From NCBI RefSeq assembly GCF_963921235.1, contig NC_086108.1, positions 37,946,001-38,010,000 on the forward strand: a stretch of 64,000 nucleotides of DNA. The letters are read 5' to 3'. The number at the start of each line of letters is the position of its first letter. Within the stretch, counting starts at the first letter, position 1. The translations under genes and the position numbers were made by a program. The DNA comes from Mobula hypostoma. Taxonomy: Eukaryota. Below the pieces are notes generated by a model. It was not told where the DNA came from, did not search any database, and saw nothing but the letters and a program-made list of their open reading frames with translations. This document shows positions 1 through 64,000 of the stretch, in pieces.

Positions 1-435
1 GGATCGAAGGAACTACAGAAAGTTACAAGATTAGTCAGCTCCATCCTGGGTTACTAGCCTCCGTAGTACCCAAGACATCTTCAAGGAGCGTTGCCTCAGA
101 AAGGGAGCATCCATTATTAAGGACCCCCATCACCCAGGAACCTTGTTACCTTCAGGAAGGAGGTACAGAAGCCTGAAGTCAGCTACTTAGTGATTCAGGA
201 ACAGCTTCTTCCCCTCTACCATCTGATTCCTAAATAGGCATTGAACCCAGGCCTTACTTCTTTATTATTCCTGTTTTTGCACTTATATTTTTAAATTTAA
301 CTATTCTATATACATGTATATACTCACTGTAATTCATTTATTTATTTTTTCCATATCTATCATGTATTGCATTGTACTGTTGCTGCTAAGTTAACAAATT
401 CCACAACATATACCAGTGATATTAAATCTGATTCC
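1..435 (+). mobile_element. Rex1/Babar-type LINE 3' fragment
   Basis: Degenerate LPSGRRYRSL...RFRNSFFP coding segment, then a 3' UTR ending in aaatctgattc. The same UTR recurs at about 12880-13212. Confidence 0.7.
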
Positions 436-439
436 TTTT

Positions 440-955
440 CAGATCATTAATGCATATAGTGAAAGATTGTCAATCCTACATAGAGCCTTGAGCCACTTGC
501 CTCTGGCAGCAATCCTGAAAAGGACCCTTTTATCCCTACTCTCTGCCTTCTGCCTGCAACTAATCTTCTATCCATACTAGTACCTTGTCTATAACACTGT
601 TTAGCAGCCTCATGTGTGGCACCTTGTCAAATGCCTTCTGAAAATCAATGTAAATAACGTCCACTTACTCTCCTTTGTCAAACCTCCTCAAAGAATTCTA
701 ACAGTTTTGTCAAGCAACATACTGACTTCATTGTATTTAATCATGTACTTCCAAGTAGTTTGAGATTTCATCCTTAATAATGGCCTCTAACATCTTACCA
801 ACTACTGAAAATAGGCTAACTGACTGACAATTTCCTCTCTTTTGTCTCTCTCCCTTCTTAAACAGGAGTCCTATGTTAGTGTTTTTCTTTTCTTCTTGGA
901 TGCTCCCTGACTCCAGTGGTTCTTGAATGAGCACTACTAATGCTGCCACAATCTC
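440..955 (-). mobile_element. CR1-clade LINE RT fragment, decayed
   Basis: ORF 737-949 LFKKG...GNCQSVSLFSVVGKMLEAIIKD is a typical CR1 RT N-terminal region. Confidence 0.8.
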
Positions 956-1561
956 TTAATATCCCTCTGATACTTTATATGCAAGTTCCAGTTTTCATTT
1001 TGCTTCTTCACAATAACTGAAAGACAATTTATATTTTACATCTTTTATTTACTGATCTGCTGATAGCATCTATATGAAGGTCATTCAGTGTGAGAGGTTG
1101 TTTTCTTTCTTATCAACCACTCCTCCACCCCACATCACCCAAAATCCAACATGAAGGACTCTGAAGTTTAGCAGACACTGGGAGATTGAAAATCTCTCCC
1201 GATTCACCTGTTTAAAACATGGTCACATCTAGATAAATGCATTTATTTCAATGCCTCAAACAATGTCTGATCAACTCTATTGTTTGCATTTGATGTCATT
1301 AAAAACAGTGTGATGCAGAGCTCTTTGATATAATCACTCAGGACCTGTCCCCTTCTCATTGCTTCCATCAGCAAGGAAGCACAGAAGCCTGAAGGCACAC
1401 CTTCAATGTTTCAGGAATTTCCCCTCCACCATCAGATTTCTGGACAGTGTGGCTTAAAGGGCCAGAAGGGGCCCATGCCTATCTCAATCAATATGTATCT
1501 TATTGTAATTATTTATTGTTGAAACGTTACAAAATTTTGCTCATCTCTCCAAGTTTATTAC

Positions 1562-1670
1562 CTGCAAACTTGACATGAAATTTATTCTCGGGTTTCAATA
1601 TCTGAACGTAGAGGGGGCACTTTGGTGCAAAGTCTTTGACAGCCCATGCCCTCAGAATGGTTTGGTGATC
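1562..1670 (-). CDS. KCNT2: KCNT2 coding exon, 109 bp: RCK1
   Basis: [36 protein letters not shown]. Acceptor ttttaaccag, donor G|gtaata. The gene continues beyond both window ends. Confidence 0.95.
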
Positions 1671-2492
1671 CTGGTTAAAATAATACAAAGAAGAACAAAT
1701 CTTATTCAGTTTTGTGAAGAAGACAGAGATAATACTAATGAAGACAATTATTGAGTGTGGTAACAGTAAAGAGCACAAATAAAACTCTAATTCATTGTAC
1801 AAATGAGTTATGCCTACATGTATGCCTTAGATACATTCAATTACTAACCTAATATCCATATCATTGCCAAAGAAGTTGATTTATTTAACATTAATATCTT
1901 TTGTTTGGACTCTTACTCATTATTGGATAATTTGAAACAAAATTTTATCTAAGATGTTCATTCACAAATGGGAAATAATTAGTGAAAGGAAGAAATGTAT
2001 GTCTCAAATAGAAATCTTTAATAAAATTCTATTTGATTTCCTTAGAAAGGCTATCATCAGGATTAGATAAATTAGTGGTCGAGACAAACAGTCATCTTTT
2101 TCTTTGACAGCCTCTTTGGATGGAGGATTTCTTGCTTCCACTTCGTTATGTGTGTTATGAGGTGGATAATGAAGCCAATAATCTCAATGGAGTGGGGGAC
2201 GGGGTGAATTAAATAGTCAAAGTTACAGAAATGAGAAGGAAAGTGTCAATACCATCAGGCAGATATCCAACAAGACCCTAACAACAAGGTGTATGCATGT
2301 GCATGTTGTGAGAGAGGGAGCAAGAGGATGATAGAGAATAAACTGAAGAGAGGGATATAGATGGGTAGGGAGAGACTGTTGTAAAATCAATTGGATGGAA
2401 TCCTGGAACATAAAAATTGGAAATAATATTACACAGCATGAATACATAAATTAGAAACATGTATTAAATATGAACAAAGTTTTTTTAATATA

Positions 2493-3566
2493 GGCACTCT
2501 CAAATTTTGAGAAATGGGCATCCTGCAAAGATCACAACAAGAGCACAATGTGCAATGCTGAAGGAGCTGAAAAAGAACACAAGGGTAACCACAAGAGACC
2601 TGCAGAAATCTCTAGAACTTGCTAAAGTCTCTGCTCATGTGTCCACTATAAGAAAAACACTGAACAAGAAAGGTGTTCATGGAAGGACATCACAGGGGAA
2701 ACTACTGCTCTCCAAAAAAAATTGCTGCACATCTGAAGTTTGCAAAAGACAACCTGGATGTTCTACAAAACTCTGAGACAAAATGTTCTGTGGACAGATG
2801 AGCCAAAAGTTGATCTTTTCGGCAGAAATGCACATTGCTATGTTTGTAGGAAAAAAGGCATTGCACACCAACACCAAAACTACATCCCAACTGTTAAGCA
2901 TAGTTTGAGCTGCATTGCTGCCTCAGGGCCCGGACAGCGTGCAATCGTTGAGGGAACAATGAATTCAAAATTGTTTCAAGACATTTTTCAGGAGATTGTC
3001 AGGGTAGCAGTCTGCCACCTGAAGCTTAATAGAAGTTGGATAATACAACAAGACAATGATCCAAAAGACAAGAGTAAATCAACAACAGAATGGTTTAACA
3101 AGAAGAAAATTGGTGTTTTGGAATGGTCGAATCAAAAATCCTGACCTTAATCCTATAGAAATGTGGTGGAAGAACTTGAAGCAAGCAGTTCATGCAAGGA
3201 AGCACCCCGCTGCCCCGCCGCACTCCCAACATCCCAGAGTTAAAGGACTTTTGTAATGAGGAATGGCCTAAAATTCCTCCAAGCTGATGTGCTGGACTGA
3301 TCAACAATTACGAGAAAGGTTTGGTTGAAGATATCTCTGTTCAAGGGGTCACACCAGTTACTAAACTTTATTCAACAAATACATGTGATATTGGATCATT
3401 TTTCTCGACAAATAAATGAATGAGTATGTTTTTTTTGTGTTACTTATTTAATTGGGTTTTGTTTACTAGTTTTAGGACTTAGGTGAAGATCTGATCGCAT
3501 TTTAGGTCATATTTATGCAGAAATAGAGAAAATTCTACATGGTTCACAAACCTCCTAGCACCACTG
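2493..3566 (+). mobile_element. Tc1-like DNA transposon remnant (5' end lost, transposase frameshifted)
   Basis: GHPAK/HTH region, then WTDE, QQDNDPK and PDLNPIE (DD..E triad) split over three frames. The right end ...ctagcaccactg is followed by TA at 3567-3568. Confidence 0.9.
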
Positions 3567-4612
3567 TACGTAGTTTTTTTGTTATGTAATTTTTCTTACC
3601 AAGATTTCTCTTATAATTACTGAAATACACCAAGTGTTTCTCTCACACACAGCATTCAGAATGCTGAGCAGTTTACCACCTTCTTCAAATAGAAGCCATG
3701 TATAACTTGGAGGCCATTTTCATCTGTATGGATGTAACCCCATCACCCACCTCAGGTAAAACATGCAACACTACCCCCAAATTAGTCCTTATTGGCCAGT
3801 TTTTACTCTTTGCTTTTTTTTAACTCTCTTTATTTCTCATCTATATTTCTCAGCAGAAGAACATTCTTTTGCTTATTAACTGAAATTATTGAAATAACAA
3901 GGAAAAAAAGTAAAACCCAAATTTCTCAAATATGTTTGGGTAGAACTGCCATGAAAACAATACTGAATATTCATATTGGTCTAATTTGTGTCAACTAATG
4001 GCTGAGGTTAACTCTATCCTCTTTTCCAAAAGTGGAAAGATCACATTGGGTTACTTTGAAAGTTGGTAAATGTAAGAGACACGCTTCCCTGAAAGGGAGG
4101 CACAGAATATCAAAACCTAAATTTTCACAAGCTGATCGTGACTATTTCCAACGGGATGATAGGTCATTTCCATCTGTTTTCTCTGTCAATAAATGATGCA
4201 AGATAGAGGCTGATAATCAGTTACAAGTCAGAGAGGAGTTCTCAGACTTTACATATGAACTTTGACAAATAATTTAGGAAATAATTTGGACTTTCTACCA
4301 CAATTGTTGAAATGTTCATATATAACTCAGTTTTTATTTGACAGGAAAATGGAGGTATCCTGATTATCAGATTATATTGCAGGAAAAAAATACTTTTCCC
4401 GGTCTGGGTTCTGTTGTACTGTATCCTGAATTACAATAGGTAGGGAATTTATCTGAGGCTGGCAGTAATGAAGAAAAGGCCTTTTGGCTGAAAAAGACTA
4501 CACCAACTGAAAATTTATATATTGTAGTTAATTTACACCATTCTAAACATCATCTTTTTTTGCCTTTTGGAAACTATGTAGTAGATATTTCTCTGAAAGT
4601 AACACAACTTAC

Positions 4613-4676
4613 AGCAGCTGTTCTGTCAACTTCATATCGACTGCTAAGGATAAAGCAAGCTTCAGCATCATCCATT
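4613..4676 (-). CDS. KCNT2: KCNT2 coding exon, 64 bp: RCK1
   Basis: Not in the ORF track; (K)MDDAEACFILSSRYEVDRTAA. Acceptor ttcag, donor GCT|gtaagt. Completes the split AA|A lysine codon from the previous exon. Confidence 0.93.
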
Positions 4677-4784
4677 CTGAATCACATTGTAAAGGAAGGC
4701 AGGATTTATGGATAAAAAGAAAGGCAAATATTTGAGAAATATTAATACATTCATGATAGATTTGCAAATACATTCACCAAGTAG

Positions 4785-4920
4785 TGTGGTCTTCCACTGA
4801 TTCTATTATGGTTATTATTCTATTATGGATTTATCGAGTACGTCCACAAGAAAATGAATCCTGGAGTTATATATATGACAAATATATATTTCGATAACAA
4901 ATTTACTTTGAACGTTGAAT
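4785..4920 (+). mobile_element. LINE 3' UTR tail fragment (Rex-like family)
   Basis: Matches 12400-12537 (ggatttattgagta...aaatttactttgaac). Confidence 0.6.
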
Positions 4921-5364
4921 AGTACAGAGATAATACACCCATGGATGTCAAGTGAAAAAAATCATCTATCTGTCCAATGTTATTTTCAATTTCAACTTCA
5001 ATCAGTATATATAAACAAAATAATGAAAATTTAGAAGTGATTAGTATATACAATCATATACAAGGGGATTTCAGTCAGTGTTATAAAGCTTGCCAGCAAA
5101 ATTTATATGGGTTTCGGCTTTCAATTCAATGTGGAAATCACTCCTTTCATTATACTATTTCCTGGATGACTCAACATATTATTTAAAAGGAAGTTCCCAT
5201 TCTGTTTTCAATTTATATATATGATACAGCAATTAATGTCAATCATAATTATCTTCTAGTATAGAAAAACCATATTTCCCACTTATGAAGAGATACTGAT
5301 TGCAAATGAGCTTCTAACAGAAATATTGCACTTACAATCAGGAAAATAACAGGGGTAAGAATAT

Positions 5365-5990
5365 AGTTCAAGATCAAGTTCAATTTTAATTATCATTCAA
5401 CCATACATAAATACACATGAATACAGACAAACAAAAGAGCATTACTCCAGCGCCAAGATGCAACACACAGTAGCAATAGTCACACACAGCACAAGGTACA
5501 TATAGCACATATAAGATAGCAAGCACATATAACATAGCAGTAAAATACAGTTACACCATAAAAATATAGTCCCAAGTCCTTGAGTCCACAAATGTTGCCA
5601 AAGTGTGCAGTCAAACACGATATGGATTGTCTTCTGCCAAGTGAACACAGGGGCCAGCACCAACTCTAGCATGGATGCCTCTGACACCACTGGTTCTTCT
5701 GGGCAGCTGTAAACAGGTGACACTGTGACTTGAGGCCTAGCCGCTGCTATGACCAAGGCCACGCAGCTCCTCTGCCAACCGCTAATAAAGCAGTCAATCA
5801 CACTTGCAGCATTCCACATTAACAATGTCCAACAGGGTCTTACGACCACAAGAAATGCAACTAAGAAGATCACTAGCTGTTCGACTGCACACTACCTTTA
5901 TGTACCAACACTTCTCTGATGCAGGCAACACCTTCAGCTCCTCCAGCTTCTCTGCTAATGAGAAACTCACTGATGGGGTAGACTTGCAAT
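5365..5990 (-). mobile_element. Non-coding retroposon with LINE-type tail
   Basis: The tail (gcacctt/atcttggc...gaatgataattaaa plus ttga-type repeats) is shared with 28385-28480. The far boundary is uncertain. Confidence 0.45.
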
Positions 5991-6008
5991 TTTAAAAAAA
6001 TGCTTAAA

Positions 6009-6792
6009 CATAACACCCTGATTAAGATTTTTACTGTGCTGTAAGTATTTCATTTTAGCAGTTCTGTAAGAGCAGTCTGTTCTGCTTTCAGCCTATTTGG
6101 GTTTGAGCTGAGTTAATGGGTTTTGTTGTTCAACTTAGGAAGGTGGTGTCAGCCAACCAGGATGGTGGAATTAGGAGAAGGTTCTAGAGAACACTGGGCG
6201 GAGAGGTTTTGTGAGGGACACTGTTGTGGGTCAAGGTCTTTTTCGGAGAGAACTGGGAGAAGACAGGAAGGAGGATGGCTGAGGATGTCACCTCTGTTGC
6301 ATAAGGTGCTTTCTGCAGATCCTATTTGTTTGAGATGTATTTCGTGCAACATTTGGAAGATGGTGCATGCTTTCATGCAGACTAACGCTCCAGCAGGTGA
6401 GTTACAAACAACTCCAAGATGAACTCCAACTTATGTGCACATTTGACTGCTTAATTATAATGGGCCCTTTTAGATTTTTTCTTTCTGTTCTTTAATTCCT
6501 TGGTTCAGTTAACATTCATAAACATACATTCTTTAATTGTACGCCGTGTACGGTCTGTTATTTCTTGCCGACAGGTAATTGCAGCGGACAGTAAATCACA
6601 GGGCATTCACACAAGACGGGGTTTGGGTGAGAGAGACATCCTAGCCTCACGTTTTGGCAGAACCAAAGTCAAATACACCCTAGATGTAAGGCGCCTGAGA
6701 AAGGCGGGTTTCTCATCGTGGAATCCAATGGCTGTCAGTGAAGGACTAAGGAGCCACATTTCCAGAGATGCCCAGTCAAAAGGGGTGTCACA
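6009..6792. mobile_element. Probable solo LTR
   Basis: About 780 bp bounded by imperfect inverted termini (cataacaccc...ggggtgtcaca) with A-rich 4-bp flanks (taaa/aaaa). No coding remnant. Confidence 0.45.
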
Positions 6793-7239
6793 AAAAGACA
6801 ATAACACCTTTTGTTGGTCCCATAGTAGCCATTGAGGTTGAGTGTGCTGCCATTTTACCAGGATTAACCAATGAATGACGTTTCCATGTAGCATTCATAG
6901 ATCCCCGCTGGTGGTTTACAGGTCAACACAGTGTAGCAATATTACTTAGTTGCACATTAACAGAGTTTCCCTTCTGCCTTGTCTATACAATGGAAATGTT
7001 CACTCTATTTTCTCTTCCCCCGTGCCTGTATGCTTTATTATTTCAAATTCAGCATTTTTAATGGTATCTTTCTCGCTTATCCATCATCAAATATAAGTTA
7101 AAGGAGCTGGATATCTTCTGAGCTGTTTTAGAGATTGTTCCAAAAGTAGACATGGAAGACAAAAGTATTACAAAATTTCAGAGTTCATTTTTATTGTATC
7201 TACAATTATTAATATTGTGCACAAAATGAAATCGACCTT

Positions 7240-8645
7240 GATCAAGAAAAGGAGTAGAGACAACCTAGGAAATTATAGACCAGTGAGTTTTATTTCAGTG
7301 ATAGGCAAATTGTTGGAGAAGATCCTGAGAGACAGGATTTATGAGCATTTGGAGAGGCATAATCTGATTAGAGATGGCTTTGTCAAGGGCAGGTTATGGT
7401 TTACAAGCCTGGTTGAATTCTTTGAGGATGTAACAAAACATATTGATGAGGATAGAGCAGTAGATGGTGTGTATATGGATTTCAGCAAGGCATTTGATAA
7501 GGTTCCCCATACCAAACTCATTCAAAAAGTAAGGAGGCATGGGATCCAAGGAGACCCTGCTTTGTGGTTCCAGAATTGGCTTGCCCACAGAAGGTAAAGG
7601 GTGGTTGTAGATGGTTGGTACTCTGCATGGAGGACAGTGACCAGTGGTGTTCCGCAGGGATCTGTTCTGGGACCCTTCCTCTTTGTGATTTTTATAAATG
7701 ACCTGGATGAGGAAGCAGAAGGGTTGGTTAGTAAGTGTGCTGGTGACACAAAAGTTAGGGTGTTGTGGATAGTCTGGAGGGTTGTCAGAGGTTACTGTGG
7801 GACATCAATAGGATGCAGAACTGGGCTGAGAAGTGGCAGATGGACTTCAACCTAGATAAGTTGGAAGTAGTTCATTTTGGTAGGTCAAATTTGAAAACAA
7901 AATATCATATTATATTAAGACCTTGGCAGTGTGGAGGATCAGTAAGATCTTGAAGTCCGTGTCCATAGGACACTCAAAGTTGTTGCGCCGGTTGATAGTG
8001 TTGTTAAGCAGGTGTATGGTGTATTGGCCTTCATCAACTGTGGGATTGAATTCAAGAGCCGTGAGCATGAGGCAATGTTAAAGCTATACAAGACCTTAGT
8101 TAGGCCCACTGGTTCAGTTCTGGTCAGCTTACTACAAGAAGGCTGTGGATACTATAGAAAGAGTGCAGAGGAGATTTACAAGGATGCTGCCTGGATTGGA
8201 GAGCATGTCTTATGAGAATAAGTTGAATGAACTTGGCCTTTCCTCTATGGAATGACGGAGGATGAGAGGTGACCTGATAGAGGTGTATAAGATTATGAGG
8301 GGCATTGATCATGTGGATAGCCAGAGGCTTTTTCCCAGGTCTGAAATGGCTAACACGAGGGGGCATAGTTTTAAGGTTCCTGGAAGTAGGTACAAGGGAG
8401 ATGTCAAAGGCAAGTTTTTCACACAGAGGGTGGTGAGTGCCTGGAATTCACTGCTAGCGACAGTGGTAGAGGTGGGTACAATAGGGTCTTTTAAGCAACT
8501 CTTAGATAGGTACATGGTGCTTAGAAAAACAGAGGGCTCTGCGGTAGGGAAATTCTAGGCAGTTTCTAGAGTAGGTTACAAGGTCGGCACAACATTGTGG
8601 GCTGAAGGGCCTGTAATGTGCTGTAGATGTCGATGTTCTATGTTG
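7240..8645 (+). mobile_element. CR1-clade LINE, 5'-truncated
   Basis: [29 protein letters not shown] and RGDLIEVYKI motifs, with frameshifts; gttctatgtt tail. Same family as 50550-59005. Confidence 0.93.
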
Positions 8646-11139
8646 ACTTGGGTTTTATGTTGAAGAGACTGCTGGCCAGCCACAAATAAAGCTTCAAGAA
8701 AACCAACTATTTCTGTCATTCAGAAGAATTCAACAACATTCTAAAAATAACAAAAAATAATTAAATTATTTAATGCATTAAGAATTAACTCAAAATTTTA
8801 AGAATATATCAAAAAATATCAGAAACATTCAAATGAAATTAAATACTTAAAGATCTAAAAAGAACACCACTACAGTCCCCACACAGCTGTTCATCTCCAA
8901 GTTTGATATGATTCCCTCGCAGATGTGCTGGGAAACTGCCACAACTTCATGCTGCACTACCAGACTAACGTATGAGCAGTCAGCAGTAAGTTCAGCACTT
9001 GTCTCTACTGGAATCTTGGAAATGCTGACTCTTTGGGACAGAACACCCAACATTTCTTTGAAAATCTTGACATTGGAGTATGTATTTGTCACTCGTTAGG
9101 AAGCTTTTGAAATTCTCCTCACGTATTGCACATAAAGTAACAGTTTTCTCACTGGTTTCTTTTGCCTTTTTGGTTAATATCTGTGCTACTTGATTATGAT
9201 ATTGGAAACCATTTCCATTCACTCTATGAAAATACATTGTGAACATTATCATGAACACCTCTGATCCTCAATTGCCTCTGTTGTAAGAGGAGACGCAATT
9301 TTCAACAGTCTTTTCATGCATATGTAACCACTCTCCACAGAAACTGCAAAGTTTTAACTTCATACCTGGATTTAGACACAATGATCAGCTTGATGCCTTA
9401 GCAATAACACTTTCTTTCAGAATGTTAGTGGGGTGTAAATGGAAGTGCTTTAAATTGGATTTTTTTTTGTATTGAGGAAAAGAAATTGAAGAGGAAATCG
9501 GAAAATAACCAATAAAAAAGAGAAAAGGTGCATCAGGAATGTTTCTTTCGGTGGAATCAACAAACAGATACTTGATTGAATAAAGTGTTAGAATAGAGTA
9601 CTTTATGAGTACTGAATCCATACTAAATCGAGAATTTATCATGAACTACACCTTGCTAATTTGTTTATTAAATACTATTAGATCATCTAATATACACATA
9701 ACAACAGGATAATTTTGAATTTCACATACTTCTTTCAAGATGTAGGATGCTGCCTCTCTGAAGTTCCTGGACTTGACAGCAGTCATTGAAATGGATGATT
9801 TGATCCAATACCAAGACAATGTACGATTATTGAAATTCACCCAGATATGTTGGCCTTTTCTAGCCCAGCAATAAACATTACGTAGTTGTAGGAGACAAAT
9901 TCTTATGAATTAGGTAATCAGTATTTCCCAGAATCAAGCTATCATATCTTGTGGCTACCTATTAAGATATTGGCTTGCATATGAGCATTTGTTAACTGTG
10001 GTTGTCAATTTCAGAACTTGAGGTTGCATTTCTTGGGAAGATGCTCTGGGTTCTATTTTTGATATGCAAATTGTGTTGCAAATCCCCATCAGCGCATTTG
10101 GTAAAAATATAATGTTCTCAGGGATAGCAACTCCAAAACTTTCCTGAAATCTGTTCATCATCAATTGCTGTTTAAACATATGCTGGTGTTTGAAGTTGAA
10201 TAGTGAATGGGAAAGTTTCATTGGGAATTGCATTTTCTTAACTTCGATCCTCTATTTGGTCAGGGAAATTGTCTTGGCAGACAATTGTGTGCTGTTCTTA
10301 AAGTTTTCAGGCAAGTGCAGGTTTGTCTAGACAGAATACAAAACACATTCCTGTAAAGTAATTGCTTTACAAAGCTTCTCCAGGCATCAAGTAAAAAAAA
10401 ATCATGATTGTCTTCTGCAACACAGAAGAGCAATTTGTTTTATTCCAGTCATGCCCTGTGGATTCGGAATGTATGTCATTAATTTACCAAACCGCCATGC
10501 TCACTTTCTGCGCAGACATTATTTGGAAATGCGTTGAAGCAACATCAGTGTATGGGAAAGATTCAGATCCTTGTTTAGATATGGCAAGGCAGTCACTGTC
10601 AGATGGAAATCAGATACAAAAGGATATCGACTCCACAATCCTGCGGCCCTCACATACCCCTTCCTCCCCAAGCTGCAGTCTTCAAAAAGATAAAACATAC
10701 TAAATCCAAAGGCAAGTTCAAGTAGCACTGTGGATCAGGATCAAAGCCAAAAACAAAGACCACCAAGTCAGTGTAGTTTAACAAATGGATGGGGATGATA
10801 GAGCTCGATTAATGTATTGGATTTTCGTGGCAGGTGACAGAAATTGTTGCAGCTCAGATGTAGGTAACAAAGGCACAGAACAAGAGCTTTCAGTTCAATC
10901 ACTGATAAAACAGCAGGTAATCCAATACCATCTGTTTAGTGCCAAGATGATTTTCTACCCAATGGATTTCTAGACCCAGGTAGTCCCAAATCTTTGTCAC
11001 ATCCACCAAAACATGTCCAAATTTAGGTTTTGACAGACAACACCACACCCTTTGTTAACACCACCGTTACCACAGTCTGATTTCATCTTATTGGTCCAAA
11101 ATTAGATGAATAAAATAACTCCATTCAAATACTGAGAAG

Positions 11140-11388
11140 TATTATAGGGGAAAGAATTTTGAGGGCTAATAATTAGTAAATAGTGATGTAGATTGTGCTA
11201 ATGTGGTAACAGGGAACCCCAAACATGGAATGCAGTGACAACACCCAGGTTTCAGATACTTCACTAATGTGCACCAATTGTTGTAATAGAAAATGGATTT
11301 GTTGTTCCATCTGTGAATAATCATTCTATTTTGTAATTAGGATCCAGTGTGCTCCTCAGCGAAGTCTTTCTGTAGCCACCATTCTGTA
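11140..11388 (+). repeat. ERV 5' LTR
   Basis: Aligns with 21868-22161 (shared blocks ggtaacagg.aaccccaaaca, gtgacaacacccaggtt, aatagaaaatgga, ataatcattctatt, agccaccattctg). Followed by a possible decayed PBS tggtaagctcg at 11396. Confidence 0.75.
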
Positions 11389-12119
11389 GGTTTTCTGGTA
11401 AGCTCGTCAATTGGGAAGGTAAAGGTTATGCCAAACACATGCTCAAGTACTGTATATCAGCTTTGGATGATCTCCTGGTGCACACCAATTCTTAATAAAT
11501 TGCCTGTTATTTGAACAACAACCGTGTGGTCTTTCAGTTTACTCCTACAATTGGCATAATCGTCAGAATACTCCACTGGATCGCAACTGACGATGAGGCT
11601 CTCGGGTGGGTGGGCGTGATTGAGATACCACCCTGTTAGGTCATGGGATAACCTCATAACCGACAGTGACCATAAATTGTGGTAAAAAGAGATCTTGGAG
11701 CATGAGGAGTTTGGTGTTGGGGAATGTGAGATTGGGATGTCTAGGTAACAGGCAGCTGGAATTCAGGTGGTTACAGGTTGCAACTGATTTGAGGAATCAA
11801 TTAACTGGCCAAATTTATTTGATAAATAGCTTCAGGTAGCAAGAATTGCAGGCACTAAGGTATGCAGACACTATAAGGCATGGCCATGGCAGAAAACAAA
11901 GAAGCTGGAAGAAGTTGGTGAAGAAGTGTGGGCATCTCTCCTGCAGATCCTAAGTTGGTACCAAATGATAATGAAGGGTTATAATCTGGATGGAACAATT
12001 CCTGAGCAAGTTACTTGGTGGAAGGGACAAGAGAAGAGCAAATATGAAAAGGCTGTAATAATAGTAACAACATTATTGTTCACTCACCGCAAGGTAGTGA
12101 TTGCCAAACAAGCTTGGTT

Positions 12120-12537
12120 GTTGTCTTGGCTGTCATCAGGAAGGACGCACATGAGCCTCAGGACTCAAACTACCAGGTTCAGTAACAGTTACTACCATCA
12201 GGCTCTTACAACAAAAGGGGATAACTTCATTCAACTTCACTTGCCTCATCACTGGAATGTTTCCACAACCTTTGAATTCACTTCCAAGGACTCTCCACCT
12301 CATGTTCTCAATGGTTGTTGCTCAATTATTTATTATTATTAGTTCTTTCTTTTTGTTTTTGCACTGTTTTATGTCTTTTGCACAGTGGTTGAATGCCCAA
12401 GTTGGTACAGTCTTTCGTTGATTCTGTTATAGTTAATATTGTATTAAGGATTTATTGAGTAAGCTGTCAAGAAATTGAATCTCAGGTCGTATATGGTGAA
12501 ATATATGTACTTTGATAATAAATTTACTTTGAACTTC
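12120..12537 (+). mobile_element. Rex-like LINE 3' fragment inserted in the ERV
   Basis: LSSGRTHMSLRTQTTRFSNSYY plus the 3' UTR ending aaatttactttgaactt. Confidence 0.7.
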
Positions 12538-12879
12538 GGTGTGTTGACCCTGTTAGTAGACAGATACAGAAAGTACCTTGTCAGTACTCCACGAATACAA
12601 CGGGCTGCTGTGGATAAACGAGGGAACATAATGACAGGAGGAAAATACCCAGGCCTACAGGTCAACACAAAAGTGGCAGAACTTAAAGTGCTAACAGAGC
12701 TCCTGAATTTAGGTAAGGGACATAGGTGAGTGTCTTTATAGACAGTACATACAGTTTTGGAGTTGTACACGATTGCAAGGCAACTTGATCAAGAAGCTGT
12801 ATGTAACCTCATCAGGAGGACATATACAACATGAAGAAATAGAGAAAGAGTTAGCCAAAGCTGCTTTTCTCACTGTTAC

Positions 12880-13029
12880 CATCAGTGAGAAAAGCAATTC
12901 AGGAACAGCTTCTTCCCCTCTGCCATCCAATTCCTAAATAGACATTGAAGCTTTGGACACTACCTCACTTTTTTTAATACACAGTATTTCTGTTTATGCA
13001 CATTTTAAAAAATCTACTCAATATACAAA

Positions 13030-13071
<42 letters not shown>

Positions 13072-13212
13072 TTATTTATTTATTTATTTATTTAATTGAT
13101 ATTATCATCATTTTTTCTCTCTCTGCTAGATTACGTACTTCATTGAACTGCTGCTGCTAAGTTAACAAATTTCACATCACATGCCAGTAATAATAAACCT
13201 GATTCTGATTCT
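12880..13212 (+). mobile_element. Rex-like LINE 3' fragment inside the ERV RNase H
   Basis: ttcaggaacagcttcttcccctctgccatc...aataaacctgattctgattct; homologous to 190-435. Confidence 0.75.
13031..13093. repeat. Compound microsatellite (TCTA)n(TTTA)n
   Basis: Directly visible. Confidence 0.95.
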
Positions 13213-13494
13213 AAACTGACCTGGGAAGCAGAAGTCATAAAGATTAAGGTGTGTGGAAGGGTAGACACCCCTGAAGAAACGGAAAATGCATTTGCTGATC
13301 AGGTAATTATGGAGGAATCGGGAGGTAGTGATGGTCAGGGAGGTGAAGAAGAAGGTTTAAGGTGAAACAAAAGAGTTTGTAATCAAAGAAAAAGTAGATT
13401 TGCGAACAAGCAGGAGTGGTGCAAAGGATGATGGAATGTGGAAAGAAAATGAATATTTGGTAGCCTAGAGTGGTTCAGATATACATTGTGAAAA

Positions 13495-16050
13495 AAAACC
13501 TACCATGGTTTAACTCATATAGGGTAGGACAAGATTAGGGCCCAGCTAGAAAGATACTGCTGGTGGCCAGGGAAGGGGTGCGATATTACTAAATTCTGCC
13601 AATAATGCACAACATGTGAGCCAGAAAAAGCAGTTACAATCTAACCAGGGTATCAGCCACAGCCTAAAGGTCCACGGGAGCAACTTCAGATTGACCTCAC
13701 AGGACCATAACCCCACTCCGTGGGTAAATGGTATTGTTTCATGATTCATTGATCACCTCACCAGGTTGGGGGGAAGTGTTCTTTGCTGAGATGGTAGCCT
13801 ATGTGCTAGCTGAAGAGATAATAACTAGGAGGGGAACACTAGCCATCCTTGATTCGGATCAAAGGACACACTTTACCTTAAAGATGATAAGGAGGGCTAG
13901 CATGTTGTTAGGGGTCAAGAAGAATTTTTACATTTCATATGGACCTCATAGTGCTGGCATGGTTGAGAGATGGAACTGCATCCTAAAAAGGTGCCTAATG
14001 AATGCCCTAATGGAGGTCAGGGAAAGCTGATCTAGGGCAGCATTTCTCAAAATATTTGAGCCGGAGGAGCTCTTGACTCAGGGAACCCTTGCATAAAAAT
14101 GATTATATCTATGCTCACGGTGCATTGGCATAATCAGTAAGTTGTAGATATAATAATACAAAAATAATTATCAATCCTCTTTTGGTGGAGATTGAATTTT
14201 TAGCCAACCTTTCTTGAAAAAAATCAGGTAATTAACCTTAGTTTACCTTTCTTGAAAATAATCTCTTTCTTCCCCTTTCATAAATTTTTAAAACTCATAA
14301 ATTTCTGTTAAATAACTAGCTTAAGCCAAAATAGTATTTAATTTTCTAAATGTAGGCACTATAGAGTTAATTTAAATAAAGGCTGTAAATTGATTTTGTT
14401 TAATGCTATTTACAAAAAAATTATTAGCATTGTTGAAAAGTGAAGTTACAAAAAAGCATAAGCCAAAGCAGTATGAATAAAAATATAGTTTAAGACACAA
14501 TTTTATAGAAGACATTGAAAAAACATTTTCTTACCAAGTGACATGATCAGGCTCAAATATAGGTCTAGCATGTGAAACCCGTGCTTGCTATTTGCTGCAA
14601 AAATTCTCAATTCTTAGTCAAATTTGAGATTAGCACATAGATTTCACCTTCAACTGAAATAAGACAATTTCTATCCTTGCTCTTGATGCCTGTTAAACAA
14701 GAAAAAGCTTGCTTGCACATGTAAGAAGTTGAAAACTGCAGCAAAATGTCCATTGCTTTCCTATGAATAGCAGGATACGCTTCACAGAAATCCAGAACTT
14801 GTCCAGAAGCAGGAAGGGAAATCTCATCTTGAGTGCATGATCAGAGTGCAGCTCACCAAGTTCTTCCTCGTCTCGCCAAGTCAAGTTCTCAGGCTGAGCA
14901 GAAGATTCACAGAAAGGCTCCCTCATTCAGTCATATACTTGAGTTGAAAGGGACGAAATGTATAGTTCAATCTTGTTCTGAAGTTCTTCCAAGTGGTTTT
15001 CAATAAGAGACATTCTGATATCCTTCCTCTCAAGCCTAAGCAGCAGAGGAAACATTTCAAGATTTCTTTTCGCAACATGATTTTTCAAAAGATTCAGTTT
15101 CCTTTTAAATCTAAGAATCTTGTCATTTGAAGTCAAAACATTTTCTCCAGGGCCTTGCAGAGATTTGTTCAACTGGATCACGTAATGAAAAATCCACGCT
15201 AACTAGGCCAGTTTCTGCAGCCATTCTTCATCTTCAAAACACTCTATAAAATCTGTCCTTACTATTTTCATAAGGGGAAGTAGGGAGAGGTAATTTGAGA
15301 GGGAGAGGCTGACTTCACAGCCCAAGTTGGGCGAGTCCATTTGATGCTTGTAAAACGCACTTCACGCTCCTCATCGGCCCACCATTCCCCTCTCAATGCA
15401 ATACAGTGCTCACCAATTATCAATGGTCTCCTCTATCTCACATCAAAAACTCAGAATGGACTCAACCAAATAAACATGTTCCTACTACACACTGCCATAC
15501 TAGGCTGAGAGACCTCTAATGAGATAGCTAACAGGGCTGCTCATCACTGCCCATCACTGCGAGCACTAGAATCTTTCAAAAGGACAATTTTTTAAAAATC
15601 ATTATCTCTCACGGAACCACTGTTGAGAAACCCTGGTTTAGTATCTTACCAGCAGTGCTGATGAAACTACAAGTGAGCTCTGCTCGTGGGACAGGATTTA
15701 ATCCTTTTAAACTAATGATAGGATGGGTTTAGCAAATACCTCAGGATTGGATTAAGGATGACCGAAGAGCTGATAAAGAGTGTATCATCCAGTTTGTACA
15801 GGATAAGGCCATTTGCATGCATGATCTAAAATGGGAGAGTGTGGACTGGGAGCACAAGTATGTCCAGGTAAAGAGGAACTTGCCAGAGCAGGAGGCAAGG
15901 TCACGATTAAGGTTGTACCCGCAAAACTAGGACTACAACACAGATGGACGGGACCAATTATGGTAATCTTGGCCGGGAAATGTATGCTCTAAAAGAAACT
16001 AAGGAAGGGACTGAGTGGAAATACTGATTTCACCTGAAATGATATTTTCA
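13495..16050 (+). pseudogene. ERV integrase remnant, split by the hAT element
   Basis: YHGLTHIG, LQIDL, LDSDQRTHFT, SYGPHSAGMVERWNCILKRCL. Resumes after 15635 as SILPAVLMKL...TGFNPFKLMIG and ...RWTGPI. Confidence 0.85.
14038..15635 (-). mobile_element. Charlie-type hAT DNA transposon, internally deleted
   Basis: TIRs cagcatttctcaa / ttgagaaaccctg; decayed 8-bp TSD atctaggg / gtttagta. Transposase C-terminal remnants LNKSLQG...FKRKL...LEMFP and EEELGELHSD...KFWISV. Confidence 0.88.
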
Positions 16051-17103
16051 GCAGGGATGACTTAACCATGCAAAATACAGGTTTCCCCCGCCATCTGAAG
16101 GTAGAGCGTTCCTATGAAAGGGTTCGTAGACCGGAATGTCATAAAGTGAAGAAGCAATTACCATTTACTTACATGAGAAAAATTTGTGAGCGATCGCAGA
16201 CCCAAAAATTAACTTACCAAATCATGCCAAATAACACATAAAACCTAAAATAACAGTAACATATAGTAAAAGCAGGAATGATATGATAAATACACAGCTT
16301 ATATAAAGTAGAAATACTTTTCTACAATCATTGCCACACTGTTCTCCATTGCGAAAATCTCACGCAAGTGCTTTCGGCAGAAACACAGTGCAAGCGCTCT
16401 TGGTAGAAACACTCTCTCCAGTAACCTTTAAGCTGTGAAGCTGCCAAATCATACCAAATAACACCTAAAAATAGACAGCCTATATAAAGTAGAAATAATG
16501 TATGTACAGTGTAGTATCACTTACTGGAATCAGGAAGATAGCGCCAAGCACACTGATGATCGTGTATTAAGCTGAGTCATCGGAGGTTGGGGTGGTGCAC
16601 TGGTCCCCAACCTCCAGGCAGCGACTGATACTGATCTGCGAAGCATGCAGCAGTACAGCAGTAGCGGGGACGCACCCAGCACATCTTTAAGAAAAAAGCC
16701 TAAATAAACAAGCTAATTAATTAGGTACCACCCGGCACGTAAATGTCGGCCCAGATCAGAGGCGATTGTTTCCATCAGGGCAGGCAGGTCATCTTCTTCT
16801 ATGTCTGCCTGCCTCGATGTCAAAGGTCAAGGTTCATCATCTGCTGTGGCTGATGTGGAATGCTTGAAAAACGACAGTACGCTTGACTGCTTAGCTTCGC
16901 GCATTTTTCTATCATACAGTTCTTTGTAAGCACTCAAACCATCCTGCAAATTTTCCCTAAACCTACGCACCCTTTCAAAATTAAAGTCGTACTTTTCTGC
17001 AATCATTAACAACAGGAATTCTCCAGATGCTGGAAATTCAAGCAACACACATAAAAGTTGCTGGTGAACGCAGCAGGCCAAGCAGCATCTCTAGGAAGAG
17101 GTA

Positions 17104-17141
17104 CAGTTGACGTTTCAGGCCGAGACCCTTCGTCAGGACTA
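17104..17141 (-). ncRNA. Minimal type I hammerhead ribozyme in the inverted pLTR
   Basis: Reverse complement tagtc CTGACGA agg gtctcgg cct GAAA cGTC aactg. Core intact; one mismatch in helix I next to the cleavage site. Confidence 0.75.
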
Positions 17142-19307
17142 ACTGAAGGAAGAGTGAATAAGGGATTTGAAAGTTGGAGGGGGAGGGGGAGATCCAAAAT
17201 GATAGGAGAAGACAGAAGGGGGAGGGATGGAGCCAAGAGCTGGACAGGTGATAGGCAAAAGGGATACGAGAGGATCATGGGACAGGAGGTCCGGGAAGAA
17301 AGACAAGGAGGTGTGGGGGGGGGGGGACCCAGAGGATGGGCAAGAGGTATATTCAGAGGGACAGAGGGAGAAAAAGGAGAGTGAGAGAAAGAATGTGTGT
17401 ATAAAAATAAGTAACAGATGGGGTACGAGGGGGAGGTGGGGCATTAGCGGAAGTTAGAGAAGTCGATGTTCATGCCATCAGGTTGGAGGCTACCCAGACG
17501 GAATATAAGGTGTTGTTCCTCCAACCTGAGTGTGGCTTCATCTTTACAGTAGAGGAGGCCGTGGATAGACATGTCAGAATGGGAATGGGATGTGGAATTA
17601 AACTTTTTGATGATTTTAAGTTCCCTGGCCCCCACCGCTTTGTTTTCACCATGGATGTCCAGTTCCTATATACTTCCATCCCCCATCAGGAAGGTCTCAA
17701 AGCTCTACACTTCTTTTCAGATTCCAGACCTAATCAGTTCCCCTCTACCACCACTCTGCTCCGTCTAGCGGAATTAGTCCTTACTCTTAATAATTTCTCC
17801 TTTGGCTCCTCCCACTTCCTCCGAACTAAAGGTGTAGCTATGGGCACCCATATGGGTCCTAGCTATGCCTGCCTTTTCGTTGGCTTTGTGGAACAATCTA
17901 TGTTCCGTGCCTATTCTGGTATCTGTCCCCCACTTTTACTTCGCTACATCGACGACTGCATTGGTGCTGCTTCCTGCACGCATGCAGAGCTCGTTGACTT
18001 TATTAACTTTGCCTCCAACTTTCACCCTGCCCTCAAGTTTATCTGGTCCATTTCCGACACCTCCCTCCCCTTTCTAGATCTTTCTGTCTCTGTCTCTGGA
18101 GACAGCTTATCCACTGATGACTACTATAAGCCTACTGACTCTCACAGCTATCTGGACTATTCCTCTTCTCACCCTGTCTCTTGCAAAAACGCCATCCCCT
18201 TCTCGAAATTCCTCCGTCTCCGCCGCATCTGCTCTCAGGATGACGCTTTTCATTCTAGGACGAGGGAGATGTCTTCCTTTTTTAAAGAAAGGGGCTTCCC
18301 TTCCTCCACTATCAACTCTGCTCTCAAACGCATCTCCCCCATTTCACGTACATCTGCTCTCACTCCATCCTCCCGCCACCCCACTAGGAATAGGGTTCCC
18401 CTGGTCCTCACCTACCACCCCACCAGCCTCCGGGTCCAACATATTATTCTCCGTAACTTCCACCACCTCCAACGGGATTCCACCACTAAGCACATCTTTC
18501 CCTCCCCCGCTGTCTCTGCCTTCCACAGGGGTCACTTCCTACGCGACTCCCTTGTCCATTCGTCCCCCCCATCCCTCCCCACTGATCTCCCTCCTGGCAC
18601 TTAACCGTGTAAGCGGAACAAGTGCTACACATGCCCTTACACTTCTTCCCTTACCACCATTCAAGGCCCCAAACAGTCCTTCCAGGTGAGGCAACACTTC
18701 ACCTGTAAGTCAGCTGGGGTGATATACTGCGTCCGGTGCTCCCAATGTGGCCTTTTATATATTGGTGAGACCCGATGCAGACTGGGAGACCACTTTCCTG
18801 AACACCTACGCTCTGTCCGCCAGAGAAAGCAGGATCTCCCAGTGGCCACACATTTTAATTCCGCATCCCATTCCCATTCTGACATGTCTATCCATGGCCT
18901 CCTCTACTGTAAAGATGAAGCCACACTCAGGTTGGAGGAACAACACCTTATATTCCGTCTGGGTAGCCTCCAACCTGATGGCATGAACATCGACTTCTCT
19001 AACTTCCGCTAATGCCCCACCTCCCCCTCGTACCCCTTGTGTTACTTATTTTTATACACACATTCTTTCTCTCACTCTCCTTTTTCTGCCTCTGTCCCTC
19101 TGAATATACCCCTTGCCCATCCTCTGGGTCCCCCCCGCCCCCCCGTCTTTCTTCCCGGACCTCCTGTCCCATGATCCTCTCGTATCCCTTTTGCCTATCA
19201 CCTGTCCAGCTCTTGGCTCCATCCCTCCCCCTCCTGTCTTCTCCTATCATTTTGAATCTCCCCCTCCCCCTCCAACTTTCAAATCCCTTACTCACTCTTC
19301 CTTCAGT

Positions 19308-19345
19308 TAGTCCTGACGAAGGGTCTCGGCCTGAAACGTCGACTG
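19308..19345 (+). ncRNA. Minimal type I hammerhead ribozyme
   Basis: tagtc CTGACGA agg gtctcgg cct GAAA cGTC gactg. Helix I tagtc/gactg, helix II agg/cct, palindromic ACGT helix III, predicted cut after 19340. Confidence 0.85.
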
Positions 19346-19939
19346 CACCTCTTCCTAGAGATGCTGCCTGGCCTGCTGCGTTCACCAACAACTTTCATGT
19401 GTGTTTCTGCAATCATTGCTGTCAATTGCAGCGAAAATCTCACGCAGTTGCTTCACATTCAGTTCCTGGATGACTTCACTTTCGGTCCGTTCGCTGCTGC
19501 ATTCGGTTTCAATTGTTATCCCTTCCTCTTCCAATTGCATCAGCTCTTCATCTATCAGTTCTTGGCCATGGGATGCCAAAACCTCTTCAACATCATCTTC
19601 CTCAACTTCCACAAGCCAAACTCACTTCGTCCTTACTTGGTTCACCACGATCGAAACACTTAATTATGTCTAGTTTTATGCTAAGTGTAACACCCTCTTT
19701 TAGGCTCTTCCGATACCTTAAAACTCATCTTGCTAACAGATGCTCACAGGCATGTGTTTAAGCAATGCCGGCTAGAATGCAGTTCCGGGGCAGCAGCTTG
19801 GCTGCTCGGGGCACGCGCTGTCTTTTTTCGTAACAGTGAAAACACCTTCTGTTAGCGAAAACAGGTAACTAATGTAGGTCTTTCGTAACTGCGAGGTTTC
19901 GTAAAGTGAACGTTCGAAAAGCAGGGGACACCTGCACAG

Positions 19940-21800
19940 TATATCCGCAGGAACAGTAAACATGGAGACCAACAAACTATGCTCTGAAGAATCTATATAA
20001 TTGGATGTGTCATTCTTTTGAGGTCTCTCTTGATAGCAAACAAAATGCAGACTGTAAATTGAGGGACTAATGAAGAAAACTAACTGTGGGTTGTACCAGT
20101 TTTATGCGGTTTCACATCAGGGACGATAGCATGCAATGCTATGAAATGGACTTTTGAAAACTGCACAAACCTCAGGGAACATCCAGTGGGGAGTAGGCAT
20201 ACACAAGAGGGGGAATTCCGTGTTTATATTTGTCATGGTCAGATATGGAACCAACAAACTATTCACACTTAAGTGCAACAATGAAACTTATTCGGTAGCA
20301 CGACAAGGGCTGATCTGTTCGGGAATTGATCTCTGCAGGATCACTTCTTACCACAAGAGAACCATGTGTACTGAAGGCCAGAAGAACACTAGGGGGATAG
20401 GGTTAAAACTTAGAGATGGGTGAAAGGGTTACACTAGAACCAGGCTACAGACACCTGCAGATAGTTTTAACCTGACTGTTTAACAGCTACCTAGTTTTTT
20501 GCGGGACAGTACAAATCACCTTTTCAACATTTACTCTGTAGGCAAGCTACTCATAGTGAGTTTAGGACAGAAAAGCAGAGAAGTGAAAAGGGGCTCGATT
20601 GAGTTGTTAGGAGCAGGATATTCGGCAGTTGTGTTCACAGTCATTACTTTAGATATAGCAGAAATAGATATGCAACCTTCAGCAGAGGTTGAAGAGGATC
20701 ACAAAACCAAATTATGGTGATTTGGAACAAGCTAGCAAAATAGGGGTAGAAGGGGAGTTAGAAACTATCCAGTTATTGCAGCCATTAAAGGATATAACTA
20801 ACGAGATTATTGATAGAGTGAATATTAACACCTGATCCTGTGGTAAAAATGCAGCCTGTACAATGTATGCTGCCTGGCTCTTGTCTGTAGTCAGGATAAG
20901 TTTTGCACAGTTAGAAGGTCACAGAATCTCAAACAGGGCAGACAAGCAGCTGAAAGACTAGCTGGGTGAAGACCCCTGTGTGCTTCCTTTTGAGATCTCA
21001 TTCTGACTAACCATACTCCAGGAGACTGCAAAAATGAGAGGAGTCCAATATATGCTGCAGTGACAATCAGAAGTATGCACTTATGAAAATGCATAATGTC
21101 AGAAAATACCATGAGGGAACTTAGATATCTTGAAGCAACCCACCAGCCTATGCAATGGAGTTACACAAAGGGAGCATCATCAGGCATGTCCAGAGGAGAT
21201 TATATGAAGAAGTCTGACTGAATGCAGTTTTGCCTTACATGATAACTATTCCCTGTTCATATAGCCCACTGAAAAATGAAAACTTTCTGAACAATACTTT
21301 GTTGAACATTTACAACATCGCAACATCAGCATGAACATATTACAAGGAGTAGTTATAATGTAGTCTGACTGGCTATAATGTGATATCTCAATCGAATTAA
21401 TGATTGCAGAGCACAGCCTGCCTAAGAACTGATGCTGGATCTCGAGCTGGAGCTTACCATTTCTGGTAGTGACACAGAAAAAAGACTGCACAGGTATGTA
21501 GCCACAGAATGACCACTCATTCCACACTTTACTGCTGATTGGGAAAAGATTGTCTGAGAGGGGATAAGGAAGCCACTATGAAATGGGATGCACTGTCAAT
21601 ACCGATAACAGATCATTAGAATACTGCCAAATTGGCTCGAGAGAAACTCTCCGTTTGAGTCAATATTTGGAATTGGGATATGAATTTAGAAATCCATCCC
21701 TGCATTTGACTTACGCCATTGTTGTACAGCTGATTATTTTAATAACTGTTATTATTTTAGTGTGCAAGTAGAGCATAGGTGTGATAGTCATTTAGTTGGC
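19940..21800 (+). pseudogene. ERV env remnant
   Basis: Basic cleavage-like site SREVKR (REVKR at 20577-20591), then hydrophobic GSIELLGAGYSAVVFTVITLDI, a heptad-like segment, AACTMYAAWLL, and a C-terminal anchor YAIVVQLIILITVIILVCK. Many stops and frameshifts. Confidence 0.65.
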
Positions 21801-21867
21801 CAAACAAGAGTATTGTTCGGGATCTAATCTTAAGGCTGTTCTAGGCCAAGGGCCAAGAGGGGAGGAC

Positions 21868-22161
21868 TGTTGTAGAGAATGTCATTGTGAGGGTTAATAA
21901 TTAATAAATCAAGATATAGAATATGCTAATATGGTAACAGGTAACCCCAAACAAAAGTAGAGACATGGAATGCAGCAGTGACAACACCCAGGTTATACAG
22001 TAATAAACTATAAAGTATAAGATTTCAGAAACTTCACTAATGTGTTATAAAGTGCACCCATTGTCATAATAGAAAATGGAGTTGCTGTTAGAGCTGTAGA
22101 TAATCATTCTATTCTGTAATCACAATCTAGTCTACCACTTAATAGAGCCACCATTCTGCCA
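21868..22161 (+). repeat. ERV 3' LTR
   Basis: TG...CA ends, preceded by the polypurine tract aagaggggagga (21855-21866). Homologous to 11140-11388. Confidence 0.8.
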
Positions 22162-22519
22162 TAAAAATGGCATTTTTCAGGGAATTTTGCCAATTGAGAA
22201 TGTTAAAGCTGAACCAAAATTCACGCTTGGGTAGATCAGCTTTGGCTGGCTTCCCCTGTGCACTCCAGTTTTTAATAAATCACCAACTCCAGGTAATCTT
22301 TCCGCTTGCTCCTACAAGAAGACTAAAGTCATTGACTTTAGTTCAAGTATAAACTCAGTTCTACAGCTTTATACACCACTAGCCATCCTTGATGTGCCTA
22401 TATTGATGACATTCTAAACTCTTTGCAACCTCAACTAAACCTCTGGATCCTTTATTAGCTTCATTTATAGACTCATCACCAACTCTGCTTCTACTTGATT
22501 TGACTCAAGGTATGACTCA

Positions 22520-23335
22520 AGTAATGATGAGTCGGAGTACAGAGGGAGATAGAGGTCAGGATAACAACCTTTCCCTCACTGACAGTTAAGAAAAGGAGCT
22601 GGTCATTGACTTCAGAAAGGGGGCAGTGCAATGTTCCTGTCTACATCAATGGCGCTATGGTTGAGAGCTTCACGATGCTAGAAGTGAACATCACCAATAG
22701 ACTGTCCTCGCCCAACTGTATTAACACCATGGCCAAGAAAGCTCACGAGCAGCTTTACTTCCTTAGCCAGCTAATGAAATTTGTAATGTCCCCTTTGACC
22801 TTCACCAATGTTACTGATGCACCGTAGAAAGCACCCAATCCAGATGCATCACAGTCTGGTCTGGGAAATGCTGTGCCCAAGTCTGAAGAGTTAGTGGATG
22901 CATCTGAGCACATCAGGAAAACTAGCCTTCCGTCTGTAGACTCTGTGTACACTTCACTGCCTCACTAAAGCCGTCTGCATAATCAAAGACCCAACCACCT
23001 CTGACATTTTTTCTTCTCTCCTCCCATCATGCAGAAGATACAAAAGCCTGAAAAGCCAGGTTCAAAAACAGCTTCTGTCTTGCTGTTATAATACTATTCG
23101 AATGATTCCTCAGCACAATAAAACAGACTCTTGACTTCACAATCTACCTCGTTATGAACTTACAGCTTATTATGTCCTGTACCGCATTTCCTCTGTAATT
23201 GTAACACTTTATTCTATGTTCTGTTATGGTTTTACCTTGTACTACCTCAAAGCACTGCTGTAGTTAATTGATCTGTAGTATGCAATGCAAGTTTTTCACT
23301 CTACCTCAGGACATGTAACGATAATAAACTAATCT
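22520..23335 (+). mobile_element. Rex1/Babar-type LINE 3' fragment, decayed
   Basis: PVYINGAMVE...MAKKAHEQLYFL remnants and a LINE-type 3' UTR. Confidence 0.75.
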
Positions 23336-23475
23336 ACCTGATCACATGCTTTGCTGGAATTCTTATCCATATCTTTGCCATACTCAGATTCAAATATGCT
23401 ATTCCTCCCTGGTCAGCCTCACAGTTCACAATTTCCAAATCCCAAGATCAAGATCAGTTTAATCATCACCTCTGA

Positions 23476-24320
23476 TCAGATTAGATTAAATTAGATTAGA
23501 TTCAACTTTATTGTCATTGTGCCAAGTACAGATACAAAGCCAATGAAATGCATTTAGCATCTGACCAGAAATGCAAAGAATAGTGTTATTTACAAAATAA
23601 CTGCAAATAAAAAAAGTGCTACAGTTCACAAATATAAAAGTACTGAGACAGTACTATACGGATGCAATGCTGCCGAGCGCCGTGATGAGAGGTTCAGCAG
23701 GGTCACAGCCTCAGGGAAGAAGCTCTTCCTGTGCCTGCTGGTGTGGGAGCGGAGGCTCCTGTAGCGCCTACCGGATGGGAGGAGAGTAAAAAGTCCATGG
23801 TTAGGGTGTGATGCATCCCTGAAAATGCTTTTCACCCTGCCCAGGCAGCATTTATAGTGGATGTTCTCAATGGTGGGCAATTGGGTGCCGATAATCTGCT
23901 GGGCAGTTTTAACCACATGCTGGAATGCTTTGCGGTCCGATATGGGAAAATTGCCATACCACACTGAGATGCAGTTGGTGAGTATGCTCTCAATGGTACA
24001 GTGGTAAAAGTCTGTCAGTATCCTGGGACAAAGGTGAGCTTTCTTCATGCTCCACAGGAAATAAAGGCTCTGTTGCGCCTTTTTGATCAGGATGGAGGAG
24101 TTCAGGGACCAGGTGAGATCCTCGGAAATGTGGACACCAACGGAATTTGAAGCTTGATACATGCTCCACTACAGCTCCGTTGATGTAGATAGGGACGTGA
24201 GTGTGACTCCTGCCATGCCTGAAGTCCACAATGATCTCCTTGGTCTTTTGGGTGTTAAGGGCTAGATTGCTGTCGGCACACCACGCAGCCAGGTGCTGGA
24301 CCTCGTCACTGACCAACCCT
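23476..24320 (-). mobile_element. Rex1/Babar-type LINE 3' portion
   Basis: LALNTQKTKEIIVDFR...GVHISEDLTW...KKAQQSLYFL...FYHCTIESIL...LLPSGRRYRSL; (attag)n tail on the plus strand at 23476-23502. Confidence 0.9.
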
Positions 24321-24394
24321 GGCTCCCAGTCAAGCTGTCTAAAGCTCTCAACATTTTTCGTCATATCCTTTCCTGGTTTTGGGTCTTCCTATCC

Positions 24395-25040
24395 ATAGAA
24401 CTGTACATCATAGTACAGGCCCTTTGACCCATGGTGTTATGTCAATCTTTTAACCTACTCCAAAATCAAACTAAATCCTCCCTCCTGCATTGCCCTATCT
24501 AAAAGTCTCTTAAATGCCCCGAACGTATTTAACTCTACTGTCAACTCTGGGAATGCATCCCATGCAACGACCACTGTCTGTGTAAAAAAAACTTAACTCT
24601 GAGAACACCCATTGGTTTTACTCCATTCATCATAAAATTATGTCCTCTCATATTAGCTATTAATTGCTGGATGAAATGGGCCATTCCTAGCAAGCAATGT
24701 GATAATGGGAAACTTGAAGCTCAGTCTCCTTTACAAGAGATGCAACATAGATCATTTAAAAGCAATCACCTTTAAATTCTGCCCTCTCATATTAGCATTT
24801 CCACCTGGAAAACAGGCACTGACTATCCACTCTATTATTGCCTCTTATCATTTTATCCACTTCAATTAAGTCACCTCTCATTCTCATCTTTTCTTTTCTT
24901 TTAAAAGCCTTTGTTCATTCAACCTTTCCTCATAAGACATGCTCTCCAAATCCTGGTAAATCTCCTCTGCACATTTTCTAAAGCTTCCACATCCTCCCTA
25001 CAACGAGGCGACCAGAACTAAACACGATACTCTGCGTGGC
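24395..25040 (-). mobile_element. CR1-clade LINE 3' fragment, rearranged
   Basis: Reverse complement of the VQFWSP...RGDLIEV region and the CR1 3' UTR. A short segment is duplicated (about 24635-24660 vs 24770-24800). Confidence 0.7.
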
Positions 25041-25209
25041 TAACCGGACATTAATGGCTGTTCAAAAAGCAAGAGTGACACAAGCTCCAACCTACACAAT
25101 CTCTGAGTAATCCCAAATTTATTTAAAATTAGGAAAGACTGAGATAAAATCAATCCAAATTAGCAATATAAATAATGCATAGAAATTTCGATTGAGGTTT
25201 ACATGCTTA

Positions 25210-25368
<159 letters not shown>

Positions 25369-26721
25369 CTAAGTATAGTTAGAAGGATACAAGATGTACT
25401 TTCTTCCATTTCAAAGCAAAAGCAGAAATGTAACCTTCTTCACTGCTTGTTTGACTAACTAATCAGATGAAAGGAATATGTTTTCTTGCTTTCTTCAGTT
25501 CCCCTGATTCACTTACAAATATGCAGCTAATTAGTAATTCTGCTTCTTAAAACTTCTTGTATTTTTTTTAAATGTTTTAATTGTCATTAGTAAACAATGA
25601 CTATAATGCTGTTGTGTAATGCAATTGAACTGTATAAGTAACTTACAGTTAGCATAAGATGTGCCTTATATATAAGAATACTAAACACTCTATGATAATA
25701 AACTACAAAAAGTGGGCCACAGTAGTAAAATAGTAATTATGAAAATAATTTTTATTGGTACATCTCAGAAAATCTTTAGTTGCCATACTAGTTCACAGAA
25801 GAGTGATGCATCTTCCAAATAAAATTAAATCAGTCACAGATATTTAATTACATTCAGTGTAAGAGAATTGTATTTCCAAAGGAAAGTTGTTTGCTACTGC
25901 TATTTATTTTCTTTTATACAACATTGTAAATTATCTGAACAACTTGTTGCAGATAAATGAGTCTTCATAATCATGGTATCTGCATTGATTCCTGATGCTT
26001 CTAAACTACTGTATCTTCAGTGAAATGCAGTATTTAGATAATAAAAACTGAATTTTATTGACCAATTTAATGCTCGTGAATAGAATTTCTATTTATCGTA
26101 CGACATAAATCCTAGATTCATCCAGATAATCTATATGGAGAAGGACATGTTAAATTTAATTGAATTCACTTCACCACTGAGTAGGCAAAGTAAAAACTAA
26201 TATCAACAGATCAACATTCATTAATTCCAACTGTGTAAACACTGCAGACATCACATTATTTTTGTCTTAGATCACTATTGTCCGCTTGGTAGTCACTTCA
26301 GTATAAATTACACCACTAAATAAGAATTCATCCGCATGACTTATTAAGCCCAATACAGAGTGAAAGTATGATTGAATTCCAAATGAGTACTTCTCTAATA
26401 TTTATTTGTTAGCTTATTGACTATGCAAACATTTGAATGACTAGATTTTGTGCCAATAGTTCCAATAGAAGTATATGTAATTTTATTAAATTTGACATAA
26501 TCCAAAACACATTCATTCCTTCAACTAAAATACAAATTTAAATGCCTTTCTTGATGGTTCACCACTTTAGCTTGTGAATTATTGGATTACATCTTGTAAA
26601 TATTACTGCTGGTAAATGTGGTTGAAAGATATCGTAAGACAATTCGCACCCCCTAAAGTCATAAATTCAACTATTTCTATGTTAAAATACTTTGTTAAGG
26701 AAAGAACTAAGTGAATAATTA

Positions 26722-26952
<231 letters not shown>

Positions 26953-27514
26953 CTATGATTACCAATGACAGGAAATCTAGGAGGCCAGATGATCTTTTTA
27001 TCCCTGCGTAATCCAGATTATAATACAATATATTATAATATATTCATTTTTTGTTCATTATAAATCAAAAAATTACAATTTACGTACATTCTGGGTGAAA
27101 TATGATTGTCTTAAAAATTAGTTTCAACTGGTGAAGATTCAAAGGATAGGTTTTCAAATCAACTTTTTCCTATATGTGGGAATATAGCAGGTGCTATGGA
27201 AAATGTCCATATTTGATTATATATATGCTAAATTTCACTAATAGTCTTATCGAATTTGTTAGTTTACAATTTTTCCTTTTAAGTAAAAAAAGGGACAAAT
27301 TTTACTATATCATTATCCATATGGTGCCTAAATCTATGCTTACAAAATTGACATACAGATAGCTACATCAAGTTAACTTTTAATAACATTAACCTCCGAA
27401 GGAAATGTTAGAAAGCAAATTAATGATCCAGTGTTTATGCCAGTACAGCCATTAGTAATCCATTCGTAATCCTTTTAGTAATCTTCGTAATTAGTAATTC
27501 TCTTTCCTCACAGT

Positions 27515-28480
27515 AAGATGGTGGCGAGTGTACACGCAGTGGCCTCTCAGGGGCTAAACAAAGAAGCTATTTTTTGTTCAATGTGTTTTTATACATAGTA
27601 AAACCATTCTTGACTCCAATAATTACATGTACAGTAGGTCCACCGCATCAGTGAGCTGCTTATTGTTCAGTATAGTTTGCTGGGGTGGCATAAGAGCCAG
27701 CTGGCAGTTCAGAGTAGATGAGTTGGCCCGTTGGGTCGAGAGAATCAGATCAGGCCATCAGGCGAGGGATTCGAGTCAAGCTGTCAGACCAAGGCAGGCA
27801 AGGCACACCAGTCAGACTGAGAGGCTGGGGGATTTGAGTTAGGCTGTCGGAAGAGGGGATTCAAGTTGGGGATTTGAGTCGGGCTCTTGAGCCTAGGAAT
27901 TCGGGCTGGACTATTGGACCGCAGGAGAAGCTGGATTAGGTTCAAAAGAGCTGGCCTGGGTCCAGACCTTGCTGCTGCCTGCTACTCGGAGGCACTGGAG
28001 TTAGCATGAAGGCGGCATGTTGTGAAAACGTGAGTGACTGTCTGGGAGGTTTCTATTGAGATGGCAAGACCCTTTTGGGTATTGATTGTCTCAGGCCTGC
28101 TTCCCTTGTTTGGTGATGAGACGGGCGGCGAGGCAGCAGTGTCGCCTTGGTCATAGCGAGAACTAGGCCTCAAGCCTCATGCTTGCATTGTAACGTGGCA
28201 TCCATGCTCGGTAGGGGGTGGCCTCGCCCATCAGTGCAGCTCTCCTGTGTTGGATTGGTGGGACAACAGGCTGGACTGCTTGGAACCATAAATTTTCAGG
28301 GCTTGTCACTTAGGGTCTCAGACTAAAAAATATGATTATTTTCTTTTTTACCCTTTCTCATTATATTGATTGTGCATGTATGTTTTTGCACCTTGGCCCC
28401 AGAGGAATACTGTCTCGTTTGGTTGTATCCATGTATGGCTTGAATGACAATTAGACTTGTTTTGATTTGATTTGATTTGC
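27515..28480 (+). mobile_element. Non-coding retroposon: GC-rich body with degenerate internal repeats and a LINE-type tail
   Basis: Starts aagatggtggcg, contains repeated gggattc/tgagt motifs (27760-27920) and ends (gattt)n. The tail is shared with 5365-5470. Confidence 0.5.
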
Positions 28481-28640
28481 TTGTGCAACCATGCTAGGGC
28501 ATATCCACACTACATTTAAAAATCTCTTGGAGAACACTTCTGTATTTTAATTTGTAAATCTCATGGCTTTATGTCATGAACTACCACCCTTGCTAAAACA
28601 CCAGAATCTGTGATCAACTGGAATTTCATCTTACATAGTT

Positions 28641-28897
28641 GCGGTGGTACAGTAGTGTAGCAGTTAGCGTAATGCTTTGGTAGTGCCAATGGCGCAGGTC
28701 CAGTTCTGCCACTGTCTGCAAGGAGTGTGTACATTCTCCCCCCGACTGTATGGGTTTCCTCTGGGTGCTCCAGTTACCTCTTACCTTCCAAAGGTGTGCA
28801 GGTTCGTAGCATAATCAGACAGACGAGTGTAATTAGGTGACAAAAGCTCAATGAGTTGGAAAGGTCTGTTACCATACTGAATCTCTAAATTAAATAA
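28641..28897 (+). mobile_element. tRNA-derived V-SINE (HE1-like)
   Basis: Decayed tRNA head, then the V-domain-like ttctcccccgactgtatgggtttcctctgggtgctccagtt. Confidence 0.7.
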
Positions 28898-29907
28898 TAT
28901 TTTCGGGCTACTTTACAGAGGACCTGATGAATTTTCTGTCATCTCCAGACACTTCCTTTGATTTTGGTGGCAAAAGGTGCAAGAAATCTCAAGGAGTAAC
29001 CAGGTAACAACAGCAGATGGCAACAGTTTCACTGTCAGTTGTTACCACAAAATCCAAAACAATATTTGAACTCCTTTATGCTGGGCACGAAGGTAGATTA
29101 TACACCAGCAGGGCAATCATGAGCACTGCACTTTCAAGAGATTAGCTCCCAACTGGCAAGAACATACTAACCTTCACTGTTTGTTTTGAATAGTAAACAT
29201 GGAACATCTCCTAAGGGTAGCTAAAAAAATCCAATAAAAATATGAAGCCTATTGAAATGGATGGAGTTTGTTTAGAAATGATGGGTTCAGAACTGACAGG
29301 AAACAGGAACTGGAACTCACAGGAAACAGGGACTGGAACTCAGTGCAGTGTACGTAGTGGATCGGAAACTAGAAGATTACTGAACTTGAGACAAAAGCAA
29401 TTATTTTCCAGACTTTGCCATCCAGGAGGACGACTTGCAGGAACTCAAAACATAAAGCAAGCTGATGCAATGGGATCAATTAATTATTTTTGAGTAGTAG
29501 ATGGGATACTGTGGCAATCAAGCTCGCTTTCTTTTATCAATATAAAGCATACACAAATACAAAAATATAGCTAGCAACTAGAACATATCCACTTTTCTTG
29601 ATGAGTTATTAAATGGAAGCAACAGCAGATGTCAAAGAATTTCAACTTTAAATGGCAAAATAAATTGATGTATTTGATTTTGACATATCAATGCCAGAGG
29701 AATTTGAATAGTTTTTACTTCTTATGTCGTAACAAATCTCAAGTTAAAAACATGTTTAAAACAATTAATCACAGGTGTGGACAACACTGATATAGCCTGT
29801 ATATATTACCACTCTCCTTCTACCCTGAAATGGGAGGTGCGGAGCGAGATCTTGAACCAAAGCGATCTGTGTCATGCAACTACTGGGCTACTTCGGCAAG
29901 CAATTGC

Positions 29908-30345
29908 AACAGAATCAGAATCAGATTTATTATCACTGTCTTATATGACTTGATTTTTTTTTGTTTTGTGGCAGCAGTACAGTGCATGACATAAAATAAC
30001 TTCAAATTACAAAAGAAATAAATAGTGCACAAAAAAAAGGAATAAGGAGCTCGAATTTGTGAGTTCATGAACCATTCAGAAACCTGATGGCGGAGGGAAA
30101 GAAGCTGTTTCTAAAGGGCTGAGTGAGGGTCTTCAGGCTCCTATATCTCCTTTCTGCTGGCAATAATGGGAAGAGGATAGTAAAAGTCCACAGTGATTGT
30201 TGCTGTCTTCTTGAGGCACCACCTCTTTAAGATGACCTCAAATGGCTGGGAAGTTTGGGCCAGTGATAGGGCTGGCTGAGTATACAACACACTGCAGCCT
30301 CCTCTGAGCTTATACACTTTAGGCCCTCCAAACCATATATATCCC
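29908..30345 (-). mobile_element. Rex-like LINE 3' fragment
   Basis: (cagaat)n tail and aagaagctgtt...cttcaggctcct, the reverse of the RSLK...NSFFP region. Confidence 0.7.
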
Positions 30346-31065
30346 CAGCGTCTTTGGGAAACCATGGGTGATGGATTTGGACAGAATCTTATCATTCACA
30401 TTCAACACTGAAATGGTTTTCCATTTCCTGATGTTGTTCCTCTCCCTCTTCAGTTAGTTAATAAGGGTGATGCAAACTTTCTTCATGAAGTGTGACATGC
30501 TACCAGCCAGAAGCGTATCGAACAATGGCAGAAAAAGTTACCCTTTTGAAGGGATAGAGAACGTCATGTCATGATTATTTAATTTGCATAATTTGTTACC
30601 TCATACACACTTATATAATGGGCGTTTCCTTGTACTGGATATCAGGGCCACAGTGAAAACTGGATTTCTTGATGGGAAAGAGGAATAAGTAGTTTGTAAA
30701 GGTATAGCTAAACTGGCCAATTTAGAGTAGCAAGAGTATAAAGATGATCAATTATGCAGTTCAGTAACATTATACTGCACCAACTAACACAGTCCACTGA
30801 GAACTTTCAGCTCCAGTACATTTAAGCTTCAGGCTAAATCCATTTAAGTGCATAAAGTGAAAGTGTTTGTTTCTCTTACAGAAATGCATATTCTGCTGTT
30901 TGACTTAAGAAGTTGTTCAAATTTGGTATAGAACAAATAATTACACCTGTTAGACTTGGACATTGCTAATCAGTAAGCTCAATAATTAACTTCAAGTTAG
31001 ATATATTTTAGATGAGGAAAAAGTATCATTGAAGGAATATTGTAACCTTACAGTACTTTATTTGA

Positions 31066-33253
31066 TAGCTGATAAAGGGGGTGCTGTTGTAGTCTGGCGT
31101 ACTGACCTCTACCTTGCCGAGGCACAGCGACAACTCGCGGATACCTCCTCTTATTTACCCCTCGATCGTGACCCCACTAAGGAGCACCAGGCCATTGTCT
31201 CCCACACTATCAACGACTTTACCCGCTCAGGGGATCTCCCATCCACTGCTACCAACCTTATAGTTCCTACACCCCGCACTTCCCGTTTCTACCTCCTACC
31301 CAAGATCCACAAACCTGCCTGTCCTGGCCGACCTATTGTCTCAGCTTGCTCCTGCCCCACCGAACTCGTTTCTGCATACCTCGACACTGTTTTATCACCC
31401 CTTGTTCAATCCCTTCCGACCTATGTTCGTGACACTTCTCACGCTCTTAAACTTTTCGATGATTTTAAGTTCCCTGGCCCCCACCGCTTTATTTTCACCA
31501 TGGATGTCCAGTCCTTATATACTTCCATCCCCCATCAGGAAGGTCTCAAAGCTCTACGCTTCTTTTTGGATTCCAGACCTAATCAGTTCCCCTCTACCAC
31601 CACTCTGATCCGTCTAGCGGAATTAGTCCTTACTCTTAATAATTTCTCCTTTTGCTCCTCCCATTTCCTCCAAACTAAAGGTGTAGCTATGGGCACCCGT
31701 ATGGGTCCTAGCTATGCCTGCCTTTTTGTTGGGTTTGTGGAACAATCTATGTTCCGTGCCTATTCTGGTATCTGTCCCCCACTTTTCCTTCGCTACATCG
31801 ACGACTGCATTGGCGCTGCTTCCTGCACGCATGCAGAACTCGTTGACTTTATTAACTTTGCCTCCAACTTTCACCCTGCCCTCAAGTTTACATGGTCCAT
31901 TTCCGACACCTCCCTCCCCTTTCTAGATCTTTCTGTCTCTGTCTCTGGAGACAGCTTATCCACTGATGTCTACTATAAGCCTACTGACTCTCACAGCTAT
32001 CTGGACTATTCCTCTTCTCACCCTGTCTCTTGCAAAAACGCCATCCCCTTCTCGCAATTCCTCCATCTCCGCCGCATCTGCTCTCAGGATGAGGCTTTTC
32101 ATTCTAGGACGAGGGAGATGTCTTCATTTTTTAAAGAAAGGGGCTTCCCTTCCTCCACTATCAACTCTGCTCTTAAATGCATCTCCCCCATTTCACGTAC
32201 ATCTGTTCTCACTCCATCCTCCCACCACCCCACTAGGAATAGGGTTCCCCTGGTCCTCACTTACCACCCCACCAGCCTCCGGGTCCTACATATTATTCTC
32301 CGTAACTTCCGCCACCTCCAACGGGATCCCACCACTAAGCACATCTTTCCCTCCCCCCCCTCTCTGCATTCCGCAGGGATCGCTCCCTACACAACTCCCT
32401 TGTCCATTCGTCCCCCCCATCCCTCCCCACTGATCTCCCTCCTGGCACTTATCCGTGTAAGCGGAACAAGTGCTACACATGCCCTTACACTTCCTCCCTC
32501 ACCACCATTCAGGGCCCCAAACAGTCCTTCCAGGTGAGGCATCACTTCACCTGTGAGTCGACTGGGGTGATATACTGCGTCCGGTGCTCCCGATGTGGCC
32601 TTTTATATATTGGTGAGACCCGACGCAGACTGGGAGACCGCTTTGCTGAACATCTACGCTCTGTCCGCCAGAGAAAGCAGGATCTCCCAGTGGCCACACA
32701 TTTTAATTCCACATCCTATTCCCATTCTGACATGTCTATCCACGGCCTCCTCTACTGTAAAGATGAAGCCACACTCAGGTTGGAGGAACAACACCTTATA
32801 TTCCGTCTGGGTAGCCTCCAACCTGATGGCATGAACATTGACTTCTCTAACTTCCGCTAGGCCCCACCTCCCCCTCGTACCCCATCTGTTACTCATTTTT
32901 ATGCACACATTCTTTCTCTCACTCTCCTTTTTCTCCCTCTGTCCCTCTGAATATACCTCTTGCCCATCCTCTGGGTCACCCCGCCCCCCCGTCTTTCTTC
33001 CCAGACCTCCTGTCCCATGATCTTCTCGTATCCCCTTTTGCCTTTCACCTGTCCAGCTCTCGGCTCTATCCCTCCCCCTCCTGTCTTCTCCTATCATTTT
33101 GCATCTCCCCCTCCCCCTTCAGCTTTCAAATCCCTTACTCACTCTTCCTTCAGTTAGTCCTGACGAAGGGTCTCGGCCTGAAACGTCGACTGCGCCTCTT
33201 CCTATAGATGCTGCTTGGCCTGCTGCGTTCACCAGCAACTTTGATGTGTGTTG
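31066..33253 (+). mobile_element. Penelope-like element (Neptune type), 5'-truncated, young
   Basis: ADKGGAVV, YLLPKIHK, GRPIVS, MDV.SLYTSI, GVAMG, RYIDD, a Cys-rich linker (CKRNKCYTC) and GIY-YIG. One frameshift in the poly-C run near 32355. 15-bp TSD cagtactttatttga at 31051-31065 and 33254-33268. Confidence 0.96.
33155..33192 (+). ncRNA. Minimal type I hammerhead ribozyme
   Basis: Identical 38-mer to 19308-19345; predicted cut after 33187. Confidence 0.85.
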
Positions 33254-33618
33254 CAGTACTTTATTTGAGCTGTTTAATTGTAAATACTCAGACAACTTTT
33301 CAGCAAACTCCAAATAAAGCTTAACTGAATCTATACATAATAATTTTACCTCTTTGGTACATAAATAGTAGCTTCTATTTTCTGGTTTAATTTGTTCCTC
33401 ATTTGTCAAAATTAGTACTTACCTATGAAAGCAAGATAGAGCAACAATCAACTGACAAGCTATCAGTGATCATACTATTTGAGATAAATAAAATAAATAT
33501 AAAAGTAGGCCACTTCAGAGCCAAAATATCTGAACAGTAGTTGATAAAAAGAATACGTTACAAATATTTTAGAAATTATGCACAACACTGAAACTACTAT
33601 ATGCACTGGGCTGCTTAC

Positions 33619-33799
33619 CTGTATTGGCAACACTACAAGTGCAACGCAGATCATGACGACCACTAACAACTTGGAAGGCCATACTTTGGGCGTGACATCA
33701 CCAAACCCCACAGTTGAGAAAGTGACAATGCAGAAGTAAAGGGAGTCAAAGAGTGTCAGGTTATTCCCTGCTCTTTCCAAATGCTGTATTCCACAGATG
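33619..33799 (-). CDS. KCNT2: KCNT2 coding exon, 181 bp: end of S5, pore helix, selectivity filter TVGFG, S6
   Basis: Translates (C)[60 protein letters not shown]. Acceptor tttttttttag, donor CAG|gtaagc. FDSLYF, GFG and LPIQ match KCNT2 rather than KCNT1 (TSFYF, GYG, LPLQ) as I recall them. Confidence 0.93.
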
Positions 33800-34446
33800 C
33801 TAAAAAAAAAGTTAAGGTATTAAAAACATTAAAGAATCTTACAAAACTGTACAGGTTAAAAGAAAAGGAGGACATTTTCCTTCCTTTTTGTAATACTAAA
33901 ATTGCTTAAAAATCACTGATATTCTTGAGCCTGTTTCATCAATTAAACAACTTTATGGTTATTTTCCCATGAACTACACAATTAATTTTTTAACGTTTAT
34001 TTTTCTTGAGGTGATGCATTTTCCATTACAAAACCAATTACATTCCCTGTAACAATTTAGCTTAGCAAAGCACATTTCTGCGTCATCAAAAATTTTCTTG
34101 GATATTGCCCAGCAATCAGATGTATAGTGTAACACGGCAGCATCTAGATTCCAGTAGAAGAGTTTTGTTTTGAACTTTCGTGTGGGCCTTATAAAAGAAA
34201 GATTTAGTAATCCAAAATAAGGATTTCTTGAGGAATAATAACTACTATAGTGTTGCATATTGTAATGTTATTTAATTTTATAATCTAAAACAACTTTCAA
34301 TCTTAAATTCCCATTAAAAAAGGAAACCAACTTTAACTCAAATGATGATTATAGAAATGAATCCTATAAGGCTTGATTGAAAATTAAGCATACAGCTAAT
34401 CTATACCCCTAGGGTTGTTCACTTGTCAAAGATGAAAATCAGAGTT

Positions 34447-34625
34447 TAAAACAGAAATTTTTTAACCCTCAGCAGATAGGACAGTATCTGTGGAAAGTGA
34501 AATAGAGTTAACATTTCACTATTAACAGAGCGAAATATTAACTCTGTAGGTTTTCCCACAGACACTGACCCGCCGAGTGTTTCAAGCATTCTCTGTTTTC
34601 AGCTGAGATTTTCAGCATCTGCAGA
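34447..34625. mobile_element. Old hairpin-shaped Penelope-end derivative
   Basis: Imperfect inverted arms (ctcagcag...tctgtggaaa...agagttaac / ttaactct...tcccacagac...gagtg), then the tail ttttcagcatctgcag. Confidence 0.55.
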
Positions 34626-35314
34626 TCATTGAACTTCACAAAAAACTATGGGTTATACCAATGTCATTCTGTTCCTGCATGTGCAGATATGTTCTTTCCC
34701 CCATTGTCCCTACTTATTGAGAAAGAACTTTTATTTGTAACCATTAGTCTATTTTCTCTGCAACTGATGCCAGTTCCTGCTGAGAGGTCCTCCACTTCCT
34801 GTTCTTCTTGTGCATTATAGCAAGGCCAAGCAGCTCATCAAGCAAATAATTAAATCAAAACTGTACCACCCCCAAATGACAATGGTGGTGAATGCTTGGG
34901 TAAGTAATGCAAACAGGAGCTCTATGATTGTTTCCAATCTTAGCAATGTAGAAGCAAACAGATCAGTGGGGTGGGCCGGGGTGTGAATGAGACTGAGTTG
35001 CTTGTAAATCGAAGGAAAGAATTTTAGCCTGCTCTCATGAGGCCCAGCATCATAAGCACTAATCTTTTGTTTTCTCTAAAACAGATGAGCATTTGAGTGC
35101 ATTGACACAGAATACCCTTTCCTCCCGTCCAGTGACAGGCATTAAGCTTGATCCAAAAGTATTTGCACAGTCTGACATATTTATTGAAACATTTATCAAC
35201 AAAAGCCCATTCCTTCAGTAGAAGCCTTAATATGGATTTCATATTGGTTGCTTAACGAGTACTCTCAGAAGGTCAAAAGTTGTGCTTAAGGGCGTGAAAA
35301 CAGAGCAGAAAGAA

Positions 35315-36603
35315 GATAGAACAAAATACCACAGTACAGTACAGTCCATGGCGTCATCCTGACCCTTTAACCTGTTCAAAAAACAATCTAACCCTTCCCA
35401 ACCACTAATTTTTTCTTCTACCTATGCACTTATCTGAAGTGTCCCTAATGTATCTGTCTCCACACCACCCCTGGCAGAGTGTTCCACACACCTGTGTGAA
35501 AAAAAAACCTACCTGTAACATCCATCCCTATACTTTCATCCAAAGACATTAAAGTTATTCCCACTCGTATTAGCTATTTCCAAAAAAGTCTCTGGCTGTT
35601 CACTCTAAGACTCTATCATTTTGTACACCTCTATCAAATCACCTCTCATCCTCTTTCTCTCGAAAGAGAAAAGCCCGAGCTTGCTCAACCTATCCTCATA
35701 GGCCATCCTTTCTAATACAGTCATCATTCTGGTAAGTCTCCTCTGCACTATCTCTAAAGGTTTCACATCTATCCTATAAAGAGGCGACCAGAACTGAACA
35801 CAATACTTCATGTGTAGTCTAAGCAGAGTTTTATAGAGTTGCAACATTACCTCACAGCACTTGAACTCAATCCCCTGGCTAATGAAAGCCAACACAACAT
35901 ACGCCTTCTTAACCACCCTACCAACTTGCACTGCAACTTTAAGGGATCTCTTGACATGGACCCCAAGATCCCTCTATTATCCTTGCATTTATCCCTGATT
36001 TCTGACTTCAAGTTCAACCTTCCAATGTATAGCACTTTACAGTTTTCCAGATTGGAATCCATCTGCCACATAGCTCAACTCTGCATCCTCTCAATGTCCC
36101 ATTGTAACCTACGATACTATTCACAGCATCGTCGATCTTCATTATCATCAGCAAACTTATTATCCAGCCCTTCCACTTCTTTATCCAAGTTACTTATAAA
36201 AATCACGAAGAGCAGAGGTTCCAGAACAGATCCCTGTGGAACACCACTGGTCATGGACCAGTACGTAGAAAACACTCCATCTACTACAGTACTACCCTTT
36301 GTCTTCCACAGGCAAGCCAATTCTGAATCTACGCAGCCAACTTTCCTTGGGACTCATACCTTCTGATATTCTGAATGAGCCTACCATGGGGGAACTTTGT
36401 GAAATGCCTTACAAAAATCCACGTGTACCACATCCACTGCTCTGCCTTCATCAATATGCTTTGTCACTTCCTCAAAGATTTCCATAAGGCTGGTGAAGCA
36501 TGATTTGCCCCACTAAAAGCTATGATGACTATCCATAATCAAACCATGCTTCTTAAAATGCTTGTTAAAATGCTTGTACATCCAGTCTCTAAGAATCCTC
36601 TCC
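35315..36603 (-). mobile_element. CR1-clade LINE 3' portion
   Basis: [23 protein letters not shown] and RMRGDLIEVYK on the minus strand. Confidence 0.9.
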
Positions 36604-38621
36604 AAAGTTAAATTAAATAAAACACAATGAAAGCTCAGCAGGTTCATGAATGCCTTATTTTTTATCACTAAATCATTCCAAGAAAGATTCAACTCAAATT
36701 ACCTAATCTAAAGTGAATTTTCAAGACAAGCAGTGTTTAATATATCCTTCCTGATCTGTCAAAGCTGATCTTGGAAGTATTATAAAAGGTATACAGGCAC
36801 GTATTCAGCAGATGTACAAGAAATGTTCTCCTCATTCCATCTCTTTACATTTTCATAAATCAGAGTAAATTGTATGTGATCCTTTGGTAGCAATAAATAA
36901 TTATTTGCTCACCCAGTTGCATAATATTAACATTGCCTTAATATAAACAGTTCAATCTGGATTGTAAAAATAAAAGACAATATTTGTTTAACCTTCAACC
37001 TTAAGCACCTGATTTACGGTAACATTAGTTTCAGTAAATCATGATCAAATGATTGCCAAGGCTTTGGCACAAATTTCTGCAGTGCAAGTCATTGAACATT
37101 TCATTTGACTAAGCAGTTTCAACGTATTTCACATTACTTAACACATTAGTGAGAATGTTATGACTTCATTTATATTCTAACCAGAACAGATACTCAATGA
37201 TCTAGAATGGAATCTGAAAGATATACAATATTTTAATTTATAAATAAAAAATTATTTAACTGCACAAATAAGCAACATTAAAGCTAATTCATTTTTAAAG
37301 GTGCCTATTTCTCTTCATCGGCAGCCTGTATTCCTTAACTACCCTGAATATTATACCTTTATAGCTCTTCTTGATTATATCAAACTTGAAAACTTAATGT
37401 GACCTATTTCTTAGAAAAGATTAAAGTTCAGGAGAGCAGCCAAGATACTGTGGTGATTATTTCCATTAGATGTCACTCTATCATGGTCAAAAACAGCATT
37501 CTGTCTGAATCGAGATAGGTCACAGCTGAGTTGTTACTTTGCCCTTCCACTTCTGGAAACATACCCAAATATGCAAACCATATCAGAGTAGAATACAGAA
37601 AAATATAGCATAGGAGCAGGCCCTTCAGACCATGACGTCTGCGCTGTCTACGATGCTGAATGAAACTAATCACATTTGCCTGCATATAATCCATATATTT
37701 CCCTCATGTCACCATCTGTGTAAATGCCTCTTAAAACACACCATCTTTTCTGCCTTCATCATCACCAACCCAGGCAATACGTTATAAACACTTACCAATC
37801 GAGTGTGTAAAAAGAAAGCATTGCTCTGAACATTTCCTTTAAAATTGCACCTTTTCACCTATTATTTTCACAATAGTACCTGTTATATTATTTTGTACAA
37901 CATTTTTGCACATTGTTGCAAATTATTGTGTTTATTGTTATGTACTTTATTTTAGTTAAGTCTGCACACTGCTAAGTACATTTTTAAATGTTGCTGCTAT
38001 AACAAAAGAATTTCCTACTTGGGAATAATAAGGTATTTATTATAATAATTATTATTATATAATGGAACTTGTGGGACTGTTGTTTCAAAACTTTCAAGAG
38101 GATGCAAGGGGTGGTTTGCCAGGATGCTGCTTGGCTTGGAGAGCATATGTGATGAGGAGAGGTTGAACAAGCTGGTGTTGCTTTAACTGTACCAGCAAAG
38201 GCTGAACGATTTGATAGAGGTTTACAAATTATGCCAAACGTCTTCAGTCTCCTGTGGAAGTAAAGAGGTTGGTAAGCTTCTTTGGCCATGATATCAAAAT
38301 GGCTGCTCCAGGACAGGCTTGTGGTGGTATTCACATCTTTGAACTTGAAGCTCTCAACCTTAACACTATTAATTTAGATTGGAGCATGTGCAATGCCCCG
38401 TTACCGAAAGTCAATGACCTGTTTTTTTGCTTTGTTGACACTGAGGAAAGGGTTGCTGCCATGCCACTCTGCCACTAAGCACACTATCTCCTTCCTGTAC
38501 TTTCTCTCTTTGTTATTTGAGATACTGCCTAGAACAGTGGTATCATCTGAAAACTTGTAGAAGGAATTAGAGGAGAATCTAGCCATGCAGTTATGAGTGT
38601 ACAGGAAGGAGTGTAGGGGAC

Positions 38622-39104
38622 TGTCAGTACCTCCAGTTGAACTCTGTCTTTTCGTGTGTTTCCCGCTAGCTGTCAGTCTGTGGTTTTGTATTGCCATGTG
38701 CTCCTGTCCCTGCTCCTGCTCTACTCCAGCCCCTGTATTACCGAGTACTCCGTCTCTCACCTGCTTCTCATTATCACCTGTATCGCTGCCACCTGTGTAT
38801 CACTGTGCTCCACCTATCATCTGCCTCTCTGTTTATTGCTCAGTGTATTTCAGTCCTGTGTTTTGACCTGGTTGTGCCAGTGAATTTTCCTGAGCCTTTC
38901 CAGTATTTGTATCTGAACTCTATCTGTCGGAAGATCGACTCTGCCTGTTTCCTGATTCTGGTGTTTGAATTTCTATGGATGTTTTGATCTCTGCCTGAAC
39001 TTTCACACCAACTTTGTTTGCACCTTGGGATTTGCTACTCAATTAATATCACTGTGTGCACAGTTCTGGGTCTGCGATTAGATCCTTGCTCCAGCATCCT
39101 GACG
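38622..39104 (+). mobile_element. Solo LTR, 483 bp
   Basis: Termini tgtcag...ctgac(g) with a 5-bp TSD gggac at 38617-38621 and 39105-39109. The strand is a guess from composition. Confidence 0.75.
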
Positions 39105-39212
39105 GGGACTGAGGATGTAACCTTCTGGAGCACCAGTGTTTAGAATAAGCATGGCAGAGTTGCTGCTGATACCTACTGATTGTGGTGACTTGGTCAGGAA
39201 GTCAAGGATCCA

Positions 39213-39424
39213 CAAAATGCGGGAGGAACTCAGCAGGTCAGGCAGCATCAATGGAAAAGAGTAAACAGTTGATGTTTTGGGCCAAGACCCCTCACCAGGA
39301 CTGAGGAAGGGTCTTAGCCTAAAACATCAACTGTTTACTCTTTTCCATAGATGCTGCTTGACCTGCTGAGTTCCTGCAGCATTTTGTGTCTGTCGCTTGG
39401 ATTTCCAACATGTGTAGATTTTCT
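39213..39424. mobile_element. Miniature hairpin Penelope derivative, 212 bp
   Basis: Inverted arms of about 85 bp meet at decayed hammerhead cores, followed by a tail extension. 13-bp TSD agtcaaggatcca at 39200-39212 and 39425-39437. Confidence 0.85.
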
Positions 39425-40454
39425 AGTCAAGGATCCAATTGCAATAGGAGGCAATGGCACCCAGGATCCTAAGTTTGGTGATGCGTTTGCTTGGCATTGG
39501 AGCATTGAGTGCAGATACACAGGCAATAAACAATAGTCTAAAGTAGGTGTCTTTACTTTCCATGTCTTCCAGAGATGAGTGAAAGGCAAGTGAGATGGTG
39601 TCTGCCGTAGACCTATTTCAGCAGTAGGCAAATGCAGTGGGTCAAATTTGTCTGGAAGGCTAGCATTCATGTATGGAGGTAGGAGATGTAATTGATAAAC
39701 AACAGCTTCACAGGAGGATTGTATTGCAAGCAGAAAGTTGCTTTCAGATTGACCAAGGAGCAGAAACTCTTGGGCCATTCTTAGCTCTGATTTTATTTTC
39801 CTCTTATGAGGAGAGACCAAGTATGTTGCGCCTTTTCTCTGTAAAGTTGAGAGATGCTTACATTGAAATTAACAAAATTCCTGTTTGAGTAATTAAGGAT
39901 TGGGGATTAACCATTGAGACAAGAAGATATTTTTCTGCCAAAAGTATAATAGTTCTTGAAATTCTTTAACTGAAAGGGATGCAGGGGCTCAATATCTGTA
40001 AAGAGTCAAGATTTTTGGATATCAAGCAAATCAAGGCATATGGGATTTATACAGGATGGTGATATGGAAGTAAAAGGTCAGTCATGACCTTATTTGATAG
40101 TAGTCCAAGCATGGGAGACCAAAGGACCTATTATTGCTCTCACTTTCCTTCTGCTATTGCTTCAGATCATTTCCTTTAAAGAAAGAACTAGGTAGGTACT
40201 TGAGAGAAAAGACCAACAATGGACACATCTGTGCTAGATCTGTACAAAACAATAACAGGTCCTCTGGCCCATCACCAATACCAGCTATCAAGTCCATATT
40301 TACACAATCCAACACTATTTCCACTGCTTCAATGCACTGTATATTGATATAATCAGTATGTAAGACAGACTTTTCACTGTACCTTGGTACATGTGACAAC
40401 AATAAACCACTTCCAAGGTTATTCAGTCTGTATTTTCATTAACTTCCCCAAGAT

Positions 40455-40632
40455 TCTACCATACTATCGTCTGTTTTTGGGACGCTGGAGGAAACCAGAC
40501 CACCTAGAGAGAACTCACTCACTCATAGGGGCAACATGAACATTTCACACAGATCGAACCGGAGATCTGAATCAAGCCTGGGTTGATGGAGCTGTGAAGC
40601 AACAGCTCTGCTAGCTGTAGTACCATACTGCT
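40455..40632 (-). mobile_element. V-SINE, decayed
   Basis: ggaggaaaccagaccacctagagagaac is the reverse of the V-domain seen at 28735-28790. Confidence 0.55.
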
Positions 40633-40678
40633 CTGTACAATAACAATTTTATACATCTATTATAAAAAATATATTATA

Positions 40679-40990
40679 GTGGGCATGTGGCCAAGTGGTT
40701 AAGGCATTCAACTAGCGATTTGAAGGTCGTGAGTTCGAGCCCCAGCCGAGGCAATGTGTTGCGTCTTTGAGCAAGGCACTTAATCACACATTGCTCTGCA
40801 ATGACACTGGTGCCAAAGCTGTATGGGTCCTAGTGCCCTTCCCATGGACAATATCAGTGTCGCAGAGAGGGGAGACTTGCAGCATGGGCAACTGCCTGTC
40901 TTCCACACAACCTGGCCCAGGCCTGCGCCCTGGAGTGGGAAGACTTTCCAGGCGCAGATCCATGGTCTCGCAAGACTAACGGATGCCTTT
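40679..40990 (+). mobile_element. tRNA-derived SINE with CORE-like domain
   Basis: A box tggccaagtgg, B box gttcgagcc, and tttgagcaaggcacttaatcac resembling the CORE motif. Probable TSD atctattata.aaatata on both sides. Confidence 0.8.
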
Positions 40991-41174
40991 ATATCTATTA
41001 TACAAATATACAATATATACTGGCCTTACATGCAGTGTCAAACTAGCTGAAATTCAGGCATATACACAATATTCATTTACAAAGTCATTATGCTTTCAAT
41101 ATAATGACTTTTAATTACAAAGCAATATTTTATGTCATACCAATTTTGCTGGAGATAACTTTTTTCCTGTTCCT

Positions 41175-44100
41175 TGTTGTTAGAGGGTTGGGAACCTTTT
41201 AGAAACCAACAGAAGGCAACTAAAACAACCATTAGGAGAGAAAAGATAAAAGATAAGCTAGCCAAAAATTTATCAAAGAGAATGCTTAAAGTTACTGTGT
41301 AGAAACTAGCAGAGAGGCAAGAGTGGATAATGGACCACTGGGAAATGACACAGGAGAGGTAGCAATGGGCACAAAGAACGGGCAGCCAAGCTTAATAAGT
41401 ACGTTGTGTCAATCTTCACTGTGGAATATACTAATAGTATGCCAGAAATTCGAGTGCGTCAGAGGGCAGGAGTGAGTGTCATTGCTATTACTAAGGAGAA
41501 ACATGCTTCTGAACTTGCAAGTTCTGGAGGTAGATAAGTCACCTGGACCAGGTGGAAAACACCCCAGGATTCTGAAAGCAGTAGCTGAAGAGATTGTGGA
41601 GGCATTAGTAGTCATCTTTCAAAACTCACTAGGTTCTGATACGGCTCCTGAGGACTGGAAAATTGCAAATGTCACTCCAAGAAGGGATGGAGGCCGAAGA
41701 AAGGAAATTATAGAGCAGTTAGCCTTACCTCAGTGGTTGGGAAGATGTTGGAGTCCATTATTAAGGATGAGGTTTCAGGGTACTTGGAAGCATATGATAA
41801 AGTAGGCCAAAGTCAGCATGGTTTCCTTAAGGGAAAATCCTGCCTGACAAATCTGTTGGAATTCTCTAAGGAAATAACAGGCAGGATAGACAACAGAGAG
41901 TCAATGGATGTTGTTTATTTGGACTTTCAGAAGGTCTTTAACAAGGTGGCACACATGAGGCTGCTTAACAAGATAAGAGCGCATGGTATTGCAGGAAAAA
42001 TACTCGCATGGATAGAAGGTTGGCTGACTGGCAGGAGGCAAAGCGTTGAATAAAGAGGGCCTTTTCTGATTGGCTGCTGGTTGCGCAAGGATCGGTATTG
42101 GGGTCATTTCTTTTCATGTTATACATCACCAATTTGGATGACGGAATTGGTGATTTTATGACCAAGCTTGCAGACAATACAAAGATAGGTGGAGGGCCAG
42201 GTAGTGTTGAGGAAGCAGGGAGTTTGCAAAAGGACCTGGATTGGGAGAATGGGCAATGAAGTGACATGGAATGAAGTGTAGGGAAGTGTGTGGTTATGCA
42301 CTTTAGTAGAGGGAATGAAAGCATAGATTCTTTTCTAAATGGGGAAAAAATTTTAAAAATCAGAAATGCAAAGGGACTTGGGAGCCTTGTGCAGGCTCCC
42401 CTAAGGTTAAGTTGGTGTTAAGTAAGGCAAATACAATGTTAGCATCCATTTCAAAAAGACTGGAATATAAGAGCAAGGATGTGCTGCTGACTGCACTGGG
42501 AGTATTGTGAGCAGTTTTTGGGCCCCTTATTTAAGAAAAGATGTACTGACATTGGAGAAGGTCTAGATGAGGTTCACAAGAATTATTCTGGAATGAAAGG
42601 GTTAACATATGAGGAGAGTTTTTGGCTCTGGGCCTGTACTTGCTGGAGTTTAGAAGAACGCGGGGATCTCATTGGAACCTATCGAATATTGAAAGGCTTA
42701 GAGACAGTGGATGTGGAGAGAATGTTTCCCATAGTGGGTGAGTCTAAGACCAAAGGAGCAGCTTCAGAATAGAGGGACATCCATTTAGAATAGAGATGAG
42801 AAGCAAATAGAGAGGTGAATCTGTGAAATTCATTGCCACGGACAGTTGTGCAGGAAAGGTCATTGAGTATATTTAAAGCAGAGGATAGTCAAGGCATCAA
42901 AGGTGACAAGGGGAAGGCAGGAAAATGGGATTGAGATGAATAATAAGTCAACCATGATGGAGTGGCAGAGCAGACCCAATGAGTCAAGCGGCCCAATTCT
43001 GCTCCTATGTCTTATGGTCTTATCTTTGCGACAGACAGCTATGGAGACTAAGTCATTGGGTATAGTTAAAGCAGAAACTGATAGGTTTCTGATTAGTAGT
43101 GTGTCTACTGCACAGAGTCTTGTCATCTTCAGAAGTTTTCGGATGACTCTGCCATAGTCGGATGCATCAGTAAGGAAGGTGAGGTTGAGTACAGGGCTAC
43201 GGTAGGAAACTTTGTCACATGGTATGAGCAGAATTATCTGCAGCTTAATGTGAAAAAGACTAAGGAGCTGGTGGTAGACCTGAGGAAAGCTAAGGTACTG
43301 GTGACCCCTGTTTCCATCCAGGGGGTCAGTGTGGACATGGTGGAGGATTACAAATACCTGGGGATACGAATTGACAATAAACTGGACTGGTCAAAGAACA
43401 CTGAGGCTGTCTACAAGAAGGGTCAGAGCCGTCTCTATTTCCTGAGGAGACTGAGGTCCTTTAACATCTGCCGGACGATGCTGAAGATGTTCTACGAGTC
43501 TGTGGTGGCCAGTGCTATCATGTTTGCTGTTGTGTGCTGGGGCAGCAGGCTGAGGCCAGTGATGTTGTGGGGATGGAACTGGACTCTCTCACGGTGGTGT
43601 CTGAAAAGAGGATGCTGTCTAAGTTGCATGCCATTTTGGTCAATGTCTCCCATCCACTACATAATGTACTGGGTGGGCACAGGAGTACATTCAGCCAGAG
43701 ACTCATTCCTCCGAAATGCAGCACAGAGCGTCATAGGAAGTCATTCCTGCCTGTGGCCATCAAACTTTACAACTCCTCCCTTGGATGGTCAGACACCCTG
43801 AGCCAATAGGCTGGTCCTGGACTTACTTCATAATTTACTGGCACAATTTACATATTACTATTTAACTATTTATGGTTCTATTACTATTTATTATTTATGG
43901 TGCAACTGTAACGAAAACCAATTTCCCCCGGGATCAATAAAGTATGACTATGACTATGACTCTGACTCTGTGTCAAAGGTTATGGGGAGAAGGCAGGAGA
44001 TCGGGCTTGAGAGAGAAAATAAATCAGCCATAATCGAATGGCAGAGTAGACTTGAAAGAGCAGAATTAGAACATTCTGTCCAATATCCTGTGGTCTTATC
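41175..44100 (+). mobile_element. CR1-clade LINE of a second family, decayed, with a repeated 3' end
   Basis: DKSPGPGG.HPRILK, PEDWKIANVTP, QHGFLKGKSCLTNLLEF and VYLDFQK. One 3' UTR ends near 43022; a second 3'-end copy (about 43030-44100) is split by a Rex1 insertion. Confidence 0.85.
43106..43968 (+). mobile_element. Young Rex1-type LINE, 5'-truncated
   Basis: KFSDDS...KTKELVVD...YKYLGIRIDNKLDWSKNTEAVYKKGQSRLYFLRRLRSFN; (tatgac)n tail; 6-bp TSD tgtgtc at 43100-43105 and 43969-43974. Confidence 0.92.
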
Positions 44101-44114
44101 TTGCAGGAACTCAA

Positions 44115-44308
44115 AGTTGAGGTGGTAAATGCGAATTCTTTTTTAACATTTGAGAATAAATTGGACAGATACATGGATGGGAGGTGTATGGAGGGATATG
44201 GTCCGTGTGCAGGTCAGTGGGACTAGGCAGAAAATGGTTCGGCACAGCCAAGAAGGGCCCAAAGGCCTGTTTCTGTGCTGTAGTTTCTATGGTTTCTATG
44301 GTTTCTAT
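44115..44308 (+). mobile_element. Short CR1 3'-end fragment
   Basis: ttggacagatacatggatgg...ggcctgtttctgtgctgta with a (gtttctatg)n tail. Confidence 0.7.
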
Positions 44309-44996
44309 AAGCAGGAGCCTCAGTGGTAGAGGGAACCGGAACTGTAAACTACTGTTCCCTCTAAGCTGCGCAAGTGAGTAGCCATGCAGTAACTGAAATG
44401 CTCCCGTGCACGTTGCGTTTGTTGCTGTGTTGCTGGAATTTTCTTTTATAAAATATTTTATTAAAGTGCCACACAGTTTTCAGGCTGTATAATAATTTCC
44501 TGGGCAAAGCAATCGTTTGTCCATGCCTCTGTAAAACAAATTAGAGTTGCTATGAACGTGTCTTTCATTATTGTTGGATAGATCAGTGGGATTCCAAAGA
44601 GTTATCTCAGAATACTACCTTAAATTATTTGACTGTAGAACTTACAGTTTTGATTTTATTACAAATCTCACACTGTTGTTTGTAGATACATAATATTTAG
44701 AAAGGTTTCACTGGTACTGGGCCCCACAGTATAGACCAAGTACAGAGGATACAAGGCATCAGGGAAAGTAAAAAAAAGTTACTTTGTAAAGGAGGCAATC
44801 ACAACAGCTTGATTCAGGCATTGATCATGTACAGAAGGAGGTTATTGAAAATCACGTCTACATGGTGCTCCGTAATGTAGTGATGACAGAAGCTTAGTTT
44901 TTTACCATGTAGTTTCTGTTTGTTTGAACAAGAGTGCAGAGCATTTGAAGGGTGAACAATCTGACCATGGCAAGAAGTGGACAAAAATCTCAAAAA

Positions 44997-46041
44997 TCTC
45001 AAACGCATCTCCCCCATTTCACGCACATCTGCTCTCACTCCATCCTCCCGCCACCCCACTAGGAATAGGGTTCCCCTGGTCCTCACCTACCACCCCACCA
45101 GACTCCAGGTCCAACATATTATTCTCCGTAACTTCCGCCACCTCCAACGGGATCCCATCACTAAGCACATCTTTCCCTCCCCCCCTCTCTCTGCATTCCG
45201 CAGGGATCGCTCCCTACTGATCTCCCTCCTGGCACTTATCCTTGTAAGCGGAACAAGTGCTACACATGCCCTTACACTTCCTCCCTTACCACCATTCAGG
45301 GCCCCAGACAGTCCTTCCAGGTGAGGTGACACTTCACCTGTGAGTCGGCTGGGGTGATATACTGCGTCCGGTGCTCCCGATGTGGCCTTTTATATATTGG
45401 CGAGACCCGACGCAGACTGGGAGACCGCTTTGCTGAACACCTACGCTCTGTCTGCCAGAGAAAGCAGGATCTTCCAGTGGCCACACATTTTAATTCCACA
45501 TCCCATTCCCATTCTGACATGTCTATCCACGGCCTCCTCTACTGTAAAGATGAAGCCACAATCAGGTTGGAGGAACAACACCTTATATTCTGTCTGGGTA
45601 GCCTCCAACCTGATGGCATGAACATCGACTTCTCTAACTTCCGCTAATGCCCCACCTCCCCCTCGTACCCCATCCATTATTTATTTTTATACACACATTC
45701 TTTCTCTCACTCTCCTTTTTCTCCCTCTGTTCCTCTGACTATACACCTTGCCCATCCTCTGGGTTCCCCCCCGCCGCTTGTCTTTCTCCCCGGACCTCCT
45801 GACCCATGATCCTCGCATATCCCCTTTGCCAATCACCTGTCCAGCTCTTGGCTCCATCCCTCCCCCTCTTGTCTTCTCCTATCATTTTGGATCTCCCCCT
45901 CCCCCTCACACTTTCAAATCTCTTACTAACTCTTCCTTCAGTTAGTCCTGACGAAGGGTCTCGGCCTGAAACGTTGACTGTACCTCTTCCTAGAGATGCT
46001 GCCTGGCCTGCTGCGTTCACCAGCAACTTTGATGTGTGTTG
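44997..46041 (+). mobile_element. Penelope-like element, heavily 5'-truncated (GIY-YIG region and pLTR)
   Basis: Same family as 31066-33253. TSD caaaaatct at 46042-46050 and twice at the left end (44982-44999). Confidence 0.95.
45943..45980 (+). ncRNA. Minimal hammerhead ribozyme with a GUU triplet
   Basis: Same motif as the other copies with GTC changed to GTT; core boxes intact. Confidence 0.75.
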
Positions 46042-47811
46042 CAAAAATCTTTATGAAATTGGTATTGCTAAAAGGATGGTGCTGTCAGAGGAATAGATAC
46101 TATTCATAGAACCTCATTTAGAAATCCAGAAGTGTGTTGTATGTACTGTGCCAGAATCACAGACCTCATTTCGAAGTGAGAGAGGAAGTTAGGGAGAGAA
46201 GATATGGTTGTCACATGCCTATACAAACAACAACATTAACAGAGTTAGAAAAAATTCTACTATGAGTTGCTGAGAAGCTAGAGACAAAAACAGTACTGGT
46301 TATCTGAGTACATGTAGTTTAACCAAATCAAAATTGAAATCCTTGTTTCAAAGAATGATGTGGGGGAAGGATTTTGATTCATAGGGTATGATCACCAGAT
46401 CAAGGGAAAGGATCTTTTTAACCCAGCAGGTTTTACTTAAGATGTTCTCGAGCTGTAATTGAGATTTTAAACAAACAAAATCAGCAGGGTTAAATGAGGG
46501 GAAAATACAGAAATCCAAGGAGAAAAACATAAAGCGAAAAGAACAGTTTGGATAGTGGAAAGCAAAGTGTAACAGGAAGGGATGGAAATTAGTGGTCACG
46601 ATTTATTAGTTAATATGCCCAAATCAAGAAAAATGGTAGAAGTTAAAAGGATACAATATCCGAATGTGCAAAATAATATTCCAGTTGCACAAATGGTGTC
46701 AAGTGGGAAAGCAAGAAACAGAACTGCATTTGCTAGAATCTAAAATAAAAACTGGAAATATTAGAAAGATTCATCCAGAACTGTTAGGATCTATGGAGAC
46801 AGAAATTCTTAGCATGTTCAATAGATGAAAGATCATTGACCTGCAAAGTTCACAGGTCCTTCGCAGCATACAAATGAGCATCTGGGAGACTAGTGAGATG
46901 GATTTGCTGGCTGTCGTGCATCTGGAGGTATCTTCTGTCATGTTGGAACTTGGCTCACATTTACATTTCCAACATGTGGGCCATTTGGGTTACCAACAGT
47001 TCACAGGAACAGAATCTTACTGTAACCTGGGGATGCTCTATACTATGTTTCTCCTTCTACCAATGGTATCTGGCCTGCTGAATATCCCCCAGCATTTTCA
47101 ATTATTCAATTTTTATTTTACAATGTAAGCAGTTTCCACTGGGACCACATTATACTATTAGAGATAAAGAAGGTAATAGAGATAATTGAGATAATGATCA
47201 AATATGCAATTTAAAGACATTACTTGGTTTCCAAAATTGTAAACTAATTAGTTAGAAATTATTGACAAGTGGGGCTAGGATGGCTTTGGGGATAAAGAAC
47301 AATGCAATGTCCATAATAACATTGTAACACCGTTGCTATATTTTTGTCTTAAAAAGTTTGAAGAAAATATTGTTCTTTTGCATCAAAAAGTAATTAATGT
47401 ACTCACCAAGCTGCACAATTAATATCTCCTACAAGTTGATAATTTGACTCGGAAATTTTCTCAACAATAGACTTTTTAGCTTAAACGATGTTTGTACAAG
47501 TTTCAATGTTTACTCTATGGTGATGGACTAGTTTCTGTTAGTCATCACTAAATGATTGCCAATGTTTCAATATAATTCTGAACAATATTCCATTAAATAT
47601 TTTGTACAATGTTTGAACAAACATTTAACTTTTGTCAACTGGCATAACTTCATTAGAATAGGACATTACTTCCTTTTTTTATAATTAACATCAGGCCTAC
47701 TATTAAATAATGAATAGCTGAAAACACTACCATATTTCATTGTAAAGGGAAGGATTGCAATTCGACACAGTCAATTCTATGGTTGAATTAATTTCAAAAA
47801 CTATTAGTAAG

Positions 47812-47879
47812 ATTTGCTAAACATAAATTGTGTGTAACTGATAAAATTTGCTATACACAAATTGTGTGTAACTGATAAA
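47812..47879. repeat. 34-bp tandem duplication (2 copies, 2 mismatches)
   Basis: atttgcta(a/t)aca(t/c)aaattgtgtgtaactgataaa twice. Confidence 0.9.
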
Positions 47880-49479
47880 ATCACATTGTAGTGACCATAA
47901 AACCATGGTGGTGAAGTCCATTTGATCATAAGGTACATTTTATCATAGTGAAAGGCTATAGTTGAATGGTTACTTATGTTGGTCAGCTCTAGAGATATTC
48001 TTTAGGACATGCACACAATACCAGTTGGTAGACAACCTGTGTAGAAAAGTGTAAGATGAGGGGAGATTCACCACTAAATTGCAAGACTTTGATTTCCTTT
48101 CATTGTAATGTTCATTTGTATTGAATCCAGGTCAATGCACCCAGATATTTTGTCCTTCAGATATTCCTTAAAAAAATTATACCTGCAGCACCTGTGTGCA
48201 TGGCAGATAGGCTGTTATTCTGTAGGCATCTGGTGAAATAATAAGTTAAATGTCCCTACATTGCCAACATGGTCATTTATCTTGGATGATCAATGCACTA
48301 CCAGCTCCATCTCTGTTCCATTTTCTGCTCGAGGTCCTGACATTTTCCTTCTATTCGGCTTTGCCCCTATCTGAAGGAATACACAGAATGGAGCCTCAGT
48401 GACACAGTGAATCACAGCTGGGGAGAATTCACCCACCTTTCTTAAGCAAAGCACCAGGAATTCGAAGTGAGCTACTGATACTTCCAATCAGTAATAAAGG
48501 TTCCATAGTATACTAACGTTGGATGATTTTAGATGAGGGCCAGACTAGCAACATGAGTCACACCAAAGAGCCATTTCCACAAAATCACTCCAAGCCTACT
48601 ATGTGGTTAATAGTTAATGTTGTTGTCATTACACTTGAACTTGCATACTCTACTGATAAATTATTGGCTTTCTGCAATTACAAAAGGATATTTTTGTCCT
48701 GAATCTGTGCCAAGTCAGGCTTGGTACGATTTCAGCAATTCCATTAACTTCAATGGAGGAAGTTTGCTAAGTTTCAGGTAAATTACATCCTTCAAGTCAA
48801 TTCAGTTAACTTTAAATACACTTAATTAGGTAATTATTATTTTCTATCTTTGACAGCCAGTAAGCCACTAGGCCAACAAAATGGCAATGTATTTCAACAG
48901 GTATAATCTCCATGTTTATATTGCATAATACAAACTTAAAGGCTGCTTTGTAAAAACTAATGCTTGTGCAATCAACAATGAAGTCTTTTGAAACACACTG
49001 CAGTGGGTGAAATTCATTTATTTAGGAAAAACCCAACCTTTCTCTGATTATCAATTCCCTCGAATTCAGAGTCATTTTCACTTATCCACCAGCTTCAGCC
49101 ATTTTTTTATTTGATTCCAACTCAATTGGAAAGCCAGAGTTTTATTGTTTGTGTGCTAATAGACAAAAGTAAATTGTCATCCTCCACTTCAGCCAGTGAA
49201 GCATTGCACGTGGCTTGTATGAACAGTCTAATGCTATAACCTAACTAGCAGTAAGGCAGAGGGATTGAGAACCAGCAATCACAGATGAGGCAGAGTCATA
49301 AAATTCTAGAGGTAGGATATGATGAAGTTTTTTTTATATACTTGGGACAGTGCATCTTTGGAATTATCTACCAAGAGGCCTGCAGATACAGTCACTGGTT
49401 ACATTCAAGGGAGGTCTACAGATAATCAAACAGTAAAAAGATAAAAGAATGCAGTTTGTGCAGAAAAATTGCACTCAGT

Positions 49480-50082
49480 AAAAAATGGTGATGGACTTTA
49501 GGAAGACCAAGCCTGCACTGCTCCCTGTTACTATTGATGGTGTGAATGTGGTGAGGACTTACAAGTATTTGGGGTGCACCTGGATGACAGACTTGAGGGG
49601 AGCACCAACCCAGAGGCTGTGTATAAGAAGGGCCAGGGTCTCACCTACTTGCTGAGAATACTGAGGTCCTTTGGAGTATGCAGGCCTCTCTTTCACATGT
49701 TCTACCAGTCTGTTGTCGCTAGTACAATCTTCTATGCGGTGGTGTGCTGGGACAATGGCATCAACACAGGTGATGCCAACAGGCTCAATAAACTGATTAG
49801 AAAGGCTGACTCTGCTATAGCAGCCAAACCGGACACACTGGAAGCTGTGGTATAACAAACGACCTTACGGAAAACCTTGGCAATTCTGGACAATGTTTCT
49901 CACCCTCTTCATGCCACGTTGGCTGAACAGAGGAGCACTTTTAGTAATAGACCCTCCTGTTAGACTGTTTGAGGTAACTTATTTGTTATTCTTCCTTACT
50001 TCTCTTTGTATATCTGTGCACTTGTAATGCTGCTTTCACACTGTAATTTCCTTTGGGATCAGTAAAGTATCTATCTATCAAT
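49480..50082 (+). mobile_element. Rex1-type LINE 3' fragment
   Basis: YKYLGVHLDDRLE...AVYKKGQ...FYQSVVASTIFYAVVCW; (tatc)n tail. Confidence 0.85.
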
Positions 50083-52460
50083 CAGCCTTGATTATACTGG
50101 ATAGTGAAACAGAAATGAGAGTGAATGGCTTTACTTTCATTTCTAATGTTATTACATTGGCAACTTGCTGCCAACCGAGGCAAGGCTAGAGAAATCTGTT
50201 CTTCAATTCTTATTTTTTTTTACTCAGTTTTCTAAAGCTACAAAATAAAATAAGGTTTGCTGCATTTAACAAGAATTTTAACTCATTCTCCAAACTTGCA
50301 CTTAGTTTGTCTACACCGTGTATAATCTATTAGGATCATACTATGCATCAATACATCTACTTAAAACCTTTGGCAATCTGTATTAAAGATCATAGGGTGA
50401 CAAATAACTTGTGCTCAGCCGTTGACCTCCTCAGTTTTAAATTTCAGATCTAGTGTGGAAAGCATATACAGAATTATGAATGCATGTTTAGCACCAGAAA
50501 TCAGGAGTGATTTCTCATTGTCTTTCTCATACTTCCCATAATGAGGAAAGCAACAGAGCAGACTCTGGCACAGAGTCTGGTCCTGTGGCTCAGAAGGGTA
50601 AGGAAAGGAAGAAGGCAGCAGTAAGAGGGGACTCTATAGTTAGGGAGACAGACGGGTGATTCTGTGGACGCAGGAAAGAAACGCGGATGGTAGCTTACCT
50701 CCCAGGTGCCAGGGTCCAGGATGTTTCTGATCGTGTTCACGATATCCTGAAGTGCGAAAGAGAACAGCCAGAGGTCGTGGTACATATTGGTACCAACAAC
50801 ACAGGTAGGAAAAGGGAGGAGGTCCTGAAAAAAGACTACAGGGAGTTTGGAAGGAAGTTGAGAAGCAGGACCTCAAAGGTAGTAATCTTGGGATTACTGT
50901 CTGTGCCACATGACAGTGAGTATAGGAATTGAGTGAGGTGGAGGATAAATGCGTAGCTGAGGGATTGAAGCAGGGGGCAGGGATTCAGTTTTCTGGATCA
51001 TTGGGACCACTTTTGGGGCAGGTGTAACCTGTACAAAAAGGATGAGTTGCACTTGAATCCCAGGGGGACCAATATCTTGGCAGGGAGGTTTGCTAAGGCT
51101 ACTGGGGAGAGTTTAAGCCAGAATTGTTGGGGGGTGGGAACCGAACTGAAGAGACAGAGGAAGGGGCTGTTGGCTTACAAATAGAGAAAGCTTGGAGACA
51201 GTGCAAGAGGGAGGATAGGCAGGCAATCGAAAAGGGACGCGCTCAGACAGATGGTTTGAGATGTGTCTATTTTAATGCAAGAAGGATCATGACAAAGCTG
51301 ACGAGCTTAGAGCATGGATCAATACTTTGAGCTATGACGTTGTGGCCATTACGGAGACTTGGATGGCTCAAGGGCAGGAATGGTTACTTAGAGTGCTGGT
51401 CTATAGATGTTTCAGGAAGGACAGGGAGGGAGGCAAAAGAGGTGGGGGCATGGCACTGCTGATCAGAGATAGTGTCACAGCTGCAGAAATGAGCAAGTTA
51501 TGGAGGGATTGTTTACTGAGTCTCTGTGGGTGGAAGTTAGAAACAGGAAGCGGTCAATAACTCTACTGGGTGTTCTTTATAGACCACCCAATAGTAACAG
51601 GGACATAGAGGAGCAGATAGGAAGACAGATTCTGGAAAGGTGTGATAATAACAGAGTTGTCCTGGTGGGAGATTTTAATTTCCCAAATATTGATTGGCAT
51701 CCTGACACAATATATAGATAAGGTTACAAGAGGAGAGGCTGTACTTGATGTGGCATTGGGAAATTAACCTGGTCAGGTGTCAGGTCTCCCAGTGGGAGAG
51801 AATTTTGGAGATAATGATCACAATTCTATCTCCTTTACGATAGCACTGGAGAGGGATAGGAACTGACAAGTTAGGAAAGCGTTTAATTGGAGTAAGGGGA
51901 AATATAAAGCTATCAGGTAGAACTTGGAAGCATAAATTGGGTACAGATGTTCTCAGGGAAATGTACGGCAGAAATATGGCAAATATTCAGGGGATATTTG
52001 TGTGACTTTCTGCATAGGTACATTCCACTGAGATAGGAAAAGGATGGTAGGGTACAGGAACCATGGTGTACAAAGGCTGTTGAAAATCTAGTCAAAGAAG
52101 AAAAGACAAGCTTACGAAAGGTTCAAAAAACTAGGCAATAAAAGAGATCTAGAAGAGTATAAGGCTAGCAGGAAGGAGCTTAAGAATGAAATTAGGTGAT
52201 CCAGGAGGGGCCATGGGAAGGCCTTGGTGAGCAGGATTAAGGAAAGCCCCAAGGTATTCTACAAGTATGTGAAGAGCAAGAGGATAAGATGTGAGAGAAT
52301 GGGACCAATCAAGTGTGACAGTAGAAATGTGTGCATGGAACATGAGGAGATAGCCGAGACACTTACTGAATACTTTGCTTTCAGTATTCACTATGAAAAA
52401 GGATCTAGGTGATTGTAGGGTTGACTTACAGTAGATTGAAAAGCTTGAGCATATAGACAT

Positions 52461-53312
52461 TGTTACGAGAATACACATAAAATTAAGATGTTTGCTGGCC
52501 TGGGCTAGCATCAGTGGCATCAGCAGTTGGTCTGCCACCTGCCCTCAGGGGAAGGAGAGATAAGGAACAATGGAGCAGCGTCTGGGGATGTGTAATGAGG
52601 GGATGTGGGAGGAAGAGCTGTCTGGAGCGGCTCCCCCCTTTAAACTGTTTGAAGTGATGGACAGGCGATACCCCAGCAGGGGGATAAAAAGGGACAGGTT
52701 CGCTAAGACGACACACACGCCACCCGAGGTAACGAGACCCTGGAAGCGGTGCGCTTCTCATGAGTGGGTGAGAAGTACCGGACAACGACAAGGGTGGAAA
52801 GGTACGATCAGCGGGAACCCGGTGTGTGTCCGCCCTTGCCTGGGTGCCGGGTTCACTGCAGAGGATCGACCGCATCTGGAGGAGGGGTCACAGTCGGTGA
52901 CCTCAGGTGACATCACCAAGGACCCGCCCAAAAGCTGTTTGTGAGCCATCTTGCTGGTCTGTGAGTGAAGCCGTTCTGAATGATGAGTTGTTCCTATTCT
53001 ATCTCTCTCTTCCCCCACGTTGTCCACCGCCATGGCAACGATTACTGCGAACTGAACTACTAAACTGGACTGAACTTTGAGTCATTTTGAAATTGGTCAT
53101 TTACCCCTAGACAACGATAGAGCTTGATTGATGCTGTTATCTTAATTCTGTGCACATGTGTGGTTATCATTGTTGAATTGTTGCATTTATTATCCTTTCG
53201 ATTACTGTGTTGCTTGTTTCTTTAATAAAACTTTCTTAGTTCTAGTACTCCAGACTCCAACTGAGTGATCCATTTCTGCTGGTTTGGCAACCCAGTTACG
53301 GGGTACGTAACA
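52461..53312 (+). repeat. 5' LTR
   Basis: tgttac...gtaaca. I found one difference from the 3' LTR (A at 52642 vs G at 56720). Confidence 0.97.
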
Positions 53313-53316
53313 TAAG

Positions 53317-53342
53317 TGGGGTTCTCGTCCGCGATTTTGAAC
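53317..53342 (+). promoter_or_regulatory. Primer-binding site, tRNA-Pro-like
   Basis: tggggttctcgtccgcgattttgaac resembles the complement of the tRNA-Pro 3' end (TGGGGGCTCGTCCGGGATTTGAAC), with mismatches. Confidence 0.7.
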
Positions 53343-53411
53343 GCTAAATTTGGGACGGAGTAAATTGATTGGGTTAAAATTCCCGAAAGAAAGAAAAGAC
53401 AAACAGCAGAA

Positions 53412-56366
53412 ATGGAGGTTGAGGAATTTATAAAGGCGCCGACCTTGGAGGCATTAGAGGATGCCAGGAAATCGGAATTGATAGCTGTGGCAAAACGGGT
53501 GAATCTTGCTAAGGTGAAGTCGACAATGAGGAGAGAGGAGATACACAGAGCTATTGTAGAGCACTATGTATCTAAAGGTGTGTTTCCCCAAGGTGAGCTG
53601 GGGGAGGTGTCTATTGAAAAACCTGCTGGAGACGCGGTACAGGTACAGCTTGAAAAACTGAGACTCGAGCACGAGTTCCGGGTACGGCAGTTAGAAAGGC
53701 AGGAGAAAGAGAGAGAGTTAGAAAGGCAGGAGAAAGAGAGAGAGTTAGAAAGGCAGGAGAAAGAGAGAGAGTTAGAAAGGCAGGAGAAAGAGAGAGAGTT
53801 AGAAAGGCAGGAGAAAGAGAGAGAGTTAGAAAGGCGGGAGAGAGAGAAAGAGGTAGAAAGGCAAGAGAGAGAAAGACAGTTGGAGAGAGAAGAGAGAGAG
53901 AGGGACAGACAGTTGGAGAGAGAGGAGAAACAGAGGGAAAGGGAATTTGAGCTGGAGAAGTTAAAGATAAGGGCCGAGCAGGGGCTCGTGCCGAACCAAG
54001 GTGGAGGGTTCCGGGCGACCCAGGAGGTTAGGCTGGTTCCCCCATTTGACGATACCGATGTGGATCGGTACTTTCTCCATTTCGAAAAAGTGGCCATAAG
54101 TCAGGAATGGCCGAGGGATAAGTGGGTTGTCTTACTTCAGAGTGTACTGAAAGGGAAGGCCCAACAAGCTTACTCCGCTTTATCCGCGGAAGATGCCCAG
54201 AAGTATGAGGTGGTGAAGGAGGCCATCCTCAGGATTTATGAGTTGGTCCCGGAGGCATACCGGCAGAGGTTCCGGAATGCGAGGAAGCGGTGGGACCGCA
54301 CGTATTTGGAGTTTGCTCGCGAGATGCAAACATATTGTGAGCGTTGGTGCGCCTCGAAGGGGGTAGAGGGGGATTATGACAGACTGCTGCAGCTGATTCT
54401 GATTGAGCAGTTTAAAGGTTGTGTCCCTGAGGGTATGAGACCCTACCTCGATGAGAAAGAGGCAGCCACGTTAGCCGCAACTGCTAAGTTAGCGGATGAG
54501 TATGCGTTGACGCATAAAATGAAGGTTGCCCCGAGTAAAGGCTACCAGAAGGGTAGTCAGGACGGCGGGGAGAGTCCACCGGAAAAGTCAGAAAGTAAGC
54601 CGGGGACTAGTGAAAAGGATAAGGTAGACCGGGAGCAGTCTGGTAGGAAGTCTCCTGGAGTCGTCTGTTATAATTGTGGGAAAGTCGGACACTTTGCGTC
54701 CAGGTGCTTTGCCCCAAGGAAGGAGACGGGGAAAGGAAAAGCGGAAATTTGGAATGGCTGTATTGAGCTGTTAAGCGAACCGCTAGGGAAGGACAGGTCT
54801 GAAAAAGTCCAGGAAGGGCGCGAGAGGTTTATCTCGGCCGGACTGGTGTCAATGAAAAAGAGGTTAAAACCAGTTCCAGTGCGGATCTGGAGAGACACGG
54901 GAGCGTGTCAGTCACTAATACTGAAGAGTGTATTAGAGTTTAGCTCAGAGACCCAGACTGGGGAGGTAGAGGTCAAAGGTGTTGGGGAAGGGACAGAGTC
55001 AGTCCCTTTGCACCAGATACACTTACAGAGCAACCTGGTCTCTGGACGAGTCACGATTGGGGTGAGGTCCGAATTACCGATGAAAGACGTGGAAGTCTTG
55101 CTCGGTAATGACATCGCCGGAGGAATCGTGTTCCCAGTCGTGAGATTGACAGGTCAGCCTGCCAGCATGGAGGCCCCGCCCGCGATGGTGAATTTGGCTG
55201 AAACATTTCTGCCAACCTTGTATGAGACAGGGTGTAGTGAGATAAGAGGTAGTGAGGGAGCTGGGACGGACGTAGCAGTAGCCAGGAAAGAATTTGTGCA
55301 GACGCAGGAGCGAGACGAGGGGCTGATGGTTTTTGCCGAGACCGCTCTCTCTGACACAGCCTTGACAAGCTATTGTGCGGATGAGGAAGTGCTAAGGAAG
55401 AAAGGGAAATCAAGTACAGCATCCGCAGATGAGGAGTGGGGGGTGGTGCAAAAGAGTTATGGGGATGAGGTTTTTAACATGGCCCACGAGGTACCCCCCG
55501 GTGGACATTTTGCGGTGCTGGAGGAAACAGTTGGTGGAATCATGAAAGAGATTTACCGGCTGCCCAGGGGGAAAAATGTTATTGATCATGACCGACGCGA
55601 ACTGAGACGGTCACCGGCTTTTGATATGCTAACAAACCTAGTCGGTGTTAGCGTGGAAATCAATGAAGCGAGGGGCCCCCTGCTAAGAGGAAAAAACCAT
55701 TTTGAAAAGATTAGGATGGGATCGGTCAGATGGGAGAAGGCTATTGTTTTGGCCAGGTCTACTGATAAGGTCTCTCCCTTAATCCCCGAAGGAGTAATTA
55801 AACGACTCGCACCCATGTGTTTGATTGTCCCGAGGAAATGCAAAGAACTGGGACGTTGGGTTATGTCTGTTACAATAGGGCGGCCAAGTAAACAACACCC
55901 ATATTTTTTGAGTAATTCAGTGACTAAAGGGCTGATGAACACAGAGGTGTGTATTGGCAATTTAATACGACTGTCTGAAGCCAGCTTGATAGTGAACCTT
56001 GAAAAAAATGAATTCGGCCACACGAGAGTCACTTACCTGGGAATTGTGGTGACACAGGGGCAGCTGGCAGTGATGCAAGCTACAGTGCAGGCTATCGCTG
56101 ACCTCCCAACCCCGACAGACAAGAGGGCCCTCAGAAGGCTTTTGGAGATGGTGGGGTACTGCAGGAAGTTTTGCAATAACTCTGCGGTCAATACCCGTCC
56201 CCCTCCTACTAAGCCCTTGCGAGGGAAAATTGAGTCGGAATGGGACGACCCTTGTTGTTGTGGTCCGGGACAAAACCAAATGAGAGGTTACATTGGTCGC
56301 AATTCATCAGTGTTTTTGGCCACTATGAAGTTTGCTGAGTTGGAGCCTGGTCTAAGGGATTATTAA
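53412..56366 (+). CDS. 984-aa Gag-protease polyprotein with vestigial integrase and RT segments
   Basis: Coiled coil, capsid/SCAN-like region (PEAYRQRFR...LILIEQF), CCHC knuckle (54666-54707) and protease DTG (54894-54902), then IN fragments before RT fragments. Confidence 0.9.
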   Translation: MEVEEFIKAPTLEALEDARKSELIAVAKRVNLAKVKSTMRREEIHRAIVEHYVSKGVFPQGELGEVSIEKPAGDAVQVQLEKLRLEHEFRVRQLERQEKERELERQEKERELERQEKERELERQEKERELERQEKERELERREREKEVERQERERQLEREERERDRQLEREEKQREREFELEKLKIRAEQGLVPNQGGGFRATQEVRLVPPFDDTDVDRYFLHFEKVAISQEWPRDKWVVLLQSVLKGKAQQAYSALSAEDAQKYEVVKEAILRIYELVPEAYRQRFRNARKRWDRTYLEFAREMQTYCERWCASKGVEGDYDRLLQLILIEQFKGCVPEGMRPYLDEKEAATLAATAKLADEYALTHKMKVAPSKGYQKGSQDGGESPPEKSESKPGTSEKDKVDREQSGRKSPGVVCYNCGKVGHFASRCFAPRKETGKGKAEIWNGCIELLSEPLGKDRSEKVQEGRERFISAGLVSMKKRLKPVPVRIWRDTGACQSLILKSVLEFSSETQTGEVEVKGVGEGTESVPLHQIHLQSNLVSGRVTIGVRSELPMKDVEVLLGNDIAGGIVFPVVRLTGQPASMEAPPAMVNLAETFLPTLYETGCSEIRGSEGAGTDVAVARKEFVQTQERDEGLMVFAETALSDTALTSYCADEEVLRKKGKSSTASADEEWGVVQKSYGDEVFNMAHEVPPGGHFAVLEETVGGIMKEIYRLPRGKNVIDHDRRELRRSPAFDMLTNLVGVSVEINEARGPLLRGKNHFEKIRMGSVRWEKAIVLARSTDKVSPLIPEGVIKRLAPMCLIVPRKCKELGRWVMSVTIGRPSKQHPYFLSNSVTKGLMNTEVCIGNLIRLSEASLIVNLEKNEFGHTRVTYLGIVVTQGQLAVMQATVQAIADLPTPTDKRALRRLLEMVGYCRKFCNNSAVNTRPPPTKPLRGKIESEWDDPCCCGPGQNQMRGYIGRNSSVFLATMKFAELEPGLRDY
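53690..53824 (+). repeat. In-frame 27-bp tandem repeat, 5 perfect copies (LERQEKERE)
   Basis: gttagaaaggcaggagaaagagagaga x5, followed by degenerate units to about 53950. Confidence 0.95.
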
Positions 56367-56526
56367 TAACACGTGTAAAAGGAACAGAAAATGTGATGAC
56401 TGTCTGTCAAGGTGTTGACAGCTTCAAATTCTCTGTATTAGCTAAATAACTGTTAAAGATGTATATTGTGTATGTATCAGATAATGTAGTCATGTTTGTA
56501 ATTTTTACCTCCCGGTAAAAATCCTT

Positions 56527-56538
56527 AAAGGGGGGAAG
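56527..56538 (+). promoter_or_regulatory. Polypurine tract
   Basis: aaaggggggaag immediately before the 3' LTR. Confidence 0.9.
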
Positions 56539-57390
56539 TGTTACGAGAATACACATAAAATTAAGATGTTTGCTGGCCTGGGCTAGCATCAGTGGCATCA
56601 GCAGTTGGTCTGCCACCTGCCCTCAGGGGAAGGAGAGATAAGGAACAATGGAGCAGCGTCTGGGGATGTGTAATGAGGGGATGTGGGAGGAAGAGCTGTC
56701 TGGAGCGGCTCCCCCCTTTGAACTGTTTGAAGTGATGGACAGGCGATACCCCAGCAGGGGGATAAAAAGGGACAGGTTCGCTAAGACGACACACACGCCA
56801 CCCGAGGTAACGAGACCCTGGAAGCGGTGCGCTTCTCATGAGTGGGTGAGAAGTACCGGACAACGACAAGGGTGGAAAGGTACGATCAGCGGGAACCCGG
56901 TGTGTGTCCGCCCTTGCCTGGGTGCCGGGTTCACTGCAGAGGATCGACCGCATCTGGAGGAGGGGTCACAGTCGGTGACCTCAGGTGACATCACCAAGGA
57001 CCCGCCCAAAAGCTGTTTGTGAGCCATCTTGCTGGTCTGTGAGTGAAGCCGTTCTGAATGATGAGTTGTTCCTATTCTATCTCTCTCTTCCCCCACGTTG
57101 TCCACCGCCATGGCAACGATTACTGCGAACTGAACTACTAAACTGGACTGAACTTTGAGTCATTTTGAAATTGGTCATTTACCCCTAGACAACGATAGAG
57201 CTTGATTGATGCTGTTATCTTAATTCTGTGCACATGTGTGGTTATCATTGTTGAATTGTTGCATTTATTATCCTTTCGATTACTGTGTTGCTTGTTTCTT
57301 TAATAAAACTTTCTTAGTTCTAGTACTCCAGACTCCAACTGAGTGATCCATTTCTGCTGGTTTGGCAACCCAGTTACGGGGTACGTAACA
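56539..57390 (+). repeat. 3' LTR
   Basis: 852-bp copy of 52461-53312. Confidence 0.97.
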
Positions 57391-59314
57391 ACATTAAGAA
57401 AGAGAATGTGCTGGAGCTTTTAGAAAGTATCAAGTTGGATAGTCTCTGGGACCAGATGAGATGTACCCCAGGCTACTGTGGGAGGCGAGGAAGGAGATTA
57501 CTAAGCCTCTGGCAATGATCTTTGCATCACCAATGGGGATGGGAAAGGTTCCGCAGGATTGAAAGATTGCAGATATTGTTCCCTTATTCAAGAAAGGGAG
57601 TGGATATAGCCCAGGAAATTATAGACCACTGAGTCTTACTTCAGTGGTTTGTAATTTGATGGAAAGACAGGATTTATGAACATTTGGACAGGCATAATGC
57701 GATTAGGAATAGTCAGCATGGCTTTGTCAAAGGCAGGTTGTGCTTTATGAGCCTGATTAAATTTTTTGAGGATGTGACGAAACATATTGATGAAGGTAGA
57801 GTAGTAGATGTAGTGTATATGGATTTCAGCAAGGCATTTGATAAGGTACCCCATGCAAGGCTTATTGAGAAAGTAAGGAGGCATGGGATCCAAGGGGACA
57901 TTGTTTTGTGGATCCAGAATTGGCTTGCCCACAGAAGGCAAAGAGTGGTTGTAGACGGGTCATATTCTGCATGGAGGTCGGTGACCAGTGGTGTGCCTCA
58001 GGGTTCTGTTCTGGGACCACTTCTCTTCAAGATTTTTAGAAATGACCTGGATGAGGAAGTGGAGGGATGGGTTAGTAAATTTGCTAATGACACCAAGGTT
58101 GGGGATGTTGTGGATAGTGTGGAGGGCTGTCAGAAGTTACAGCGGGACATTAATAGGATGTAAAACTGGGCAGATAAGTGGCAGGTGGAGTTCAACCCAG
58201 ATGAGTGTGAGGTGGTTCATTTTGGTAGGTCAAATATGATAGTAGAATATAGTATTAATTGTTAGACTCTTGGCAGTGTGGAGTATCAGAGGGATCTTGG
58301 GGTCTGAGTCTATAGGACACTCAAAGCTGCTGCACAGGTTGACTCTGTGATTAAGAAGGCATACGGTGCATTGGCCTTCATCAACTGTGGGATTGAGTTT
58401 AAGAGCCGAGAGGTAATGTTACAGCTATATAGGATCCTGGTCATGCCCCACTTTGAGGACTGTACTCAGTTCTGGTCACATCACTACAGGAAGGATGTGG
58501 AAACTATAGAAAGGGTGCAGACGAAATTTACAAGGATGTTGCCTGGATTGGGGAGTATGCCTTATGAGAATAGGTTGAGTGAACTTGGCTTTTTCTCCTT
58601 GGAGCGGCGGAGGATGAAAGGTGACCTGATAGAGGTGTATAAGATAATGAGAGGGATTGATTGTGTGGATAGTCAGAGGCTTTTTTCCAGGGCTGAAATC
58701 GCTAACAGGAGAGGGCACAGTTTTAAGGTGCTTGGAAGTAGGTACAGAGAAGACATCAGGGGTAAGTTTTTCACGCAGAGATTGGCGAATGCATCAAATG
58801 GGCTGCTGGCGATGGTGATGGAAGCGGATACGATAGGGTCTTTAAAGAGACTGCTGGATAGGTACAAACTACACATGGAGCTTAGAAAAAATAGAGGGCT
58901 ATGGGTAATCCTAGGTAATTTCTAACGGAAGTACATGTTCGGCACAGCATTGTGGGCCGAAGGGCGTGTGTTGTGTTGTAGGTTTTCTATGTTTTTATGT
59001 TTCTAATGGATTGAGTCTAACAAATTAATTGCTGCCCTGAGATCATTACTTGAGTACAATCTGCGTTTGTACTGCTTACATGAAAAAAAAATCACAGACC
59101 AAAATTTCTCAGCTGCAATGAAATCAGAGCAGTGCCTCACTGTAGTCCTTTATACAAAATAATTCAGTTCAGAGCTTTCCCAGTGTTAACGCTAGAAACA
59201 TGTATGAGCTAAACTTCCATTTTTGGGGTCTGGCACAAGGGATGTAAGGGTGAATATTGGAATGAGTGGTCCAGAGCTTTTAACAGAAAAAGAGGCAAAC
59301 TATCTAACGATATG

Positions 59315-59690
59315 CACACAAACTGCTGGAGAAACTCAGTAGGCCAGGAAGCATCTATGAGGATGAATAAACAGTCGCCATTTCGGGCCAAGACCCCTCA
59401 CCAGGATTGGAAAGGAAAGATGAGAAGTCAAAGTAAGATGGGGGGGGGGAGGGGAGGAAGAAATACAAGGTAGTTGGAGTGAAACCGGGAGAGGGGTAGA
59501 GAGTGAGGTAAAGAGCTGGGAAGTTGATTGGTGAAAGTGATAAAGGGCTGGAGAAGGGAAGAAATCTGATAGGACAGGACAGAAGACCGCGGAAGAAAGG
59601 GAAGGAGGGGAAACACCAGAGTGAGAGGATGGCAGGTAAGGAGAGAAGGCGAGAAAGGAAAATAGGAATGGAGAAATGGTGAAGGGAGAG
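59315..59690 (-). mobile_element. Older Penelope pLTR fragment
   Basis: acacaaactgctggagaaactcag...tttcgggccaagacccctcaccagga (decayed hammerhead) followed by the purine-rich UTR. Confidence 0.75.
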
Positions 59691-60792
59691 TATTTTTCAA
59701 TGCAATATTGGTACGAATCTCTACACAAATTTATTTTACATTAAAAATCATCAAAATATCAGTCATTAATGTGTTTAACATGAAAGATACTTGGATTTCC
59801 AGTTCACTTTTCATAGTTTGGAACAGAAGCATATGGTATTGCAGTCAAAAAATGTAAATAACATGGAGGTTAAACAATGATGATACTGTAAAAATCTAAT
59901 TAGTTCTGGCTAAGGATCATCATCCTGGAACATTAACTCAGTTATTCCTTATATAGTGCCTAATCTGCTGAGTGTTTCCAACATTTTCTGTTTTTATTTT
60001 ACATTGGCTTGGACTTGATGCAGTTTAGCACATTCTGAAAGCTAACCATGTGGAAAATACTGCTAAATGAAAATAGATCCACCATTTATCAAGAATACAT
60101 TCAACAGCCAGTCACGATGCCTTAATTTATTTTAGATGTGCACAAAATGAAAATTATTAATTTAAATGAACAATCTCCCTTAATATATCCCTCATCCATG
60201 GTCAATGGCTATAAATAGATTACTGTTTGATAAATGAAAATTCTATAACACAATTCTTCTGGCAAACATTCAAATTAAATAAAGAATAATCAGGATTACT
60301 AAATATGCTGTATGTTTCCAGATGATTTCAATTAACAAACTGATCATCTATACAGAAATGAATCTTGTTATTTTATTAATTCACTATGTTTTTAAATTTA
60401 CTTGTGGATGTGACAACTTTAACAATAATCTATTTCACTACTTTAAGAACAGTTTAGTAAATTATTTGCTCCCAACTTTTGGTGCTCATAAAAGTCTGCA
60501 TCACTGAGGTCAAATCCTCAGCCTGCATTGCTTGCATACATTTCAATTATGTACTGATTAATCAGCACACAATACCTAAGATTGGACTCCAAAAATTCTC
60601 CAGAGACAAGCTTTAATAATATATGGAGCTAATTCAGAACATATCAATAGCCTTAAAAATTATTTAGCTTAATATACACTTTACTCAATAAACTATCGCC
60701 AGAAGAATTTAAAATTATTTTACAATTACAATTTTTGCAGTTATTTACTGTATTTCATTAACTACTTTTCAATTAATGTCAGAATGCCATTA

Positions 60793-61048
60793 AGATTCAA
60801 AGATTCAAGATTCAAAAAAACTTTATTGTCATTCTAACCGTACATCAGCTCTGCAGGGCAGAATGAGACAGCGTTTCTCAGGGGCAGTGCAATCATAATA
60901 TAACAAACGCAACACTGAATAATAAACATAATAATAAATAGTAAAACACAACAGCCACATGTCAGTTAAAATCAAGTTATAAGTGTCCAGTGCGAGTTAA
61001 AAGTGTCCAAGCAGAGTCAGGTAGAGCAGCTATTTAGTCTGACTGCTA
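60793..61048 (-). mobile_element. LINE 3' UTR fragment
   Basis: (aagattc)n tail then ctttattgtcatt, the reverse of an aatgacaataaa end. Confidence 0.6.
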
Positions 61049-61719
61049 AATTAAGGACGCCAAGTTTACTTTCTAAATGACTCTTTGCATTGTTTGATTT
61101 ACCCAACATAAAATGTGAGAGCAAAAGCCAAGATACTGCCATGTAAGACTATAAGAGACCATGTACTGTATATTAATAATGTTTCTTTTCTTTTTTATTA
61201 TAATCACCCATTATCTTCAGGACAGATTTACAATAAAAATCATACTCCGACTTTGAAAGCAATTAGATTTGACAGTGGCAGTGTTAATCCAAAGAAATGT
61301 AGTACAAATAATGAAACCATCTACAAACCACAAGTGACAAGTTAATAAAAAACAGGCATACAAGAGGACTACCTTTATCTTGCACTACAAAGAGAGGCAG
61401 CTGAATTCATTACTGTTATTGAAGTGCAATAAGGAAAGCTTTCATTCACTGCCAAAGTCAGTTTGCTCTCATTTGCATTAACAGAATAGCAACAGTTCCA
61501 TTTAATGCAGATGGTTGAAGGTAACAAGTAAAGACAAACCAGTAATGTTATATGTCCTACCTGTAACTGTACCACTGGTCAAATAATAAGTTCTACCTTT
61601 TTATACCACTAAGCATTAATACTTCAACCTTTCTGTGCTGACTGTTCAGATAATTTATTTTCATCTGACGAATTCTCTTCCTCGATCAACATCATATTAC
61701 GAGGAAGGAGGTACTTGTA

Positions 61720-62320
61720 GCCTTGAAGCACATTAAGGTGGGAAAATCCCCAGGGCCTGATCATGTGCATCCCTAGACCGTATGTGAGGTCAGGAAAGAA
61801 ACTGCAGAAATTATAGATATATTTGCTTCATCATTCCACACTGGAGAAGTTCAATTATTCAAGAAGGATAGCAAGGACTGGCCAGGCAACTACAGGCTGA
61901 TGAGTCTGACTTCAACTGCAGTGAAGTTACTAGAGGGCTTTCTGAGGGACAAGATTTAATGAGATAGATAGATACTTCATTTATCCCAAAGGAAATTAGT
62001 GTGTTACAGTAGCACTACAAGTGCACAGATATACAAATATTAGAAGAGAAGTAAGAAAGAGCATTTGGATATTCTAAGCCTGATCAGGAATAGACAGCAT
62101 TGTTTTGTGCATAGGTCATCTGATAAATCTTTTAAAGTTTTTCGAAAGGGATAGAAGAATGTAGGGCAGTGGATACTATCTGCATGGATGTTAATAAGGT
62201 TTTTTACAATTCTGTATGGCAGGCTGATCTGGAAGGTTAGGTCACATGGAATTCAGTGGAAGCTACGAAGGTGGATTCAGAATTGGCTTGATGAAAGGAA
62301 GTAGAGGGTGTAGTTGAATG
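61720..62320 (+). mobile_element. CR1 RT fragment containing a short LINE tail insert; host of the last Penelope copy
   Basis: aaatccccagggcctgat (KSPGPD), ggcaactacaggc (GNYR) and tggattcagaattggctt (WIQNWL). Confidence 0.75.
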
Positions 62321-64000
62321 CAAACAACAGGAATTCTGCAGACGCTTGAAATTCAAGTCACACACATCAAAGTTGCTGGTGAATGCAGCAGGCCAGGCAG
62401 CATCTCTAGGAAGAGGTACAGTCGATGGTTCAGGCCGAGACCCTTCGTCACGACTAACTGAAGGAAGAGTTAGTAAGAGATTTGAAAGTGGGAGGGGGAG
62501 GGGGAGATAAAAAATGATAGGAGAAGACGGGGGGGGGATGGATAAGAGCTGGACAGGTGATTGGCAAAGGGGATATAAGAGGATCATGGGACAGGAGGTC
62601 CGGGGAGAAAGACAAGGGTGGGGGAACCCAGAGGATGGGCAAGGCGTATAGTCGGAGGGACAGAGGGAGAAAAAGGAGAGTGAGAGAAAGATTGTGTGTA
62701 TAAAAATAAATAACAGATGGGGTACGAGGGGGAGGTGGGGCATTAGCGGAAGTTAGAGAAGTCGAGGTTCATGCCATCAGGTTGGAGGCTACCCAGACAG
62801 AATATAAGGTGTTGTTCCTCCAGCCTGAGTGTGGCTTCATCTTTACAGTAGAGGAGGCCGTGGATAGACATGTCAGAATGGGAATGGGATGTGGAATCAA
62901 AATATGTGGCCACTGGAAGATCCTGCTTTCTCTGGCGGACAGAGCATAGGTGTTCAGCAAAGCGGTCTCCCAGTCTGCGTCGGGTCTCGCCAATATATAG
63001 AAAGCCACATCGGGAGCACCGGACGCAGTATATCACCCCAGTCGACTCACAGGTGAAGTGTCGCCTCACCTAGAAGTATACTTGCAAAAATGCCATCCCC
63101 TTCTCGCAATTCCTCCGTCTCCGCCGCATCTGCTTTCAGGATGAGGCTTTTCATTCCAGGACGAGGGAGATGTCCTCCTTTTTTAAAGAAAGGGGCTTCC
63201 CTTCCTCCATTATCAACTCTGCTCTCAAACACATCTCCCCCATTTTACGTACATCTGCTCTCACTCCATCCTCCCACCACCCCACTAGGAATAGGGCTCC
63301 CCTGGTCCTCACCTACCACCCCATAAGCCTCCATCCAACATATTATTCTCCATAACTTCCGCCACCTCCAACGGGATCCCACCACTAAGCACAGCTTTCC
63401 CTCCCCCCCCTCTCTGCTTTCCGCAGGGATCACTCCCTACGCGACTCCCTTGTCCATTCTTCCCCCCCCCCATCCCTCCCCACTGATCTCCCTCCTGGCA
63501 CTTATCCTTGTAAGCGGAACAAGTGCTACACATGCCCTTACACTTCCTCCCTTACCACCATTCAGGGCGCCAAACAGTCCTTCCAGGTGAGGTGACACTT
63601 CACCTGTGAGTCGGCTGGGGTGATATACTGCGTCTGGTGCTCCCGATGTGGACTTCTATATATTGGCGAGACCCAACGCAGACTGGGAGACCGCTTTGCT
63701 GAACACCTATGCTCTGTCCGCCAGAGAAAACAGGATCTCCCAGTGGCCACACATTTCCGCATTCCACATCCCATTCCCATTCTGACATGTCTATCCACGG
63801 CCTCCTCTACTGTAAAGATGAAACCACACTCAGGTTGAGGAACACCTTATATTCCGTCTGGGTAGCCTCCAACCTGATGGCATGAACATCGACTTCTCTA
63901 ACTTCCGCTAATGCCCCACCTCTCCCTCGTACCCCATCTGTTATTTATTTTTATACACACATTCTTTTCTCACTCTCCTTTTTCTCCCTCTGTCCCTCTG
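62321..64000 (+). mobile_element. Penelope-like element with a long inverted arm; runs off the window
   Basis: Inverted arm 62321-63076 (whole GIY-YIG region plus pLTR and tail), 4-nt filler tata, forward body from 63081. Confidence 0.93.

Follow-up and report, generated by a model that had tools for sequence, protein, structure and literature searches.

Closest described relatives

The nearest reference Pol is P0003 (cluster member XP_035260807.1, annotated Anguilla anguilla), which was the best match to the locus described here, with 39% identity over 61 amino acids and 52% over 23 in the RNase H (RH) and 41% over 76 in the integrase (IN). The two are only about 40% identical, and the locus differs further in being without protease and RT. 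The epsilonretroviruses and the Xen-1-type class I ERVs fall under clade Mu of PMC6001957. WDSV, WEHV and the Xen-1-type ERVs of Xenopus have RH motifs in common with the locus and 33-38% identity in the IN core, and the WDSV Env likewise has a long ectodomain without CX6CC. However, the IN N-termini of these viruses score far below those of P0003 and P0016 and their tips were rejected in the placement, and the locus differs from epsilonretroviruses in having no space for accessory genes and no env homology.

Cartilaginous fishes have already yielded epsilon- and snakehead-like ERVs (PMC4422223). The snakehead retrovirus (SnRV) and the SnRV-like CmiERV lineage I share with the locus the fish host type and a long TM ectodomain, and the SnRV Env has the same Ig-like C-W-YxC pattern near its N-terminus. 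The elephant-shark CmiERVs (Han 2015, PMC4422223) are complete, epsilon-/SnRV-related proviruses in a cartilaginous fish. The lokiretroviruses (PMC7947760) have the dual-RH retroviral design and a non-gamma Env with long ectodomain in common with it, but differ in RH type, in the His spacing of IN and in the length of the Env N-terminus, as judged by eye and with foamy RH as a proxy.

Structure of the provirus

The window, meaning the whole stretch of 64,000 nucleotides from Mobula hypostoma that was analysed (NC_086108.1), had been described in an earlier note as holding an ancient ERV in scattered fragments. LTR pair, polypurine tract (PPT), retroviral RNase H and integrase were all found, in agreement with that description, and a target-site duplication (TSD) and a primer-binding site (PBS) were added to it. 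With a probability of about 0.8, positions 11140-22316 go back to one germ-line insertion of a canonical fish-type member of the Retroviridae, tRNA-Ser primed, with a 5-bp TSD and a Pol at the base of class I. The data support an old, internally deleted vertebrate retrovirus rather than a Gypsy element. The start given in the note was correct, while its 3' end (22161) is 155 bp too short. The coordinates of all features are given in Table 1.

Table 1. Features of the provirus and its surroundings (positions in the window)
Feature	Position	Strand	Basis and remarks
Host intron, KCNT-type potassium channel gene	4677..25210	-	20,534 bp; GT/AG sites, in-phase exons; Slo-like_RCK E 4.7e-9
Left TSD, AGAAG	11135..11139	+	identical 5-mer at 22317-22321
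5' LTR	11140..11549	+	410 bp, TA...CA, AATAAA at 11494; blastn and alignment
PBS	11552..11569	+	14/18 matches to complement of human tRNA-Ser 3' end
Possible gag N-terminus, broken	11640..12118	+	positional; frame with few stops
Insertion 1, dispersed repeat	12120..12537	.	77% identical to 4789-4913 over 126 bp; TSD not clear
RNase H, first part, three frames	12544..12870	+	tblastn E 3.8e-8 to P0003
Insertion 2, dispersed repeat containing a microsatellite	12880..13212	.	matches 193-434 and 29911-30115; ATCT array
RNase H, last part	13216..13311	+	22-34% to class I-type rows at reference RH C-termini
Zinc finger and catalytic core of integrase, in two frames	13495..14027	+	Pfam Integrase_H2C2 E 3.9e-8
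Insertion 3, DNA transposon	14038..15635	-	imperfect terminal inverted repeats
Integrase core end and C-terminal domain	15636..15989	+	profile positions 186-259 (E 8e-7), 271-306 (E 0.002); tblastn matches
Insertion 4, DNA transposon holding Penelope element	16079..19934	-	terminal inverted repeats; CENP-B_N E 0.057, weak
Penelope-like retroelement inside insertion 4	17008..19403	+	RVT_1 E 8e-5, GIY-YIG E 0.026; 14-bp target duplication
Putative env remnant, stops and frameshifts	19979..21860	+	layout only
Env: hydrophobic leader	near 19979	+	layout
Env: Ig-like cysteine/tryptophan pattern	20099-20233	+	layout
Env: basic site, then apolar stretch	basic site ends 20591	+	site not canonical R-x-K/R-R
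Env: membrane helix	from 21706	+	layout
PPT	21848..21867	+	directly before 3' LTR
3' LTR	21868..22316	+	449 bp, TG...CA, AATAAA at 22274; blastn and alignment
Right TSD, AGAAG	22317..22321	+	same 5-mer as 11135..11139

The two diverged direct repeats of the earlier note exist (blastn E 1e-28; global score 278 against a best of -63 in 200 shuffles) but are longer than the 250-290 bp assigned to them, and the PPT lies ahead of the second repeat as claimed. The LTRs are 79.7% identical over 380 columns; the terminal TG...CA holds for the 3' LTR, whereas the 5' LTR begins with TA. The TSD is identical in 5/5 positions, next to element ends that were fixed from the alignment, CA, PBS and PPT, and would arise by chance in about 1 of 1000 cases (arithmetic). 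Three of the four mismatches between the PBS and the tRNA-Ser complement (oligo from PMC3299991) are G to A. The search for tRNA or Rfam matches returned none. TSD, PBS and PPT link the two repeats with the sequence between them, and a third LTR copy is absent from the 64-kb window; both points argue against independent copies of a dispersed repeat.

The provirus makes up 11,177 of the 20,534 bp of the host intron (54%) and is antisense to the gene, presumably KCNT2 rather than KCNT1. The splice sites could be read and Slo-like_RCK exons were identified, so that the antisense placement and the filling of about half of a 20.5-kb intron stand as first described. Because its polyA signals point away from the host transcript, the provirus may have persisted neutrally, and would then have decayed and received four further insertions. 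It is dead and produces no virus, and no sign of co-option was seen in 11140-22316.

Remnants of pol and a possible gag

Frameshift-aware alignment to retroviral Pol placed the RNase H clearly above shuffled sequence, with a score of 191 to P0003 against a best of 49 in 40 shuffles. The scores were 81-149 for class I-type rows, 103 for SnRV, 32-46 for foamy viruses, 35 for ERV-L and 24-59 for all nine Gypsy-type RH regions, as expected from the claim that the RNase H is more retroviral than Gypsy-like. P0003 has both a tether and a PF00075 RH, and it is the latter that the RNase H of the window matches. The integrase remnant consists of four collinear pieces; P0003 ranked first of 57 references (score 377), and the part at 13495..14027 matched PFV IN (E 6e-5) and HIV IN (E 1e-4) and, in a separate profile search, aligned to positions 4-90 and 108-182.

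A Metaviridae (Ty3/Gypsy) element with env, or a pair of repeats that are unrelated dispersed copies, is the least probable of the readings considered and hardly credible. The integrase by itself leaves the Metaviridae stem standing (AU 0.178), and the retroviral call therefore rests on the RNase H, which is of the retroviral second-RH type lying upstream of the integrase and not the single Gypsy-type RH (PF17917). Combined placement of RH and IN on or within Metaviridae-like rows was rejected (AU 0.023 or less), contrary to the Metaviridae grouping that the earlier note had named as evidence against its reading.

RT gave no profile match in six frames of the element, and no signal of protease or tether is left in the provirus; the first two had been reported as unrecognisable. 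On a somewhat favoured view, about 3 kb (the rest of gag, protease, RT and tether) disappeared once the provirus was in place, probably along with the arrival of insertion 1; this insertion occupies the deletion point, between the gag-like sequence and the RNase H. Alternatively, a defective genome may have been copied by a helper. The gag N-terminus suggested at about 11640-12110 gained no support from homology, with z 0.4-0.5 against 3/3 reference gag N-termini, a best z of 0.7 among six whole gags and no Pfam or Atlas support; what remains is its position and a frame with few stops.

Two IN pieces used in word-based protein searches brought up 47 and 38 candidates, none significant. The IN core matched 0/10 viral contigs, the RH pattern none, and a search of genome contigs with pieces of the window 0/61. 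In the Atlas search the IN core retrieved rve clusters (0.85-0.86), which serve as a lead only. An exact look-up of ten ORFs of the window found 0/10.

Phylogenetic placement

The copy is without RT, the standard marker, and placement used RH and IN. Eight separate RH+IN pieces were placed on a 38-reference tree with 73 branches and evaluated with AU tests. SnRV was represented by a single reference, and the panel was free of sequences from lokiretroviruses, fish foamy-like ERVs and shark ERVs. Rows left out before tree building were P0042, P0071 and P0038 for a short RT, P0042 and P0025 for a short IN in the free tree, and those of redundant references; one RH piece was trimmed by four misaligned residues at its end.

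The pieces fell best on the stem shared by class I and P0003 (AU 0.94), just outside the gamma+epsilon clade, and each of the five leading branches lies next to P0003 and P0001/2. Eleven of the 73 branches were not rejected, including the WDSV/WEHV stem (AU 0.10) and the unnamed lineages P0015-25 (0.08). Placements with the snakehead retrovirus, foamy viruses, ERV-L, gamma and Metaviridae were rejected. RH alone and IN alone each point to the neighbourhood of P0003 and the class I stem; the free-tree AU tests on IN rejected none of the Metaviridae, foamy and class I groupings and are uninformative. The Pol is best read as part of a grade at the class I (gamma/epsilon) base, broadly epsilon-related and nearest to the eel-linked ERV Pol, and its placement is loose. 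A foamy or spuma type disagrees with the RH scores, which are at noise level, and with the rejected foamy placement in a panel free of fish foamy-like ERVs.

The provirus may instead belong broadly with the snakehead-related fish retroviruses (clade Huo / class III-like) and not near class I, which we consider unlikely. The branches to P0001/2 (AU 0.17) and P0015-25 were not rejected, these lineages rank second to sixth for IN and stand near SnRV, unresolved, in the RT tree, the env layout and Ig-like pattern resemble those of SnRV, and SnRV-like ERVs occur in elephant shark (PMC4422223). The SnRV branch itself, however, was rejected (AU about 1e-66; RH 0.002, IN 0.0001), SnRV ranked only 47th of 57 for IN, its long RH-IN insert is absent from the window, and the pairwise Env similarity is not significant (p 0.59).

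A lokiretrovirus identity, which would extend that group to cartilaginous fishes for the first time, is very improbable. The long TM ectodomain of lokiretroviruses and a few short motif resemblances, seen by eye, to the published Loki-Xtr Env agree with the window, and the RT screen of Wang and Han, with 0/6 chondrichthyan genomes positive, would miss an RT-less element. But Loki RH groups with foamy RH (PMC7947760), which is at noise level here, and by eye the published Loki RH rows are without the motif that follows the second aspartate in the window and the His-His spacing in Loki IN is longer. The Loki Env also has about 115 amino acids before cleavage, against about 200 in the window. An early lokiretrovirus reading was dropped after comparison with the published RH and IN rows.

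Putative env remnant

Between pol and the 3' LTR a leader, a basic site, an apolar stretch and a TM helix follow the layout of an env, but no significant homology to any reference Env was found. The distance from the basic site to the TM is about 371 amino acids, compared with 384 in WDSV, 354 in SnRV, about 389 in foamy viruses, 144 in gamma and 133 in delta. No ISD/CX6CC pattern occurs in 3/3 env frames, and the gamma TM profile, although the best env score (51.9, z 2.0), stayed below the shuffle maximum of 55.5. Judged from its sequence, the window env has none of the gamma-type features (ISD, CX6CC, TM ectodomain of about 140 amino acids). It is probably a long-ectodomain, non-gamma envelope, and one lead is an F-like Env that bears an Ig-like head. 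One env stretch picked by eye as a gamma ISD/cysteine motif (z 2.4, 6/150 shuffles) was not upheld on retest.

Comparison by hhalign with the Envs of WDSV and SnRV, 15 foamy and 12 gamma-type envs gave a best probability of 1.5%, at low power, as the references also miss each other. A full HMMER search with one env frame gave 0 matches. Neither Pfam nor PDB gave a match to paramyxovirus F (PF00523), again at low power, the intact TM regions of WDSV and SnRV being missed as well. The Ig-like head piece had no Pfam or PDB match; the SnRV N-terminus itself reaches V-set only at E 0.32. Single-sequence folds had pLDDT 34 and 43.5, and the fold search was without a match at E under 2.

Age and orthology

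The considerable age proposed from the indel-rich LTR divergence is borne out by a K2P of 0.237 with 15 gap runs. This is 7-10 times the divergence of the complete elephant-shark CmiERVs (0.024-0.033; Han 2015, PMC4422223). At a mammalian rate the provirus is about 40 My old or more, possibly far older, and the shark rate assumed by Han gives an implausible 539 My. That last figure, together with large indels and a divergence uneven by halves (0.178 vs 0.301), would suit a recombinant of two related proviruses or gene-converted LTRs, in which case the divergence overstates the age. Such an origin is quite doubtful: the matching TSD argues for one integration, the remnants of coding sequence show strong decay and are poor in CpG (0.19-0.31, against 0.68 in a young Gypsy ORF), and the nesting has three layers.

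By word content, a second species contains 0.62 of the flank-plus-LTR words; two further organisms contain 0.05-0.07, which is evidence neither for nor against orthology. An age above 100 million years, with the provirus shared orthologously across rays or sharks and representing an unnamed lineage in which a class-I-stem Pol is combined with an F-like, Ig-headed envelope, is a speculative and rather improbable extension of the single-integration reading. If true, the locus would date this envelope design and be among the oldest proviruses in which the target duplication and the two LTRs can still be read. Orthologues in distant relatives would give a minimum age for the lineage and its non-gamma envelope. 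The locus is a genomic fossil of a familiar type that here seems exceptionally old. Degraded ERVs of great age are widespread, and with epsilon- and snakehead-like ERVs on record in cartilaginous fishes the locus by itself is modest; its value is that of a dated marker. Its Pol lies between class I and class III, where the tree is thinly sampled, and RT-based screens would miss this copy.

Nested insertions

Four later insertions split the element at about the places first reported, and the RH and IN pieces rejoin collinearly across them. We take insertion 1 to be LINE-tail-like. Insertion 3, with no Pfam match in 3/3 frames, is presumably hAT/Charlie-like, and insertion 4 is assumed to be Tigger/pogo-like. 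The Penelope-like element within insertion 4 is 89-96% identical to three other copies in the window.

Structure of the provirus

The locus is a genuine, old and dead retroviral provirus. Its long terminal repeats match each other at 11156-11500 and 21884-22280 (blastn, E 1e-28), with an additional piece extending to 11550/22317. The global alignment of the full pair has 79.7% identity over 380 columns with 15 gap runs and a score of 278, against -63 for the best of 200 shuffles. The direct repeats described in the earlier note are thus real but longer than the 250-290 bp it gave. The purine tract and TG...CA ends that it had seen at the second repeat are present, the tract lying immediately 5' of the repeat; the first repeat is TA...CA. 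AGAAG abuts the start of the 5' repeat and the end of the 3' repeat, and an 18-mer two bases past the 5' repeat matches the complement of the human tRNA-Ser 3' end, in the form printed in PMC3299991, at 14 of 18 positions. Because the repeats, the AGAAG copies and the 18-mer fix the ends, the element closes at 22316 and not at 22161 as first proposed. Independent copies of a dispersed repeat are an unlikely source of the pair: no third copy was found within the 64-kb window, and AGAAG, the priming site and the purine tract adjoin the repeats.

Coordinates of the features in the window
Feature	Position	Remarks
Provirus	11140-22316 (+)	11,177 bp, own sequence 4,972 bp
5' LTR	11140-11549	
3' LTR	21868-22316	
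Insertion 1	12120-12537	dispersed repeat
Insertion 2	12880-13212	dispersed repeat
Insertion 3	14038-15635	imperfect terminal inverted repeats
Insertion 4	16079-19934	imperfect terminal inverted repeats
RNase H	from 12544	directly after insertion 1
Ig-type pattern	20099-20233	canonical
Basic site	ending 20591	non-canonical, then apolar stretch
Membrane helix	21706	
Penelope-like copies	17008-19403, 30990-33270, 44990-46060, 62320-64000	89-96% identity, terminal parts inverted
Gypsy-type ORF	53364-56366	1000 aa
Repeats bracketing the ORF	52461, 56539	near-identical
CR1-like LINE fragments	7097-8450, 35600-36560, 57580-58925	older

Elsewhere, the window contains further copies of insertions 1 and 2. 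Insertion 3 is presumably a hAT and insertion 4 a Tigger element, and one of four Penelope-like copies sits inside insertion 4 with a 14-bp target duplication. The integrase is found as four collinear pieces spanning insertion 3. Since insertion 1 falls at the junction between the end of the gag-like frame and the start of RNase H, we infer that the internal deletion and insertion 1 belong together; a clear target duplication of insertion 1 was looked for and not found. Alternatively, the genome may already have been defective when it integrated, having been copied with the aid of a helper.

The host exons, recognized by their Slo-like RCK matches, are on the minus strand, and the element occupies 54% of the host intron (20,534 bp from splice sites), so the antisense position and the share of about half of the intron stand. 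Judged from the look of the peptides and repeats, the gene is probably KCNT2 rather than KCNT1 and the host probably a cartilaginous fish; exact look-ups of 10 window ORFs gave no match (0 of 10).

Coding remnants

Direct database searches with pieces of the window were mostly without match. The references compared were gamma, delta, foamy, WDSV/WEHV, Xenopus ERV, snakehead retrovirus (SnRV) and ERV-L-like loci, with lineage labels that we assigned in part from genome size. The RNase H (RH) sequences of the WDSV, Xen-1 and SnRV references agree with rows of those names in the supplement of PMC7947760. The first close integrase (IN) match was the metagenome retrovirus L083. Used as query in a protein search, it yielded 163 proteins, of which 120 were among the matches listed. 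P0003, an eel-linked ERV Pol whose cluster contains an Anguilla anguilla protein, was the best match to the window pieces among 142 references.

The window RNase H scored 191 (best of 40 shuffles, 49) and matches the second, PF00075-type RH of P0003. Gypsy-type RH regions scored 24-59 against it (9 of 9) and five foamy RHs 32-46. The retroviral RNase H and integrase remnants recognized from the sequence hold, as does the absence of RT and protease. A profile of 53 RTs gave no positive match in six frames, and PR-RT-tether of two relatives stayed at shuffle level in seven of eight comparisons; the eighth scored 64 against a shuffle maximum of 58 and is located inside insertion 2. On this account PR, RT and tether are lost from the provirus. 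No homology was found for the possible gag N-terminus, which is left with its position as support.

Phylogenetic placement

In a free IN tree a split with 99% SH-aLRT put the three IN pieces with the retroviruses; AU tests on this tree rejected no grouping. Eight pieces were then placed as separate rows on a fixed RT+RH+IN tree of 38 references, built without lokiretroviruses, fish foamy-like ERVs and shark ERVs, and all 73 branches were tried. The best branch was the stem of class I (gamma/epsilon) plus P0003 (AU 0.94), and 11 of the 73 were unrejected, among them P0003, P0001/2, P0015-25 and the WDSV/WEHV stem. SnRV, foamy, ERV-L and gamma placements were rejected on this tree. A Metaviridae-like placement, at the stem or interior, was rejected with RH and IN combined (AU 0.023 or less), which together with the RH scores favours a retroviral over a Gypsy origin, as had been claimed; IN alone leaves the Metaviridae stem unrejected. 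RH alone and IN alone point to the same tree area, with 15/38 and 21/44 branches open. The lineage thus appears to lie near the base of class I, loosely placed.

Lokiretrovirus RH and IN rows published in PMC7947760 differ by eye from the window pieces; the same source groups Loki RH with foamy RH and lists 0 of 6 chondrichthyan genomes as positive in its screen. Elephant shark is reported to carry epsilon- and SnRV-related ERVs (PMC4422223, PMC4977317), many fish retroviral lineages are described as falling outside named genera (PMC6001957), and RT-based catalogues of cartilaginous fishes yield mostly clade III (bioRxiv 10.1101/2023.10.17.562709).

Among the references, P0015, P0016, P0018 and P0025 (ENA/Logan assemblies) form a well-supported unnamed Pol clade deep among retroviruses. 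On the metagenome contigs L083 and L084, which belong to an unnamed retrovirus lineage, gag-stop-pol is intact and no env ORF lies within 370 bases 3' of pol.

Envelope region

The last 1.9 kb has the layout of an env remnant, with a hydrophobic leader, a basic site and a membrane helix, but homology to a reference env was not recovered: no reference gave a significant match, and intact references equally fail to detect each other. The spacing from basic site to membrane helix, 371 aa, is near that of WDSV (384), SnRV (354) and foamy viruses (about 389) and unlike the 144 of gamma Env; neither ISD nor CX6CC was found in the region. The envelope is probably non-gamma. Gamma-type Env is described as common in cartilaginous fishes in bioRxiv 10.1101/2021.11.23.469661.

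An Env with an Ig-like head and an F-like fusion protein is a lead. The Ig-type pattern recurs at two more places when all six frames of the window are read, and was found once near the SnRV Env N-terminus. Similarity of the env piece to SnRV was not significant (p 0.59), the Ig-like piece had no Pfam or PDB match, and predicted folds of the region gave no usable support. Searches of the open-access literature turned up no description of this locus or of an Env with an Ig head.

The SnRV Env N-terminus itself (L047:6131-6550) may carry an Ig-like head, judged from its C-x13-W...YxC pattern and from a match to the Ig V-set that is weak (E 0.32). In SnRV Pol (L047:4560-5150), RNase H and integrase are separated by a long insert that contains two HxT/S-like motifs and is putatively 2H-phosphoesterase-like; this insert is absent from the window element.

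Age and presence in a second organism

The K2P distance between the LTRs is 0.237 (bootstrap 0.184-0.293), against 0.024-0.033 for the complete elephant-shark ERVs of PMC4422223. With the mammalian rate adopted in PMC7947760, the distance corresponds to 54 My (42 My at the lower bound). The shark rate assumed in PMC4422223 gives an implausible 539 My, and intermediate rates 118-237 My. The mutation rate measured in sharks is low (PMC10587355), and the older side of the range is therefore possible. Divergence is unequal between the LTR halves, and recombination or conversion may thus inflate the figure.

In four runs of one sample from a second organism, 0.62 of the words of 10200-12100 were present. 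This interval is about half flank and half element, so word content indicates that both are there, at about 1.5% divergence. The locus would gain importance if deep orthology and the Ig plus F-like envelope were true.

Other elements in the window

The Gypsy-type ORF contains SCAN (E 1e-12) and a zinc knuckle, and with its bracketing repeats it forms a young, internally deleted LTR element. One of the CR1-like fragments has an RVT_1 match (E 5e-12).
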